DNA of 64,000 nucleotides from a bacterium (GCA_963674695.2 CAXXGI010000003.1:544001-608000); one strand, 5' to 3'. Counted from the stretch's first letter, positions 1 through 64,000 are shown. Notes: generated by a model not told the origin, from the sequence alone. Program-made: numbers and translations.

Positions 1-1031
1 AGAAACGATGCTGTCTCGGGATCCGTACCGATCGCGGGGCCGATGGCGGCGACCGTCTTGGCATCGACGAGCGCGAGCGCCTTTTCGAGACCATCGGGAT
101 GAAAGTGCGCGCTCCCCCCATCCGGGATGAGGTCGCACATCAGCTCCGGCGCGTTTGCATCGAATTGCACAAAGGCCGATTCGGGGAGCGCATAGTGCAC
201 GAGCCCCGCACCGGTGCGAAGCGCCGCGCGTCCTGCCAAGATTCCCGCGCCGAGATGACCGCGCGAACCGGCAAAGAGGGCGACCGTTCCGAAGGTCCCC
301 TTGTGGCTCTGCGCCTCACGCGGGGCGAAGGCTTCGGCGAACATCGCGGGTTCGATCAGAAAGAGATCGGTCGCGGCGTGTTCGACCGCTTGCGAGGGAA
401 GACCAATATCGATCGTCTCGACAATCCCCGAGAGCGAGAGGCCCTCGCGCAGGAACAGCCCGCGTTTGGGGCAGCCAAAGGTTACGGTGAGATCCGCGTT
501 GATCGCATGCCCCAGGATGTCGCCGGTGTCGGCTGAGAGTCCCGAAGGGATATCGATCGCCACGATGGGGGCGCCGGCCGCGTTCATCGCGTCGATGGCG
601 GCTTTTGCGATGCCATCTACATCGCGTTCGAGCCCGGTCCCCAGAATGCCGTCGACGATGCAGGCGGCATCGGCCAGCATCGGGCGGTGCGCGACGAGCG
701 CGTTCTCATCCGGGATGACGATCGGTGTGACGTGAAGACGTTCGGCGTTTGCGCGTGCATCGGGCGATAGCGCATCGATGTCGTTCAACACGAGGATTGT
801 GACGCGATATCCGGCATCGATGAGGAGTCGGGCGGCCACGAATCCATCGCCGCCGTTGTTGCCTTTTCCCGTGACGATGACGATCGCTCCGTCGTCGGGA
901 GAAAATCGCATGCGGACGGCATCGGCTACACCCTCTCCCGCGCGTTCCATAAGATCGAGCGATGCGATGCCATATTCGGTGATGGCGGCGCGATCGATTT
1001 CACGCATCTGTTGAGCGGTGAGGAGCTTCAT
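1..1031 (-). CDS. nnr: Bifunctional NAD(P)H-hydrate epimerase/dehydratase (YjeF/Nnr), 5' part; runs off the window edge
   Basis: Translated by hand from the ATG at 1031: MKLLTAQQMREIDRAAITEYGIASLDLMERAGEG...GKGNNGGDGFVAAR, typical YjeF_N motifs. It is absent from the ORF track because it is truncated. Confidence 0.9.
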   Translation of the reverse strand, partial: MKLLTAQQMREIDRAAITEYGIASLDLMERAGEGVADAVRMRFSPDDGAIVIVTGKGNNGGDGFVAARLLIDAGYRVTILVLNDIDALSPDARANAERLHVTPIVIPDENALVAHRPMLADAACIVDGILGTGLERDVDGIAKAAIDAMNAAGAPIVAIDIPSGLSADTGDILGHAINADLTVTFGCPKRGLFLREGLSLSGIVETIDIGLPSQAVEHAATDLFLIEPAMFAEAFAPREAQSHKGTFGTVALFAGSRGHLGAGILAGRAALRTGAGLVHYALPESAFVQFDANAPELMCDLIPDGGSAHFHPDGLEKALALVDAKTVAAIGPAIGTDPETASF

Positions 1032-1113
1032 CGGTTCGATGGTCCGATGGTCCGATGGTCCGTCGGTTTGGTGTTGAACCATCGAACCGACGAACTGACG
1101 AACCATCGAACGG
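1032..1113. repeat. Inverted arrays of 8-nt repeats (GATGGTCC / CCATCGAA-type)
   Basis: cggttcgatggtccgatggtccgatggtccgtcgg...gaaccatcgaaccgacgaactgacgaaccatcgaac fills the acpS-nnr gap. Confidence 0.8.
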
Positions 1114-1115
1114 GT

Positions 1116-1490
1116 TCATCCTTCAAGCACTACATTCGCGATGCCGTAGTCGCCGTCATGGGAGATCATCAGGTGGACGTTCGATATGTCCTGCGCATCA
1201 GCCAATTCCTTGACGCGGCCGGTGAGTGTGACGAAGGGACGCGAATCCTTCTGGCCAATTTCGATATCCTTGAGCGAAATCCCCTCGACGCTGCGCGGAA
1301 AGAGCGCTTTGATGAAGGCTTCCTTCGCCGCGAATCGGGTGGCGAAACGCTGGGCAGGATTCTTCTTCGTGTTGCAATAGTGAATTTCGGTGTCGGTGAA
1401 GACGCGTTTGATGAAGTGCGTCTTCCACCGATAGATGATCGATTCGAACCGACGTACATCCACGAGATCTACTCCAATGCCGATGATCAT
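1116..1490 (-). CDS. acpS: Holo-[acyl-carrier-protein] synthase
   Basis: MIIGIGVDLVDV...RFAAKEAFIKAL...ISHDGDYGIA. Start reassigned to ATG 1490 because the longer ORF reads through a REP. Confidence 0.95.
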   Translation of the reverse strand: MIIGIGVDLVDVRRFESIIYRWKTHFIKRVFTDTEIHYCNTKKNPAQRFATRFAAKEAFIKALFPRSVEGISLKDIEIGQKDSRPFVTLTGRVKELADAQDISNVHLMISHDGDYGIANVVLEG

Positions 1491-1538
1491 GTGTAACCCC
1501 TGTTCGATGGTTCGATGGTTCGTCGGTTCGTCTCTGTT

Positions 1539-1607
1539 GTCATTCCCGCGGAGGCGGGAATCTCGATTGTGCAAGTACGTCGAGATTCCCGCCTCCGCGG
1601 GAATGAC
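1539..1607. repeat. REP-like palindrome doublet (GTCATTCCCGCG...GGGAATGAC) embedded in 8-nt repeats
   Basis: Two inverted hairpin units, flanked by GTTCGATG repeats at 1501-1530 and their complement at about 1618-1634. Confidence 0.85.
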
Positions 1608-1624
1608 AACAAAAGTCCGTCGAA

Positions 1625-2344
1625 CTATCGAACCAAAAGTCGTTTCATCTCCCCCACCGCCTGCTCCATGCCGACGATGACGGCGCGGGCGATGATGGCG
1701 TGCCCGATGTTGTATTCCACCACTTCCGGCAGCGCCTCGATGACGGTTGCCGTATTGTCGAGATTGAGTCCATGTCCGGCGCAGATCTCGAGGGTGCCCT
1801 TGGCCGCGTGCTGCGTGGCGATGCGAAGGCGTTCGAGTTCGGCGGCGGCCGCGCGCGCGTCGGGGGCATCGCAGTAGGCGCCGGTGTGCAACTCGATCGC
1901 ATCGGCGCCGGCCTCGACCGATGCATCCACCTGCGCGCATTCCGGGTCGATGAAGAGGCTCACGCGAATGCCGGCCTCTTTGAGGCGCCCCACCGCATCG
2001 CCGATCGCCTTCTGGTTTCCGGCGACATCGAGGCCCCCCTCGGTGGTGAGTTCTTCGCGGCGTTCCGGAACGAGCGTGGCTGAGGCGGGCTTCACCCGGC
2101 AGGCGATGGCGATGATCTCCTCAGCTGCGGCCATCTCGAGATTGAGCGGGACATCGATCGTATCGATCAATCGCGTGATATCCGCATCCTGGATGTGCCG
2201 GCGATCCTCGCGCAGGTGGACGGTGATCTGATCGGCCCCGGCGCGGATCGCATCGAGGGCGGCCGCGACGGGATCGGGATAGGTCGTGCCGCGTGCTTGG
2301 CGAAGGGTTGCCACATGGTCGACGTTCACACCGAGACGAATCAT
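1625..2344 (-). CDS. pdxJ: Pyridoxine 5'-phosphate synthase
   Basis: MIRLGVNVDHVATLRQARG...HLREDRRHI...TTEGGLD...NIGHAII. Confidence 0.96.
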   Translation of the reverse strand: MIRLGVNVDHVATLRQARGTTYPDPVAAALDAIRAGADQITVHLREDRRHIQDADITRLIDTIDVPLNLEMAAAEEIIAIACRVKPASATLVPERREELTTEGGLDVAGNQKAIGDAVGRLKEAGIRVSLFIDPECAQVDASVEAGADAIELHTGAYCDAPDARAAAAELERLRIATQHAAKGTLEICAGHGLNLDNTATVIEALPEVVEYNIGHAIIARAVIVGMEQAVGEMKRLLVR

Positions 2345-2362
2345 CGCTTTTCCTCGAATGGT

Positions 2363-2431
2363 GTCATTCCCGCGAAAGCGGGAATCCCGATTGTGACGAA
2401 ACATCGAGATCCCCGTTTTCACGGGGATGAC
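2363..2431. repeat. REP-like palindrome doublet
   Basis: gtcattcccgcgaaagcgggaatc...gatccccgttttcacggggatgac between glmM and pdxJ. Confidence 0.85.
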
Positions 2432-2438
2432 AACAGCC

Positions 2439-3797
<1,359 letters not shown>

Positions 3798-3852
3798 TGG
3801 GTCTTCCCCCCGCTTGAAAGATGGCGTTGCTTATAGGAAAACGATAGAAATA

Positions 3853-4686
3853 TCAAGGCTGAAGGGGGCTTTTCAGGCATTCGAACATGTCGAGAAAACG
3901 ACGCGCTGCTCCGGCGTCGTGGACCCGAAAGATCTGGGCTCCACCCTGTCGGGCGACGCCGATGGAGGCGAGCGTTGCTTCAAGTCGATTCTCGACATCA
4001 AGGCCTAACAGTTTACCGATAAAGGATTTTCTCGACGGGCCAATCAGGATCGGATATCCACGATCGGCGATCGATTGCAGTTGGCGCAGGAGCATCACGT
4101 TGTCCTGCACGCCCTTGCCGAACCCGATGCCGGGGTCGATGAGGATTCGGGCGCGATCGACCCCCTCATCCTGGGCGCATCCTGCCCGCTCCTCCAAAAA
4201 GGCGCCGACCTCCTCGAGCAGATCGTCGTAGTGGGGGTCGAGCTGCATCGTTGCCGGAGTGCCCTGCATGTGCATCAGGCAGATGGGGCAGCCGCGTTCT
4301 GCCGCCAGCGCGAACATATCGGGATCGTCGCGGCCCGCGGAGATGTCGTTGATCATGTTCGCACCCGCATCGAGGGCAGCACAGGCCACTTCCGCACTCG
4401 TCGTATCGATGGAGATGGGAATGGAATCGACTTCACGAATGCCGACGATGACCGGGGCGATGCGTTGAATCTGCATCTGCGGCGGAACATGGTCTGCACC
4501 CGGTCGCGTCGATTCGCCGCCGATATCGATGAGGTCGGCCCCTTCTTGGGCAAGCCGGAGCGCACCCTCGATCGCCGCTTGGGGCCCGAAATGGAGCCCG
4601 CCGTCGGAAAAGGAGTCGGGCGTGGCGTTGATGATGCCCATCACCGCCGGACGTTTCGATGTAAGGGTATAGGTACCGATGTTCAT
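3853..4686 (-). CDS. folP: Dihydropteroate synthase
   Basis: MGIINATPDSFSDGG, GGESTRPG, DPGIGFGK, SRKSFIG, RVHD; start could also be 4740. Confidence 0.95.
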   Translation of the reverse strand: MNIGTYTLTSKRPAVMGIINATPDSFSDGGLHFGPQAAIEGALRLAQEGADLIDIGGESTRPGADHVPPQMQIQRIAPVIVGIREVDSIPISIDTTSAEVACAALDAGANMINDISAGRDDPDMFALAAERGCPICLMHMQGTPATMQLDPHYDDLLEEVGAFLEERAGCAQDEGVDRARILIDPGIGFGKGVQDNVMLLRQLQSIADRGYPILIGPSRKSFIGKLLGLDVENRLEATLASIGVARQGGAQIFRVHDAGAARRFLDMFECLKSPLQP

Positions 4687-4779
4687 AAGCTGACCGATTA
4701 ATGAAAGGCTTTCGTCCGAGATCGCGAAGGGATCGATCATCCATCGTCCAAACGAACAACGTGAGTGATCGTCCCTCGT

Positions 4780-6732
4780 TTATGCGGTTGTTTCCGGTGA
4801 CAACTTCGGCGATGGCGTCTCTTCCGGTTTGGCATCCTCCGTCTCGGATGCGGTCGAAGCCGCTGCCGTGACTACCTCATCGACTTTCACCGGCTCGATC
4901 GTCTCCCCCTTCATGATGCGGTCGATCTGATCGCCGGAGAGCGATTCGTGTTCGAGCAGCGCCTCCGCCAAACGGATGAGTTGCTCCCGATGTTCGAGCA
5001 GGATCGCCTTGGCGCGCTCATAGTTTTCCGTGATGATGCGCTTGACCTCTTCATCGATTTGACGTGCGGTCTGCTCGCTGTAGTTGGAATGCTGCGCGAT
5101 CTCGCGCCCGAGGAAGATCTGCTCCTCCTTCTTTCCGAAAGAGAGCGGGCCGAGCTTCTCGCTCATCCCCCACTCACAGGCCATCTTGCGTGCCAGATCC
5201 GTGGCCCGTTCGATATCGTTTCCCGCGCCGGTGGTCGGCTGATTGAAGATCAGCTCCTCAGCGGCGCGTCCGCCCAACAGGATGGAGAGGCTGTTTTCGC
5301 AGAACTCGCGGTTCTGCGTGTAGCGATCGTCGGTGGGGAGTTGCTGGGTGAGCCCCAAGGCGGCACCGCGCGGAATGATCGTGACCTTGTGGATCGGGTC
5401 GGTGCCGGGGATGAGCTTGGCCACCAGCGTATGCCCCGCCTCATGGTAGGCGGTGTTCCGTTTCTCATCGTCGCTGATGATCATGCTCTTGCGCTCTGCG
5501 CCCATGAGCACCTTGTCCTTGGCCACCTCGAAATCGCTCATGTCGATCAACTTCTTCCCGCATCGAGCGGCGATGAGCGCCGCCTCGTTGACGACGTTCT
5601 CCAGATCGGCGCCGGAAAAACCGGGGGTGCCGCGGGCGATCGTGCCGAGTTTCACATCTTCGGCCAGCGGCTTGCCCTTGCAGTGCACGTCGAGGATCGC
5701 CTCGCGCCCGCCCACATCCGGCCGTGGCACGACGACGCGCCGGTCGAAGCGCCCGGGGCGCAACAGCGCCGGATCGAGCACATCCGGGCGGTTGGTCGCG
5801 GCCATGATGATGACGCCCTCGTTCGATTCAAACCCATCCATCTCGACGAGCAATTGGTTCAACGTCTGTTCGCGCTCGTCGTGTCCGCCGCCGAGGCCTG
5901 CGCCACGATGGCGGCCGACCGCGTCGATCTCATCGATGAAGACGATGCACGGGGCGTTCTTCTTGCCCTGTTCGAACATGTCGCGCACGCGCGAAGCCCC
6001 GACGCCGACGAACATCTCGACGAACTCGGAACCCGAGATCGAGAAGAACGGCACGCTCGCCTCGCCTGCAACGGCACGCGCCAGCAGCGTCTTGCCCGAC
6101 CCCGGCGGTCCCATGAGCAGCACGCCTTTCGGAATGCGACCGCCGAGCGCGGTGAAGGTTTTGGGCTCACGAAGGAAGGCGATGATCTCGCGCAGCTCCT
6201 CCTTGGCCTCCTCCACGCCCGCGACATCGGCGAAGGTGATCTTCTTCAGGTTGTCCGCCATAAGCTTGGCCTTGCTGCGCCCGAAGCTCATGGCCTTGCC
6301 GCCGCCTGCTTGGATTTGGCGCATGGAAAAGAAGAAAAATCCGAAGAGCAGCAGCATGGGGAGCCAGGAGATGAGCATGGTCTGCCAGAACGGCGTCTCC
6401 CGCTTCTTCACGAACTCGACCTTCGTCTTACTCTTGGAGAGCAGATCCAGCGCGCGTTCGCTATCGATGGGGCCGATGGTTTCAAAATGAGCGCCGTTGC
6501 TATGGCTGGCGTTGAACTGGCCGCGGTATTCATCCTCCTGGATGGTGACCTCTTCCACCTGGCCCGCCTCGACGGCGGTGAGAAACTCGGAGAAGCTGAT
6601 CTTCTCGGCCGAGCTGATGGGTTGGTTCATGATGTGCAAGACGCCCAAGACCATGAGGACGATGATCAGCCAGAGCGCGATCGTCTTGTGCGTCTGCTTG
6701 ATGCCGCTTGGGGGCTGTTTCTTGATGGGCAT
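4780..6732 (-). CDS. ftsH: ATP-dependent zinc metalloprotease FtsH
   Basis: Two TM segments, Walker [12 protein letters not shown] region and HEAGH zinc motif; tilS-ftsH-folP-glmM synteny. Confidence 0.98.
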
Positions 6733-6814
6733 GGTTCCTCCGTCAAAACCTTCGAAAACAACGTCGTTTCAGCTTGCTAGTGGGAAATATCGACAGATGC
6801 AACCAAATTGCGAA

Positions 6815-7804
6815 TCAGCGGTCACACTTCGAGCGCATACGTCTGATGACAAGCGCATCGCCCTTTCGGACGAACTGCCATCGTCGAGGGAGACGATAGG
6901 TGCCGGATGCTTTTTGGCGCGTGCAGGCGATGGCGTCCATGCGCTCGAGATGATCAGCGGCGAGATCGGCGGTGGAGCCGGCCAGCTGTTCGAAGAGCAG
7001 CCGCAACATGGCCTGTCGAAGGCCTCCGGGTGCAGCGCAGAAGCCGATGCGATCGATCGTGTTGGCGTCCTGTCGGATGCACTCAAGCGCTTCGGCGGCG
7101 ATGGTCTCTATCGTTTTTCGTACATCGAAGAGGCGCCGACCGGTGTCGGCGATATGCTCGCCCGCCTTCGGATTGATGGCCTGCAGCAGCGGGATGAGAT
7201 CGTGACGCACCCGGTTGCGCGCATATTTCTTCGCGGCGTTGGTGGAATCATCGCGGAAGGCAATGCTTCGTTCGTGGGCATAGCGCTCGATTTCAGAACG
7301 CGAGGCAAAGAGCAACGGTCGGATGAGGCGCATGCCGTCCTGCATCGCCAGCGGGTGCATGCCTGACAGGCCCGCCACCCCCGCGCCGCGGATGAGATGC
7401 ATGAGGATCGTTTCGACCTGATCGTCGCGATGATGTGCGGTGGCGATAGCGGCATGGTGTCTTTGCGCAACGCGTTCGAGGAACCGTCGCCGAATCGTTC
7501 GGGCCGCGTTCTGGAGGTTCTGTGATGCAGCGGGCTTTTTTTGCAGCACCTCGATGGGACAGCCGAGCGCTTCAGCGCGTTCGCGAACGAGCCGTTCATC
7601 GGCGTTCGATGCCCTCCCCCGCAGGCCATGATTGATGTGGGCGATGACCAGGGTGAGGCCGAGCGGTTTTCGCAGGCGCGCACAGAGATCCATGAGGACC
7701 ATCGAGTCGATGCCGCCCGAGATGGAGAGCAGGAGCGTATCGTTTTTCTCGATGAGCTTCTCTTTGGCGATGAACTGTTTGAAGTGTGGATAGAGCATGC
7801 TCAT
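6815..7804 (-). CDS. tilS: tRNA(Ile)-lysidine synthetase
   Basis: SGGIDS PP-loop, HINHGLR, TAHHRDDQVET, RPLL, RNRVR. Confidence 0.93.
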   Translation of the reverse strand: MSMLYPHFKQFIAKEKLIEKNDTLLLSISGGIDSMVLMDLCARLRKPLGLTLVIAHINHGLRGRASNADERLVRERAEALGCPIEVLQKKPAASQNLQNAARTIRRRFLERVAQRHHAAIATAHHRDDQVETILMHLIRGAGVAGLSGMHPLAMQDGMRLIRPLLFASRSEIERYAHERSIAFRDDSTNAAKKYARNRVRHDLIPLLQAINPKAGEHIADTGRRLFDVRKTIETIAAEALECIRQDANTIDRIGFCAAPGGLRQAMLRLLFEQLAGSTADLAADHLERMDAIACTRQKASGTYRLPRRWQFVRKGDALVIRRMRSKCDR

Positions 7805-7845
7805 GAAAAGTTTTACGATTGTCACCCCCGAGTGCCCCTGCCTTT

Positions 7846-7915
7846 GTCATCCCCGTGAAAACGGGGATCTCGATCGAAAGATCAAAATCGAGATTCCCGC
7901 TTCCGCGGGAATGAC
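7846..7915. repeat. REP-like palindrome doublet
   Basis: gtcatccccgtgaaaacggggatctcg...cgagattcccgcttccgcgggaatgac. Confidence 0.85.
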
Positions 7916-7933
7916 AACGACTCGTGTACGTTT

Positions 7934-8455
7934 CTATGATTCCATTATTCCCGCATCGATGTAGGTCTGGGCGAACTGGGCGTAGCGCTGTGCGGACTCC
8001 GCGAGCTTTGCCGTTGTCGATGGTTCGAGTTCGCCCTTGATCTTGGCGGGCACTCCCAAGACCAGCGAGCGCGGCGGGACGTTCATCCCCTCGGTAACCA
8101 CCGCTCCGGCGCCGATCACCGACTGCGCCCCGATGATCGCCCCGTTCATGATGGTGGCGCCCATGCCGATGAGTGCGCCATCGCCGATGGTGCAGCCGTG
8201 GAGGATGGCGCGATGGCCGACGGTCACCTCATCGCCGATGGTGAGCGCATGTTCGCGCTCGACATGCAGGACGCAGAGGTCTTGGACGTTGGTGTGATGA
8301 CCGATCTGAATAGAGCCGATGTCGCCGCGGATGACGGCGCCGAACCAGACGCTGGCATGCGCGCCGATGTGGACATCGCCGATGATGGTGGCGTTGGGTG
8401 CGACGAACGCCGTTGCCTCGATCGTGGGCGTCTTTTCGTTGAGCGCGATGATCAT
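7934..8455 (-). CDS. Gamma-carbonic anhydrase family protein (YrdA-like)
   Basis: Hexapeptide repeats, RGD, NVQD, VTVGH..LHGC. Confidence 0.92.
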   Translation of the reverse strand: MIIALNEKTPTIEATAFVAPNATIIGDVHIGAHASVWFGAVIRGDIGSIQIGHHTNVQDLCVLHVEREHALTIGDEVTVGHRAILHGCTIGDGALIGMGATIMNGAIIGAQSVIGAGAVVTEGMNVPPRSLVLGVPAKIKGELEPSTTAKLAESAQRYAQFAQTYIDAGIMES

Positions 8456-8841
8456 ATCACTCCTCGAACGGTGGATGATCGGCGGCGGTTGGAGGAACGC
8501 ATAAAGAGTGCTGCGAGCGAAAGAAAAAACGCGGCGCCGATGGCATCGGCGATCACGTCGCCGAACTCAGCGCTGCGATGGGCAAGCCGCATCTGCACGA
8601 GCTCCATGCCGGAGCCATACGCGACGGCGATGATTCCGGCGATGAAGGGCAGACCAGATCGATCGCGCCAGTGGCTCGCGCGCAATGACCAGAGGCAGAG
8701 CAGTGCCAAGAGACCATAAAAGAGCGCGTGAAAGACCTTGTCGGCGTGCGGGAACATCGGCTCGCCAGAGAAGCTTGCCGTAGAGAGATAGAGGATGAAC
8801 CCCGCCTGTGCGAGGGTGAGGATGTAGCGAAGATATTTCAT
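8452..8841 (-). CDS. VanZ family membrane protein
   Basis: DKVFHALFY...ELVQ...RSAEFGDVIADAIG motif; hydrophobic. Confidence 0.85.
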   Translation of the reverse strand: MKYLRYILTLAQAGFILYLSTASFSGEPMFPHADKVFHALFYGLLALLCLWSLRASHWRDRSGLPFIAGIIAVAYGSGMELVQMRLAHRSAEFGDVIADAIGAAFFLSLAALFMRSSNRRRSSTVRGVI

Positions 8842-8874
8842 GAATGTATCTTTCAAATCTGGGTACTGTGACCA

Positions 8875-8988
8875 TCGAGATTCCCGCTTTCGCGGGAATG
8901 ACAGCGGCTTGGTTTGTCATCCCCGCGAAAGCGGGGATCTCGATGTGTCGCAAAAAGCGAGATTCCCGCTTACACCTGCGGGAATGGC
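8875..8988. repeat. REP-like cluster (three hairpin units)
   Basis: gagattcccgctttcgcgggaatgac / gtcatccccgcgaaagcggggatctc / gagattcccgcttacacctgcgggaatg. Confidence 0.85.
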
Positions 8989-8997
8989 ACCCATCGA

Positions 8998-9516
8998 CTA
9001 CATCTTATACTTTCCAAAATCCTCCGGGGAGAGGTTCTCCAGGATCTCGGCCCACTTTTGTTTCTTCATGTCGTCGAGCGAACCCTCTTGGCTCAGGTCG
9101 ATCTTGCGTGATTTGTCGATCACATGGCGAGCGACGAAGATGGGCGACTTCGTGCGCAGCGCGATGGCGATGGCGTCAGACGGACGCGAGTCGAGCGTGT
9201 AGACGCGTTCATCCTGCGAGAGGGTCACGCGGGCATAGAAGGTGTTGTCGGATAGGTCGCTCACCTCGACGCGCTCGACATCGATGCCCGTTTCATCGAG
9301 GATGTTCTTGAGCAGGTCGTGCGTCATGGGTCTCGCGAGCTGAATGTCTTCAAGCTCGGTGGCAATCGCACTGGCCTCGATCAGCCCGATCCAGATCGGC
9401 AGCGCGCATTTCTCCGCCATATCCTTGAGGATGATGATGGGCATACTGGTGAAGGGGTCGATGGTGAGCCCGGTGACCTTCATCTCTACGTATTCAGGCG
9501 TATTGGCGTCGCTCAT
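8998..9516 (-). CDS. Bifunctional nuclease family protein (DUF151)
   Basis: LPIWIG..EA, RPMTHDL, DSRPSDAIAIALR. Confidence 0.92.
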   Translation of the reverse strand: MSDANTPEYVEMKVTGLTIDPFTSMPIIILKDMAEKCALPIWIGLIEASAIATELEDIQLARPMTHDLLKNILDETGIDVERVEVSDLSDNTFYARVTLSQDERVYTLDSRPSDAIAIALRTKSPIFVARHVIDKSRKIDLSQEGSLDDMKKQKWAEILENLSPEDFGKYKM

Positions 9517-10949
9517 GAAGCCCTCTCCCCGGCCAGCGAGTTGTCGTATGCTGCGGTGATGCGCAAGCGGACTATAGCGCCAAGGTCGTCCGCTTTTCCA
9601 GCAAAATGTATGATGCGGTTATCGGGGAGGCGGCCGGTCATCATGCCCCGTCCCATGCGATCGGTTCCGGTGACGAGTGCGTCGGAAACGGTTCCGATGC
9701 GTGTCTCATTGGCGGCGCGAGAAAGCGTGCGCACCCGTGTGAGAAGATCATCGAGGCGGCGCTCCTTGTCCACGGTCGGGATATCGTCGGCAAACTGCTC
9801 GGCCGCGCGTGTTCCTGCGCGGGGGGAATATTTAAAGGCGAAGGCGGAATCGAAACCGACCTGTTCAATGAGATCCAGAGTCTGTCGAAAATCGGCGTCG
9901 CTCTCTCCGCAAAAACCCACGATGATGTCGGTGGTGATGCTCATGTCGGGGCGCGCTGCGCGCAATCGCTCGATGATGTTCAGATAGTCTTCGCGCGTAT
10001 AGCCGCGGTTCATGCGTTTGAGAACGGCATTCGCCCCCGCCTGCACCGGCAGATGGATGTGCGGCATGAGTTTTTCATTCTCCGCATATTCGCGGATGAG
10101 ATCGTCACCCACGTCCTTCGGATGGGGGGACATGAAGCGGATTCTCGTGATAGGCGTCTCGTGGGCGATGCGGCGCAATAGATCAGGAAACGAGAGGCCA
10201 TTGAACTTTTCGTGACCCGTGACCCCCGCCACTAATGCTTCGGCGGGCAGGCGTGACCCGTGACCCGGAAAGGCGTAGGCGTTCACGTTCTGGCCGAGGA
10301 GCGTGACCTCTTTGGTGCCAGCGTCGGCCAGACGCCCCACTTCTGCGACGATCGCATCCGGATCGCGGCAGACCTCGCGGCCGCGCACATAGGGGACGAT
10401 GCAGTAGGTGCAGAAGCAGTTGCAGCCTTTCATTATTGAAACAAAATTCGTAACTCGTAACTCGTGACTCGTAACTCCCGTGTCCAGGTCGAGAAAACGA
10501 TACTGCTCGGAATCGTTGATGAGATCGAGGGCGGCGGGACGTTTTCCCTGCTGGGCCTCACCGATCAGGCGCGGGAGTTCGTGGATCTGGTCGGGGCCGA
10601 AGGCAAAGTCGAGGCCATCGAAGCGTTCCAGGAGTTTTGCGCCCTCTTCCTGCGCCACACAGCCGCAGATGCCGACGAGCGCGCCGGGTCGGGCGGCCTT
10701 GAAATCGGGGATGCGACCGAGTTGGCTGACGGCCTTGTGGTGCGCCTTTTCCCGAATCGTACAGGTGTTGAAGAGGATGAGGTCAGCGTTATCCGTCGTA
10801 TCCGTGGAGGCATACCCTTCCTGCGCGAGCAACGCCCGGATCCGATCCGAGTCATGCTCGTTCATCTGACAGCCGAAGGTCTTAATATAGACGAGTTTTT
10901 GAGGGGTTGGGCTCATTTGCTCAAGCGGAGTATCAGAAGCGGATGCCAC
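9513..10949 (-). CDS. miaB: tRNA-2-methylthio-N6-dimethylallyladenosine synthase
   Basis: TFGCQMN, NTCTIREKA, radical SAM CNCFCTYC, TDIIVGF, C-terminal TRAM domain; carries two in-frame repeat insertions. Confidence 0.96.
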   Translation of the reverse strand: MASASDTPLEQMSPTPQKLVYIKTFGCQMNEHDSDRIRALLAQEGYASTDTTDNADLILFNTCTIREKAHHKAVSQLGRIPDFKAARPGALVGICGCVAQEEGAKLLERFDGLDFAFGPDQIHELPRLIGEAQQGKRPAALDLINDSEQYRFLDLDTGVTSHELRVTNFVSIMKGCNCFCTYCIVPYVRGREVCRDPDAIVAEVGRLADAGTKEVTLLGQNVNAYAFPGHGSRLPAEALVAGVTGHEKFNGLSFPDLLRRIAHETPITRIRFMSPHPKDVGDDLIREYAENEKLMPHIHLPVQAGANAVLKRMNRGYTREDYLNIIERLRAARPDMSITTDIIVGFCGESDADFRQTLDLIEQVGFDSAFAFKYSPRAGTRAAEQFADDIPTVDKERRLDDLLTRVRTLSRAANETRIGTVSDALVTGTDRMGRGMMTGRLPDNRIIHFAGKADDLGAIVRLRITAAYDNSLAGERAS

Positions 10950-10977
10950 CTGTCAACCGGGCATTATGTGCAAACAT

Positions 10978-11128
10978 TGTCATTCCGGAATGACAATGCA
11001 AGGGGGGTGTCATTCCCGCCCCCGATTCAATCATTCGAGGGCAGGCTCCGGCGGGAATCTCGCTTTTTACGGCACATCGAGATCCCCGTTTTCACGGGGA
11101 TGACAACAGCAGGGTCTGTCAGCAATTT
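10978..11128. repeat. Composite REP-like element related to the 43730-43874 element
   Basis: Right half acggcacatcgagatccccg...ggggatgacaacagcagggtctgtca matches 43815-43866. Confidence 0.75.
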
Positions 11129-11137
11129 GAGGGGCGG

Positions 11138-11491
11138 TTACTCCCCTGCCGGTTTGAAGAGTTCGACGAACTTGTCTTTGACGAGGATGGTGAGGAACTT
11201 CTGGAGGCGTTCATCGGCGGGTTCGATCTTCTCGCCGAAATGCGTGCGCATGGCCTCGACGACCTGTTGGAACGGGGTGCCGCCGTCGAGCGTGCGCCAG
11301 ACGAAGCTGCCGAACTCGTCGAGGCGCACACGGATGTGCGGGCGACGCAGCTTCGGCTGTAGCCAACGAGCGAGCGGCCCCTTGCGGAAACGAGGGACCA
11401 AAAGGACGGCCCCTCCGTCGGGGCCGTCCTCCCAGTCGATCGCATGTTTCGCTATGACATCAGTCCATGACGCTTGGTGGTGCTGGCTCAT
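11138..11491 (-). CDS. Stand-alone PqqD/RRE family protein
   Basis: RVRLDEFGSFVWRTLDGGTPFQQVVEAMRTHFGE...RLQKFLTIL pattern; overlaps the end of the OPT gene. Confidence 0.85.
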   Translation of the reverse strand: MSQHHQASWTDVIAKHAIDWEDGPDGGAVLLVPRFRKGPLARWLQPKLRRPHIRVRLDEFGSFVWRTLDGGTPFQQVVEAMRTHFGEKIEPADERLQKFLTILVKDKFVELFKPAGE

Positions 11492-13496
11492 CCGGACTCC
11501 CTGCTTTGGAAAGTGGCAATTTGATCAGGTAGAAACCGAGCAGCGCCAGGACGATGTAGCCGACCCAGGCCGTCGGGTTGGAGAGCAGATGCGGCAGCTT
11601 GATGCTCGCAAATGCCAGCCCTGCGATAAAGAGACCCATGAGCGCCTCACCCGCGATGAGACCGGAGGCGAGCAGAATGCCCATGTTGTCGACCCGAATT
11701 TGTTGTCCTTCGTTGAACTGCTTGCGCTTGGCGATGCTGTCGCAGATGTAACGGACCACGCCGCCGGCGAAGATCGCAAACGTCGTCTCCAGCGGAAGAT
11801 ACATGCCCACCGCGATCAGCATGGGGCTGGGTGCTTTGACAAGAATGAGCCCCAACGACATGAACATACCGGCGATGACCAGCGGCCAGGCCATCTGCCC
11901 GTTGATGATCCCCTCGGAGAGCATGGCCATCAAACCCGCCTGCGGTGCCGGAAGCATTTTGCCGCCGAAGCCGATGCCGCCCATCTGGATGTCGCCCTGG
12001 TGCAGGATCATCAGCGGGATGAAGAGCATGGCGCCGGCAACGACCACGCCGATGAGTTCGCCCAACTCCATCTTCCAGGGCGTACCGCCCAGGATATGTC
12101 CGATCTTCATGTCCTGCATCATGTCGCCCGCAATACCGCAGGAGCAACAGACCACCGCGGCCACACCGATGGCAGCAGCAACGCCGAAGGCACCCGAGAC
12201 GCCGATGGCGACCATAAGGAGCGCGGCGATGATGAGGGTCGAGAGCGTGAGCCCCGAGATCGGGTTATTCGACGAGCCGATGACGCCGACGAGGTATCCG
12301 GCGACGGCGGCGAAGAAGAAACCGGCCACGGCCAGGACGATGGCCGAAACGATGGCACCGGAGACGTGTCCGCAGAAATGATAGTAGAGGAAGGCCATCA
12401 GGATGAGCGCGATGCCCACCAGCGGCAGGATGACCTTGAAGTTGATGTCCTTCTCGAGGCGGTTCGGCGTCACGCCGCTCTCGGCGGCCTTCCTCACATC
12501 GCTGAAGGAACGCTTGATGCCGCCGATGAGCTGGTTGCGCATGTTGTAGAGCGTGTAGATCGCGCCCACGATCATGCCGCCCACCGCGATGGGCCGTACC
12601 ATATAGAGCCAGCTGTAGGTGGCCAGGTTGCTCCATTCGATCGGGTTCGTCCCGGCGCCGTCGGGCATGCTGCCCAAAACGGTCTCGAGCGTCGGTGCCG
12701 TGAAATAGAGCAGCAGCGGGATGAAGAGCCCCCAGGCCAGCACGCCGCCAGCAAAGCAGATCGAGGCGAGCCGCGGCCCGATGATGTAGCCTACGCCCAA
12801 GAAAGCCGGGCTGACATACGGGGTGGAGACGATCATTCCTCCGCCACCAGCCAGCTCGATGACGGTCTTGCGCATGCCGGTCACAAAGGCGACCGAAGAC
12901 TTTGCAAACGGAATGAATTTTTCCCAGACCGGCAGGAACAGCGCCATGCCGGAGGCGAGCTTGATGAATCCACCGACGAGCATGGAGATGAGCAGATAGA
13001 GGGCACCCGTTCCGCCGGTGCGCCCCGCCTTGTGAATTTCAGCCGCCGCGACCGATTCCGGAAACGGCAGTTTGGCCTCTTCGCACATCGTGCGACGCAG
13101 CAGCGTGACGAAGAGCACACCCAGCGTACCGCCGACGATCATGATGGCAGATGATTCCAGATAGTGGGTCCAGGTGTCGAACTTGATCCAGACCTTGGCG
13201 ATGACGAACGCCGGGATCGTGAAGATGGCACCGGCCACGAGCGCCTCGCCGACGCTGGCCACGGTACGAGCGATGTTCTCCTCGAGGATCGACCCCTTGA
13301 AGATACGCAGCACCGCCATGGCGATCACGGCTGCCGGGAAGGCGGCGGCCACGGTCATGCCGGCCTTGAGCCCGAGATAGGCGTTGGCCCCGCCCAGGAT
13401 CACCGACATGATCAGACCCAACAGCATGGCCCTGAAGGTGAACTCCGGCAGGTTCGTCTTCTCGGGTACAAATGATACGTGTTTGTGCTGCGTCAT
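11460..13496 (-). CDS. OPT family oligopeptide transporter
   Basis: ANAYLGLKAG, LPFPES, SNNPISG, QDMKIG, LPAPQA, ASGLIAGE; start ATG 13496. Confidence 0.93.
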   Translation of the reverse strand: MTQHKHVSFVPEKTNLPEFTFRAMLLGLIMSVILGGANAYLGLKAGMTVAAAFPAAVIAMAVLRIFKGSILEENIARTVASVGEALVAGAIFTIPAFVIAKVWIKFDTWTHYLESSAIMIVGGTLGVLFVTLLRRTMCEEAKLPFPESVAAAEIHKAGRTGGTGALYLLISMLVGGFIKLASGMALFLPVWEKFIPFAKSSVAFVTGMRKTVIELAGGGGMIVSTPYVSPAFLGVGYIIGPRLASICFAGGVLAWGLFIPLLLYFTAPTLETVLGSMPDGAGTNPIEWSNLATYSWLYMVRPIAVGGMIVGAIYTLYNMRNQLIGGIKRSFSDVRKAAESGVTPNRLEKDINFKVILPLVGIALILMAFLYYHFCGHVSGAIVSAIVLAVAGFFFAAVAGYLVGVIGSSNNPISGLTLSTLIIAALLMVAIGVSGAFGVAAAIGVAAVVCCSCGIAGDMMQDMKIGHILGGTPWKMELGELIGVVVAGAMLFIPLMILHQGDIQMGGIGFGGKMLPAPQAGLMAMLSEGIINGQMAWPLVIAGMFMSLGLILVKAPSPMLIAVGMYLPLETTFAIFAGGVVRYICDSIAKRKQFNEGQQIRVDNMGILLASGLIAGEALMGLFIAGLAFASIKLPHLLSNPTAWVGYIVLALLGFYLIKLPLSKAGSPDEPAPPSVMD

Positions 13497-13625
13497 TGCC
13501 CCCCCCCTTCGATTCGATGTGAAAGTTGCCGATCCATAGCATGGGCCTAAAAAAACGCAAGTGTTACCAGAGGGTTTGACAGGAACCGCCGAGTTCACAT
13601 AAAGAGGATTATCAGTATGAACGAT

Positions 13626-13771
13626 GTCATTCCCGCGGAGGCGGGGATCTCGATTGTTGGGGAACATCGAGATCCCCGCCTCCGCGGGGATGACAAAGAG
13701 CCTTGGGGATGACAAAGAGCCTTGGGGATGACAAAGAGCCTTGGGGATGACAAAGAACTCGCCAGGATGAC
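13626..13771. repeat. REP doublet followed by tandem 19-bp copies of its end (GGGGATGACAAAGAGCCTT)
   Basis: Three perfect units plus degenerate copies directly upstream of the RBS of the second OPT gene. Confidence 0.85.
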
Positions 13772-13789
13772 AAACGAAAAGGAGACCAC

Positions 13790-15790
13790 ATGGCCACATC
13801 ATTTCAACCGTATGTTCCCGAAAAGACGAGTTTGCCGGAGCTGACCGTCAAAGCGGTCGTGCTCGGCGTGCTCATGGCGGTGGTTCTCGGCGCGGCCAAC
13901 GCCTATCTCGGGCTCAAGGCCGGCATGACCATTTCGGCAGCCTTTCCCGCGGCGGTGATCGCCATGGCCGCCTTTCGCCTCCCCTTCCTGCGCGGCAACG
14001 TGCTCGAGCAGAACATCGCGCGTACGACCGCCTCGGTGGGCGAAGCGCTGGTGGCCGGTGCCATCTTCACGATTCCGGCGTTCGTCATGGTCAATGTCGC
14101 CGGCCAGCGCCTCTGGACCGAGTTTCATTATTGGGAAGTGGCGATGATCACGCTCATCGGCGGTGTGATGGGCATCCTCTTCGTCATTCTGCTCCGTCGC
14201 ACGCTGGTGGTCGACGCCGACCTCCCCTTTCCCGAGGGGTTTGCCTGTTTTGAGATCGTCAAGACCGGCCAGGGTGGCGATACGGGCGCAAAGTATGTCT
14301 TCGGCGCCATGGGGCTGGGCATCCTGATCGAGATATTCAAGAATCCAAACGGTGTGCCTATCATTCAGGAGACGAAGGAGTTCTTCTTCCGCTTTCCGCG
14401 CTCGATCGTGGGGCATTTCACCAGTGCCAAAGAGACGCTGGGCAGTGTGACGCACGAGGGAGGCATGCCCTTTCTGACACCGCTGGCCTCCCCCGCGCTG
14501 ATGAGCGTTGGCTACATCATCGGGCCGAAATATGCGGCGATCAACTTCTCGGGCGGCGTCCTGGCCTGGCTGGTCTTCATTCCGCTCATCCTCTTCGTCA
14601 ATCCGGGTCTGGCGCAGGACGTGGCGGCAAACGGCATCACGCCCAATCACGGCGATATGGTCTTCTCGGTCTGGTTCAACCTCGTTCGTCCCTTCGCCGT
14701 CGGCGCCATGCTCGTCGGTTCGCTCTACACGCTCTGGGGGTTGCGCACTTCTCTCGGCAGCGCGCTCAAGGGGATCTTTTCAAAGCATCGGCACGAAGAG
14801 GCCAAGACGCATAATCGTATCGAGAAGGATCTCAACCTGCGCTGGGTCTTCATCGCGGCCATGGCGCTCGTGATCCCGATGATCTTCCTCTATCAGTATT
14901 TCACGCAGGATTGGGTCGGCGCGATCGTCGCCGCGTTGGTGATGACGCTCACGGCCTTTCTCTTTGCGGCGGTCGGTGGATGGCTGGTCGGTATCGTCGG
15001 CAACTCGAACCAGCCCGTCTCGGGGCTCACCCTCTCCGCGCTCATCATTGCGGCGGTTGTGCTCGTTGGCTTCGGCGTGAAGGGGATGCCGGGCATCGCG
15101 GCGGTGCTCGCGGTGGCGGCGGTGGTCTGCTGCGTGGCCTGCATGTCGGGCGACATGATCCAGGATCTGAAAGTCGGCCAGCTCCTCGGCGGTACGCCCT
15201 GGAAGATGGAGGTCGGCGAGATCATCGGTACGGTGGTCGTGGCGTTCGTGCTCGTCTTTCCGATCATCATGCTCCACGAGGGGACGCCCGGCGGAATCGG
15301 TGGCGCGCGTCTGCCGGCGCCGCAGGCCGGACTCATGGCGCAGCTCGCCGTCGGTATCGTGGGCGGTCAGATGCCGTGGGGGCTCCTCATCACCGGCATG
15401 TTCTTCGCCGTGGCGCTCATCCTCGTGAAGGCGCCGGCGCCCATGCTCATCGCCGTCGGTATGTACCTTCCCTTCGAGACGACCTTTGCCATCTTCGTCG
15501 GCGGCGTCATCGCCTGGATCGCGGGAATCATTGCGCGACGTCGCGGGATCGAGCGAACCTCGCTCGAAGGTCCGGGCATTCTCGTCGCCTCCGGGTTCAT
15601 CGCGGGCGAAGCGCTCACCGGGGTTTTTCTCGCCGGGCTCGTGCTCGTGGGCATTCCGTCGATCTCGGGTTCGCTCTTCGGCGTCGAGGTGCCCTCGCTG
15701 CTGGGCAGCGCCGGCGGATGGATCTCGCTCGCGGTCTTCGCCATCGTCGCCTACTGCCTCATCTGGATGCCGGTACGGAAGAAGGGGTAG
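13790..15790 (+). CDS. OPT family oligopeptide transporter (paralog)
   Basis: Same OPT motifs: ANAYLGLKAG, LPFPEG, NSNQPVSG, QDLKVG, LPAPQA. Confidence 0.93.
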   Translation: MATSFQPYVPEKTSLPELTVKAVVLGVLMAVVLGAANAYLGLKAGMTISAAFPAAVIAMAAFRLPFLRGNVLEQNIARTTASVGEALVAGAIFTIPAFVMVNVAGQRLWTEFHYWEVAMITLIGGVMGILFVILLRRTLVVDADLPFPEGFACFEIVKTGQGGDTGAKYVFGAMGLGILIEIFKNPNGVPIIQETKEFFFRFPRSIVGHFTSAKETLGSVTHEGGMPFLTPLASPALMSVGYIIGPKYAAINFSGGVLAWLVFIPLILFVNPGLAQDVAANGITPNHGDMVFSVWFNLVRPFAVGAMLVGSLYTLWGLRTSLGSALKGIFSKHRHEEAKTHNRIEKDLNLRWVFIAAMALVIPMIFLYQYFTQDWVGAIVAALVMTLTAFLFAAVGGWLVGIVGNSNQPVSGLTLSALIIAAVVLVGFGVKGMPGIAAVLAVAAVVCCVACMSGDMIQDLKVGQLLGGTPWKMEVGEIIGTVVVAFVLVFPIIMLHEGTPGGIGGARLPAPQAGLMAQLAVGIVGGQMPWGLLITGMFFAVALILVKAPAPMLIAVGMYLPFETTFAIFVGGVIAWIAGIIARRRGIERTSLEGPGILVASGFIAGEALTGVFLAGLVLVGIPSISGSLFGVEVPSLLGSAGGWISLAVFAIVAYCLIWMPVRKKG

Positions 15791-15816
15791 ATGAAAAACG
15801 GATGATGTGAATCTAT

Positions 15817-15850
15817 AACCCCCCGAGCGTTTTTCGCTCGGGGGGTTTTG
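15817..15850. terminator. Intrinsic terminator, probably bidirectional
   Basis: aaccccccgagcg-ttttt-cgctcggggggtt followed by a T-rich tract, between convergent genes. Confidence 0.8.
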
Positions 15851-15877
15851 TTTGTGATGTAGGTGCGGCACGCTTCC

Positions 15878-18800
15878 CTACTCCGCCAATTGTGAGCAGA
15901 TGAGTCCCGCCTTCTGAATGCTGTCGCATTCGCCGGGCAAGCAGTCGCGTCCCATCTCGGCCGGGGAGATCTCCGGATCCCAGAGACCGATCATGCCCAC
16001 CGCGACGGCCAGCGAGTCATCCGCGGGATTGTCATCGCCACGGCAGAGCATCGTGCGTCGGCTGCCCTTGTCGAAGCCATCGCCGAACATGCCGGTCCAG
16101 ACGTGGTGTTCGGTGTCGATCGTCCACGTCCAGCTCTCCGGAGCATCGTTCGGGTTCGCGATGATGAGCGGGCTGCACTCCACATCGTAGATGCGCATGA
16201 GATATTCGTAGTCCCGTTCCTGCTCCTTGCCCAGGATCAGTGGCGCAACCGCGGGGATAACGACCGCGACCATCGTGTTGAGGTCGTTTGGGGTACTATT
16301 GATATATGTCTTCTTCGTCGCACGGTAGGATCCTGTCACGACATGCCCCGGCGGACAGAGGTAACGACTCGGGGCGCCACCGAGTTTATCGAAATCGGCG
16401 TCGTTGAGGGCATCCTGGTGTGTGCCGTAGCCGTAGGCGCGTTCGGGCTGCTGGACGCCGTCCGGATCTTCGTCGAAGCGATAGAGATCGTCGAAGACGT
16501 CGGTGAACGGCTTGTAGATGGGGCGCAAGTATTGGATGGGGAGCGACAGATCCCAATCGGCAGGGAGTATGTCGATGTAATCGATTTCGCTTTCACCGTG
16601 ATTGTGGGATACGGATGGTTCTGCGATGTTGTCGAGGATCTCATCGAGGCTGAGCGTATAGGCGTCGACGTCATAATATGATTCCACGATCGACTGATTG
16701 AGCTCCTGCAGCGCCCTCTTCTTTCCCTCATCACCGCTGAAGTCGACGAAGTTGAACCACCCTTTCACCGTGCCCGCGCGCGCCTTCATCGTGTCCCATT
16801 CGTCGAAGTCCTCGGCCCGCTTCCAGGAGGCGTTGATATCGATCAGGCCGTCCTGGTCGGTGTCGGAGAGCTTGAGGGATTCGAGATAGTAATACCCAGA
16901 CGAAGCGGGGTGAGCGGCATTCTGCAGGACGGCCGCATACGAAGAGAAGTGATCGCGCGACATATCGATGCCTTCATCGAAGGCCTCGATCATCCAAGAC
17001 TTATATTCATCTCCTCGAATAGAGAGCATCACTTCGCCATGCAGAAGCGATTGGATCGACTCAGCGCAACCGGGCTCACCCGCGCACAGGGGATGATCTT
17101 CAGGATTACGCGCGAGGGCCTCGTCGTCGAACATGTTCCCGAGGATGCCGGAGAGGACCTCGCGGGGAAGATCGTTCATAAACAGGCTGTCATAGGGGGT
17201 ATAGAAATGCGCCGGCAGATTCCAGACGGTTCCAGATGCGCGAGCTCCACGCTCTGGCAGGACCGCAAACCCGGTCATGACGAGTCCCTCGTCGGCGATG
17301 TCGGCTTCACCCGCGGCATAGTCCGGCTTGTGGAGGCCATTGGTCGTGAGAAACTTGAGGCCATCCTTGCGTTTGAGCCCGTCCATGCGCATCGTCTGCG
17401 CATTGTCGAACTGATCGACGAGCTGGATGTTGGGGACGTATTGCTGAGCCAGTGAATCTCGAGATCCCCTGCTGCGAACGCCGATGACATCGCGTTCAGA
17501 ACCGATCGTGATCTTCGAGCAGCCCATCTTCCACCGGGTGCCCGTTTCTGTGTCGACATGCGTGCACTCGGAGGCAAGAAGGTGTTTCACCTTGTCATAG
17601 GTCCAATGGGCACAGATGGTGCCGTGACAGTCTTTCTTGCGCTCGTACATGATCGGTCCAGTCCTATCCTTGGGCATGAAGCCGCTCATCCACTCGCTTC
17701 CCGAGGCATCGCCCCAGGGGCCGATGAAGACGGAGACGGTCGCGATGGCCTCGGCTTCGCGTTTGGCGTTGGTCATATAGATCGGCCCATATCGGTTCAC
17801 CTGAATGCACTCGGCAAACATCGCCTTGACCGAACGCTCTTTGCAGGACGCTTTGATGAGATAGTTTCCGCTGTCATCGTATTGAACCGTTCCTTCATCG
17901 TCGAGTTCCATGCAATCCCCGCACTCGTCATCAATCCGATTTTGTGCATACTCCGACCGGGTGAACGCCGTATTGATGCGGTGCAGGATAAAGTCTTCGG
18001 GGCAAAGACGATCGACGGTTGCCTCATCGGCATAGGATGTCACCGTTCGAGACATCTTGGTGAAGGTCTCGCCGACGAACCCCTGCCCGCCCTTGAATTC
18101 ATGGCAGATGACGCCATGGATGCGGGGCGCGCTCGTGCCGGTGATGAGCCCCACGACATAGGCGTCGTCGTCGCCGCAGTCGAATTCCTCTTCTTCCTCT
18201 TCGTCGTCATCTGTAGTGGCGATGAGCTTGCCACGCAGCATGCGGTCGATGCTTCGCTCGAGCGTGATGTCGGCGCTATTGAAGGGACTATCGAAGATCT
18301 GGTACTCCGTGTGCGCATCGCTGCAAGCCACGTTCGTGCGGGCGATTCCAAGACGCGAATCCATCGCGTGGGCTCTCGTCCGTCGGTCGGTGACCGTCTT
18401 GAGGGCGGTGCTCAGATCCGTGCGCAGCGCCACGCATGTTGCCGCAGCTTCTTGTGTCTCGATTCGCTTTGTGGCGATGGCGAGCGTGAGTCCAGCGATC
18501 TCTTCACTCGTCTCCTTCGAGACCGGCAGCTGCATATAATTGATCATCGCGGCACGGGTGAGCGCATCCATGTCGTGATCGACGGATGGATCGACCTGCG
18601 CGACGTTGAGGGCAAAATTGATCTCGCCCTCAAGTCTGAGGCCTTCGATCGTGCCGGGAATGGGATCAAGACAGATCGCAACCTCCTGGCTGAATTCGCG
18701 TTGGAACGCATCAAAGGCGCGTTTGTCTTTGAGTGTGCGCCGTGACGTCCTCAGCTCGTCGTAGCTGGCGGCTGTGGCCAGATCACGAAGCTCGACGAGC

Positions 18801-19702
18801 AGCGCCTGGCTGGCGGGGAAACGCTTTTCATTGAGTTTTCCGAGCGACATCTTGCCCTGCGCGCTTTTGGCATGCGGATTGCCGGCGATGCAGAGATCGA
18901 GGATCGCCTTCTGGCAGCCATCGGCCATGTTCGCGAGCGTGGCATGCGTATCGGCATTGGCATAGGTCAGGATGCGGCGCTGCAACGCTTCGAGGGATGA
19001 CGTGATGTGCTGGCGCAGTCCTTGACAGGTCACGGCCGCTTCATGCGCTCCCATTCGTTTGGTGGCGACAGCCAGCGTGAGGCCTGCGACCTCTTCGCTG
19101 ACCTCCCGTGCGATGGGGAGCTGCATAAAGTTGATCATCGCCGCGCGCGTGAGCTCATCCATCGTGTCATTCTGCGTGGGGTCGGCCTGCACGACATTGA
19201 GGGCGAAGCGAATCTCGCCTTCGAGCGTGGCATTGGGGATCGTTCCGGGAATGCCGTTGAGACAGGAGGCGACGACGTTATCGCTGTCGTTCAGAAATGA
19301 TTCGATGCCACTCATGACGCGAATGTCGTGTTGCGCAGCACGCAGTTCGTCGAAGTGGATCTGCTCGGCGAGACGTCGCAGAGAGACGAGGAGATCCTGG
19401 CTCGAGGCGAAGCGCTGTTCATTGAGTGTACCCAGCGACATCCTGTCGAGGACGCCCGGAGCGCTCGGATCGCCGGCCATGCAACGGTTGCGCATCCCTT
19501 CCGCATCGACCTGGATGACATCGCTGTCACCGCGACGCAGCGGGTCGTCCGCAACGGCGGTGTCATTTCCGCCGACGATGATGCGCGTCTCTTTCGGGGG
19601 CGTGAACCCGGTAATGAGGGTCCCTCCTGCGGCGAGGCTTATGTTCGCACAGAGGGTGGTGGTGAAGATGGTGACGGCAGTGATAATGAGTGATCGACGC
19701 AT
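15878..19702 (-). CDS. Large secreted Cys-rich hypothetical protein with a duplicated ~197-aa N-terminal domain
   Basis: Signal peptide, AGGAGG RBS, clear internal repeat, acidic DDDEEEEEE linker; no recognisable family. Confidence 0.85.
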   Translation of the reverse strand: MRRSLIITAVTIFTTTLCANISLAAGGTLITGFTPPKETRIIVGGNDTAVADDPLRRGDSDVIQVDAEGMRNRCMAGDPSAPGVLDRMSLGTLNEQRFASSQDLLVSLRRLAEQIHFDELRAAQHDIRVMSGIESFLNDSDNVVASCLNGIPGTIPNATLEGEIRFALNVVQADPTQNDTMDELTRAAMINFMQLPIAREVSEEVAGLTLAVATKRMGAHEAAVTCQGLRQHITSSLEALQRRILTYANADTHATLANMADGCQKAILDLCIAGNPHAKSAQGKMSLGKLNEKRFPASQALLVELRDLATAASYDELRTSRRTLKDKRAFDAFQREFSQEVAICLDPIPGTIEGLRLEGEINFALNVAQVDPSVDHDMDALTRAAMINYMQLPVSKETSEEIAGLTLAIATKRIETQEAAATCVALRTDLSTALKTVTDRRTRAHAMDSRLGIARTNVACSDAHTEYQIFDSPFNSADITLERSIDRMLRGKLIATTDDDEEEEEEFDCGDDDAYVVGLITGTSAPRIHGVICHEFKGGQGFVGETFTKMSRTVTSYADEATVDRLCPEDFILHRINTAFTRSEYAQNRIDDECGDCMELDDEGTVQYDDSGNYLIKASCKERSVKAMFAECIQVNRYGPIYMTNAKREAEAIATVSVFIGPWGDASGSEWMSGFMPKDRTGPIMYERKKDCHGTICAHWTYDKVKHLLASECTHVDTETGTRWKMGCSKITIGSERDVIGVRSRGSRDSLAQQYVPNIQLVDQFDNAQTMRMDGLKRKDGLKFLTTNGLHKPDYAAGEADIADEGLVMTGFAVLPERGARASGTVWNLPAHFYTPYDSLFMNDLPREVLSGILGNMFDDEALARNPEDHPLCAGEPGCAESIQSLLHGEVMLSIRGDEYKSWMIEAFDEGIDMSRDHFSSYAAVLQNAAHPASSGYYYLESLKLSDTDQDGLIDINASWKRAEDFDEWDTMKARAGTVKGWFNFVDFSGDEGKKRALQELNQSIVESYYDVDAYTLSLDEILDNIAEPSVSHNHGESEIDYIDILPADWDLSLPIQYLRPIYKPFTDVFDDLYRFDEDPDGVQQPERAYGYGTHQDALNDADFDKLGGAPSRYLCPPGHVVTGSYRATKKTYINSTPNDLNTMVAVVIPAVAPLILGKEQERDYEYLMRIYDVECSPLIIANPNDAPESWTWTIDTEHHVWTGMFGDGFDKGSRRTMLCRGDDNPADDSLAVAVGMIGLWDPEISPAEMGRDCLPGECDSIQKAGLICSQLAE

Positions 19703-19723
19703 GGTGAACCTCCTGTGTAGGTG

Positions 19724-19751
19724 TTATCGGCAAGGGGGTATTGTGATGTTG
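19724..19751 (-). promoter_or_regulatory. sigma28-like promoter motif CAAC-N17-CCGATAA
   Basis: Reverse complement caacatcacaatacccccttgccgataa, about 22 nt upstream of ATG 19702. Confidence 0.7.
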
Positions 19752-19893
19752 TGTGTGATTTGAAGCTAAATACGGTCAATTCTAATATGGTGTGTGGATG
19801 CGGTAGGTTGCGAGGATTGCGGCCGAAAGAAACCGTGGACAGCTGTGTACAAATATGCGCGCCATATAGCAGTGTCGGGCGGGAGGGTACGTC

Positions 19894-21135
19894 TCAATCG
19901 TCCAGATCGTCCGTCTGGCCAGGGCTCTCGAACTCATTCCATTCCGCATAGGCAGTGATGGCACGCGTACAGGCTGTTTTTGCCTGCTTGATGTCATTGG
20001 TGAGCGTGCTGGACGTGTATGTTCTCGTTACGGTCTCGATTTCACGAATCCTCTGGAGAAGGTCTGAACGATACGTGGTGCAGCCCTCGGCTGCCGACTT
20101 GAAATAGACGTAGGCCTCGGTTGCATCGGTTTGAACATCCGTTCTCGTATTGGTACAGAATGTTTCTGCGTTTGCCGCACAGGTGGTCTTCTGGCCCTTC
20201 ACATCTCTTTCCAGTGCCTTGAGGGCGTCGTATTCCTGATCGAGCGCATCCAGATAGGAACCCATCTCGTCACAGGAAGCGTTGCGCGATGGTTCGGGTG
20301 TCTGATCCACGTCCAGATCCATGGTGATGGGGGTTCCAGAAAAGACCGGCACCTTCTCTTCATCGGGGATGGCGACTGTCGAGAGATCGGTCCAGGGAGC
20401 CGGGGTGGGAGCGGAGGAGCACAGGACATTGATCCCGATCTTCATAAATGGACTCAGAAGTGCATCCGTTCCGTAGATAAATGAAGGCGTCAGACAGGCA
20501 TCGACGTGTTCTTTGTCAATTCCGCTTTCACGAAAATCGCCAAAAGCTGGTGCGCCCGTGAGTTGATCCTTCGCTTCAACATAGGCGGCCAGTTCAGTGC
20601 TTCTGAACGCAGCGCTCACAGCGGACTGTAGGTCAGTACAGGCCGATCTGAACGTCCTGGTGCGGAGTGTCTCGAGGGATTCATCCCGATCGTTCCCCTC
20701 TTCACATCGCGTGAGCTTCTCCCGCTCATCGATCGCCTCGTCGATATTGCTGCTGCCGATCGAACAGGCCCTGCTTCCGCACGCTGATGCGACCGGTTCA
20801 ATGAGCCCGCCCTCCTCGATCTTCGTGCGCTGGCGTTCGATGTCAGCGAGCGCATCCTCGATATCGTCGGTAATCCGTTCGCAGCTCAGCGTTTCACAGT
20901 CTGGGCCAACGCAGGCCCTATCATCGTCGTCGTCATCATCGCCGGAATTATGGCAAAGCGGGCCCGTGCAGACAAAATCATCGTCATCGCCTCTGTTGAT
21001 ATCGATTTGGGTGTTATCGTCATCGGGTACTGCGGCGGCAGAACCACTGCTCAGGTTGCAGGAAATCATTCCGGCCACCAAGACGCAGGCGACGAGGATC
21101 CCAAAGAGGCGAATGCCGTTCGAATCGTTTTTCAT
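19894..21135 (-). CDS. Cys-rich helical hypothetical lipoprotein
   Basis: MKNDSNGIRLFGILVACVLVAGMIS-C lipobox-like signal; Asp-rich linker; contains a segment resembling the repeat of the neighbouring 1274-aa protein. Confidence 0.8.
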   Translation of the reverse strand: MKNDSNGIRLFGILVACVLVAGMISCNLSSGSAAAVPDDDNTQIDINRGDDDDFVCTGPLCHNSGDDDDDDDRACVGPDCETLSCERITDDIEDALADIERQRTKIEEGGLIEPVASACGSRACSIGSSNIDEAIDEREKLTRCEEGNDRDESLETLRTRTFRSACTDLQSAVSAAFRSTELAAYVEAKDQLTGAPAFGDFRESGIDKEHVDACLTPSFIYGTDALLSPFMKIGINVLCSSAPTPAPWTDLSTVAIPDEEKVPVFSGTPITMDLDVDQTPEPSRNASCDEMGSYLDALDQEYDALKALERDVKGQKTTCAANAETFCTNTRTDVQTDATEAYVYFKSAAEGCTTYRSDLLQRIREIETVTRTYTSSTLTNDIKQAKTACTRAITAYAEWNEFESPGQTDDLDD

Positions 21136-21209
21136 GGGCAACCCTTTCCGATACCATTCATGCCGCGTGTCGATGACACGCACGGCGAGACAGATCATTT
21201 CCATCGGTA

Positions 21210-21237
21210 TTATCGGGTGACGCTGCTGCTCATGTTG
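21210..21237 (-). promoter_or_regulatory. sigma28-like promoter motif CAAC-N17-CCGATAA
   Basis: Reverse complement caacatgagcagcagcgtcacccgataa. Confidence 0.7.
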
Positions 21238-21347
21238 TGTGGGAAAACGGAGAAAAAGCGGACGCTTTTAAATACGACTTCAATTGCGAGGAGATGGCAT
21301 GATGGTGCGAAGACAGAAACCGTTGACTGCGTGTGTACACGACTCCC

Positions 21348-21689
21348 TCAAAACCCCTTTTCGATCTTCAGACCGCGGATGAGCTCGTCGACCTCTTCAT
21401 CATAGGTGGCGTCGTCGAAGAGGAGTTCCTCGCTGCGTTCAGCGCCGGCGGCCTCGTCGACCGAGCGGACAAAATCGGGGGAACGCAGTTCCTTCTTGAT
21501 GATCTCGACATAGCGATCGGGGTGCTCGCGCATGACGCCTTCGATATAGCGGTTGAGCCGCTTGGCCTGGCGCTTGCGCTTCTCGTCGCGAAGGCGTTTC
21601 CAGTTTCGCAGATAGTGCAGCCGACAATATCCCTCGGTCGTGGCGGAATTGTGGCACCCTTCTTCTTTGCAAATTCTGATGCGGGCCAT
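21348..21689 (-). CDS. Small hypothetical protein with a putative N-terminal C-x4-C-x9-C-x2-H zinc site
   Basis: CKEEGCHNSATTEGYCRLH followed by a basic helix and an acidic tail. Confidence 0.75.
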   Translation of the reverse strand: MARIRICKEEGCHNSATTEGYCRLHYLRNWKRLRDEKRKRQAKRLNRYIEGVMREHPDRYVEIIKKELRSPDFVRSVDEAAGAERSEELLFDDATYDEEVDELIRGLKIEKGF

Positions 21690-21703
21690 AAAAAATCCAT
21701 GTC

Positions 21704-21777
21704 TGGATCCCCGATTACCCCCTCCCGCCGGAGGCGGGCAAGCGGGGATGACAATCGAGGAGAACTCGGGGATGACA
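21704..21777. repeat. REP-like element with nested hairpin (copy 1)
   Basis: ctggatccccgattacccctcccgccggaggcgggcaagcggggatgac. Confidence 0.75.
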
Positions 21778-21825
21778 ATTCACGATCACTGTTGAGCGTC
21801 TCCGTAACAGCCGGATGGGCTTGCG

Positions 21826-22074
21826 TCAAGGGAGTGCATCCGGGCGCTGCTCTGCCGCCCTCTTTTCCTGCTCCTTGGCTTGCTCCAGCGCCTGGCGAAA
21901 ATGCGCCTGGCGCGTTTCGATTGCCTCTCGTTCCTCTTCGATCTCTTCCCAGATCTCTGCGCGCATCGCCTCCGAGGTGCGCATGCGCTCATAGCGCCGA
22001 TCACGGATGCGGGTGACCACGAGCAGGCCGATAGCGATCAAAAAGAGAATGGCGGATATGATGTACCAGGCCAT
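21826..22074 (-). CDS. Small single-pass membrane protein with a coiled coil
   Basis: MAWYIISAILFLIAIGLLVV TM segment followed by a charged helix. Confidence 0.65.
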   Translation of the reverse strand: MAWYIISAILFLIAIGLLVVTRIRDRRYERMRTSEAMRAEIWEEIEEEREAIETRQAHFRQALEQAKEQEKRAAEQRPDALP

Positions 22075-22084
22075 AAACAATCCT

Positions 22085-22135
22085 CTGGATCCCCGATTCA
22101 ATCCCTCCCGCCGGAGGCGGGCGAGCGGGGATGAC
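22085..22135. repeat. REP-like element with nested hairpin (copy 2)
   Basis: ctggatccccgattcaatccctcccgccggaggcgggcgagcggggatgac. Confidence 0.75.
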
Positions 22136-22147
22136 AAACAAAACGTC

Positions 22148-24751
22148 CTACGTCTCCACCGCTTCGAGGAGGTTGCGGCGCAGACCCTCGATGGCGTCTG
22201 CCGATTCCACCTTCGCCCCGTTGGCATCTCGAATATAGAAGACGTCGATCACGCGGTCAATATGTGTGGTGATGCGTGCACGGTCGATGGAAAAACCGCC
22301 CGCGTGGATGGCTTGGGCCATAGCATAGAGCAGCCCCAGACGATCGTCGGTTGAGATTTCCACGACGGTCTCCGTTGCGGAGACGTCGTTGTCGATGGCC
22401 ACCTTCGAGGGGCGATTGGTATTCGCCCAGGACAACAGACGCCGCTTGAAGCGCGTACCCACGATGCGCTCGATATCCATTTCACCGCCGATGACCGCCT
22501 GCAGTTCGGTGCGGATGCGTTGCCACCGTTCGGGGTCGACCAGCGGTTTGTGCAGCGGATCGGTGGCACGGAAGACGTCGACGGCCAGGCCATCCTCATT
22601 GGTGAACAGCTGTGCCTCGATGATATTCGCCCCATTGACGGTGAGCACGCCCGCGAGCATGGCAAAGAGTCCCGGTGCGTCGGCGGTGACGACCGTGAGT
22701 TCCGTGCAGCTGGCCTCGGGGAGATGCTCCCAGGTCGTGGCCACCTCACCGGGCGACTGGATCTGCTGCGCGAGCACCATATGTGCGGCAATGGTCTCCG
22801 GGCGTGTGGCGGCCAGATAGCGTTCCGGCAGCTTCGCGATGAAGGCGGTAACGTCCCGAGCATCGACATCGCGTCCAAGCCGTCGCTTCACCAGACGCAA
22901 ACGCTTGTCGCGGTCACGGGCAGTTCGCTCAGATCGGCTGCCAACGCCGGTCATGACCGCGTGGGTTGACTGGTAGAGGTCGGCCAAGAGCCCCCCCTTC
23001 CAGCTGCTCCAGATGTTTGGGCCCACCGCTCGAATATCGGCGACCGTGAGCAAGTAGAGCATGGCGAGGAGTTCCGGCGTTCGCATCGATTGCGAGAAAC
23101 GGGCGATCAGCTCCGGGTCGCGGATGTCGCGACGAAAGGCGAGTTTGGCCATGAGCAGGTGCGAGCGGACAAGAAAGACGACATCGCGTGTGTCTCGCTC
23201 GGAGAACCCAATTCGTGTGCAGATGTCCGCCGCAAGCTTTGCCCCCACGAGATGGTGTTTACCCTCGCGTCCTTTTCCCACATCGTGCAGGAGCGTGGCC
23301 AGCGCCAGGACGTGCTGCCGTTTGATGCGCCGGAGGGCGCAAAAAGGCACGGGCAGCTCTTTGCGTCCGATGGCGGCAAGTCGCGTGATCTCGCCGATCG
23401 CCTTGATCGAATGCACGCCTGCGGTGAAGAAGTGATAGCCGTCGTGCTGCACGCGGTAGAGCATGGGGGCCATCTCGGGAAACCAGCGCACAAGCGTTCC
23501 GCATTCGATCATGTCGGCGAGTGTCCGGTCGAGATGTTTGAGGTTTCCGAGAATGTCCTGCCAGATGGCGTGTGCCTCGGGCCGCTCGTCGTCGATCGAC
23601 CCGGTTCGCGCGGCTTCATGCACCAGTCGATCCTTCATGGCGGGGTCGAGCGCGAGCTCCGCACGTTTGGCGACCGCGAAGAGCCGAAGCTCGGTGAGCG
23701 GATCGTCGAGGGGTGTCCCTTCGTCGACCGCCAGGGTGCCATACTCGGTCTGCACCAGATGGCTTCCCATGCGGCGGCGTCCCCGAAGCCGTTTCCAGCG
23801 TGAAGAGGGGATGATCTCCCGTCGCAGTCGTTCGATGCCCCAGGCACAGATGCGGTGGACGGTCAGCGCATGTCGGTAATAGTCCGACATCAAGGCCTCG
23901 GTTGGACTGGCGGGCTCCACACCGCTGTAGCCCAGGCGCTGGGCGAGCTCTGCTTGGACGCCTTCCTCCAAACGATCGGCGCGCGTTCCCCGAATGAGAT
24001 GCAGCCCATGTCGAACGCGCCAGAGAAAACGCAGCGATGTGCTCAGTTCATCGCGTCCGCGCGCAGAGCGCAGCGCATGCGCGAGCACCTCGGATATCGT
24101 CGCGGGGTACTGCGTTGCGCCACCGATCCAGAGCAGGTCGTGATAATCGCGCAGCCCCCCCTCCCCCTCCTTGAGGTGCGGCTGCAGCAGGTAGATGGAA
24201 TCACCGAAGCGGGAGAAGCGTTGCTGCCGTTCATCGAGTTTGAGGGTGACATAGCGGCGGCGGTTTTTTTGATCGGAGAGATGGAGGTGCAAGAGCTTTT
24301 TCAAGCGCGAAAAGAGGGATTCATCGCCGAAGATCAGACGGGCCTCCATCATGGCGGTGAGCGCACGGACGTCCTCGCCGATGACCCGGCGACAGTCGGC
24401 GAGCGATCGGGTCGCTCCTCCCACCTCGATGCCGTTGTTCCAGAAGGGATAGAGCACGCCATCGGTGAACGCTTTGACCGCAGCATCGTCGGCTCCGTCA
24501 TGCAGGAAGAGCAGGTCGATATCGCAGTGCAGTCCCATCTCCTGCCGACCATAGCCGCCGAGTGCCAGGACGCAGAAACGCGGTTTCGTCTCGGACGATG
24601 CACAGAGGCCACGCACGATTTCATCGATGCGATCGCTACGCGCATGACAGAGTTCGATCGGATCGCCTTTTTGGGCAAACCCTTCCTCGAACGCGCTACG
24701 GTCGTGTTGCAATTGTTGGCGGACTGAGTCGGTCCGATCGCTGCTCGTCAT
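22148..24751 (-). CDS. glnD: [Protein-PII] uridylyltransferase
   Basis: ALGGYGR..DIDLL NTase motif, KEGEGGLRD, HD domain LLHDVGKG, C-terminal ACT domains (DVFY). Confidence 0.95.
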   Translation of the reverse strand: MTSSDRTDSVRQQLQHDRSAFEEGFAQKGDPIELCHARSDRIDEIVRGLCASSETKPRFCVLALGGYGRQEMGLHCDIDLLFLHDGADDAAVKAFTDGVLYPFWNNGIEVGGATRSLADCRRVIGEDVRALTAMMEARLIFGDESLFSRLKKLLHLHLSDQKNRRRYVTLKLDERQQRFSRFGDSIYLLQPHLKEGEGGLRDYHDLLWIGGATQYPATISEVLAHALRSARGRDELSTSLRFLWRVRHGLHLIRGTRADRLEEGVQAELAQRLGYSGVEPASPTEALMSDYYRHALTVHRICAWGIERLRREIIPSSRWKRLRGRRRMGSHLVQTEYGTLAVDEGTPLDDPLTELRLFAVAKRAELALDPAMKDRLVHEAARTGSIDDERPEAHAIWQDILGNLKHLDRTLADMIECGTLVRWFPEMAPMLYRVQHDGYHFFTAGVHSIKAIGEITRLAAIGRKELPVPFCALRRIKRQHVLALATLLHDVGKGREGKHHLVGAKLAADICTRIGFSERDTRDVVFLVRSHLLMAKLAFRRDIRDPELIARFSQSMRTPELLAMLYLLTVADIRAVGPNIWSSWKGGLLADLYQSTHAVMTGVGSRSERTARDRDKRLRLVKRRLGRDVDARDVTAFIAKLPERYLAATRPETIAAHMVLAQQIQSPGEVATTWEHLPEASCTELTVVTADAPGLFAMLAGVLTVNGANIIEAQLFTNEDGLAVDVFRATDPLHKPLVDPERWQRIRTELQAVIGGEMDIERIVGTRFKRRLLSWANTNRPSKVAIDNDVSATETVVEISTDDRLGLLYAMAQAIHAGGFSIDRARITTHIDRVIDVFYIRDANGAKVESADAIEGLRRNLLEAVET

Positions 24752-26523
24752 TAGAGGGAGGTGACGCGCGTGTCACGCGTTTTGAGGTATCGCCCCACGC
24801 CGTCGGCGACGGAGATCGCGACCGCTTCCTGGTAGGGCGTCGACTTGAGGCGCTTCTCTTCGCGCGGATTCGAGATGAATGCGGTCTCGACAAGGATGGC
24901 CGGACACTTGGCGCCGACGAGGACATAGAAGAGTGCTGAGCGAACGCCCCGGTCGCGCACCTTGGAATACCGTTTACCGACGCGTTTGACCATGCTGCGC
25001 TGCACATCGGTGGCCAGCGCGTTGGATTCGCCCGCGTCATGATTGAGCAACATCGTGGAGAGGATGTGCTCGACGGTGGAGAGGTTCTGTCCGGCGTTTC
25101 GATTTTCGCGTGCGGCGAGTTTGGCCGCGGCCTTATCGGTGGCGTTGTTGAGGTAATAGGTTTCGATGCCGACCTGATCGCGTTTGCGCGAGGCGTTGGC
25201 GTGTACCGAGATGAAGAGATTGGCTTTCTTCGACACGGCATAGGCGTTGCGTTGTTCCAGCGTGAGCGTTTTGTCGCGGCTGCGCGTGAGATAGACCTTG
25301 GCGCCGGTCTCTTTCTTGAGGCGTGTGGCGATCCGTTTGGAGATATCGAGGACGACGTCTTTCTCCTTCGTTCCGCTCGGACCGATCGCGCCCGGATCGT
25401 CTCCGCCGTGTCCCGGATCGATCACGATGCGCAGACGGTTCGGATCATTGCCAAAGAGCTTGCTCCAAAATGGCGTCTTCGCCGGCGGTGCCCTGGCTGC
25501 TTTTGGCTCGGTGCCGCGCGTGAAGCGCATGATGATCTGTTTCCCCTTCGGAACGATTTCATACGTCGTGCTCGGCTGCAGCATGATGAGCAGGCTTACG
25601 CCTGAACCGAGCAGCTGCTTCTTCATCTTGATGCGGTCGACGAACGTGGTGCCGACGGCAAGCTGTTTGCCCAGTGCTGATGAGGGCTTGGTATAGGCCA
25701 ATCGGAGATCGAGCTTCGGCTGCGATTGGGTGCGGGGCCCGACGCCGGTGAATTCGTAGGTATAGGTTGCCGGACGTGTGAGCGTGAGCGTGATGGTCGT
25801 GCCCGTATCGGACTCAGCGATGTCGATGGCGCTCAGCGTTGCCTCGCTGCCGCGGCCGGCCACCTGAATGTCGAAGGGGTTCTGTGTTGCGGCTTCGGCA
25901 TCCTCTGCAGTTGCTGCGGCAGGTTTTTCATCCACCTCGATGATGTCGCCGGCCGGCGGCGTCGTCGCCGTTGTTGCGGCAGCGTTCGTTGCTGCCGCCG
26001 TTGCGATGGCTGCCTTTTCGGCTTGGGGAACATCTCCCATCGTTTCGAGTGCAGCGCGCGCCTTGGGCGCCATGTCGCCCTGCGGATAGTGTTGGATCAG
26101 ATAGGTATAGGCCTTGCGCGCGCGGTCGTCTTCCTTCAGCGGGTCTTGGCGGAGCCGGGCGACGCGATAGAGGGAGTCATCGGCGAGCGAGTTCTTCGGA
26201 TAGCCGCGGATGACACCATTATACAGTTTGACCGCCGCCACGATGTCGCCGCGATCTTTGGTATGGGCATACAGCTCGCAGCGCAGACGCGCGGCGCTGT
26301 AGAGGGCCGACGGCGCCTTGGCGCTTTTCGGAAATTCGGTCGCGACCCCCTCGAATTTCGAGATGCACTCCTCCCAGGCTGCACGCTGAATGGAGGGCGC
26401 ACCCTTCACGCTCTGGTAGCAAGCGCGCGCTTCGTTGTAGGCGCTGCCCGCATCGGCCCGCGCTGCTGGGGCGAAGACGATGCTGGTGAGAAGGATGACC
26501 AGAAGAGCGAATGTTGTTTTCAT
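24751..26523 (-). CDS. N-acetylmuramoyl-L-alanine amidase with N-terminal TPR region
   Basis: Signal peptide, TPR-like helices, Amidase_3 motifs IDPGHGG, EK, SVHANA, LVETAFISN. Confidence 0.93.
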   Translation of the reverse strand: MKTTFALLVILLTSIVFAPAARADAGSAYNEARACYQSVKGAPSIQRAAWEECISKFEGVATEFPKSAKAPSALYSAARLRCELYAHTKDRGDIVAAVKLYNGVIRGYPKNSLADDSLYRVARLRQDPLKEDDRARKAYTYLIQHYPQGDMAPKARAALETMGDVPQAEKAAIATAAATNAAATTATTPPAGDIIEVDEKPAAATAEDAEAATQNPFDIQVAGRGSEATLSAIDIAESDTGTTITLTLTRPATYTYEFTGVGPRTQSQPKLDLRLAYTKPSSALGKQLAVGTTFVDRIKMKKQLLGSGVSLLIMLQPSTTYEIVPKGKQIIMRFTRGTEPKAARAPPAKTPFWSKLFGNDPNRLRIVIDPGHGGDDPGAIGPSGTKEKDVVLDISKRIATRLKKETGAKVYLTRSRDKTLTLEQRNAYAVSKKANLFISVHANASRKRDQVGIETYYLNNATDKAAAKLAARENRNAGQNLSTVEHILSTMLLNHDAGESNALATDVQRSMVKRVGKRYSKVRDRGVRSALFYVLVGAKCPAILVETAFISNPREEKRLKSTPYQEAVAISVADGVGRYLKTRDTRVTSL

Positions 26524-26607
26524 GGTTCGGGATAATACCATTGAAAATCGGGGGGTTCAAATAAAAAGCCCATCGTGCGCTTTGCGGGGGTAATGAACCC
26601 TGGGTTT

Positions 26608-26760
26608 GTCATCCTCGCGAATGCGGGGATCTCGACGGAAAGACCTCAATCGAGATTCCCGTTTTCACGGGAATGACAAACCCGGCTGTTGTCATCCTCG
26701 CGAATGCGGGGATCTCGCTTCAAGGACTACAGGCGAGATTCCCGTTTTCACGGGAATGAC
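26608..26760. repeat. Two tandem REP doublets
   Basis: gtcatcctcgcgaatgcggggatctc...gagattcccgttttcacgggaatgac twice. Confidence 0.85.
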
Positions 26761-26775
26761 AATCGCTTGTACGAG

Positions 26776-29400
26776 TCACGAGTTACGAGTCACGGTTTTC
26801 TTCAACTCCTGCAAGATGGTAAGGGCTTCCAGCGGTGTGGTGGTGTTGGGATCGATGTCGTGGAGGCGGGTGACGACCTCATGCGAGGGCGATTGCGTGA
26901 AGAGTTGAAATTGTGCGGGTTGCGCGGGCGCGGCGTGATCCGTCGCACGATGTCCGCCGATGCGTGGACTGCCGACCTCGTCGAACTCCCCCGCCTCGAG
27001 ATTGGTGAGCACCTCGGTGGCGCGACCGATGACGCCCTCGGGGAGCCCCGCGAGTTTGGCGACCTGGATGCCATAGCTGTGCGAGGTGGCTCCAGGGACG
27101 AGCCGGCGCAGGAAGACGACCTCGCCGTTCCACTCCTTCACCGCGATGTGCATGTTGCGCAGCCCGGTCTTTTGCAGGGCGAGCTCGGTGAGTTCGTGAT
27201 AGTGCGTGGCAAAGAGCGTGCGCGCCCGGACGCGGTCGTGCAGATCCTCGGCTACGGCCCAGGCGATGGCCAATCCGTCGAAGGTGGAGGTGCCTCGCCC
27301 GATCTCGTCGATGATGACGAGGCTTTTGGGCCCCGCTTCGCGCAGAATCGTGGCGGCCTCCGACATCTCCACCATAAAGGTCGACTGACCCTGGGCCAGC
27401 GCATCGGAAGCGCCCACGCGCGTGAAGATGCGGTCAGCCACGCCGATGCGCGCACTCGTTGCGGGGACGAATGAACCGATCTGCGCCATCAGGACGATGA
27501 GCGCGCTCTGTCGCATGACGGTCGATTTCCCCGCCATATTGGGGCCGGTGATGAGCAGCAGCCGGTTGTCGGTATCGTCGAGCAGCACATCGTTTGGCAC
27601 GAAGCGCACGCTGGGATCCATGCGTTCGACGATCGGGTGACGCCCTCCCTGGATATCGATCGCCGAACCGTCATCGACGGTCGGGCGACAATAGTCGTAT
27701 TCGGCGGCGATGCGCGCGAGCCCCGTCAGCGCATCGATGGCGGCGATCGCCTCAGCCGTGGCCTGGAGGCGCGGCGTCGCCTCAGCGATGCGCTCGCGCA
27801 GCGTGACGAAGAGGTCGTATTCGAGCGCGCGCGCCTTTTCCTGTGCGCCCAGGATCGTCTCTTCGCGTTCCTTGAGCTGCGGGGTGATATAGCGTTCCGC
27901 GTTCGCGAGCGTCTGTTTGCGGATGTAGTCGGCGGGGACCTTGTCGCGATGGGCGTTGGTCACCTCGAGGTAGTAGCCGAAGACCTTGTTATAGCGAATT
28001 TTCAGCGAGCTGATCCCGGTCCGTTTGCGCTCTGCCGCCTCGATCGAGGCGATGTAATCCTTTCCGTGATCGATGATGTGGCGCAGCTCATCGAGCCCTT
28101 CATCGATGCCGTTGCGGATGATTCCCCCTTCGCGGATGGTCAGCGGCGGCTCGTCGGCGATGGTCTGCGCGATGGCCTCGATCAGATCATCGGCGGGGTC
28201 GATGCATCCGGCATGCTGGGCGATGAGGCCGGCGCTATCGGCGAGCTGCTCGCGCACGAGGCGCGCGGCGGCGAGCGATTCCCGCAGGGCGAGCAGATCG
28301 CGCGCATTCGCGCTGCCCAGCGCCACGCGCGTGGTGATGCGCTCGAGGTCGTAGATCTCGCGCAGCGTCTCGGGCAGCGCGCGCAGCAGCCCCGGTTCGG
28401 AGAGGATCGAGGCAACCGCCTCCAGGCGTTCCTCGATCGCATCGACGTCGATGAGCGGATAGAGGATCCAGCGCTTGAGCAGACGCGATCCGAGCGCCGT
28501 GGTGGTTCGATCCAACGCGTGCAGGAGCGACCCCTCGCGCTCCCCCGCGGGCATGGTGCGGGTGAGTTCCAGGTTGCGCTTGGTCGCCTCGTCCAGGCGC
28601 ATGGCGTACGCGGCCCTGCCGCTCGAGATGGCGGTGATGTGCCGCAGGTTCCCCCGCTGCGTCTGCTGCAGATAGGAGAGCGTTCGCGCAGCGGCTTGTG
28701 CGGCGACGGGCATGCGTTCGATGAGTGCCGCCCCGCCGGTGAGCGCTTCGAGGGCATCGACGGCGGGTTCGCCATCATCGGTGCTGATGAGAACGTTCGG
28801 GAGTAGCCGCTGGATGCGCGCCATGAGCGATGGATGCTGCGCGCAGGCTTCGTTGACGAGGAGCTCACGCGGTTCGGCGCGGGCGAGCTCTTCGAGAAAT
28901 GCCTCGGGAGTATCGAAGGTATCGGCCTGAAAAAGCCCCGTGGAGATATCGGCGAGCGCCAGACCGAATTGCCCCTTCTCATCCAGGGCAATTCCCGCCA
29001 GGAAATTGTCGGCCGTGGCATCGAGACCAAGGCCATCGGCGACCACCCCCGGGGTGACCACCCGCGTGACCTCGCGTTTGACGACTCCTTTTGCCTGCCG
29101 CGGGTCCTCGACCTGATCGCAGATGGCGACCTTCTCCCCCTTTTCCAGCAGCTTGGCGATATAGGGTTCGATCGAATGATACGGAACGCCGCAGAGCGGG
29201 ATCGGGTTGGGGTCATTCTTGTTTCGAGAGGTTAAAGTGATTTCGAGATGTTTGGATGCAACTACAGCATCATCATAGAACATTTCATAGAAGTCACCGA
29301 GGCGAAAAAGGAGGATCGCATCCGGGTGCTGCGCCTTGATGCTCTGATACTGGCGCAACATCGGTGTGGGCGCATCATTATATGGTGGCTTCTTGGACAT
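26776..29400 (-). CDS. mutS: DNA mismatch repair protein MutS
   Basis: TPMLRQY, GDFYEMF, TGPNMAGKST, DEIGRGT, ATHYHEL, SYGIQVA. Confidence 0.98.
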   Translation of the reverse strand: MSKKPPYNDAPTPMLRQYQSIKAQHPDAILLFRLGDFYEMFYDDAVVASKHLEITLTSRNKNDPNPIPLCGVPYHSIEPYIAKLLEKGEKVAICDQVEDPRQAKGVVKREVTRVVTPGVVADGLGLDATADNFLAGIALDEKGQFGLALADISTGLFQADTFDTPEAFLEELARAEPRELLVNEACAQHPSLMARIQRLLPNVLISTDDGEPAVDALEALTGGAALIERMPVAAQAAARTLSYLQQTQRGNLRHITAISSGRAAYAMRLDEATKRNLELTRTMPAGEREGSLLHALDRTTTALGSRLLKRWILYPLIDVDAIEERLEAVASILSEPGLLRALPETLREIYDLERITTRVALGSANARDLLALRESLAAARLVREQLADSAGLIAQHAGCIDPADDLIEAIAQTIADEPPLTIREGGIIRNGIDEGLDELRHIIDHGKDYIASIEAAERKRTGISSLKIRYNKVFGYYLEVTNAHRDKVPADYIRKQTLANAERYITPQLKEREETILGAQEKARALEYDLFVTLRERIAEATPRLQATAEAIAAIDALTGLARIAAEYDYCRPTVDDGSAIDIQGGRHPIVERMDPSVRFVPNDVLLDDTDNRLLLITGPNMAGKSTVMRQSALIVLMAQIGSFVPATSARIGVADRIFTRVGASDALAQGQSTFMVEMSEAATILREAGPKSLVIIDEIGRGTSTFDGLAIAWAVAEDLHDRVRARTLFATHYHELTELALQKTGLRNMHIAVKEWNGEVVFLRRLVPGATSHSYGIQVAKLAGLPEGVIGRATEVLTNLEAGEFDEVGSPRIGGHRATDHAAPAQPAQFQLFTQSPSHEVVTRLHDIDPNTTTPLEALTILQELKKTVTRNS

Positions 29401-29460
29401 GGAGCCCTTCCATACAAGGGCCGCACCGCAGAATCAAGCGTAGAGCGCATGGTGATCGTT

Positions 29461-29529
29461 GTCATCCCCGTGAAAACGGGGATCTCGATGTTCCGTATAG
29501 AACGAGATTCCCGCGTTCGCGGGAATGAC
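29461..29529. repeat. REP-like palindrome doublet
   Basis: gtcatccccgtgaaaacggggatctc...gagattcccgcgttcgcgggaatgac. Confidence 0.85.
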
Positions 29530-29601
29530 AAAACAAGTCCTCCCCGGTAACAGGCGTTACCGAATATGTTGATATTGAAGGGGAAATCGGACAGCCGCCG
29601 G

Positions 29602-29629
29602 CAACTTTGACCTGTCGCCGAACCGATAA
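29602..29629 (+). promoter_or_regulatory. sigma28-like promoter motif CAAC-N17-CCGATAA
   Basis: caactttgacctgtcgccgaaccgataa, about 32 nt before ATG 29661. Confidence 0.7.
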
Positions 29630-29660
29630 TGTCTACGAGGGGCACGTTTTGGAGGCAACT

Positions 29661-30059
29661 ATGCTGGGACTTCTCGGATGTGGATTTTTGATTGCGGGAA
29701 TCATTTGTGGGGCCGTCGTTGGCGCGACCTCGATGGGCGTTCAGATCCAGGGAGCCATAGATCAAAAGAAAGCGGCTCAGGATAATCTGGAACTTCAGCA
29801 GCAACAGGCGCAGAAGGCGGAGAACAAAGAGGACAAGTTCAACGAATATCAAGAACGCGTGGCCTCGAAGGAGACGCTCACAGCGACGATGAAGGCCAAC
29901 GCGATGATCGGGCGCATCGAGAAACAGACCGACGATGCGCGCAACGGCACGCTGAGCAATCGGCGCAAGGCGAGGAAAGAGGGGCATGGACTCGGCCACC
30001 GGCGCGTGCACACCCCTCGCCCAAGTTATGCCAATCATGGCAAACCGGCACAGGCATGA
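29661..30059 (+). CDS. Cassette protein A1: N-terminal hydrophobic segment, coiled coil, basic tail (132 aa)
   Basis: GGAGG RBS; paralog of 31349-31747 with the same length. Confidence 0.85.
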   Translation: MLGLLGCGFLIAGIICGAVVGATSMGVQIQGAIDQKKAAQDNLELQQQQAQKAENKEDKFNEYQERVASKETLTATMKANAMIGRIEKQTDDARNGTLSNRRKARKEGHGLGHRRVHTPRPSYANHGKPAQA

Positions 30060-30078
30060 TGAAGCGGAAGGAGATCCG

Positions 30079-30678
30079 ATGATCAGCGCGGGATTCATCA
30101 ATCAAAATACGGGACAGCGAACGAATCAGCAGCAGAGCAATCCCTACATGCAGGGCGGCGGCATGGCTCCCCCGCAGGCGGTCGGGCCGAGCTTTCAGCC
30201 GACCTTCGGGCCACAGTGGACCGCCCCCTCCTCTGCGCCGGGGATCAATTTCAAGGCGGAGCTGAGTGAAGCGGATGCCGCCGAGGCGATGCGCTGGGGA
30301 TTCGGGACGCAGATGGCGGGCATGGCGGTGAACACCATCATGCAGGGGTTCAACTACGGTCTCGCCGCCAAGTCGATGGAGTATCAGGCCTCGATCGCAA
30401 ACAAATACTACGACACACAGGAGACGATCGCCGGGTATCAGAAGGAGGTGGCGATCGAGCAGCTCAGCGTCCAGAAGGAAGGCATGGGGATCCAGCAGGA
30501 GATGCATGCCGCACAGATCGAACACGAGAAGGGAATGGCGCGGCTCGAAGGCAACACGCAGGCGCGGCTGAAGATGATCGAAGACCGCGGCAAGACGAAC
30601 CGGGCGAAGATCCTCACGGTGTCGAACGCCTTCGATCGCCGTGGCTGGAGCAACTACGGCATGCCGCACGCGGCATGA
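30079..30678 (+). CDS. Cassette protein B1: Q/P-rich N terminus, hydrophobic helix, coiled coil (199 aa)
   Basis: AAGGAG RBS; paralog of 31766-32365. Confidence 0.85.
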   Translation: MISAGFINQNTGQRTNQQQSNPYMQGGGMAPPQAVGPSFQPTFGPQWTAPSSAPGINFKAELSEADAAEAMRWGFGTQMAGMAVNTIMQGFNYGLAAKSMEYQASIANKYYDTQETIAGYQKEVAIEQLSVQKEGMGIQQEMHAAQIEHEKGMARLEGNTQARLKMIEDRGKTNRAKILTVSNAFDRRGWSNYGMPHAA

Positions 30679-30691
30679 AGGAGCGGAACCT

Positions 30692-31195
30692 ATGAATGAG
30701 ATGATAGCGAATGATCCTCATGCAGAAATTATGTGGCAAGAGTTTGATATCATCGAACAAAATAGTGCCTCCGGAATGGGCGGCGCTTCAGCCGGGATGT
30801 TTGCCTTCGGCGCTACGGTGGCGGCCTTCCAGACCATCGGCGCGGGCGTGGCGTATCACTTTCAGAGCGAGACGCTCGACATCCAGCGCGATACCAAGAT
30901 CGCGGCATACGATCATCAGGAGCGGATGGGCGAGAAGCAGAAGAATATGCAGCTGACCACGCTCAAGGAACAGAAGAAACAGCAACAGAATGCCAAGGTG
31001 GCCAATCAGAAGTATCTGGACGCGCAGCAGAAGCTGGCGCGGGCCAAGGGCGAAAAGACGATCTCCGAGGCCGACCTCAAGGAGGCCAGGCTGACGATGA
31101 AGGCGGGCAAGACCGATGGTCGCGCCCTGGACAAACTCTTCGATCGACGTGGAAACTACCGGTATGGCAACCCCATTGCGCACGGAACCGGTTGA
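30692..31195 (+). CDS. Cassette protein C1: Gly/Ala hydrophobic helix, Q/K coiled coil (167 aa)
   Basis: AAGGAG RBS; paralog of 32382-33005. Confidence 0.85.
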   Translation: MNEMIANDPHAEIMWQEFDIIEQNSASGMGGASAGMFAFGATVAAFQTIGAGVAYHFQSETLDIQRDTKIAAYDHQERMGEKQKNMQLTTLKEQKKQQQNAKVANQKYLDAQQKLARAKGEKTISEADLKEARLTMKAGKTDGRALDKLFDRRGNYRYGNPIAHGTG

Positions 31196-31289
31196 AATGT
31201 AATGTGATTTACTTCAGGCCTCCTCTTTGTGGTGACAGTCCTTTCTTGCAATAAAATGGACTTTAAGCACCATTTCACGCAAATCCACG

Positions 31290-31317
31290 CAACTTCCGAC
31301 TCTCATCCAACCGATAA
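31290..31317 (+). promoter_or_regulatory. sigma28-like promoter motif CAAC-N17-CCGATAA
   Basis: caacttccgactctcatccaaccgataa, about 32 nt before ATG 31349. Confidence 0.7.
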
Positions 31318-31348
31318 TGTCAACGAGGGGTAGAACCACGGAGGCGTT

Positions 31349-31747
31349 ATGCTCGGACTGTTGGGATGCGGATTTTTGATTGCGGGGGTTGTCTGCGGTG
31401 TCGTCTTGGGCGGTGTCAATGCGGCCATGCAGGCCAATGCCGCTGCCGATGCCAAGGATATGGCCAAAAAAGAACAGGCGCTCACCAAAGAGCGCATGAC
31501 CAACGCCGAGAATAAAGAGGACAAGTTCAACGAATACAAGGAACGCATGGCCTCGAAGGAGACGCTCCAGACGACGATGAAGGCGAATGCCCTGATCGGA
31601 CGCGTGGAGAAACAGGCCGAGGATGCGCGCAACGATACGCTGAGCAATCGGCGCAAGGCCTTGAAAGAGGGACATGGGCTGGGCCAGCGGCGCGTACAGA
31701 CCTCACGTCCGAGCTATGCCAACAACGGTCGGCCGGCACAGGCATAA
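31349..31747 (+). CDS. Cassette protein A2 (132 aa)
   Basis: Paralog of A1; GGAGG RBS. Confidence 0.85.
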   Translation: MLGLLGCGFLIAGVVCGVVLGGVNAAMQANAAADAKDMAKKEQALTKERMTNAENKEDKFNEYKERMASKETLQTTMKANALIGRVEKQAEDARNDTLSNRRKALKEGHGLGQRRVQTSRPSYANNGRPAQA

Positions 31748-31765
31748 TTTCCGAAGGGAGCTTTT

Positions 31766-32365
31766 ATGATCGGAGCGGGAAACAACTATCAGTCGACGCA
31801 GACCGCCCAACAAGGCCAGCAGACCAATCCCTATATGCAGGGCGGCGGCATGGCTCCTCCCAGTGCGATGGGGCCGAGCTTTCAGCCGACCTTCGGGCCG
31901 CAGTGGACGGCCCCCACCTCTGCCCCGGGGATCAATTTCAAGGCGGAGTTGGGTACAAAGGAATCGGCCGAGGCGATGCGCTGGGGGTTCGGGACGCAGA
32001 TCGCCGGCATGGCGGTGAACACGATTCTGCAGGGCCTGAACTACGATCTCGCCGCCAAGTCGATGAAGTATCAGGCCTCGATCGCGAACAAATACTATGA
32101 AACGCAGGGGACAATCGCCGGGTATCAGAAGGAAGTGGCGATCGCACAGCTCGGCGTCCAGAAGGAAGGCATGGGGATCCAGCAGGAGATGCATGCCGCG
32201 CAGCTCGATCACGAAAAGTCGATGGCGCGACTCGCAGGAAACACGCAGGCGCGTCTGAAGATGATCGAAGATCGCGGCAAGACGAACCGGGCCAAGATCC
32301 TCACGGTGTCAAATGCGTTCGACCGCCGGGGCTGGAGCAACTACGGAACGCCGCGCGCGGCCTAA
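31766..32365 (+). CDS. Cassette protein B2 (199 aa)
   Basis: Paralog of B1; GGGAG RBS. Confidence 0.85.
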   Translation: MIGAGNNYQSTQTAQQGQQTNPYMQGGGMAPPSAMGPSFQPTFGPQWTAPTSAPGINFKAELGTKESAEAMRWGFGTQIAGMAVNTILQGLNYDLAAKSMKYQASIANKYYETQGTIAGYQKEVAIAQLGVQKEGMGIQQEMHAAQLDHEKSMARLAGNTQARLKMIEDRGKTNRAKILTVSNAFDRRGWSNYGTPRAA

Positions 32366-32381
32366 ATGAGAAGAGGTGTTT

Positions 32382-33005
32382 ATGATTTCGGGTGGAGTAA
32401 TAAATTTTGAGGGTACGACCATTGCGGTCGATCCGACGGGCAACAGCGCAAGTATTGTCACCTGCAACGATACGGGAACGGCATCCATGTTTCAGGGAAG
32501 CAATCAAACGGAAGCCGCATTTGCCTCAGAAAAAGCGTCCTGGAATGCTGCAGGAGGTGGATCTGGCGCTGAAGGCGCCTCCTCCGCCGGCGGCGCCTCT
32601 GCCGGGATGTTTGCCTTTGGTGTCACGGTGGCGGGCTTTCAGACCCTCGGCGCAGCTATCGCCTATGGCCATCAAAAGTCGATGATGAAGACGCAGCACG
32701 AGACGAAGATCATGGGATTCGACCACCAGGAGACGATGGCTGGGAAACAGAGGGATTCACAGCTCAACGACTTCAAGGAGCAGAAGGCCCGACAGACGAA
32801 CGTCAAGGAGGCCAATACAAAGTATCTCGCCGCACAGCAGGAGCTGAAAAAAGCCCAGGGCAACAAGCAGATCTCGGCCGCCGAACTCAAAGAAGCGCGG
32901 ATGACGAAGGCGACGGGGTCGACCGATAAGCGCGCGCTGGACAAGCTCTTCGATACGCGTGGAAAATACCGGTATGGCAACGCCGTCGTGCAAGGTCAGG
33001 CGTGA
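32382..33005 (+). CDS. Cassette protein C2 (207 aa)
   Basis: Paralog of C1 with an unrelated N terminus; GAGGTG RBS. Confidence 0.85.
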   Translation: MISGGVINFEGTTIAVDPTGNSASIVTCNDTGTASMFQGSNQTEAAFASEKASWNAAGGGSGAEGASSAGGASAGMFAFGVTVAGFQTLGAAIAYGHQKSMMKTQHETKIMGFDHQETMAGKQRDSQLNDFKEQKARQTNVKEANTKYLAAQQELKKAQGNKQISAAELKEARMTKATGSTDKRALDKLFDTRGKYRYGNAVVQGQA

Positions 33006-33026
33006 ACGGATGCTGATAATCGAGAT

Positions 33027-33052
33027 CAAATGCCGCCTCTGGGCGGCATTTG
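33027..33052 (+). terminator. Hairpin terminator after the duplicated cassette
   Basis: caaatgccgcc-tctg-ggcggcatttg. Confidence 0.65.
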
Positions 33053-33076
33053 CATATGTGGGCAAAGACTCATGAT

Positions 33077-33164
33077 GTCATCCTGAGCGAGTCCGGGACG
33101 GGCGAGTCGAAGGATCTCATGAGATCCCTCCACTCCCTCGTTTCACTCGATCGGTCGGGATGAC
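33077..33164. repeat. Second-class REP-like element (GTCATCCTGAGCGAG...GAAGGATCTC)
   Basis: Near-identical left half at 46393. Confidence 0.8.
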
Positions 33165-33194
33165 AACCAATATGCGATTGAATTATCTTTCAAT

Positions 33195-33223
33195 TTGACA
33201 CCACACAGGAAGATTCGTAAAAT
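33195..33223 (+). promoter_or_regulatory. sigma70 promoter
   Basis: TTGACA-N17-TAAAAT upstream of ATG 33250. Confidence 0.75.
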
Positions 33224-33249
33224 CAATATGTTACGAGCTAGGGGGATGC

Positions 33250-34029
33250 ATGGCCTTTGAACTGAACGACTTTAACGTCATGGAATACCTCTGGGAGACA
33301 CTGGCCAAGACCTCCGACGGCAAGCGCATTCGCTATTCCGCGGTCGATGTCGAGGAACTCTGGCGGATGGGGTTCGTCGATACGCAGCTGGTGAGTCTTG
33401 CCGAATGGAAGGCCGTCTTCGAACCACATCGAAAGGCGGACGGCTCCTATGAAGTGGGCAAGGGGGATTTCCTCGCCCTGGACCGCTATCGCTATAAGGG
33501 CGAGATTCGCATCCCCTTCGATGCGATGCAGATCAACGAGGGGAAATATACCGACGAGGGACTCGACGACCTCATCGCCGCTTCCATCGCCCCCTCCTGC
33601 GGGATGGGCTCCGACAAACTCAAATCCTTTTTCGACGATCTCAAGAATGAATTCCGCGACGCGGGCGGGCTCATCGAAATTCGCGGGACCGCCAAGGAGC
33701 GGATCAGGGCCCTGCTCGATGCGCACCCTTCTCCTCTGCGCAACCTCGAACTCCTGCTCGATCGCATGATCGAATCGGGAGAGGACGCCCTCTTCGCCGA
33801 GGGGATGGAGGTCGATGCGGTCACCATGCAGGCCGCCCGCGAGGTGCAGCATCAGGCCTCGTCGTTCAGCACCACGCCCACCACGCGCGCCGAAACCAAG
33901 GCGTCCGGGCTCAGGGCCTTGGAGAAAAGTCGCAAGAAGAAAGCAGCTGAAGTGCCCTCCCCCGGCGATGAGAAGGAGAAGGTCGACCTCGGAAAGCTCA
34001 AGCGTTCGAAACGTCGTATGCGGGGATGA
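33250..34029 (+). CDS. Hypothetical cytoplasmic protein (259 aa) with a basic C-terminal tail
   Basis: Long ORF with RBS, host-like codon usage and a sigma70 promoter; no family recognised. Confidence 0.8.
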   Translation: MAFELNDFNVMEYLWETLAKTSDGKRIRYSAVDVEELWRMGFVDTQLVSLAEWKAVFEPHRKADGSYEVGKGDFLALDRYRYKGEIRIPFDAMQINEGKYTDEGLDDLIAASIAPSCGMGSDKLKSFFDDLKNEFRDAGGLIEIRGTAKERIRALLDAHPSPLRNLELLLDRMIESGEDALFAEGMEVDAVTMQAAREVQHQASSFSTTPTTRAETKASGLRALEKSRKKKAAEVPSPGDEKEKVDLGKLKRSKRRMRG

Positions 34030-34061
34030 TACAGCAGACCATAGACCATGGACCATACGTT

Positions 34062-34210
34062 GTCATCCCCGCGAACGCGGGAATGACAAAGCCGAGTCCA
34101 TCGAGATTCCCGCGTTCGCGGGAATGACAAAGCCAAGTCCATCGAGATTCCCGCGTTCGCGGGAATGACAAAGCCAAGTCCATCGAGATTCCCGCGTTCA
34201 CGGGAATGAC
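34062..34210. repeat. Tandem array of 41-bp REP-containing units
   Basis: (aaagccaagtccatcgagattcccgcgttcgcgggaatgac) x3 after a first hairpin; the intervening sequences are near-identical. Confidence 0.9.
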
Positions 34211-34221
34211 ACAACTCTTTC

Positions 34222-34569
34222 CTACATCGATTTTGATTCCGGCTCTGACTTGGTCTCTGAAATCTGTCTCACAACGGAGAGTTCGCGTTCGAGCTGGCGG
34301 ATCTTCTTGTTCTTGGAGCGCAGCTCGAGCGTCTTATAGAGCGAGGGCAAGGCTTCGATGATGGCGATAGCCACCATGCCGCTGCAAAAGCTGATGAGCA
34401 GCACAAACCCCATCGGGATCGGAACCGAACGCAGGGAGAAGATATAGGGAATGGAAAAGCTGAAGACGACCTTGTAGCCCAGCGCTGCATCGCCCAGGTT
34501 GCAGTAGATGAAGTTGAGCAGCATGAAGAAGAGCAGCGCCATGATGAGCGCAAAGACCAATCGTTTCAT
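34222..34569 (-). CDS. LapA (DUF1049) family membrane protein
   Basis: Two TM segments followed by a KIRQLEREL coiled coil; downstream of ihfB. Confidence 0.75.
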   Translation of the reverse strand: MKRLVFALIMALLFFMLLNFIYCNLGDAALGYKVVFSFSIPYIFSLRSVPIPMGFVLLISFCSGMVAIAIIEALPSLYKTLELRSKNKKIRQLERELSVVRQISETKSEPESKSM

Positions 34570-35090
34570 CGGGAGCCTCCTGATTCCTGCATTGACTTCG
34601 CCATGTCGTTGAATCCCTCTACCAAACGATCATAAGTGTTGGCAAGGTACTCCGGCATCGAGCGCGTATCGCCGAGGATCGGTAGAAAATTGGTGTCGCC
34701 GCACCAGCGCGGAACGACGTGCAGATGCACATGATCGGCGATCCCTGCGCCGGCGACTTTGCCGATGTTGAAGCCGCAATTGAATCCCTCGGCTTCAATC
34801 CTCTCTTCCATGATGGCGACGGACTTCGCCGCAAGCGCCATCATCTCGGCGTTTTCTTCCCCAGAGAGATCGGAGAGCTTTCCCGTGTGCTGATACGGGA
34901 TGATCATCAGGTGGCCGTTGTTGTAGGGAAAGCGGTTCATCAGGACATAACAGGTTGTGCCGCGATGCAGGATGAGACGATCACGATCTTGGTCAGTTTG
35001 TTGCACCAGCTCACAGAAGATACAGCCACTGCTCTTGTCGCGCAGCTCCTCGATGAACTGCATGCGCCATGGTGCCCACAACTGGTTCAT
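34566..35090 (-). CDS. HIT family hydrolase (Ap4A hydrolase-like)
   Basis: LWAPWR, CIFC, NRFPYNNGHL, HVHLHVVPRW. Confidence 0.92.
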   Translation of the reverse strand: MNQLWAPWRMQFIEELRDKSSGCIFCELVQQTDQDRDRLILHRGTTCYVLMNRFPYNNGHLMIIPYQHTGKLSDLSGEENAEMMALAAKSVAIMEERIEAEGFNCGFNIGKVAGAGIADHVHLHVVPRWCGDTNFLPILGDTRSMPEYLANTYDRLVEGFNDMAKSMQESGGSR

Positions 35091-35374
35091 GCGGTATCTC
35101 CGTTGACGCGTTCGCGTAGTTCCTTGCCGACTTTGAAGAACGGCACGCGCCGCTGGCCGACTTCGACCGCCATGCCGGTCTTGGGGTTGCGACCGATACG
35201 CGGTTTGCGCGTGCGCACTTCAAAGCTTCCAAACCCGCGAATTTCAATTCGGTCATCTCGGCAGAGAGCGTCCGTCATGCTCTCAAAGATCGTGTTGACG
35301 ATGACTTCAACATCGCGCGCCGCCAGATTGGGGAGTCTCTTCGCCAACAATTCGATCAGGTCGCTCTTGTTCAA
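35087..35374 (-). CDS. ihfB: Integration host factor subunit beta
   Basis: TTG start at 35374: (M)NKSDLIE...RIEIRGFGSF...GRNPKTG...FFKVGKELRERVN. Confidence 0.93.
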   Translation of the reverse strand: MNKSDLIELLAKRLPNLAARDVEVIVNTIFESMTDALCRDDRIEIRGFGSFEVRTRKPRIGRNPKTGMAVEVGQRRVPFFKVGKELRERVNGDTA

Positions 35375-35390
35375 GGCCTTCCTCCTTTCG

Positions 35391-36284
35391 TTACCGCAAC
35401 GCGCTCGTCGTGGGTTGCGGAACCGATGATGCCTGCACACCGGCCATCTCGCGAACGAGCACCTTCGCTTCGGTGAAGAGGTGCTCGATCCACGGATGCC
35501 GTTTTTTCGGATAGATGAGATGAGGCATCCCCTCGATGTGGGCAAGTTCGCCCGCTCGATTGATCGCCTCGGAAAGTCCGCCGAGGGTGTCGACCAATTT
35601 GAGATGCTGTGCTTCTTCACCGGTGACGATACGGCCATCGGCGATCGTTTCCAGATCTTCCATCGGAATATTGCGCGCGGTCGAAACGGCTTGCTTGAAC
35701 TGCACATGGATCTGCTCGAGCATCGCTTCGAGAATGACACGCGCCTCTGGAGAGATGGGCGCATCGATCGGCATCATGTCTTTGAATTGCCCACTCTTGA
35801 GCGTCTCGTGCTGAACCTTCGCCCACTTGAGCAGATCGCCGATCATAATATGTTCGAGGCGCACGCCGATCGAACCCGTGATCGTTCCCGCATTGGCGAA
35901 GATCTCGGTGGCACCGAGCGCGACATAATAGCCGCCGCTGGCGGCGACCGATCCCATCGACGCGATCACCGGTTTTTTCTTGGCGAGGATGCGAATGGCC
36001 TCGAGGATCTCCTGCGAAGCAGCGACCGAGCCACCAGGAGACTGGATGCGCAGGATGACGGCACTGACATTGTCGTCTTCGAGGAAGTCGTTCGCCTGGC
36101 GGACGGTCTCGTCGGAGGTGAGAATCGTTCCGGCGACGGTGATAACGCCAACGCCGCTCCTGTCGAAGAAGGACGTCTGCGTCTGACCCGACCGGGAGAG
36201 AAAATAGACCATCATCCCGAAGAGAAATGATCCTCCCAACAGGACGACGGCAATCAGAGTAATGATGAGCCCCTTGTGTCGCAT
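35391..36284 (-). CDS. sppA: Signal peptide peptidase SppA (36K type)
   Basis: SPGG, AASGGYY, TGSIGV; rpsA-sppA-ihfB synteny. Confidence 0.93.
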   Translation of the reverse strand: MRHKGLIITLIAVVLLGGSFLFGMMVYFLSRSGQTQTSFFDRSGVGVITVAGTILTSDETVRQANDFLEDDNVSAVILRIQSPGGSVAASQEILEAIRILAKKKPVIASMGSVAASGGYYVALGATEIFANAGTITGSIGVRLEHIMIGDLLKWAKVQHETLKSGQFKDMMPIDAPISPEARVILEAMLEQIHVQFKQAVSTARNIPMEDLETIADGRIVTGEEAQHLKLVDTLGGLSEAINRAGELAHIEGMPHLIYPKKRHPWIEHLFTEAKVLVREMAGVQASSVPQPTTSALR

Positions 36285-36331
36285 GGGCTAAGTCCCCCGG
36301 GACGGATCGTCAAGCGTGACGCTGAAGCACC

Positions 36332-38032
36332 CTACTCAACCGTCGTTTCGTCTGCTTCTTCAGCTTTTGCTTCTTCCACGACGGGTTCCTTCGGCTCGTC
36401 CGTTTCTTCAGCCTTCACTTCTTCCACGACGGGTTCCTTCGCAACGACGGCCTTGGTCACCGCGACGATTCCCAATGTGAAATGACGATCGCGGGGGTTG
36501 GTTTCGGCGACAGCGATATCGAGCTCAGCGCCAACGCCCACACCTTCCGGGCAATCCTTCTTCGGGACGAGTCCCTCGACACCCTCTTCGAGTTTGACGA
36601 TGGCGCCCACTTCGTTCATCCGGACGACCTCTCCCTTGGCCTTGGTGCCTTCGGTGTAGGATTCATGGATGCGATCCCAGGGATCATCCTGAAGCTGCTT
36701 CAGGCCAAGCGAGAAACGCTCGTTGTCGGGATCGACGTGCAGCACGACCGCTTCGACTTCGTCGCCCTTGTTGAAGAGCTCCGAGGGATGCGCGAAGTTC
36801 TGCACCCACGTGATGTCGGAGATGTGGATCATACCGTCGATTTCGCCACCCACTTCGGCGAAGACGCCGAAATCGGCGATGTTGCGCACGGTTCCGGTCA
36901 CCTTGCTCCCGATCGGGAATTTCTCTTCGAGATGCTCCCACGGATTGGGCTCGGTCTGCTTGAGTCCCAGCGAAATGCGCTTCTGATCGATATCGACGTC
37001 CAGGACGATCGCGTCGACGGCATCGCTCGCCTTGAGGACCTTCGAGGGATGCTTGACCTTCTTCGTCCAGCTCATCTCAGAGACGTGGATGAGCCCCTCG
37101 ATGCCCTCATCGAGCTCGACGAAGGCGCCGTAGTCGGTGAGGTTGACCACCTTGCCCGACACGCGCGAGCCGACCGGATAGCGCGATTCGACATCGGTCC
37201 AGGGATCTTCTTTGAGCTGCTTGAGCCCCAGGCTCACCTTCTCGCTCTCGGAATCGAACTTGAGGACCACGACGCGGATGTCGTCGCCCACCGAGAACAT
37301 CTCGGAGGGATGGTTGATGCGACCCCAGCTCATGTCGGTGACATGCAGCAGGCCGTCGATGCCACCCAGATCGACGAAGACGCCGTATTCGGTGACGTTC
37401 TTGACCACGCCGTCGAAGACCTGACCCTCGGCCAGATTCGCCAGCGTTGCCTCGCGCATCTTGGAGCGCTCTTTCTCCAGGATGACTTTACGGGAGAGCA
37501 CCACATTTCCACGGCGCTTGTTGAGTTTGATAATTTTGAAGGGATAGGTGTTGCCCACATATTTGTCGAGATTGCGTGCCGGGCGAAGATCGACCTGCGA
37601 GGCCGGAAGAAAGGCCCGCACGCCGATGTCGACGGAGAGCCCGCCCTTCACCTTGGAGACGATCATGCCGTCGATGACGCCATCGTTTTCGCTGACATCC
37701 GCGAGGCGATCCCAGGTGCGCATGGCATCCGCGCGTTCCTTGGAGAGCACCATATTTCCCTGATCGTTCTCGATCGACTCGAGCAGGACGTCGATCTCCG
37801 TGCCTGCCTCGGCATTCACTTCACCGCGCGGGCTTTTGAACTCTTCGATCGGGATCTGACCTTCGGACTTAAACCCGATGTCGATGATGACGAAATCGCG
37901 GGTGACGCCGACGATCTTACCCTTGATGATCTGCCCCTCTTTGAGCTGGACCTTCTGCGACCGCTCTTCGAAGAGCTGGCCAAACTCGCTCTGCCTCTGC
38001 TTTTCGGTTGGTTCGATATGAAGTGCACACAT
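36332..38032 (-). CDS. rpsA: 30S ribosomal protein S1
   Basis: Repeated S1 domains (FVDLGGIDGLLH, EGLIHVSEMSW, SLGLKQ). Confidence 0.97.
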   Translation of the reverse strand: MCALHIEPTEKQRQSEFGQLFEERSQKVQLKEGQIIKGKIVGVTRDFVIIDIGFKSEGQIPIEEFKSPRGEVNAEAGTEIDVLLESIENDQGNMVLSKERADAMRTWDRLADVSENDGVIDGMIVSKVKGGLSVDIGVRAFLPASQVDLRPARNLDKYVGNTYPFKIIKLNKRRGNVVLSRKVILEKERSKMREATLANLAEGQVFDGVVKNVTEYGVFVDLGGIDGLLHVTDMSWGRINHPSEMFSVGDDIRVVVLKFDSESEKVSLGLKQLKEDPWTDVESRYPVGSRVSGKVVNLTDYGAFVELDEGIEGLIHVSEMSWTKKVKHPSKVLKASDAVDAIVLDVDIDQKRISLGLKQTEPNPWEHLEEKFPIGSKVTGTVRNIADFGVFAEVGGEIDGMIHISDITWVQNFAHPSELFNKGDEVEAVVLHVDPDNERFSLGLKQLQDDPWDRIHESYTEGTKAKGEVVRMNEVGAIVKLEEGVEGLVPKKDCPEGVGVGAELDIAVAETNPRDRHFTLGIVAVTKAVVAKEPVVEEVKAEETDEPKEPVVEEAKAEEADETTVE

Positions 38033-38317
38033 AGACGTAAATCTCCTTTTTCCCTTTAGATTTTAGGAGGTTGAAAGGAACCCTCCCAGAAGGGCTCGCG
38101 GAACATAGAGATCCGGCCCCTTTTTGTCAAAGGATTTCTGTTGAATCTCGGGTGGTTATTGGCGTCCGGCCGAGATAGCGGTCATCTGGCGAGTTAGGTC
38201 ATGCCCAATGGAAAAAGGCTCGCACAAGGGGGCAAAATTGGATACCGTGACGGGCCTCACCGGGAGGCTATCGCCCCCTGACGGGATATGAGATAAAGCA
38301 TGAAGGGAGAGGTGTAT

Positions 38318-39370
38318 ATGACCGATAATAAAGAGGTATCCATACTCGATGTGACCATTCGTGATGGAAGCTATGCCATCGATTATCAATACCGTCCCGA
38401 GCAGGTCGCGGGAATCGCCGCTGCCCTCGACGCCGCCGGCATCGATTATATAGAGGTCAGCCATGGATGTGGGCTGGGCGCGGGCAGATTTCCGGGGCTG
38501 GCTGCCGCGGCGACCGATCTCGACTATGTGCGTGCGGCAAAGACCGCCGTGAAAAGCGCCGGCATCGGGGTGATCGCCACCCCGCCGATCGTCACGCGTC
38601 CCGAGGATGTCGAGGCGATCATCGATGAGGTGGACTTCATCCGATTTGCGGCAAACGCCAACACCCCGGAGACGGCCGAGGCGAGTATCGCGGCGGTGAA
38701 ACAGCGGCGCAGCAAGCTTCCCGTCTTCTTTCAAATGATGCGTTCGACGCGTCTTCGGCCCGAGGCGATGGTCACCGCAGCAAAACGGGTCGAGGAGATG
38801 GGCGCGGATCTGCTCTATATCGTCGATACGGCCGGACACTTTCTGCCTGAGGAGGTCGCCGACCTCGTGGCGCAGATCACCGATGCGGTCGATATCGGCG
38901 TCGGATTTCACGGCCACAATAATCTCGGGATGGCCATCGCCAATACGGTGGCAGCGGTCGAGGCCGGTGCGACCTCCATCGATGCCAGCCTTCGGGGCAT
39001 GGGTCGCGCGGCGGGCAACGCGCAGCTCGAAGCGGTCGTCTCGCTCCTGCAACGACGGGGTTTTGCTCAACAGGTCGACCTGGATCGCCTGGTTCGAGCA
39101 GGCGAGGAGCTCGTGGCGCCGGTCATGCCGCCTGCGCAGGGCATTGCATCCATGGATCTTTTGCTCGCCGATGCCAATATCGACCTCTACCCGCTCGCGC
39201 CCATCCAGCGCATCGCCGAGATCGCGGGGGTCGATTTCATGGCCTTCGTCCGCACGTTGGCGCAGGATGAGGAGCTCGTCGAGACCACGCCCGAGTGCAT
39301 CCTTCGTGCCCTCACCGCGATGGGGGCAGACGCGACGGCCGTTCTTAAACAGGTTGGATGGATTACGTAG
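38318..39370 (+). CDS. DRE-TIM/HMGL-like enzyme resembling 4-hydroxy-2-oxovalerate aldolase
   Basis: DVTIRDGSYA, EVSHGCGLG, VDTAG, GFHGHNNLG, GMGRAAGN. Confidence 0.85.
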   Translation: MTDNKEVSILDVTIRDGSYAIDYQYRPEQVAGIAAALDAAGIDYIEVSHGCGLGAGRFPGLAAAATDLDYVRAAKTAVKSAGIGVIATPPIVTRPEDVEAIIDEVDFIRFAANANTPETAEASIAAVKQRRSKLPVFFQMMRSTRLRPEAMVTAAKRVEEMGADLLYIVDTAGHFLPEEVADLVAQITDAVDIGVGFHGHNNLGMAIANTVAAVEAGATSIDASLRGMGRAAGNAQLEAVVSLLQRRGFAQQVDLDRLVRAGEELVAPVMPPAQGIASMDLLLADANIDLYPLAPIQRIAEIAGVDFMAFVRTLAQDEELVETTPECILRALTAMGADATAVLKQVGWIT

Positions 39371-39500
39371 AGCCTGTCGGGAAAAGAGTTTTTGCTGTCA
39401 TTCCCGAGGAGTCGGGAATCTCGAAGTACTTGAAAAATCGAGATTCCCGCTTTCGCGGGAATGACAAAAATCGGTATAATCGTCATTTCCCGACAGGCTC
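39370..39500. mobile_element. MITE with perfect 15-bp TIRs carrying a REP doublet
   Basis: GAGCCTGTCGGGAAA...TTTCCCGACAGGCTC flanked by TACGTA direct repeats (39364-39369, 39501-39506). Confidence 0.85.
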
Positions 39501-40678
39501 TACGTAAGGGCGGTGCAGACCGTATCGACATCGGCTTCCGAGAGGCGCGTATGAAACGGCAGCATGGCGAAGCGGTCGGCCACGGCGTCGGTCTTCGGCA
39601 AGGTTTCTGTTGAGGCGTCATGATGGGTGAACCACATCCCCATCTCGATGCCCTGCTGCTGATGCAGTCGCTCGGCGAGCGCGGTGCGATGGCGCACCAA
39701 CACCATATAATGTGTCAGGACGGTCTCGTCATCGACGGCCTGCACGACGATATCGCCGGATTGCACCAAACCTTCCAGCCGTTGATCATACCACTGCTTG
39801 AGTTGCCGTCTCTTGGCGAAGAGTTCCTCGCGCCGCTCGAGCTGCGCCAGGGCGATGGCGGCACTCAAATCGTTCATCTTGAAGTTTCCCCCGCGACTGA
39901 CGATCTCGCGGCCGGTCTTGAGGTTCACGCCCTGATAAGCCGCCGTGAGGATGTTCCCGGCAATCTCCGGATCGTTGGCCGTCACGATTCCCCCGCCGAG
40001 CCCGGAGATGATCTTGGAGGTGGCCAGCGAAAAGACGGTGGCGCCCATCGGGCCCCTGTTGACCATGCCGGGTCGGACGCCGTCGTGCGTCGAGGCGATG
40101 GCCAGCGAGGCATCCTGGATGAGCGAGAGCCCCTTCTTTGCGCCGGCGATGATCGAGGCATAGGGCGAAGGATCCACATAGCGATTCACATGCGTGAGCA
40201 GGATGGCGCGCGTCTTTTTCGAGACGGCCTCCCCCGCCGCCTGCGGATCCATGCACCAGGAGTCCTCGTCGATATCGACGAATCGGGGGATGGCCCCCGC
40301 AAGGAGGATAGCGTTGATGACCCCGGTATAGTTGAGCGAGGTCGTGATGACCTCGCCGCCGGCGCATCCGGCCGCGATGAGCGCCGAGGCAAGCCCGCCG
40401 GTGGCCGAGGCCACGCCGCCGCTGTAGGCCCCCCAGTTCGCCGGGGTCGGTTTGGGCAAGTGGTCGATGACGAACGCGGGCAGCGGATCGGGCATCTCCG
40501 AGAGGAACTGCGAAAACGCTGTGGCGAGATTCGTCACCGATGAGTTGGGCATGATACGAAAGGCGACGTTGGCCTGTGCGTCGGGATCGGAGAGGATTTT
40601 TTCAACCGCGGCGATAGCCGGCGAGTGTTTCGGATCAGGGTCGATATCGGGATGGATGAGCGTAATCGGTTTGGTCAT
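39500..40678 (-). CDS. DegT/DnrJ/EryC1/StrS family PLP aminotransferase
   Basis: SATGGL, GGEVIT, PRFVDID, QDAS, FSLATSKIISGLGGG, GGNFKM. Confidence 0.87.
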   Translation of the reverse strand: MTKPITLIHPDIDPDPKHSPAIAAVEKILSDPDAQANVAFRIMPNSSVTNLATAFSQFLSEMPDPLPAFVIDHLPKPTPANWGAYSGGVASATGGLASALIAAGCAGGEVITTSLNYTGVINAILLAGAIPRFVDIDEDSWCMDPQAAGEAVSKKTRAILLTHVNRYVDPSPYASIIAGAKKGLSLIQDASLAIASTHDGVRPGMVNRGPMGATVFSLATSKIISGLGGGIVTANDPEIAGNILTAAYQGVNLKTGREIVSRGGNFKMNDLSAAIALAQLERREELFAKRRQLKQWYDQRLEGLVQSGDIVVQAVDDETVLTHYMVLVRHRTALAERLHQQQGIEMGMWFTHHDASTETLPKTDAVADRFAMLPFHTRLSEADVDTVCTALT

Positions 40679-40870
40679 GGTGACCTCAGTTTCGGGAAGC
40701 GTCGACGAGGCGCCTTCCGGGAATGACAACATGCGGCGCAAATGCTTCGCAGTGCTTGTCCTATCATATTCACCCGATAATATCGAGGGTCTCGCGTTCG
40801 TTCGTCTGGCCTTTTCCCTCATGTTTGAGTAGAGTGGCGTTCATTATAGGGGCAACGAAAGGAGATCGGC

Positions 40871-41914
40871 ATGAAGGAAACATCCTCCGCATTTCCCTCG
40901 CGCATGGGAGGCCTCATTATCATGGCCGCTTGTTTCATCATCATCCTTGCGGGGATGCGCGCGGCAAGTTCCATCATCCTTCCCTTTCTGCTCTCGCTCT
41001 TCATCGCGGTGATCTGCATGCCGCCGTTGAGCTGGCTGCGAGGGCGCGGCGTGCCCAATGGGCTTTCATTGCTCATCGTCCTGATCGGCATCGTGTTGAT
41101 CGGCTTGGCGCTCACGGTCTTCGTGGGAAGTCAGGCAAACGCCTTCTCGAACAACATCGCAACCTATCAGGCGCACCTGATGGAGAAACTCAACGGTCTC
41201 TTCACCTGGCTGTCGGGGCATGGCATCACGGTCTCCACGGATCTGATCGCCAAGCAGCTCGATCCCGGCATGGCCATGCGCATCGTCGCCGAGATGATCT
41301 CAGGGCTCAGCGGTATGCTGACCTACGGATTCATGATTCTGATCACGGTGGTCATCCTGCTCTTCGAGGCGATCGACTTTCCCGCGAAGTTCAAGGCGGC
41401 GTCGCACGATTCGAAACATTCGTCGGCGCAGCTCGGCCAGATCTATGGGAGCGTGAACCGCTATCTCGCGCTCAAGACGCTCATGAGCCTGGCCACGGGC
41501 ATCCCCATCGCTCTTTTCCTCTGGATCGTGGGCGTGGACTTTGCCTTTCTCTGGGGACTGTTGGCCTTTCTCTTCAACTTCATCCCGAACATCGGCTCCA
41601 TCATCGCGGCCATTCCGGCGGTGCTCTTGACCTTCATTCAATACGGACCTGGAACAGCGCTCGTCGTGGCGGCGGGCTACGTGGTGGTCAACATCCTCAT
41701 CGGCGTCGTCTTCGAGCCACGCGTCATGGGGCGCGGTTTGGGACTTTCCACCCTCGTCGTCTTTCTCTCGTTGGTCTTCTGGGGCTGGGTGCTCGGGCCC
41801 GTGGGGATGGTGCTCTCGGTTCCGCTGACGATGATCGTCAAGATCGTTCTTGAAGGATACGACTCGACCCGCGGCGCCGCCATCATGATGGGCCCCGCGA
41901 TTGATGAGGGTTAG
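40871..41914 (+). CDS. AI-2E family transporter
   Basis: Multi-TM protein; FIPNIGS, EPRVMG..LGLS, FWGWVLGPVGMVLSVP. Confidence 0.92.
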   Translation: MKETSSAFPSRMGGLIIMAACFIIILAGMRAASSIILPFLLSLFIAVICMPPLSWLRGRGVPNGLSLLIVLIGIVLIGLALTVFVGSQANAFSNNIATYQAHLMEKLNGLFTWLSGHGITVSTDLIAKQLDPGMAMRIVAEMISGLSGMLTYGFMILITVVILLFEAIDFPAKFKAASHDSKHSSAQLGQIYGSVNRYLALKTLMSLATGIPIALFLWIVGVDFAFLWGLLAFLFNFIPNIGSIIAAIPAVLLTFIQYGPGTALVVAAGYVVVNILIGVVFEPRVMGRGLGLSTLVVFLSLVFWGWVLGPVGMVLSVPLTMIVKIVLEGYDSTRGAAIMMGPAIDEG

Positions 41915-43650
41915 AACGTGCGATAGACGATGGCGTTTTTTTCCTCGAGTGATGCAAGCGCGTCGCGAACCGCATTCGGTGAAGCGCCGATGCGCGCGGC
42001 GATCTCCAAGCTCGTGATCTTTCCCGCGGCAACATCGAAGACATCCCCCTCGATCGTTGAGAGGGGCTGACTCAAGCCCTCCGGATGCAGGAGATCACCC
42101 TCTCGGATAAAGGGCATGAGCGTGCGAACGGGAATGCATTCGCGCCACGCATCTCCCGCGACGCGTCGATAGGCGGGCCGCGCCTCGGCATCATCGAGAT
42201 ACGCTTGTTGCACCAGTGGGGCAATCGACTCCATATCGGGAAAACACTGCGCCAAAAGCGCGAAGTGAAATGCGCCCATCTGAGCGAGCGCGCTGCGGCA
42301 GAGTTCTTGAAAGGCGTCGTCCTGCGCGCGCACGACCTGCATCTGGATGCGGCGCATCTCGAGCACGAAGTGCGATCGATGCCGGATGATCTCGCGGCGG
42401 GACAGATGCGTGCTCTCCGTGACGGCGTTTTCGAAGTTGGCCGTTCGGGTCAGCTCCGGATCGATGATGCGCAGGTCGAAGCGCTCCGGATGCAGGCCAA
42501 TCTCCGTTCCCGGGAAGGGGCTCAGGAAGACGGAGTTGACGTGCAAAAAACCTCGCCCCTTCTCGACCGCTTGCTCCGCAAAGGCGAGATTGGCGGCGAT
42601 GGTCTCTTCCGATTCAAAGGGACCGCCGAAGATGATATTGGTGTGCGTAAAGATACCGAGACGTGCACATCGTTCGATCACATCGAGGGTCTCCTGCAGA
42701 TCGATGTCTTTATGATAGGCGGTAAGGACGCGCGCATCGCCCGATTCGATTCCGATCTGGAGGCTGCGCAGTCCGGCGTCGCGCATCGCGGGGAGCATCT
42801 CCGGATGGCGGGCCAGGCGGTCGATGCGCCCTTCTGCAAACCAGGAAAAATCGCGCCCTCCTCCGATGGCCGTGATGCGCTTGCAGAAATCGAGGAGGCG
42901 CACGCGATCGAGGGTGAAGGTGTCGTCCACCATCTTGACGGTGCTGCCGCCAAGGGTCGAGCGCGCGAGCTCGATGTCGCGGATGACGCCGTCGACCCGG
43001 CGATAGCGCACGCGCGGGGAGAGCAGCGGTGCCGCACAAAAAGCGCACCGATACGGACAACCCCGCCCCATGACCGCAAGCGGAACGTAGCCCAATTCGT
43101 TCATCCCCTCGATGAGGGTGAAATCGGGCGAGGGAAGATCGTCGAGCGAGATGAGGTCGGCCGGTTCGGTGAACGAAAGCCCCCGCCCCTGGCGATGCAC
43201 GATGCCGTGGACCTCGGCCAGGTTCTTGGCGCCCATCAGCTCCCGCAGCGGAATCTCTCCGTCTCCGCGAACGATTGCGTCCGGATCGATTGCGGCGAAG
43301 ACACCCTCTCCGTCGATGGTCGCATGCGGGCCGCCGCAGACGATGCGGCTTTGAGGCGAGTGGCTTCGAACGAACTGCGCCAGCCGCGCAACGGTGAAGA
43401 GGCTATCGGTCATGACATTGAATCCGACCCATCGGGGTCTCATCTCGGCCAGATAATCCGCAAACCACGGGAGCGAGAACATGGGATGCCGGGTGTCGAG
43501 GACGCGCACGCGAACGCCTTCACGCTGTAGGAACGACGCCATCGTGACCAGGCCCAGCGGCGGAAGGAGCATGCTCTGCCCCAGTGGCGAGATGCCCGCC
43601 TCGGCATAGACGAGCAACAGATCGAGTGTCGTGGAAGGCATGGCCGGCAT
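41911..43650 (-). CDS. Cobalamin-binding radical SAM protein with a C-terminal wHTH/RRE-like extension
   Basis: PPLGL, GGPHAT, GDGE, RGCPYRCAFC, DDTF, GIESG, PFPGT. Confidence 0.9.
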   Translation of the reverse strand: MPAMPSTTLDLLLVYAEAGISPLGQSMLLPPLGLVTMASFLQREGVRVRVLDTRHPMFSLPWFADYLAEMRPRWVGFNVMTDSLFTVARLAQFVRSHSPQSRIVCGGPHATIDGEGVFAAIDPDAIVRGDGEIPLRELMGAKNLAEVHGIVHRQGRGLSFTEPADLISLDDLPSPDFTLIEGMNELGYVPLAVMGRGCPYRCAFCAAPLLSPRVRYRRVDGVIRDIELARSTLGGSTVKMVDDTFTLDRVRLLDFCKRITAIGGGRDFSWFAEGRIDRLARHPEMLPAMRDAGLRSLQIGIESGDARVLTAYHKDIDLQETLDVIERCARLGIFTHTNIIFGGPFESEETIAANLAFAEQAVEKGRGFLHVNSVFLSPFPGTEIGLHPERFDLRIIDPELTRTANFENAVTESTHLSRREIIRHRSHFVLEMRRIQMQVVRAQDDAFQELCRSALAQMGAFHFALLAQCFPDMESIAPLVQQAYLDDAEARPAYRRVAGDAWRECIPVRTLMPFIREGDLLHPEGLSQPLSTIEGDVFDVAAGKITSLEIAARIGASPNAVRDALASLEEKNAIVYRTF

Positions 43651-43729
43651 CCTATCATCGCGATGCCCAAATGACCAGAGGGTGCGTCGGAACTGATAGC
43701 ATCAAAAAACGGCACCCGATGGGTGCCGT

Positions 43730-43874
43730 CAGACTGCTGACAAAGTCACTTCATGTTATCATTGTCCATAATCGAAGTTTGTCATTCCCGCGAAGGCGGG
43801 AATCTCGCTATTAACGGCACGTCGAGATCCCCGCTTTCGCGGGGATGACAACAGCAGGGTTTGTCATAAAACAC
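43730..43874. mobile_element. MITE-like insert with a REP doublet, flanked by a duplicated 23-bp hairpin
   Basis: Direct repeats aaacggcacccgatgggtgccgt at 43707-43729 and 43875-43897; ends CAGACTGCTGACAAA / TTTGTCA. Confidence 0.75.
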
Positions 43875-43900
43875 AAACGGCACCCGATGGGTGCCGTTTT
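43875..43900 (-). terminator. Terminator hairpin after tRNA-Gly
   Basis: aaacggcaccc-gat-gggtgccgttt immediately 3' of the CCA end. Confidence 0.75.
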
Positions 43901-43904
43901 CGTT

Positions 43905-43979
43905 TGGAGCGGGAGAAGGGATTCGAACCCTCGACAACCACGTTGGCAACGTGGAGCTCTACCACTGAGCTACTCCCGC
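43905..43979 (-). tRNA. tRNA-Gly (GCC)
   Basis: GCGGGAGTAGCTCAGTGGTAGAGC...TTGCCAA...GGGTTCGAATCCC...CCCGCTCCA cloverleaf; follows pgsA. Confidence 0.97.
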
Positions 43980-44020
43980 GATTTTTGCGGGGGGCGAAGT
44001 AGCATCGCCTTCCCCCCTTG

Positions 44021-44617
44021 TCAAGTGCTTGCATCCTCGCGCACGACGGCCCGGAAAAAACCGATGGTATAGTGCAACCCCGAGGCCATGGAGAAGAAAA
44101 ATCCCGGGATCATGAGCGCCCACCCGATCATTCGCCAGTTGATGCCGAAGAAGGGGTAATGCAGGAGAAGCCCTACTAACGCGCTCGAGACGAAGGCGGA
44201 TTTATATTTTCCCCAGGTGGAGGCAGCGATCACGACCCCTTCATCCACGGCGACTCCGCGCAGGGCCGTCACGATCACCTCGCGAACGAAGAAGATCGAG
44301 ACCAACCAGGCCGGAATGCGGCCCAGGGGGATCATCATGATCATGGCGACGAGAAAGAGCGTCTTGTCGGCCAGCGGGTCGATGAATTTGCCGAAGGTGC
44401 TGGTGAGCCCCTTCTTTCGGGCCAGATAGCCGTCCACCAGATCCGAGAGCATGGCCGTGAGAAAGATGAGCATGCTGATGAAAGAGAGCGTTTGGTTCTC
44501 TCGCACATTCGGATTGTCATCGTCGAGAAATAGCATGACGATGATGATGATCGGCACCGCTGCCAGGCGGCCGATCGTGATCCAGTTGGGCAGATTAAGA
44601 AAGGCCTTGCGTGGCAC
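44021..44617 (-). CDS. pgsA: CDP-diacylglycerol--glycerol-3-phosphate 3-phosphatidyltransferase
   Basis: NLPNWIT, D..DGYLAR....TSTFGKFIDPLADK, GKYK. Confidence 0.94.
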   Translation of the reverse strand: MPRKAFLNLPNWITIGRLAAVPIIIIVMLFLDDDNPNVRENQTLSFISMLIFLTAMLSDLVDGYLARKKGLTSTFGKFIDPLADKTLFLVAMIMMIPLGRIPAWLVSIFFVREVIVTALRGVAVDEGVVIAASTWGKYKSAFVSSALVGLLLHYPFFGINWRMIGWALMIPGFFFSMASGLHYTIGFFRAVVREDAST

Positions 44618-44717
44618 ATGAACCCCCGTTCGCGTATCGTTGGCCCGTTTTGCCGTCCCTGCCCCCCTTTGTCAAAGAGATTGTCCTTCCGAGGGTTCTT
44701 TGTTAACGCTCTGAGCG

Positions 44718-46307
44718 ATGGAATACACCTCCGATTATCTCGTGATCGGCAGCGGCATCGCCGGCCTCACCTTCGCCCTCACGGCAGCCGAGCACGGCTC
44801 CGTGGCGTTGGTGACCAAACGCGAGCTCGAGGAGTCGGCCACGCGGTATGCGCAGGGCGGCATCGCTGCTGTGGTGAGCGAGGCCGATACGTTCGAGAGC
44901 CATATCGAGGATACGCTTCGCGCGGGAGCGGGCCTTTGCCACGAGGGCATCGTGCGAACGATCGTCAGCGAAGGACCCGCGCATGTGCGCCATCTCATCG
45001 AATGGGGGGTCAGCTTCACCGGCGGCGAAAAATGGCCGTTCGATCTGACAAAGGAAGGTGGGCATAGCCATCGGCGTGTCTTGCACGCCGGTGATTGCAC
45101 CGGTCATGAGATCGAACGCGCGCTCGTGAAAGCACTCGTCGATCACCCGAATGTGGAGATCTTCGAGGACCACATCGCCATCAACCTGATCACGGCAGCG
45201 GATGTGAATCCCTCCGGGACGGAACGCAATCGCTGCATCGGTGCCTATGTCCTCGACATCAATGGGTGCCAGGTGCAGACGTTTCGTGCGGCGAACGTGG
45301 TGCTGGCTACCGGCGGAGCCGGAAAGGTCTATCTCTATACCTCCAATCCCGACATCGCCTCCGGCGACGGCATCGCCATGGCCTACCGCGCCGGCGCGCG
45401 CGTGGGAAATCTGGAGTTCGTGCAGTTCCATCCGACCTGTCTCTTTCACCCGAAGGCGAAGTCCTTTCTCCTCTCCGAGGCGATGCGCGGCGAGGGCGGA
45501 AAACTCCTGCTCCGCGACGGCACGCCCTTCATGCATCGGTATGACGCGCGAGGAGAGCTGGCTACGCGCGACATCGTCGCCCGCGCCATCGATGCCGAGC
45601 TCAAACGTACGGGCGACGAATACGTCCTGCTCGACGTGCGACACCTGGGCAAAGACTATCTCCAGAAACGTTTCCCGACGCTCCTGGAACGCTGCCTCGA
45701 ATTCGGCATCGACATCGTGCACGAACCGATTCCGGTCGTCCCGGCGGCCCACTATTTCTGCGGGGGGGTCTGCTGCGATATCGACGGACGCACGGATCTT
45801 GCCGGGCTCTTCGTCTGCGGAGAGACGGCCTTCACCGGCCTGCATGGGGCCAATCGCCTCGCCTCAAATTCTCTGCTCGAAGCGGTGGTCCTGGCCACGC
45901 GCGCAGCGAAGGCAGCGCGTTCGAATCCCCCGCCGGCACCGGAGACGATCGCCATCCCCGACTGGGATCCGGGGCGCGCAACCGATTCGGATGAAGAGGT
46001 CGTGATCACGCAAAACTGGGACGAGATCCGCCGCACCATGTGGAACTATGTCGGCATCGTCCGTTCCGACAAGCGCTTGAGCCGCGCCCTGCGCCGTATC
46101 CAGCTTTTGCAGGAGGAGATCCGCGAATACTACTGGAACGTCACCATCACCTCGAACCTCGTCGAACTGCGCAACATCGCGCTCGTCGCCGAACTCACCA
46201 TCCGCAGCGCACTCGCCCGCAAAGAAAGCCGAGGCCTGCACTACACCATCGATTATCCTGATGCCGATGAGAACTACCTCAAAGATACGTTGTTGAAGAA
46301 ATCATGA
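44718..46307 (+). CDS. nadB: L-aspartate oxidase
   Basis: [43 protein letters not shown]. Confidence 0.97.
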
Positions 46308-46392
46308 GATGTATCTGAGGGCTCAGAATTGTCATTCCAACGTAACTATTCAGGTGCTTCACCTATCAAGTGGATAACGACCTGTTTAAGCT

Positions 46393-46478
46393 GTCATCCT
46401 GAGCGAGTCCGGGACGGACGAGTCGAAGGATCTCATGAGATCCCTCGACTGCGCCCTCCGGGCTTCGCTCGGGATGAC
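46393..46478. repeat. Second-class REP-like element
   Basis: gtcatcctgagcgagtccgggacggacgagtcgaaggatctcatgagatccc...cgggatgac. Confidence 0.8.
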
Positions 46479-46619
46479 AAATACAGTGGTCGGGTACCTG
46501 AATAGTAACATTCCGACCAAACGAATCCTTCGACTCGCCAATGCTCGCTCAGGACAGCTTCCAATGAGTACGTAGAGGACTCTCTCGATGCGCCGCGAGC
46601 GAAGCGCGCCCAACAACAT

Positions 46620-46769
46620 GTGACATCGTCCGGCAGAGTGTTATTCGGGGATCTCTTCTTTCATCACGATCCAAGCCTCTGATGATGTGATGAAAGAAGA
46701 AAAAGCCGTCGAGGCGGCGTTTGAGCCGAGACGGCGGTCCCTGAATAACACTCTGCCGGACGATGTCAC
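46620..46769. other. 150-nt branched palindromic element (27-bp perfect terminal inverted repeat with two inner hairpins)
   Basis: 46620-46646 is the exact reverse complement of 46743-46769; inner stems tcttctttcatcac/gtgatgaaagaaga and gccgtc/gacggc. Confidence 0.75.
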
Positions 46770-46774
46770 GAACA

Positions 46775-47353
46775 CTACCGGTATCCGCTCTTCACTTTTT
46801 TCCAGTGTACGGTTGAATCGCCGACGATGCTGTGGGCGGTGAGCCAGAACTGGTCGCCGAGATCGATACGGGGAAAAGTGACGCGGTAGGCTTTCGACCA
46901 TCGGTCGAGGTGTGGGTAGAGGACATTCTCGAGGGGGCCGGGCGGAATCTTTTCGATTTCGATTGGGCGAACCTCTCGCCCGCTTGCGGTGGTGAGATAG
47001 ACCTTCCAGAATGACTCGGGGTCGATCGAAAAGTCGCGGTAATTCTTTTTCGTGTAGATCGAGATGAAGAATTCAATCCCCTTGCTGCGTTCGAATTCCT
47101 GTTCGTCATGAAACCGCTGTTCCTCCTCAGGCGTCAGTCGATACATCTTCACATAGCGTTTTTCGAGCGCCTCGCGAAAGCGGTCGCTGTAATAGGTGGC
47201 ATGCCAGATGATGTCGGCATCCATGTAATCGGTGTTATAGAGCTGGCCCTTCTTGGTCGCGCGACGAAGTTCGCCCCGATATCCCGCCCAGGCCGGCATG
47301 CTGGCGACGAGAACAGCGAGCGTCAGGAACAGGAGGGTGAAACGTTTTCCCAT
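46775..47353 (-). CDS. Exported hypothetical protein (192 aa)
   Basis: Sec signal peptide ending AWA; overlaps the upstream hydrolase-fold gene. Confidence 0.8.
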   Translation of the reverse strand: MGKRFTLLFLTLAVLVASMPAWAGYRGELRRATKKGQLYNTDYMDADIIWHATYYSDRFREALEKRYVKMYRLTPEEEQRFHDEQEFERSKGIEFFISIYTKKNYRDFSIDPESFWKVYLTTASGREVRPIEIEKIPPGPLENVLYPHLDRWSKAYRVTFPRIDLGDQFWLTAHSIVGDSTVHWKKVKSGYR

Positions 47354-48243
47354 AGCGGATTCCTTCTTTCCAAATCGAGTTGCCGGCGCTCCAGCGGAGC
47401 GTCCGCATGTTCGACCACCCAGTGCAGGATTTCAGCGATGACCTCCTGCCGACCCGATTCATGCAATAGATCGTGTCGCATGTTGGGGTAGATGCGTTCA
47501 TGGCCATCGATGGTGGACAGCCGCGTGACGAATTGCCTGGTCCCTTGCGGTGCGCAGATCGAATCGCGTCCACCGGCGAGCATGAGGGTCGGAAGATGAA
47601 GGCGATGCGGCATGCCCATCACCAACTCGAGCATGCGCTCGATCTCATTCCAGGTGCCGAGCGAAACGCGACGATGAGCGAAGGCATCGCTTTCAAGTGC
47701 GCGTTGTTCATCGAGATCAGCCGTCATATCGGTGGGCCGCACACGGGTGTCGACCGAGAGCTTCGGCAAGAGGCTTGCCAGTTTTGTCCCAAAGCGCCGC
47801 CGCCACGCGGGAAGGCGTATGCCCGACTCGACGAGCATGTTCAGGCCGACAAATCCGCCGACGGTCTTCTCATGCGTGAGCAGAAAGTTGATGCCGATGA
47901 GCGCGCCCAGCCCTACGCCAACGAGAAAGAGCGGCACATCGCGATTTAGCGCTGTCTGTGAAAAATGAACGAATCCCGCGACGTCCTCGACCCAATCGGA
48001 GAATCGATTCACATGCCCACGTCGCCCCGCGCTTCGCCCATGACCGCGCTGATCGAACAGCGCGACGGCAAACCGCTCATTGACGAGTGCATTCGTGAAC
48101 GCGCTGTAGCGTCCGATGTGATCGCCCAGATCATGGACGAGAACCACGAGCGCCCGCGCATCCTTGGGCATCCAGTGCTGGTAGAAATGAACGCGCCCGC
48201 CCGGCAACTGCGCGTATTTGATGGTGACATCGACATTCGACAT
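47323..48243 (-). CDS. Alpha/beta hydrolase-fold protein (lysophospholipase-like) lacking the catalytic Ser
   Basis: DQRGHGRS motif; the nucleophile elbow reads GVGLG; Asp (RDS) and His (RHD) are retained. Confidence 0.85.
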   Translation of the reverse strand: MSNVDVTIKYAQLPGGRVHFYQHWMPKDARALVVLVHDLGDHIGRYSAFTNALVNERFAVALFDQRGHGRSAGRRGHVNRFSDWVEDVAGFVHFSQTALNRDVPLFLVGVGLGALIGINFLLTHEKTVGGFVGLNMLVESGIRLPAWRRRFGTKLASLLPKLSVDTRVRPTDMTADLDEQRALESDAFAHRRVSLGTWNEIERMLELVMGMPHRLHLPTLMLAGGRDSICAPQGTRQFVTRLSTIDGHERIYPNMRHDLLHESGRQEVIAEILHWVVEHADAPLERRQLDLERRNPLWENVSPSCS

Positions 48244-48326
48244 GATTGATCTTGGATAGGCGATTTGCGACGGAAATGCAATACCCGCAAGAAGGACGAT
48301 GGGGGTTGATGACAAACCCTAGTTTT

Positions 48327-48400
48327 GTCATCCCCGCGAAAGCGGGGATCTCGATGGACCGTGATAATCGAGATTCCCGCTTACCCCATGCGGGAATGAC
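48327..48400. repeat. REP-like palindrome doublet
   Basis: gtcatccccgcgaaagcggggatctc...gagattcccgcttaccccatgcgggaatgac. Confidence 0.85.
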
Positions 48401-48442
48401 GGCGTGAGAAGACCCAAAGGGATCGGTCGTCCCTCGGACGAT

Positions 48443-49510
48443 TCAGCTCTTTTCAAACTCTTCGAGCAGTTTTCGCTGTTTTTTGGAGAGCTTCTTCGGT
48501 GTCGTGATACGAATGCGCACGAGCTGATCGCCGGTGCGCCAATGGCGGTGGACGTTGGCCAGGCCCTTCCCCTTCAGGCGCAGCACCTCGCCGTGATCGG
48601 TTCCGGCGGGGATGGTGAGTTCGGCCTCTCCGTCGAGCGTGGGGACCGTGATCGTTGTGCCGAGTATCGCCTGGGGAAAGGTGATCGGAATCTCACAGGT
48701 GAGGTCATCGCCTTCGCGCCCGAAGAAGTCATGCGGTTCGACCGAGATGAAGACGTAGAGGTCGCCTGGAGGGCCACCGTTTTCGCCCCCCTCCCCTTCG
48801 CCGCGCAACACCAATCGCATGCCGTTCTCGACGCCCGCCGGCACCTTGACCGTGAGTTTGCGCGTGCTGCGGACACGGCCCTGACCGCGACAGTCTTCGC
48901 ACGGTGTTTCGATGAAGGATCCTTGGCCGCGACAGCGCGGACAGGCGGTCTGCATGACGAAGAAGCCCTGTTGTTGCGTGATGCTGCCGCTGCCCCCGCA
49001 GGCCTGGCAGACGCGGCGCTCGGTCCCGGGCTGTTGCCCCAAACCGCTGCAGGTGTCGCAGCGAACCTGTCGGGTGAGGCTGATTTCGCGTTCGATCCCT
49101 TTGGCCGCTTCGACGAACGAAACCGTCAGATCGAAGCGCAGATCGGCGCCGGCGCGGACACGTTGCCCGCCGGAACGACCCGTGCGCGCTCCAAATCCGC
49201 CCATGCCGCCGAAGAACTCCTCGAAGATCGAACCCATCGAGCCGAAGATGTCCTCGACGTTGTTGATGCCATGAAAACCCGCCCCTTCGAGGCCGGCATG
49301 GCCATAGGAGTCGTAGAGTTGGCGGCGCTGTGGATCCGAGAGCACCTCATAGGCCTCCGAGGCCTCTTTAAACTTCTCCTCGGATTCGCTGCAATTGTTG
49401 GTCCGGTCGGGGTGATACTGCAGGGCCAGGCGCCGATAGGCCTTCTTGATCGCCTGGGTATCCGCGCTTCGCTCGAGCTCGAGAACCTCGTAATAGTCCC
49501 GCTTGATCAT
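48443..49510 (-). CDS. dnaJ: Chaperone DnaJ
   Basis: J domain HPD, G/F region, four CxxCxGxG repeats. Confidence 0.97.
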   Translation of the reverse strand: MIKRDYYEVLELERSADTQAIKKAYRRLALQYHPDRTNNCSESEEKFKEASEAYEVLSDPQRRQLYDSYGHAGLEGAGFHGINNVEDIFGSMGSIFEEFFGGMGGFGARTGRSGGQRVRAGADLRFDLTVSFVEAAKGIEREISLTRQVRCDTCSGLGQQPGTERRVCQACGGSGSITQQQGFFVMQTACPRCRGQGSFIETPCEDCRGQGRVRSTRKLTVKVPAGVENGMRLVLRGEGEGGENGGPPGDLYVFISVEPHDFFGREGDDLTCEIPITFPQAILGTTITVPTLDGEAELTIPAGTDHGEVLRLKGKGLANVHRHWRTGDQLVRIRITTPKKLSKKQRKLLEEFEKS

Positions 49511-49535
49511 CGTCCATGACTCCGCTTCATAATAG

Positions 49536-49665
49536 GGGCACCTCTAAAAACTGCAGTCTGTTTGTCGCCTTCCGGGGAAATCAGGTGCATCTTCACAGAT
49601 GAAGCTTGTTCCAGACGCACCTGATTTCCCCTCGCGGCGACGCGTAGAGGTTTTGAGAGATGCCC
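49536..49665. mobile_element. MITE with GGGCACCTCTAAAAAC-type TIRs in the dnaJ leader
   Basis: Left end gggcacctctaaaaac, right end gttttgagagatgccc; internal stem ggggaaatcaggtgc/gcacctgatttcccc; flanks ATAG/ATAA. Confidence 0.75.
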
Positions 49666-49685
49666 ATAAACCTCTGCGCCCCATG

Positions 49686-49714
49686 ATATGGGGGCATCCC
49701 CCCCTCAAAGCAAG
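49686..49714 (-). promoter_or_regulatory. sigma32 (RpoH)-type promoter of dnaJ
   Basis: CTTGCT-N15-CCCCATAT, parallel to the motif upstream of dnaK. Confidence 0.7.
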
Positions 49715-49842
49715 GGGGTCGCTCGTTTTGCAGAAACCACGTGGAATTGCAAGCATTGGCGGGAGAGACCGTTCAGAAAAAAGACCAAAGCCCGCGCTGT
49801 GGCGCGAGCTTTGGTCTCCTTGTAGTGCCACCCTTTTAGGCC

Positions 49843-50532
49843 CTATTTGTTGTTCCGTTTTCTTCGTATCGTCAGCAGACCGACGCTTGCCATGAGCATC
49901 CAGAGAATTGCGGGGTTGGCCGCGGCGTTGGGGCTCAGGGCACAGCCGCCGGGATCTTCGCTCATCGGGTTGCCGCCACCGGGGATTCCGCCCGGAGGAA
50001 GGTCGTTTTCGTCTGCGTCACCGCCGCCGATCTCTGCGAGATCCTCTTCGGTCGCGAAGCGCATGCCGAGACAGGCGGCGCCGCCGTCCAATTCGCCCAT
50101 CGCATCCTCATCGTCGTTCATCGGCGTGGACAGCGAGATCACGACATCCGCGTCAATATCCTCGCGGCTGGTCTCGAGAACTGTGGTCTCTTCCGTATAG
50201 GGGGCCTGATTCGGATTCGGGATATAGACACAGTTGTCGCAGGCATCGTCGATGCCATCCGCGTCCGTATCCTGCCCGATCGGCTCACAGGCGTCGGAGG
50301 CGCTGTCGTCATCGTCGTCTTCGTCCTCGAGTTCCGCTTCCCAATCCTCTTCAGTCGATTCGCCGTCGCGATTGGCATCCGGAAGAAGAAGTTCGACTCC
50401 GCCATCGACCGGTCGCTGGATGACGTACCCGTCGACATCGGTATCATCGCTCCCACCGCCCCATCCAAATGTTGAGATCGGACCCATGGCAACGACCGCA
50501 ATAAAACAGGTGATGCAGATCAGTGTTTTCAT
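49843..50532 (-). CDS. Acidic surface protein with a thrombospondin type 3 repeat and a MYXO-CTERM-like sorting tail
   Basis: Signal peptide; DTDADGIDDACDNC; C-terminal GGC + TM helix + RRKR. Confidence 0.85.
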   Translation of the reverse strand: MKTLICITCFIAVVAMGPISTFGWGGGSDDTDVDGYVIQRPVDGGVELLLPDANRDGESTEEDWEAELEDEDDDDDSASDACEPIGQDTDADGIDDACDNCVYIPNPNQAPYTEETTVLETSREDIDADVVISLSTPMNDDEDAMGELDGGAACLGMRFATEEDLAEIGGGDADENDLPPGGIPGGGNPMSEDPGGCALSPNAAANPAILWMLMASVGLLTIRRKRNNK

Positions 50533-50560
50533 ATCTTCCTCCAACGCTCAAAAAGAGTGT

Positions 50561-51733
50561 TTATTTGCAAGCGTTCCAATCGATCGTCATGGAAATGATT
50601 TCTGCTCCGGATCGAACAAAGACTTGCCCTACTGTATCAGCGCTGATTCCCTCAAGGGTTTCATCTTCATTCGAACAGGTCACGGTGATACCTTGGCTGA
50701 GATCCACACGGGAAATACTTCCTCCAGAGTGGAGTACGTAGACGAAGGCACCCGCATCGGCGGCCACATGCACAGCCTGCGTGACATTGCTGAGCGGAAT
50801 AGCATTCGTAATGCTCGGCGGACTCAGCTCGACCTGATCGATGCCTTGCGCGTAACCGACAGCAATGCTGCTGGAATCGATGGGCATGAGGTTGGCGTCG
50901 AGTGGACTGCCGCTCAATGCAACGGTGGGATGGTCCGTGCCTTCACAGGCGAGCATGCTTTCGGTCTGTGCATCGAGCGAGACGATCGAAGTGCCGGTCA
51001 GCACTGCCAGGTGTGAACCGGCCAGCGCCATGGCGCTGGCTCGCGAGGCGATGTCACATCCGACAAAGTCATCCTCGGGAGAGATGTTCGGCCATTGCTT
51101 ATAATTGATGCCTACGACTGCGCTGCGCGATCCCGTCAGTTCTGCCGTAAAATAGAGCGTCTTCTTGTACAGAGCACCGGCTCCAACACTGAGCACTTTT
51201 ACGGAGTCATCGAAAAAAGTTCTGTCATCTTCCGCCAGGACGGTCTCCATGGATCCACCGTTCAAAACGTGATAGCCGACCTGATTCTCCTTTTGGACCG
51301 AAACGAAGATGTGTCCATCGCTGAGTTCCTGGATACTCTTCCCCGAAAATGCACCCGCGAGGGTCTTCTGTGAACAGCTGCCATCCGATGTGCAGGAGAA
51401 AAGGCGGGTACCACTCAGCCCCCAATGCTTGCCCTTCGAGGAGAGCAGATACTGCTTCGGCGCAAACGGTGCATTGAAGGAGGTGCCGTAGCTGATGGCC
51501 GGGGTCAGGTCATCCCCGGTCTCCTCTTCACCGGTGGATTCTCCTGTTTCCTCGTCGCCGTCTTCGCCTTCGACCCCTTCGGCATCCTGGTCGCCGTCAG
51601 CGGATTTGGCCTCATATGGCCCGCCGGTTTCGCAGCCCGACATCACGGCGGCAATTGCCGCAGCGGCGGCAAGATAGCCCAGATAGGCGAGAACAGGTGC
51701 GATTCCGAGAATGGTGAGCGTTGCTGGTAGCAT
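50561..51733 (-). CDS. Hypothetical lipoprotein with a beta-rich (propeller-like) body
   Basis: Long hydrophobic leader ending MSG-C, acidic linker, repeated short beta-strand pattern; GGAGGA RBS. Confidence 0.75.
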   Translation of the reverse strand: MLPATLTILGIAPVLAYLGYLAAAAAIAAVMSGCETGGPYEAKSADGDQDAEGVEGEDGDEETGESTGEEETGDDLTPAISYGTSFNAPFAPKQYLLSSKGKHWGLSGTRLFSCTSDGSCSQKTLAGAFSGKSIQELSDGHIFVSVQKENQVGYHVLNGGSMETVLAEDDRTFFDDSVKVLSVGAGALYKKTLYFTAELTGSRSAVVGINYKQWPNISPEDDFVGCDIASRASAMALAGSHLAVLTGTSIVSLDAQTESMLACEGTDHPTVALSGSPLDANLMPIDSSSIAVGYAQGIDQVELSPPSITNAIPLSNVTQAVHVAADAGAFVYVLHSGGSISRVDLSQGITVTCSNEDETLEGISADTVGQVFVRSGAEIISMTIDWNACK

Positions 51734-51791
51734 GGTGCATCCTCCGACCATGCCCCCCCTTGATGAATCCCCCTTGCGTCCTTCACTCTCA

Positions 51792-51817
51792 TTATCGGCC
51801 GATTTTGGGGAATGTTG
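51792..51817 (-). promoter_or_regulatory. sigma28-like promoter motif CAAC-N15-CCGATAA
   Basis: Reverse complement caacattccccaaaatcggccgataa. Confidence 0.6.
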
Positions 51818-51904
51818 CGTCCCAATTCTATATAGCGGTCTTTTTTTTGGGCGACGCATAACTATATGAAATAATTGTATATAATTGATCTCCTTGATAT
51901 CGGT

Positions 51905-52048
51905 ATCGTGAGATAGCGAGATAGCTTCATGGTGAGATGGCTGAATCGTGAGATAGCTAAATGGTGAGATGGCAAAAACGGAAAAGAGATCGCACAGTTG
52001 TTGTTTTTAGCCATCTCACCATCTTACCATCTCACAATCTCACCATCT
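51905..52048. repeat. Inverted 8-nt repeat arrays (GTGAGATR / YATCTCAC) around a unique core
   Basis: Homologous in reverse orientation to 57507-57727. Confidence 0.85.
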
Positions 52049-52059
52049 TGGACATGAAA

Positions 52060-52075
52060 TGGCATAGAGATTGCT
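52060..52075 (+). promoter_or_regulatory. sigma54 promoter
   Basis: TGGCAT-AGAGA-TTGCT matches the -24/-12 consensus spacing. Confidence 0.7.
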
Positions 52076-52113
52076 ATAGAATGAAGGTGGTAGGACAAAG
52101 GAGTTTTGGGTCT

Positions 52114-53487
52114 ATGGAAAAACAAGGACTTAGACGATATTTGGGCTTTGGCCTGGGGGTTGTGCTCCTCTCCCTGTGGGTCGGTGTCTCCGGTTGTTCC
52201 GGAACGATCTCCGGGCAGATCTACTTCGACGCCAACAAGAACAGCACGCTCGACAGCAATGAAATCGGCGTTCCCTTCGCGAAACTGACCGTCATCAAGG
52301 ACGGAAAGACCATGAAAGAGGGTTTTACGGACGCTGAGGGCAATTTCCGTTTTAAACACGGCGGAGAGGGAACCTATTATCTCAAAATCGACACCTCGCT
52401 CCTCGAAGAGATGGGGGCCGCTGACTATTCCGCCCCGATAGAGCAGGAGGAAGAGGACGGGCCCAGCGCACAGGTCTTCAAGGCGATCGACATGGACGAT
52501 GGTGAGGATACCTCTGGTGCAGCCGGTGGAACCGGCCTGGAGGGCGATGACGATGACGACAGCAGCACGTCGAACACGGGCAGCAAGCCCGCAGCGCTTC
52601 CCTCCGAGCATACATCCAGCGGCTATCGCGTGAGCGTGGAGAACATCGTGGAGAAGAAGCACGAGATGATCCCGGTCTGGTACGATCGGCTCGCGGCGCT
52701 GAGCCGCTTGCCCGAACGCGTGGAACAGAAGTGTATCTGCGGCGCGCCCTGCACGCTCAAGATCCCCTATCCGGCACAGTGCTCGCTCGAGCCGCTCTAT
52801 GTCGGCCAGGGCATCAGCCTCGATGGCGGTGCGAACGCCGCCTGGGACTCGACCTTCAACGTCGTGACCTTCCTCGAGGGATCGAATGTCTCGGCCCAAC
52901 GCATCGGCGCCAAGGCCCAGTCGACCGATTCCAGTGGTTCAACGGTGCCGACCGTCGCCTCCAACGAGCTGGCCATGGCCGAGATCGACATCGTCAGTGA
53001 GTGTACCGAGGAGGAGGAGCGTACCTTCGAACCCAAGATCAAGTGCGGCGATGAGATCATCGACGGTGGCAGCATCCCGGTGAAGTTCGAGTATGAGGTG
53101 AAGGCGGAGCTGGGATTTTCGATATTGGGTGACGCGTCTGTCGGTAGAGGAAACATTGAATTCAAACTCATCGTCTATAATACGGGTTTGAACACGATCA
53201 AACGAGGCAAGGTGAAACTGGAACTCCCCGCCCTGTGCACGATGAACATCATCAGTTCCGATTCCAGTGCAGCGTGTCAGGATCGACGTGGGTCGATGGT
53301 CTGTATCGTCGAGAATCTCGCGGGCGAGAGCGATGTTACCTTCCGAGGTTCATTCGATATGCCGACACAACTCAGCAGCAGCACCGAATTCGAGATGAAG
53401 GCGACGTTTGAGGCAGAAGGCCTCGAGGATGATATCGAGGAGGAGAGCAGCTGGTATATCGAGGCGGTGCCGGAGGAAGGGACGTAG
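52114..53487 (+). CDS. Lipoprotein with an SdrD B-like domain and a C-terminal Ig-like domain
   Basis: VSG-C lipobox; ISGQIYFDANKNSTLDSNEIG...TDAEGNFRF...GTYYL; C-terminal FKLIVYNTG. Confidence 0.8.
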   Translation: MEKQGLRRYLGFGLGVVLLSLWVGVSGCSGTISGQIYFDANKNSTLDSNEIGVPFAKLTVIKDGKTMKEGFTDAEGNFRFKHGGEGTYYLKIDTSLLEEMGAADYSAPIEQEEEDGPSAQVFKAIDMDDGEDTSGAAGGTGLEGDDDDDSSTSNTGSKPAALPSEHTSSGYRVSVENIVEKKHEMIPVWYDRLAALSRLPERVEQKCICGAPCTLKIPYPAQCSLEPLYVGQGISLDGGANAAWDSTFNVVTFLEGSNVSAQRIGAKAQSTDSSGSTVPTVASNELAMAEIDIVSECTEEEERTFEPKIKCGDEIIDGGSIPVKFEYEVKAELGFSILGDASVGRGNIEFKLIVYNTGLNTIKRGKVKLELPALCTMNIISSDSSAACQDRRGSMVCIVENLAGESDVTFRGSFDMPTQLSSSTEFEMKATFEAEGLEDDIEEESSWYIEAVPEEGT

Positions 53488-53497
53488 AATATGAAGT

Positions 53498-53565
53498 GTC
53501 ATTCCCGCGAAAGCGGGAATCTCGCTTGATACGGCACATCGAGATCCCCGCGTTCGCGGGGATGA
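53498..53565. repeat. REP-like palindrome doublet
   Basis: gtcattcccgcgaaagcgggaatctc...gagatccccgcgttcgcggggatgac. Confidence 0.85.
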
Positions 53566-53640
53566 CACAACCACAGACTTGTCATCAAAGCCATGCGGCC
53601 CCACGAGGCCGCTTTTTTTACGCAAAAATCGGGCCAACCC

Positions 53641-53669
53641 CTTGACTCCCCTGCTGATTCACTCCATAT
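53641..53669 (+). promoter_or_regulatory. sigma32 (RpoH)-type promoter of dnaK
   Basis: CTTGAC-N15-CTCCATAT. Confidence 0.7.
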
Positions 53670-53724
53670 GAGCCCTGCGGCCATTCTGGCCGTCAACAAA
53701 TCCTTTAAAACAGTTGGAGGAAAC

Positions 53725-55647
53725 ATGGGTAAAATCATTGGAATCGACTTGGGAACGACCAACTCCTGCGTGGCCGTGATGGAGGGCGGAGAGCCCAAGA
53801 TCATCCCGAACGAAGAGGGAAATCGCACGACCCCGTCGGTGGTCGCCTACACCAAGGACGGCGAGATCCTGGTCGGTCAGATCGCCAAGCGCCAGGCCAT
53901 CACGAACCCTGAGAACACCATCTACTCGATCAAGCGCTTCATGGGGCGCAAATACGATGAAGTCCCGGAGGAGATCCGGATCGTGCCGTATAAGGTGGAG
54001 AAGGCCTCCAATGGCGATGTCGAAGTCCTCATCGATGGCAAGGAGCTGGCTCCCCCCGAGATCTCGGCGCATATCCTGCGCAAGCTCAAGCGCGCCGCCG
54101 AGAACTATCTGGGCGAGACCGTGAACGATGCCGTCATCACGGTTCCGGCCTATTTCAACGACAGCCAGCGCCAGGCCACCAAAGATGCCGGCAAGATCGC
54201 CGGGTTCGATGTGAAGCGCATCATCAACGAGCCGACGGCGGCGGCACTGGCCTATGGTCTGGACAAGAAGAAGGACGAGACGGTCGCCGTCTTCGATTTC
54301 GGCGGCGGAACCTTTGACATCTCGATCCTGGAAGTCGGCGAAAACGTCGTGGAGGTCGCCTCGACCAACGGTGACACGCACCTGGGCGGCGACAACATCG
54401 ATCAGCGGCTCATGGAGTATCTCATCGAGGAGTTCAAGAAGGATCAGGGCATCGATGTCTCGAACGACAAGATGGTTCTGCAGCGCCTGAAAGAGGCGGC
54501 CGAGAAGGCGAAGATCGAACTCTCCCAGACCATGGAGACCGAGATCAACCTCCCCTTCCTCACCGCCGACGCCTCGGGCCCGAAACACATGAACATCAAG
54601 ATGACGCGCGCGAAGTTTGAGTCGCTCGTGGGCGATCTGCTGGAGAAGACGATCGAGCCCTGCAAGAAGGCGCTGAGTGACGCCGACAAGAAGCCCTCGG
54701 ATATCCATGAGGTGATCCTGGTCGGTGGCTCCACACGCATTCCGAAGGTACAGGAGATCGTGAAGGAGTTCTTCGGGCGCGAACCGCACAAGGGCGTGAA
54801 CCCGGACGAGGTCGTCGCGGCCGGCGCATCGGTCCAGGGCGGCGTGCTCGCGGGCGATGTGAAGGACATGCTCTTGCTCGACGTCACCCCGCTCTCGCTC
54901 GGCATCGAGACGCTCGGCGGCGTGATGACCAAACTGATCGAGCGCAACACCACGATCCCCACGCGCAAGAGCCAGGTCTTCTCGACCGCGGCCGACAGCC
55001 AGACCTCCGTCGAGGTCCATGTGCTGCAGGGCGAGCGCGAGATGGCCAGCGATGATCGCACGCTCGGGCGCTTTCACTTGGATGGCATTCCGCCGGCTCC
55101 GCGCGGCGTGCCGCAGGTGGAGGTCACCTTTGACATCGACGCCAACGGCATCGTGCATGTCATGGCAAAGGACAAGGCGACGAACAAGGAACAGAAGATC
55201 ACGATCACCTCGAGTTCGGGGCTGGAAAAGAACGACATCGATCGGCTCGTCAAAGAGGCCAAGGAACACGAGGGCGACGACAAAAAGCGCCGCGAAGATA
55301 TCGACCTGCGCAACCAGGCCGATTCCATGGTCTACAACACCGAGAAGATGCTGAACGAAAACCGTGAGAAGATCCCGGTGGGCGATGCACAGAAGGTCGA
55401 CGAGGCGCTCGCCGCATGCAAGAAGGCGCTCGAAGACAAGGATGGGGCTGCCATCAAGTCGACCATGGAGGCGCTCACGCAGGCTTCGCACAAGATGGCC
55501 GAGGCGATGTACAAGGCCAGCAGCGCTGAGGCCGGAACCCAGCCAGGCGCCGAAGACGCGCAGCCCGGTGCGGAAGAGCCGAAGAAAGAAGAGAAAAAGG
55601 ACGAGAACGTCGTCGACGCTGAGTTCGAGGAGTCGAAAGACAGCTAA
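53725..55647 (+). CDS. dnaK: Chaperone DnaK
   Basis: [30 protein letters not shown]; GGAGG RBS. Confidence 0.98.
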
Positions 55648-55681
55648 GGCGAGGCACGCTTGTCACGCGAGACAGGAAATC

Positions 55682-55710
55682 AAACGGCGCCCACGCGGGC
55701 GCCGTTTTGT
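55682..55710. terminator. Intrinsic terminator after dnaK
   Basis: aaacggcgccc-acgc-gggcgccgtttt. Confidence 0.8.
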
Positions 55711-55731
55711 ATTGGTGGTTGGGAATACAGC

Positions 55732-56520
55732 CTACTGTATTTCGCCTGATTTGATTTCGATGATAAGACTTCCACCGCTGCCATCGTTCTCCTTGAAGTT
55801 GACACGGATATGCGCCTTATCCTCCATGGTAATCGTAATGCTCTCTTTTGGGCTGTTAGGGTCGAAGTAGGACATGCCCTTGCGCTTTCCGCTCTCCTGT
55901 TTCGGAAATCGAATCCGCATCCTCGCTTCATCAAAGCTGCAGCCCGCATCTTCGAGTTTTTTGCGATCTGCCTTTGAGATGATGAGCTTTGTCACAACCG
56001 GGTGCGCGCCACTCTTGACTGCATCGCGCGTTGGCGCGAGCCCCTTTTCATGAAACCGCGCTGCCATCAGCCGAGAACTGATCGTGTTCTTCCCCTTGTC
56101 GCTGTGGACATCGAAGAGGTGGTGATCATCCTTATCGAAGACCCCATATTGATCGCAACTACAACGAGCCTGATTTAAAGGTGCCCCTAAACGCACGCCA
56201 AAGGCATCAGCCACCATTTTGTGCTTCGGCTTGATCTCCCAGGATTCATGGGCCAGCTCGTCCTTCATCTTTTGGACTCGCGCTTCTTCCTCCTGCTTCT
56301 CTGCGCGTTCGGCACAGACAAATTTATAGATGCCCTGAATGCTTGGATTGTTCATCTTGAGAACGTGGCTTCCACCATCCCGATTCTTCTGGATAAACAG
56401 ATCCCTTTCACCAACGATGCCATCGCCGTCCTGATCGAGAACGGTCACTCCTTCGCGATTAGCTTTCGCCGATTGATTGAATTCCTTGATCGATATATTC
56501 GAACAACGCATTTCACCCAT
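55732..56520 (-). CDS. Hypothetical Lys-rich protein with a DxDGDG loop
   Basis: 262-aa ORF with GGGAG RBS, visibly lower GC, LDQDGDGIVGERD. Confidence 0.7.
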   Translation of the reverse strand: MGEMRCSNISIKEFNQSAKANREGVTVLDQDGDGIVGERDLFIQKNRDGGSHVLKMNNPSIQGIYKFVCAERAEKQEEEARVQKMKDELAHESWEIKPKHKMVADAFGVRLGAPLNQARCSCDQYGVFDKDDHHLFDVHSDKGKNTISSRLMAARFHEKGLAPTRDAVKSGAHPVVTKLIISKADRKKLEDAGCSFDEARMRIRFPKQESGKRKGMSYFDPNSPKESITITMEDKAHIRVNFKENDGSGGSLIIEIKSGEIQ

Positions 56521-56554
56521 AGATGCTCCCTGATGTAGGCTCCTCTTAAGAGAA

Positions 56555-56581
56555 TTATCGGCAATGAGATACCTGGAGTTG
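56555..56581 (-). promoter_or_regulatory. sigma28-like promoter motif CAAC-N16-CCGATAA
   Basis: Reverse complement caactccaggtatctcattgccgataa. Confidence 0.68.
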
Positions 56582-56657
56582 CTTCAGATTCAGGCAAAAA
56601 TAAATCTGAGATACACATGCGGTTTAAAGGTGCGGCGGGCAATTCAGAATAGCAACA

Positions 56658-56813
56658 GGACACCTCTAAAAACTGCGTTTTTTGCCTGTCATCCCCGAGT
56701 GATTCTATCGGGGATCCAGCCCGGAAAACTATAGAGGAGAAAGCTTTGGCTGGATTCCCGCTTACCCCCGCGGGAATGACACCATTCGGAATTTGAGGTT
56801 TTTAGAGGTGCCC
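56658..56813. mobile_element. MITE with GGGCACCTCTAAAAAC-type TIRs carrying a REP doublet
   Basis: ggacacctctaaaaac...gtttttagaggtgccc flanked by AACA direct repeats. Confidence 0.82.
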
Positions 56814-56818
56814 AACAT

Positions 56819-57496
56819 TCACTCACGCTTTCCCGCTACGATCAGCGTGATCTCGCCCTTTGGCGGTTTCTCCTCCACCTGACGATGGAGTTCTGAAAGA
56901 TTTCCACGCGCGAATTCTTCATGAAGCTTGGTCAATTCGCGGCAGATGCAGGCCTGGCGATCGCCCAGGATATCGAGGCAATCCTTGAGCGTCGCGGCGA
57001 TCTTCCACTTCGAGACATAGAGGACGAGCGTATGCGGAATGTCGCGTATCTCCTCCAGGACGCGACGGCGTTTTCCAGGCTTGTCCGGCAGAAATCCGAC
57101 ATACGTGAACCGGTCGGTGGGAAGCCCCGCAGCCGAGAGCGCCGTGATAACCGCGGAGACGCCGGGGATCGGAACGACCTCGATGCCGGCCTTGAGCGCG
57201 GCGGTAACGAGCGGATAGCCCGGATCGGAGATGCAGGGCGTTCCTGCCTCCGATACGAGCGCGATATTCTCGCCCCCAAGGAGTTGGGCGACGATCCGTT
57301 CCGCTTTTACGCACTCGCGTCCCTGATAGTAGCTCATCAGCTTCGTATGCAGATCGAAGTGCGTCAGGAGCTTGCGCGTCGTGCGCGTGTCCTCCGCGGC
57401 GATGAGATCGACCTCCTTGAGGATACGCAACGCGCGCAGCGTCATATCCTCGAGATTCCCGATCGGTGTGGCGACGATGTAGAGGGTTCCGGCCAT
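56819..57496 (-). CDS. rsmI: 16S rRNA (cytidine1402-2'-O)-methyltransferase
   Basis: LYIVATPIGNLED, AEDTR, SEAGTPCISDPG, RELTKLHEE. Confidence 0.96.
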   Translation of the reverse strand: MAGTLYIVATPIGNLEDMTLRALRILKEVDLIAAEDTRTTRKLLTHFDLHTKLMSYYQGRECVKAERIVAQLLGGENIALVSEAGTPCISDPGYPLVTAALKAGIEVVPIPGVSAVITALSAAGLPTDRFTYVGFLPDKPGKRRRVLEEIRDIPHTLVLYVSKWKIAATLKDCLDILGDRQACICRELTKLHEEFARGNLSELHRQVEEKPPKGEITLIVAGKRE

Positions 57497-57506
57497 GCTT
57501 TGTTAG

Positions 57507-57727
57507 ATGGTGAGATAGTGAGATAGTGAGATAGTGAGATAGCTAAAAGCCACTTCCTAGACTATCGTTTTTTCCGTTTTGCCATCTCACTATTAGGCTA
57601 TCTCACGATTGAGCCATCTCACTATTAGGCTATCTCACGATCTCACGATTGAGCCATCTCACTATTAGGCTATCTCACGATCTCACGATTGAGCCATCTC
57701 ACTATTTGGCTATCTCACGATCTCACT
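57507..57727. repeat. Inverted 8-nt repeat arrays with 32/40-nt higher-order units
   Basis: Tandem GTGAGATA units, a unique core, then gccatctcactattaggctatctcacgat... x4. Confidence 0.9.
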
Positions 57728-59351
57728 AGTAGTAATGTGCAATCGGACATCGGCGTCCGGGGCCGAAGGCCTTCGAAGTGATCTTGAGGCCGGGGGCAGA
57801 CTGCCGGCGTTTGTATTCATTGCGATCGATCATACCGGTGATGCGCTCGACGAGCGCTGCTTCGAACCCCATCGCGATGATCGCGGCCACGCTCTGGCGC
57901 TCTTCGACATAGGCGCGGATGATCGGATCGAGGATCTCATAGGGCGGCAGCGAATCCGTATCCTGCTGGTCGGGCCTGAGCTCCGCCGAAGGGGGTTTGG
58001 TCAAGATCGCCTGTGGAATCACTTCATGTTTCCGATTCAGATGGCGCGCGAGCGCGAAGACCATCGTCTTCGGGATGTCGGAGATGAGCGCCAGCCCCCC
58101 CGCCATGTCGCCATAGAGCGTGCAGTAGCCGACCGAGATCTCCGATTTATTTCCGGTCGAGAGCACCAGCGCCCCCTCGCGGTTGGAGATCGCCATCAGA
58201 ATATTGCCGCGGATGCGCGCCTGAATGTTCTCTTCCGCGAGCGTCACCGTGTTCGGATCGAAGGCGAGCTGTTGCCGATAGGTCTCGTAGATATCACCGA
58301 TCGGTTCCGTGCAGGTGATGATGCCGAGGTTCTTCGCCAGCGCCTGTGCGTCGGTCACACTCGATTCGGAGCTGTACGGAGAGGGCATCAGCACGCCCAA
58401 GACCTTGTCGGGGCCGATCGCCTCGGTCGCAATGGCGGCCACGACGGCCGAATCGATGCCACCGGAGAGGCCGATGACGACGCGATCGAACCCGCACTTG
58501 CGCATGTAGTCGCGCAGCCCCAACACGAGCGCCTGCCGGATCTCCTCCTCCTCGGGGAGGTCCAAGAGATTCGCTGCCGGATTCAACTGATCTGTATCGA
58601 CGATGAAGCTCTCCTCGGCGAATGCCGCTCCCTCGCGAACGATCTGCCCCTTGGCATCCACCACGATCGAGCGTCCATCGAAGACCAGTTCGTCGTTTCC
58701 GCCGACCTGGTTGCAGTAGAGGATCGGACGGGAGAGATTTTTCGCCTCACCCGTAATCAACTCGCGCCGGATGGCCTGCTTGCCGATGGTAAAGGGCGAT
58801 GCAGAAAGGTTGAGGACGATATCCGCCCCCGCCTCGACGACGAGGGACACGGGATCGATGCGATAGAGGCGACGACCCGCGAACTCATGACGGCTCCAGA
58901 TGTCCTCGCACATCGTGAGCCCAATTGTGACACCGTCGAAGTCATAGACGCCATGTTCCTTCGCGGGCTCAAAATAGCGCGCTTCATCGAAGACGTCATA
59001 TTCCGGGAGCAAGGTCTTGTGTTGAACGAACTGGACGCGACCATCGCGGAGGATGGCCGCGCTGTTGAACAGCCCCTGTCCCTCGGCCGATTCGTTCAGT
59101 GAAACGAAGCCGACCACGACCGCTGTATGGCGCGTCTTTGCCGCGATGGCCTCGACTGCCTCGAGGTTGCGTTGAACGAAGGAGGGTTTTTCGAGGAGAT
59201 CGCGCGGAGGATAGCCGCAGACGGTGAGTTCTGGGAAGAGGACGAGATCGACCCCCTCCCCCTCGGCCCAGCGCAGACGCTCCTCGATCCGCGCCGCATT
59301 TCCGCGGAAATCGCCGATGGTGGTGTTGATCTGGGCCAGCGCAATCTTCAT
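57726..59351 (-). CDS. nadE: Glutamine-dependent NAD+ synthetase
   Basis: Nitrilase domain (FPEL, CEDIW) plus SGGIDS, NKSE, PPSAELRP, NEYKRRQ. Confidence 0.96.
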   Translation of the reverse strand: MKIALAQINTTIGDFRGNAARIEERLRWAEGEGVDLVLFPELTVCGYPPRDLLEKPSFVQRNLEAVEAIAAKTRHTAVVVGFVSLNESAEGQGLFNSAAILRDGRVQFVQHKTLLPEYDVFDEARYFEPAKEHGVYDFDGVTIGLTMCEDIWSRHEFAGRRLYRIDPVSLVVEAGADIVLNLSASPFTIGKQAIRRELITGEAKNLSRPILYCNQVGGNDELVFDGRSIVVDAKGQIVREGAAFAEESFIVDTDQLNPAANLLDLPEEEEIRQALVLGLRDYMRKCGFDRVVIGLSGGIDSAVVAAIATEAIGPDKVLGVLMPSPYSSESSVTDAQALAKNLGIITCTEPIGDIYETYRQQLAFDPNTVTLAEENIQARIRGNILMAISNREGALVLSTGNKSEISVGYCTLYGDMAGGLALISDIPKTMVFALARHLNRKHEVIPQAILTKPPSAELRPDQQDTDSLPPYEILDPIIRAYVEERQSVAAIIAMGFEAALVERITGMIDRNEYKRRQSAPGLKITSKAFGPGRRCPIAHYY

Positions 59352-59397
59352 GGATGCATCTCTATGGGGTGATCTGCCGAAAGTCAACGATCCCCCC

Positions 59398-59697
59398 TCA
59401 CTTCCAGGGGACGTTCACCTCGCCGAATTTTTTCCAGCGCATCTTTTTCTGATGGGGGTCCCAACAGCGCTGACCGTCCTTGGCCATCGAACAGGGACAA
59501 GCGTTGTTCTTGATGCCATAGTGACAAGCCTTGGGTTTGGCCGGCGATTGCCAATTATCGCGCGTGTGCGTGCTGGCCTCGGTTCGCTCCTGGACGGTCG
59601 GGGGCGAAACGGCGCCGGCATCCCCCACGGCAACCGTCGCCACGATCGGCAGCATGAGCGTTGTCATCAGGATCAGGCAGACGAGATTTCGTATCAT
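59398..59697 (-). CDS. Small secreted Cys-containing hypothetical protein
   Basis: AGGAGG RBS, signal peptide, four Cys in the mature part. Confidence 0.65.
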   Translation of the reverse strand: MIRNLVCLILMTTLMLPIVATVAVGDAGAVSPPTVQERTEASTHTRDNWQSPAKPKACHYGIKNNACPCSMAKDGQRCWDPHQKKMRWKKFGEVNVPWK

Positions 59698-59707
59698 CAC
59701 ATCCTCC

Positions 59708-60124
59708 TTAGCGTACGAATTGAATGACGAGGTGCACCGCCCACTGCAGGATGAGTGCCCCCAAGAAAACGGCAATCAGGAAATCGCGCTGGCCCTGTGT
59801 CAGCAATGTCCGTGGCCAACGCCCGACGATCACGGCAAAGAGCGCGCGTCCGAAGAGAGAGACGAGCCAAAGGGCGATGATGATTCCCAATGGATGCGCA
59901 TCGATGCTCGTTCGGATCTCTCCCCGCATGAGGGCGATGAATGCGGTGGTCAGGCCGCAGCCCGGACAGGGTACGCCCAGGAAATGACGAACGGCGCAGG
60001 TCGGAATGGCTTCGATCCGGGGAAAGCGCGGCAAGAACCACGCAACACAAAAAAGGGCCGGGACGCCCATCAGGACACCCCAGCCCTCTATTACCATTTG
60101 TCTGCGCGAAAGCGCCCTCTCCAT
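59708..60124 (-). CDS. DUF2752 family membrane protein
   Basis: C....GVPCPGCGLTTAF...G....S...HPL motif. Confidence 0.85.
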   Translation of the reverse strand: MERALSRRQMVIEGWGVLMGVPALFCVAWFLPRFPRIEAIPTCAVRHFLGVPCPGCGLTTAFIALMRGEIRTSIDAHPLGIIIALWLVSLFGRALFAVIVGRWPRTLLTQGQRDFLIAVFLGALILQWAVHLVIQFVR

Positions 60125-60126
60125 GA

Positions 60127-60564
60127 TCAGCCCAGTCCGACCTTTTTGGCGGCAAAATCACCGATGACCGGAATTCTCCAGCGCTCGCCCTGGTAGGCCT
60201 TCACCAGACAGACGACCCAGAGGACGAAGGCGGCGAGCATGACCAGCGGAATGAAAAATCCGATGATGATGCCCAGCACGCTGGCGATGAGCCCCATGAT
60301 GCCCGCGAGGATCTCGAGTGCGATGACGATGGCGATATAGGCCACGCCAAAGATGAGCGACTGCCAGGCGTGAAACTTGACGTCCTGGTTCTCCTTCTCG
60401 ATAAGGAGAAAGATGATGCTCGTGATCGGCGCGCAGATATAACAAAGAAGGCTGGCGATATTCGGTGCAAGCCCCGTTCCCTGGCTCCCTGCCGGCGGTG
60501 GCGGGGACGATGGCGGTGGCATGTTTCCGGTGGGCGGTGTTGGTGTCTGTCCGGCACTTCTCAT
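60127..60564 (-). CDS. DUF4870 family membrane protein
   Basis: GLAPNIASLLCY, VKFHAWQS, KAYQGE.WRIPVIG. Confidence 0.88.
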   Translation of the reverse strand: MRSAGQTPTPPTGNMPPPSSPPPPAGSQGTGLAPNIASLLCYICAPITSIIFLLIEKENQDVKFHAWQSLIFGVAYIAIVIALEILAGIMGLIASVLGIIIGFFIPLVMLAAFVLWVVCLVKAYQGERWRIPVIGDFAAKKVGLG

Positions 60565-60677
60565 AAATTCCCCCTTTTGTTCATCGAATTGGCGGTATTG
60601 TGCCGAATATCAATGCGTTATGCAATACTAATTCAGAAGGCTGCAAGACATTCTCGCATCCGATCGTACTCAGCAGA

Positions 60678-60746
60678 GTCATTCCCGCGAAGGCGGGAAT
60701 CTCGATGTACCGTAAAGAGCGAGATTCCCGCCTTCGCGGGAATGAC
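60678..60746. repeat. REP-like palindrome doublet
   Basis: gtcattcccgcgaaggcgggaatctc...gagattcccgccttcgcgggaatgac. Confidence 0.85.
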
Positions 60747-60756
60747 AAACTTCTTG

Positions 60757-62538
60757 TCATCTCTCCTGATAAAGCCCCTCCAGTGCCTCGCTGTATTTTT
60801 CGCAGATCGCCTTGCGCCTGACCTTCATGCTGGGGGTCAGCTCTCCCCCTTCGATCGTGAAGGGTTCATCGAGGATGATGAAGCGCTTGACCGTCTCGTA
60901 GGCGGAGAGCCCCTCATTACCGCGCTGCACGACTTCCTCGACGAGCCTTTGAACCTCCGGATGTTGCGAGAGCGGTTCTTTATCGCGAAGGGGGATCCCC
61001 CTCTCCCTCAGGATTGAGCGCACGCCCTCCTCGTTGAGGGTGATGAGCGCGGAGATGAACCGGCGCCCTTCTCCACAGAGGAGAAAATGGTCGATCAGCG
61101 GCGAGGCACTCATGACCCGCTCGATCGGCTGTGGAGCGACGTTCTTGCCGCCAGCGGTGATGATGATGTCCTTGCATCGGCCGGTGATACGGATGAAGCC
61201 GTCGCGCGAATACTCCCCGAGATCGCCGGTGCGAAACCAGCCATCCTCGGTGAAGGCCGTGCGCGTCTCCTCCGGAAGCCCGAGATATTCGCGAAAGACC
61301 GTGGGGCCGCGGATGAGCAACTCACCCTCTTTGGAGATGGTCAGCTCCACCCCCGGCAGGGGTTTGCCCACCGTTCCGAAATGGTAATCGTCCGGACTGT
61401 TGACCGTTGCCGCGGCAAAGGTCTCGGTGAGACCATATCCTTCCTGCACGAGGATGCCGACGGCATGGAAGAACTCCGCGATCTCCTGCGGGAGGTAGGC
61501 GCCACCACAGATAAAGGTGTGCAATCGGCCCCCGAGTCGTCTCCGAAGGCGGCGAAAGAAGAGCAGGTCGGCCAGGCGCCAGCGAAGCGCAAGCCAGGTC
61601 CCGACGGGCCGGTGCTTTTGGAGCAACTGGCTGCGCTTTCGGCCGATGGCGAGTGACCATGTCACGAGTTGCCGAAACGGCGTGGCCAGCCCCTGCCGGT
61701 AGATACCGACGTTCTCGTAGATCTTCTCGAGCATGCGGGGAACGGCACAGACAAAATGCGGGCGTGTCTCGACATAATTCTCGGCGAGCTTGGCGATGCT
61801 CTCGGCAAAGACCGCTTCGCACCCCTGGATCAGCTGATAGAACTGCATCATGCGCCCCAGGACGTGTGCCAGCGGGAGGCAGAGAAGGCCCACATCCGTG
61901 GTGGCGAAGCGAAAGACCTCCTGGTCGGCACGAATCTCCGCCTGCAGGTTTCCATGCGACAGGACGACCCCCTTGAGCCGTCCGGTCGTGCCGCTGGTAT
62001 AGACGATCGTGGCGATCTCCTCGCTGGAGATCCCATGGAGAAACGACTCGATCTGGCAGCGGTCGTCATCGGTCGCCTCTTGTTCCAGATCGAGCATCGT
62101 CCGATATTCCGCTATCGGTTTGAGGGTGAACAGGGGAATGGACGACAATGCGGGATCCGATGCGACGGCCCCCTGATACGTGCGCAAAAGGCCTTCATCC
62201 TCGACGATCGCCATCGAGGGCTCTGAATCCTTCAGGATATGGGCCACCCCCTCGGCATTCAACGAGGGGTAGATCGGTACGGTGACACCGCCCGCAGCGA
62301 GAATGGCGCAGTCGGCCTGGGTCCACCCGAGGCAGGTCTGGGCGAAGAGGACGACCCGCTCTCCGCGTTTGAGCCCTATTTTTTTGAGACTCGCGGCCTG
62401 ACCCAGGATGGACTGGGCCATCTGCGTCCAGTTCAGGGTCTGCCACGCCCCTGCCTCCTTGAAGCGGACGCAGGGATTTGAGCCTCTTCTCCCAGCGGTC
62501 TCCAGAAAGGCGGCGATGACGTTTTCGCTCCTGCTCAT
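60757..62538 (-). CDS. Long-chain fatty acid--CoA ligase
   Basis: YTSGTTG, LPLAH, EGYGLTE, WFRTGDLG, GGKNVAP, ELTPSMK. Confidence 0.93.
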   Translation of the reverse strand: MSRSENVIAAFLETAGRRGSNPCVRFKEAGAWQTLNWTQMAQSILGQAASLKKIGLKRGERVVLFAQTCLGWTQADCAILAAGGVTVPIYPSLNAEGVAHILKDSEPSMAIVEDEGLLRTYQGAVASDPALSSIPLFTLKPIAEYRTMLDLEQEATDDDRCQIESFLHGISSEEIATIVYTSGTTGRLKGVVLSHGNLQAEIRADQEVFRFATTDVGLLCLPLAHVLGRMMQFYQLIQGCEAVFAESIAKLAENYVETRPHFVCAVPRMLEKIYENVGIYRQGLATPFRQLVTWSLAIGRKRSQLLQKHRPVGTWLALRWRLADLLFFRRLRRRLGGRLHTFICGGAYLPQEIAEFFHAVGILVQEGYGLTETFAAATVNSPDDYHFGTVGKPLPGVELTISKEGELLIRGPTVFREYLGLPEETRTAFTEDGWFRTGDLGEYSRDGFIRITGRCKDIIITAGGKNVAPQPIERVMSASPLIDHFLLCGEGRRFISALITLNEEGVRSILRERGIPLRDKEPLSQHPEVQRLVEEVVQRGNEGLSAYETVKRFIILDEPFTIEGGELTPSMKVRRKAICEKYSEALEGLYQER

Positions 62539-62569
62539 ATCTCTTTCCCCCCGTAGATCTCCTCGAAAA

Positions 62570-62962
62570 TCAGCGAAAGGCATCGAGGAGGCACTCGATC
62601 TGCACTTCATCAGCCGCAAATACGATCCCAATTACATCGTAATAACAAGGCGGTAGATCGTTACCGTTAAAGCTCTTTCTGTGCTGTGTGAGGTAGCACT
62701 GCGCCGCGATTCGGATCCGTTTTCGCTTTCGTTCGGTGACGGTCTCGAAGGGGGTAATCGGACTCCTGGCCCCACGGGAACGAACCTCGACGAAATGGAG
62801 CTCATCGTCCCGGCGAGCGACGATATCGATTTCTCCGCGTCGATACCTCACATTTCGTTCCACAATGCGAAATCCGCGCTCCATAAGGTAGTCTGCGGCG
62901 ATCTGCTCAGCCCGCGCACCTGAGGCGGCACGGCCACCGAGCCCGCCACAGGCCGAATTCAC
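62570..62962 (-). CDS. yraN: YraN family putative endonuclease
   Basis: G..AE..A..YL...G..I.ERN....GEIDIVA......FVEVRSR; start uncertain (GTG 62962). Confidence 0.88.
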
Positions 62963-63026
62963 TTGTGTTTCCTGGCGCTTCCTGATAATCCCCGCGCACT
63001 TTTTCGATTGTTTCAGGAGGAATCTC

Positions 63027-63215
63027 ATGCCGCGTCAATGTGCTCTCTGTAAAAAAGGACCGCTCTTCGGTCACAATGTTTCGCATGCGAACAACAAGAC
63101 CCCAAAGGTATCGCGACCGAATCTTCAGCGTCGCCGTGTCGATATCAATGGAACCGTCAAACGTGTGGCGATCTGCACGCGCTGCCTGCGTACGGGTGCG
63201 GCCAAGATCGTGTAA
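63027..63215 (+). CDS. rpmB: 50S ribosomal protein L28
   Basis: CALCKK...[11 protein letters not shown]....PNLQ...CTRCLR. Confidence 0.95.
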
Positions 63216-63261
63216 TCGTTCAAGAGTTCCTGTCCGAAACAAAGCGTTTTTGCCGATCGGT

Positions 63262-63330
63262 GTCATTCCCGCGGAGGCGGGAATCTCGAAGTGCTTGAAA
63301 AATCGAGATTCCCGCCTCCGCGGGAATGAC
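63262..63330. repeat. REP-like palindrome doublet
   Basis: gtcattcccgcggaggcgggaatctc...gagattcccgcctccgcgggaatgac. Confidence 0.85.
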
Positions 63331-63368
63331 ACCCAAACTCTAGGAACTCAAGAACACAATCTTGGCTC

Positions 63369-64000
63369 TTACCCTCTCACGCGATCCACGGATATAATTC
63401 CCTTCACACGCTCCATCGCCTTGATGATTTGGCGCAATTGCGTCAAATCGCGGATTTCTACGTCAAAATCGTTTGTGGCGGTCTTGTCATCGTTGATGTG
63501 AATGGAGGCACCGGCGATATTGCTTCCCTGTTCGGTGATCGCCTCCGTCATCTTAGTCAGCATGCCCTGCTGATCGACGCAGACGACACGAATGCGCGCC
63601 ACGCGTGTGGCGGCATTTGATTTCTCCCACTCGACATTGATCAGGCGTTCGGGATCCTGGCCGAGCACCTTGGGACAGTCGCTCACATGGATGGAGACCC
63701 CGCGCCCACGGGTGACATAGCCGATGATCGGGTCGCCCGGAACGGGATTGCAGCACTTGCCAAAACTGACCAGCATATCCCCCATGCCGCCGACCTTCAC
63801 CAACCCCCGCGGGCGCTTGAGACGCCGCACGAGCTTGCCGATGACCGATTCTTTCTCCTTCTTCTGATCATCCGTTCGCAGCGCTTCCGGTGGCACAAAC
63901 AGAGCCACAATCTGGAGCGGCGAAAACTTTCCATAGCCGACGGCGGCGAGAATGGCCTCGGCATCATTATAAGAGGAACGATCAGCGAACTCCTTGAGTT
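63369..64000 (-). CDS. relA: RelA/SpoT (p)ppGpp synthetase/hydrolase, C-terminal part
   Basis: KCCNPVPGDPIIGYVTRGRGVSIH..DC followed by an ACT domain; truncated by the window edge. Confidence 0.93.
   Translation of the reverse strand, partial: LKEFADRSSYNDAEAILAAVGYGKFSPLQIVALFVPPEALRTDDQKKEKESVIGKLVRRLKRPRGLVKVGGMGDMLVSFGKCCNPVPGDPIIGYVTRGRGVSIHVSDCPKVLGQDPERLINVEWEKSNAATRVARIRVVCVDQQGMLTKMTEAITEQGSNIAGASIHINDDKTATNDFDVEIRDLTQLRQIIKAMERVKGIISVDRVRG

Follow-up and report, generated by a model that had tools for sequence, protein, structure and literature searches.

The described systems that come closest to the locus analyzed here are the late flagellar operons driven by sigma-28 (FliA), the translocators of type III secretion systems, the b and b' subunits of ATP synthase, the tripartite alpha-pore-forming toxins, and several small membrane proteins of phage or anti-phage origin. 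In the flagellar hierarchy, late export substrates are driven by sigma-28 promoters, whose -35 element is of the TAAA type in model organisms. Type III translocators such as YopB/YopD and IpaB/IpaC, usually 300-600 aa in size, are encoded by adjacent genes and combine a hydrophobic segment with a coiled coil, without a Sec signal. ATP synthase b and b' are tandem paralogs that form a heteromer, each with a transmembrane helix at the N-terminus that leads into one long helix. The tripartite toxins (Hbl, Nhe, AhlABC) are related helical proteins of about 350-450 aa that have Sec signals, a ClyA-like fold and one hydrophobic stretch each, and are encoded by three adjacent genes. Phage i-spanins (Rz), phiX174 H, Gp27 and Rip1, for which PMC13434031 reports a pore-forming anti-phage activity, are small, join an N-terminal hydrophobic or amphipathic part to a long helix, and work as membrane oligomers.

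The three genes A, B and C described below recall each of these systems in some respect, and their products had no matching known family, fold or defense system in our searches.

Layout of the duplicated operon

A unit of promoter, A, B and C occurs twice in tandem at 29601-33052 of the window, the 64,000-nt stretch of DNA that was analyzed (Table 1). Our repeat search within the window placed the direct repeats 1687/1688 nt apart, reproducing the 1688-bp offset given in a first-pass annotation; they include repeat D1 (300 nt, 87%), repeat D3 (247 nt, 82%) and a 42-nt promoter block (repeat D8, 79%). Between the C genes the offset is 1810 nt (repeat D2, 70%) because C2 carries about 40 additional N-terminal codons. 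Gene calls returned the protein sizes that had been listed (A 132/132, B 199/199, C 167/207 aa), although C2 has an alternative GTG start at 32376 that would give 209 aa. As was also observed earlier, a Shine-Dalgarno-like stretch precedes all six genes, which are separated within each copy by gaps of 13-19 nt, and a hairpin closes the array; this stem-loop is unlisted by the consensus terminator scan because its T-tail is weak.

The two copies are identical at 88/132 residues in A, 156/179 in B and 76/130 in C, with dS values of 0.88, 0.42 and 0.75 and dN/dS values of 0.29, 0.28 and 0.42, respectively. These are real genes, and the dN/dS range of 0.28-0.42 shows that both retained copies are under purifying selection. 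A 1701-nt short-read contig from run X1 (window 30483-32183, 0 differences) spans the junction between the copies and possibly derives from the same sample as the assembly. The REP/MITE-like element that separates the cassette from the downstream gene D has additional copies at 29459-29531 and 34048-34211, and contig depth is 39-925 in the bins containing the three copies, compared with about 2-27 in the other bins, apart from two empty X3 bins.

Table 1. Features of the duplicated A-B-C locus and its flanks (positions in the window)
Feature	Position	Strand	Description
Predicted sigma-28 (FliA)-type promoter, copy 1	29601..29629	+	GCAACT-N16-CCGATAA, 31 nt 5' of A1 start; repeat D8
A1, 132 aa	29661..30059	+	Residues 1-29 predicted as N-terminal transmembrane helix, then long helix; basic tail with end ..SYANHGKPAQA
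B1, 199 aa	30079..30678	+	Gln/Pro/Gly-rich disordered N-terminus from MISAG; tail RRGWSNYGMPHAA
C1, 167 aa	30692..31195	+	Gly/Ala-rich segment (36-54, KD19 1.47), long helix, tail RRGNYRYGNP..
Predicted sigma-28-type promoter, copy 2	31289..31317	+	GCAACTTCCGACTCTCATCCAACCGATAA; repeat D8
A2, 132 aa	31349..31747	+	67% identity to A1
B2, 199 aa	31766..32365	+	N-terminus MIGAG; 87% identity to B1 across 179 residues
C2, 207 aa	32382..33005	+	From ATG 32382, N-terminus MISGG; 58% identity to C1 across 130 residues
Stem-loop 3' of C2	33027..33052	+	11 bp, loop TCTG; terminator-like, weak T-tail
REP/MITE-like palindromic element between cassette and D	33071..33165		GTCATCC...GGATGAC ends (repeats D4, I1-I14)
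Predicted sigma-70-type promoter of D	33195..33223	+	TTGACA-17-TAAAAT, 11/12 matches
D, 259 aa	33250..34029	+	Conserved neighbor; phylum-wide orphan family, two helical domains, basic tail ..RSxKGMRG
mutS	26776..29400	-	Conserved upstream flank, divergent from A
LapA-domain membrane protein	34222-34569	-	Conserved downstream flank, convergent with D
HIT-family protein	34566-35090	-	Conserved downstream flank, convergent with D

Conservation of the locus

A-B-C is a vertically inherited operon, normally single-copy, whose fixed housekeeping site has mutS on one side and a lapA-like/HIT pair on the other. The site is conserved throughout one order of an uncultured phylum, and the single-copy order mutS, A-B-C-D, lapA-like-HIT is preserved with A-B-C-D so arranged in 15/17 of the relatives' loci, so that the order of the triplet is itself a conserved trait. 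The B profile is present in 26/93 genomes of the phylum; in the whole order to which the genome studied here belongs it occurs in families f1 (11/12), f2 (3/4), f3 (1/1) and f4 (4/4), and beyond that order in three further families. Among the genomes searched, both the tandem duplication of promoter and A-B-C and the presence of two full-length B copies are confined to the genome studied here; the two diverged variants proposed earlier therefore describe this genome and not its relatives, in which the operon is single-copy.

The cassette is not a mobile or toxin-like island. It resembles the tripartite toxins in grouping three genes whose related helical products have one hydrophobic stretch each, and differs from them in that A, B and C are 132-207 aa long, have no Pfam match, and lie in a core rather than an accessory toxin locus. 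The neighboring gene D is predicted from its promoter motif, found upstream of D in 7/16 loci, to be a separate transcription unit of the sigma-70 type.

Promoter class and export apparatus

The CAAC-N17-CCGATAA motif first recognized in each copy is contained in GCAACT-N16-CCGATAA, which lies upstream of A in 19/19 loci, always with the same internal spacing and 21-49 nt ahead of the start codon; NCCGATAA is found 5' of A in the same 19/19 loci, and the motif also precedes 3/7 more distant A-like genes. Genome-wide there are 96 sites of this type, against 3-6 in each of five shuffles, and 78/96 are followed by an ORF that has a ribosome-binding site. The -35 element, GCAACT, is unlike the TAAA type of the sigma-28 late flagellar operons, and its spacing to the -10 element does not vary. 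The -10 element, (A/G/T/C)CCGATAA, agrees with the sigma-28 (FliA) consensus GCCGATAA given in PMC12784957, and on this basis the operon promoter is predicted to be of the sigma-28 (FliA) type. Because the TTGACA-17-TAAAAT motif of D demonstrates that a canonical housekeeping promoter exists, the CCGATAA class, with its large regulon, belongs to an alternative sigma factor.

A candidate for this factor's gene can be compared with the flagellar system directly: a FliA/WhiG-like sigma gene is located immediately 5' of fliG, fliH, fliI, fliJ/yscO-like, fliK-like, fliM, fliN, fliO, fliP and fliQ. Its product contains Sigma70 regions 2 and 4, but its best TIGR02479 score (132.7 bits) falls below the curated FliA cut-off (189.6). 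Homologs of FlhA/SctV and FlhB/SctU accompany FliI/SctN, FliP and FliQ in the genome, and the gene content of the apparatus is of the flagellar type (FliG, FliM, FliO), a difference from the systems that serve type III translocators. Unlike in late flagellar systems, searches of the genome (rated 100% complete) with Flagellin_N and Flg_bb_rod gave 0 matches each to flagellin or a rod motif. The initial observation that no phage or secretion genes are adjacent to the operon holds, but it has to be set beside this flagellar-type type III apparatus elsewhere in the genome; the operon lies outside the apparatus cluster. The promoter type suggests that the operon is switched on together with the flagellum-like secretion machine.

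An N-terminal M-[ILMF]-[GSA]-[AG]-G is enriched at motif-driven genes, being present in 5/15 other motif-bearing starts versus 159/11,921 (Fisher p 1.2e-6) in a start list that holds many spurious starts. A Pfam family is absent from 16/20 regulon proteins sampled.

Architecture and paralogy of A, B and C

All three proteins follow a common plan, in which an N-proximal Gly/Ala-rich hydrophobic segment leads into a helix of about 120 residues and a C-terminal R-x-x-Y-x-Y-G-x-P tail, whose glycine is invariant across the A, B and C alignments. The single architecture recognized by the first-pass annotation is thereby confirmed, whereas its view that the proteins are not obviously alignable does not hold at the profile level: hhalign matched B to C with a probability of 98.6% (E 1.3e-15, 132 columns, from the hydrophobic segment through the YGxP tail), A to C with 96.7% (E 4.4e-10) and A to B with 69%, scores that composition may inflate between coiled-coil-like sequences. 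By these profiles, A, B and C are ancient paralogs of a single orphan protein family.

The hydrophobic stretch that had been assigned to each protein is present in all three as a Gly/Ala-rich segment, but only in A is it hydrophobic enough for a transmembrane helix. The best 19-residue Kyte-Doolittle score (KD19) of the two copies is 2.45/2.52 for A, 1.47/1.57 for C and 0.76/0.89 for B; among orthologs, KD19 at the extreme N-terminus is 1.70 or higher in 19/19 A sequences, and the best KD19 ranges over 0.79-1.57 in C (n=18) and 0.45-1.61 in B (n=19). The predicted N-terminal transmembrane helix of A fits insertion into the cell's own membrane. Its flank charges are close to zero, and the region past the hydrophobic segment is net positive in 15/19 orthologs.

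B and C have weakened hydrophobic segments (in B1, residues 79-97 are weakly hydrophobic, with the long helix downstream) and a disordered, Ser/Thr/Asn/Gln-rich N-terminal extension that begins M-I-(S/A/G)-(A/G)-G and lacks a Sec signal; in the B alignment this N-terminus bears a short conserved motif. The AlphaFold model of B leaves residues 1-60 unstructured and places a single helix at 64-182, with low confidence (mean pLDDT 51, 75-85 at residues 140-180), and a lone long helix is a default model output for such sequences.

Searches of the six proteins against Pfam (E up to 1) and NCBIfam (E up to 0.1) found no flagellar family, axial ones included, and no translocator, needle or chaperone family. 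PADLOC models gave no defense match, the best E values (0.008-0.024) being to coiled-coil parts of JetC and others. Neither a known non-secreted family nor the type III translocators, alpha-pore-forming toxins and phage pilot families invoked by the first-pass annotation were matched by A, B or C. Weak PDB-type look-alikes, namely phiX174 H (E 0.26), Rip1 (E 0.87) and the phage Gp27 of PDB 9vvp (A profile, E 0.0028), are all below significance.

Possible functions

We tentatively favor the view that A, B and C form a membrane-anchored hetero-oligomeric helical complex that is part of the late program of a type III secretion system derived from a flagellum. The three proteins would be produced in equal amounts from their closely spaced genes, and their long helices would join into a hetero-oligomeric stalk or bundle, with A as its anchor in the cytoplasmic membrane of the producing cell. 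In B and C, the small-residue segments may pack against the A helix or rest on the membrane, and the conserved aromatic-Gly-Pro tails could constitute a common docking tip, about 15-18 nm from the membrane on either its periplasmic or its cytoplasmic side.

Alternatively, B and C could be secreted late substrates of the flagellum-derived apparatus, replacing the missing flagellin and hook-associated proteins and building an extracellular or target-membrane translocon, pore or tip, while A stays as a membrane anchor or assembly factor; other sigma-28-driven M-I-x-A-G proteins might then be exported too. A sigma-28-type promoter and a type III export apparatus, occurring together in a genome with no detectable flagellin or rod motif, make such export conceivable, and the absence of a Sec signal and of a true transmembrane helix from B and C is consistent with it, as are the 60-residue B N-terminus with its conserved motif, the start-motif enrichment in the regulon, the scarcity of Pfam families among regulon proteins, which is usual for effectors, and the resemblance to phiX174 H, Rip1 and Gp27, all oligomeric conduit or pore proteins. 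We nevertheless consider this explanation unlikely. At 130-210 aa the proteins do not reach half the length usual for translocators, from which they also differ in that B has no transmembrane helix, C a marginal one, and A begins with one, a feature that would steer A into the cell's own membrane. No translocator-related family was matched, the look-alikes are sub-threshold, and the motif count draws on a list rich in spurious starts. The neighbors of the operon are mutS and D rather than a TPR chaperone gene, the sole chaperone-like gene of this kind found being about 550 kb away on the same contig, within the apparatus cluster. Furthermore, the family is recognizable in 26/93 genomes, against 40/41 genomes searched for the apparatus marker FlhA. 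The secreted pore or translocon put forward in the first-pass annotation is doubtful to the same degree, and membrane penetration, secretion and subunit interaction are putative.

A cytoplasmic role, as an accessory to the type III apparatus or to some other machine in the membrane, seems to us quite improbable. Here an A-anchored, peripheral-stalk-like coiled coil (compare ATP synthase b/b' and FliH/SctL) would bind a soluble partner, for example D, through its tails. The A profile resembles ATP synthase subunit b over about 100 residues (E 0.014-0.016) and A shares its plan of transmembrane helix and long helix; the positive charge of A past the hydrophobic segment, the lack of a Sec-type export signal in B and C, and D as an invariant neighbor agree with such a role. 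However, the subunit b match is sub-threshold, Pfam returned no ATP-synt_B match, no atp genes occur at the locus, and there are three paralogs here, of which only one has a true transmembrane helix; to our knowledge, b subunits do not carry a conserved YGxP tail. The operon's position outside the apparatus cluster also counts against this role, and D, which has its own sigma-70-type promoter beyond the stem-loop, is found in 79/93 phylum genomes versus 26/93 for A/B/C.

A phage module long since domesticated by the host, coding either for lysis proteins of the spanin or holin kind or for ejection/pilot proteins of the virion, is hinted at by the match of A1 to PHROG 2867 'virion structural protein' (E 4.1e-5), of 4/19 A orthologs to the Rz-like spanin phrog_1403 (best E 8.2e-5), of the A profile to Gp27, and of B to viral hypothetical proteins as its nearest ESM Atlas clusters (score 0.84), but is very unlikely, given that the PHROG matches are inconsistent (phrog_2867 in 1/19 A; no family in more than 1/18 C), that the Atlas score is under the 0.9 with which the tool marks more than a lead, that no capsid, terminase, endolysin or integrase is present at the locus, that site and gene order are kept across an order next to housekeeping genes, and that the promoter is of a host regulon type.

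The membrane-anchored helical complex that we favor would belong to a large 'late' regulon of the sigma-28 type, with about 100 promoters, and this regulon would be coupled to a type III export apparatus of flagellar descent, in a cell without detectable flagellin or rod motif. The second copy of the operon probably encodes a diverged variant of the same complex.

A duplicated cassette of three small helical proteins

The first-pass annotation described three small helical protein genes, A, B and C, present with their promoter in two tandem copies (132/132, 199/199 and 167/207 aa; numbers 1 and 2 denote the upstream and downstream copy), and the direct repeats and gene coordinates confirm this layout. 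The repeat offset is 1687/1688 nt across A and B, with nucleotide identities of 87% and 82%, and 1810 nt across C (70%), owing to some 40 additional N-terminal codons in C2. The paired proteins share 67% (A, 88/132), 87% (B, 156/179) and 58% (C, 76/130) identity. A Shine-Dalgarno-like stretch precedes all six genes, both copies carry their own GCAACT-N16-CCGATAA promoter motif, and a stem-loop after C2 closes the array, in each respect as previously annotated. A 1701-nt contig from run X1, possibly from the same sample as the genome assembly, matches positions 30483-32183 with zero differences and therefore spans the copy junction.

Between the copies, Nei-Gojobori dN/dS is 0.29 for A, 0.28 for B and 0.42 for C, with dS of 0.88, 0.42 and 0.75, respectively; these values indicate an old duplication whose two copies have both been under purifying selection. 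No relative has a second full-length B gene in the 41-genome and 93-genome searches, so the duplication is specific to the source genome. Tandem duplication as such is an ordinary event.

Coordinates of the cassette, its neighbours, and related features in the source genome (positions are those of the window unless a contig is named)
Feature	Position	Strand	Remark
Two promoter-A-B-C copies in tandem	29601-33052	+	direct repeats
A1	29661-30059	+	132 aa
A2	31349-31747	+	132 aa
B1	30079-30678	+	199 aa
B2	31766-32365	+	199 aa
C1	30692-31195	+	167 aa
C2	32382-33005	+	207 aa from ATG; 209 if GTG at 32376
Stem-loop, 11 bp	33027-33052	+	downstream of C2
D promoter, TTGACA-17-TAAAAT	33195-33223	+	downstream of stem-loop
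D	33250-34029	+	259 aa; best conserved gene
REP/MITE-like palindromic elements	29459-29531, 33071-33165, 34048-34211		flank cassette and D
Further sigma-28-type site	19751	-	before gene 15878-19702, no Pfam family
Further sigma-28-type site	21237	-	before gene 19894-21135, no Pfam family
Further sigma-28-type site	51817	-	before gene 50561-51751, no Pfam family
Further sigma-28-type site	56581	-	before gene 55732-56520, no Pfam family
Pentapeptide starts in the window	30079, 31766, 32382	+	B1, B2, C2
Other pentapeptide starts with promoter	contig 1: 61763; contig 3: 180885, 443615, 716750, 995453		
Best FliA/WhiG-like sigma gene	contig 3: 8530-9399		132.7 bits, under curated cut-off
Sigma-fliG-to-fliQ cluster	contig 3: 8530-18300 (locus L079 531-10271)		one strand; outside the window

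Palindromic REP/MITE-like elements (core ATTCCCGCGTTCGCGGGAATGACA, ends GTCATCC...GGATGAC) lie around the cassette and its downstream neighbour D. Across three metagenome runs from a single study, contig depth at these elements is 39-925 versus about 2-27 elsewhere, not counting two empty X3 bins, indicating a very abundant repeat family. Elsewhere in the genome, outside the window, long heptapeptide-repeat frames (contig 1, 123917-126133; contig 3, 17724-17975 and 755800-756879), repeating HRSPFTV in one frame and SRVTSHE in another, point to a scattered family of 21-nt tandem repeats.

A, B and C are paralogs

The three proteins had been annotated as not obviously alignable, which is contradicted by profiles of 18-19 orthologs per protein. 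By hhalign, B aligns with C (probability 98.6%, E 1.3e-15, 132 columns) and A with C (96.7%, E 4.4e-10, 120 columns), while the A-B probability is 69%. The alignments are in register from a hydrophobic, Gly/Ala-rich segment through to an R-x-x-Y-x-Y-G-x-P tail at the C-terminus, whose glycine is invariant across all three ortholog alignments. On these profile comparisons, A, B and C are identified as three paralogs of one family, and their tight spacing indicates that they are co-transcribed.

All three share the long helix and the common tail, and there is one real membrane anchor: a true transmembrane helix is found in A only, at its extreme N-terminus. In A, the best 19-residue Kyte-Doolittle score falls below 1.70 in none of 19 sequences (2.45 and 2.52 for the window copies), and the orthologs of C and B range from 0.79 to 1.57 and from 0.45 to 1.61, respectively. 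The charges flanking the helix of A are near zero and favor neither orientation. B and C have instead an N-terminal extension that begins M-I-(S/A/G)-(A/G)-G in many orthologs. An AlphaFold model of B, of low confidence (mean pLDDT 51) and too poor for use in structure searches, leaves residues 1-60 unstructured and places a single helix at 64-182. A predicted A+C+B complex scored 0.61, against 0.52 for a single control, a result that we do not take as evidence on binding in either direction.

The six cassette proteins and D gave nothing above threshold against Pfam, NCBIfam, PHROGs and PADLOC. Membership in a PHROG phage family was considered and rejected, as matches were inconsistent among the A and C orthologs, all of which were scanned. 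Profile searches of PDB sequences returned only weak matches (none for B, 3 for C, 16 for A, 8 for D), the best being phage Gp27 (E 0.0028); ATP synthase b, phiX174 H and Rip1 matched at E 0.014, 0.26 and 0.87, respectively. These proteins combine a hydrophobic head with a long helix and oligomerize at a membrane; their similarity to A, B and C is one of plan and no evidence of kinship. In the ESM Atlas, B reached a best score of 0.84 with viral hypothetical clusters, which we regard as a lead only, and a homolog search with B returned 14 proteins, none with a name or a Pfam domain. A, B and C thus belong to no known family compared here, and the family is undescribed in that neither protein searches nor family libraries returned a name.

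Conservation of the locus and the neighboring gene D

The family is limited to part of an uncultured phylum. B1 as a query found a match in 20 of 41 genomes (the source genome and 40 relatives), including 11 of 12 in its own family, and the B profile matched 26 of the 93 genomes sampled across the phylum: 11/12, 3/4, 1/1 and 4/4 in the four families of its own order (f1 to f4), as well as members of three further families. The triplet recurs in relatives, with the order A-B-C-D kept on one strand in 15 of 17 loci; of the other two, one reads A-B-D and the other has D apart from A-B-C. The block is flanked by a divergent mutS and by convergent lapA-domain and HIT genes. A-B-C is conserved order-wide, and the locus is inherited vertically and is no island. 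In one relative (G016, locus L025 8055-11078), a 1007-aa ORF of unknown kind lies between C and D.

D is 39-60% identical to its relatives and is present in 79 of 93 phylum genomes (59 of the 63 of high quality). Some other families have several tandem D paralogs, amid small Gln/Met/Ala-rich helical proteins, and all D proteins of the source genome's order end in ..RSxKGMRG. D homologs number 215 in a 5.8-billion set and 146 representative clusters in a 1.84-billion set; all are unnamed or "hypothetical", and a Pfam domain occurs in 0 of 120 among the matches listed. Large proteins with Cna_B repeats that matched the D profile were discarded as spurious. In the fold model of D (pLDDT 76), two helical domains are accompanied by a coiled coil and a basic tail; the model gave no match at E <=0.001 in Foldseek searches of PDB and BFVD (only weak EF-hand-like rows), a best Z of 4.9 in a wide VIA-align search, inside that tool's stated noise, and no usable match in the ESM Atlas. 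D has its own promoter beyond the stem-loop and is therefore a separate transcription unit; the same promoter sequence lies upstream of D in 7 of 16 loci. D is tied to A-B-C by conserved adjacency alone.

A sigma-28-type promoter and regulon

The promoter motif lies upstream of A in all 19 loci, 17 of them from relatives and two being the window copies, with invariant spacing and 21-49 nt ahead of the start codon, and also precedes three of seven more distant A-like genes. Its -10 part agrees with GCCGATAA, described in one account as the common -10 consensus of sigma-28-regulated promoters (PMC12784957). By its -10 element, the A-B-C promoter is assigned to the sigma-28 type.

A slightly looser pattern, CAAC[TA][TC]-N11-15-[CG]CGATA[AT], has 96 sites in the source genome versus 3-6 in five shuffles, and 78 of the 96 are followed within 250 nt by a ribosome-binding site and an ORF. 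Among 20 proteins sampled from the 78, no Pfam match at E <=0.01 was obtained for 16, and one more has a sub-threshold match only; an M23 peptidase, an amylase/CBM48 protein and a protein with HEAT repeats make up the remainder. The window contains four further sites.

B, C (in many orthologs) and other proteins driven by such promoters share the N-terminal pentapeptide M-[ILMF]-[GSA]-[AG]-G, a candidate recognition or export signal. In a candidate-start list that contains many spurious starts, a sigma-28-type site lies within 260 nt of 5 of 15 other pentapeptide starts versus 159 of 11,921 remaining starts (Fisher p 1.2e-6).

A flagellar-type export apparatus

Directly 3' of the best FliA/WhiG-like sigma gene, on the same strand, are a 165-aa ORF without a family and FliG (M and C domains), followed by FliH, FliI/SctN, a FliJ/YscO-like protein, a FliK-like protein (below cut-off), FliM, FliN, FliO, FliP and FliQ. 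FlhA and FlhB homologs are encoded away from this cluster, a search for FlhA was positive in 40 of 41 genomes, and the source genome has three secretins. Searches for Flagellin_N and Flg_bb_rod (the rod/hook N-terminal motif), positive in all four flagellated controls, gave no match in the source genome, which is rated 100% complete. Its gene content thus comprises a flagellar-type export apparatus, a C-ring and a FliA-like regulon, but neither flagellin nor a rod/hook N-terminal motif could be detected; axial proteins that have diverged strongly could be present and escape detection. The fli cluster is possibly a secretion apparatus of flagellar origin for which no filament is known.

Possible roles of A, B and C

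In flagellar hierarchies, sigma-28 promoters drive late genes, which encode exported filament-class proteins, stators and chemotaxis proteins. We tentatively favor a reading, somewhat short of probable, in which A, B and C would join into a hetero-oligomeric helical assembly that A fixes in the cell's own membrane; the conserved tails would serve as a common docking tip, and the assembly would be produced in the late program of the flagellum-derived apparatus.

The main alternative is that B and C are late substrates exported via this apparatus and act outside the cell. B and C have no Sec signal, the N-terminus of B is predicted to be without structure, and the pentapeptide is enriched in sigma-28-type-driven genes, albeit in a start list with many spurious entries. 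However, the proteins are small, match no family and have no adjacent chaperone gene, A starts with an N-terminal anchor, and the spread of A, B and C is narrower than that of the apparatus; we consider export unlikely. This alternative adapts the secreted translocon or pore proposed in the first-pass annotation, a reading that may yet hold although no direct result supports it.

A fuller version, which strikes us as improbable, makes A, B and C the conserved late products of a flagellum-derived type III machine. B and C would bear an N-terminal M-I-x-A-G signal common to other members of the regulon, FliA-type late-gene control would have been retained after the loss of flagellin and of any recognizable rod/hook family, and the exported B and C would assemble into a minimal helical conduit or translocon of a new kind, with A as its membrane base, the tandem duplication yielding two interchangeable variants of the structure. 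A cytoplasmic, stalk-like role for the three proteins is similarly doubtful, and a domesticated phage module is very unlikely.

Two features make the family interesting. One is its sharp signature, in which three co-transcribed paralogs stand behind a promoter of invariant architecture and carry a conserved aromatic-Gly-Pro tail at the C-terminus. The other is regulatory: its promoter ties the cassette to a genome whose flagellar-type export system comes with a C-ring and a FliA-like sigma factor (about 100 promoters), but in which neither flagellin nor a rod motif could be detected. The family is of modest interest if it is only a lineage-specific envelope scaffold. If the fuller version holds, the structure would be an output of a flagellar-type export apparatus that has not been described before, and would represent a living intermediate linking flagellum and injectisome. 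As an output or accessory of the machine, A, B and C would provide a concrete, clonable handle on the role of a flagellum-derived secretion system after the loss of motility, one that bears on the origin of injectisomes.
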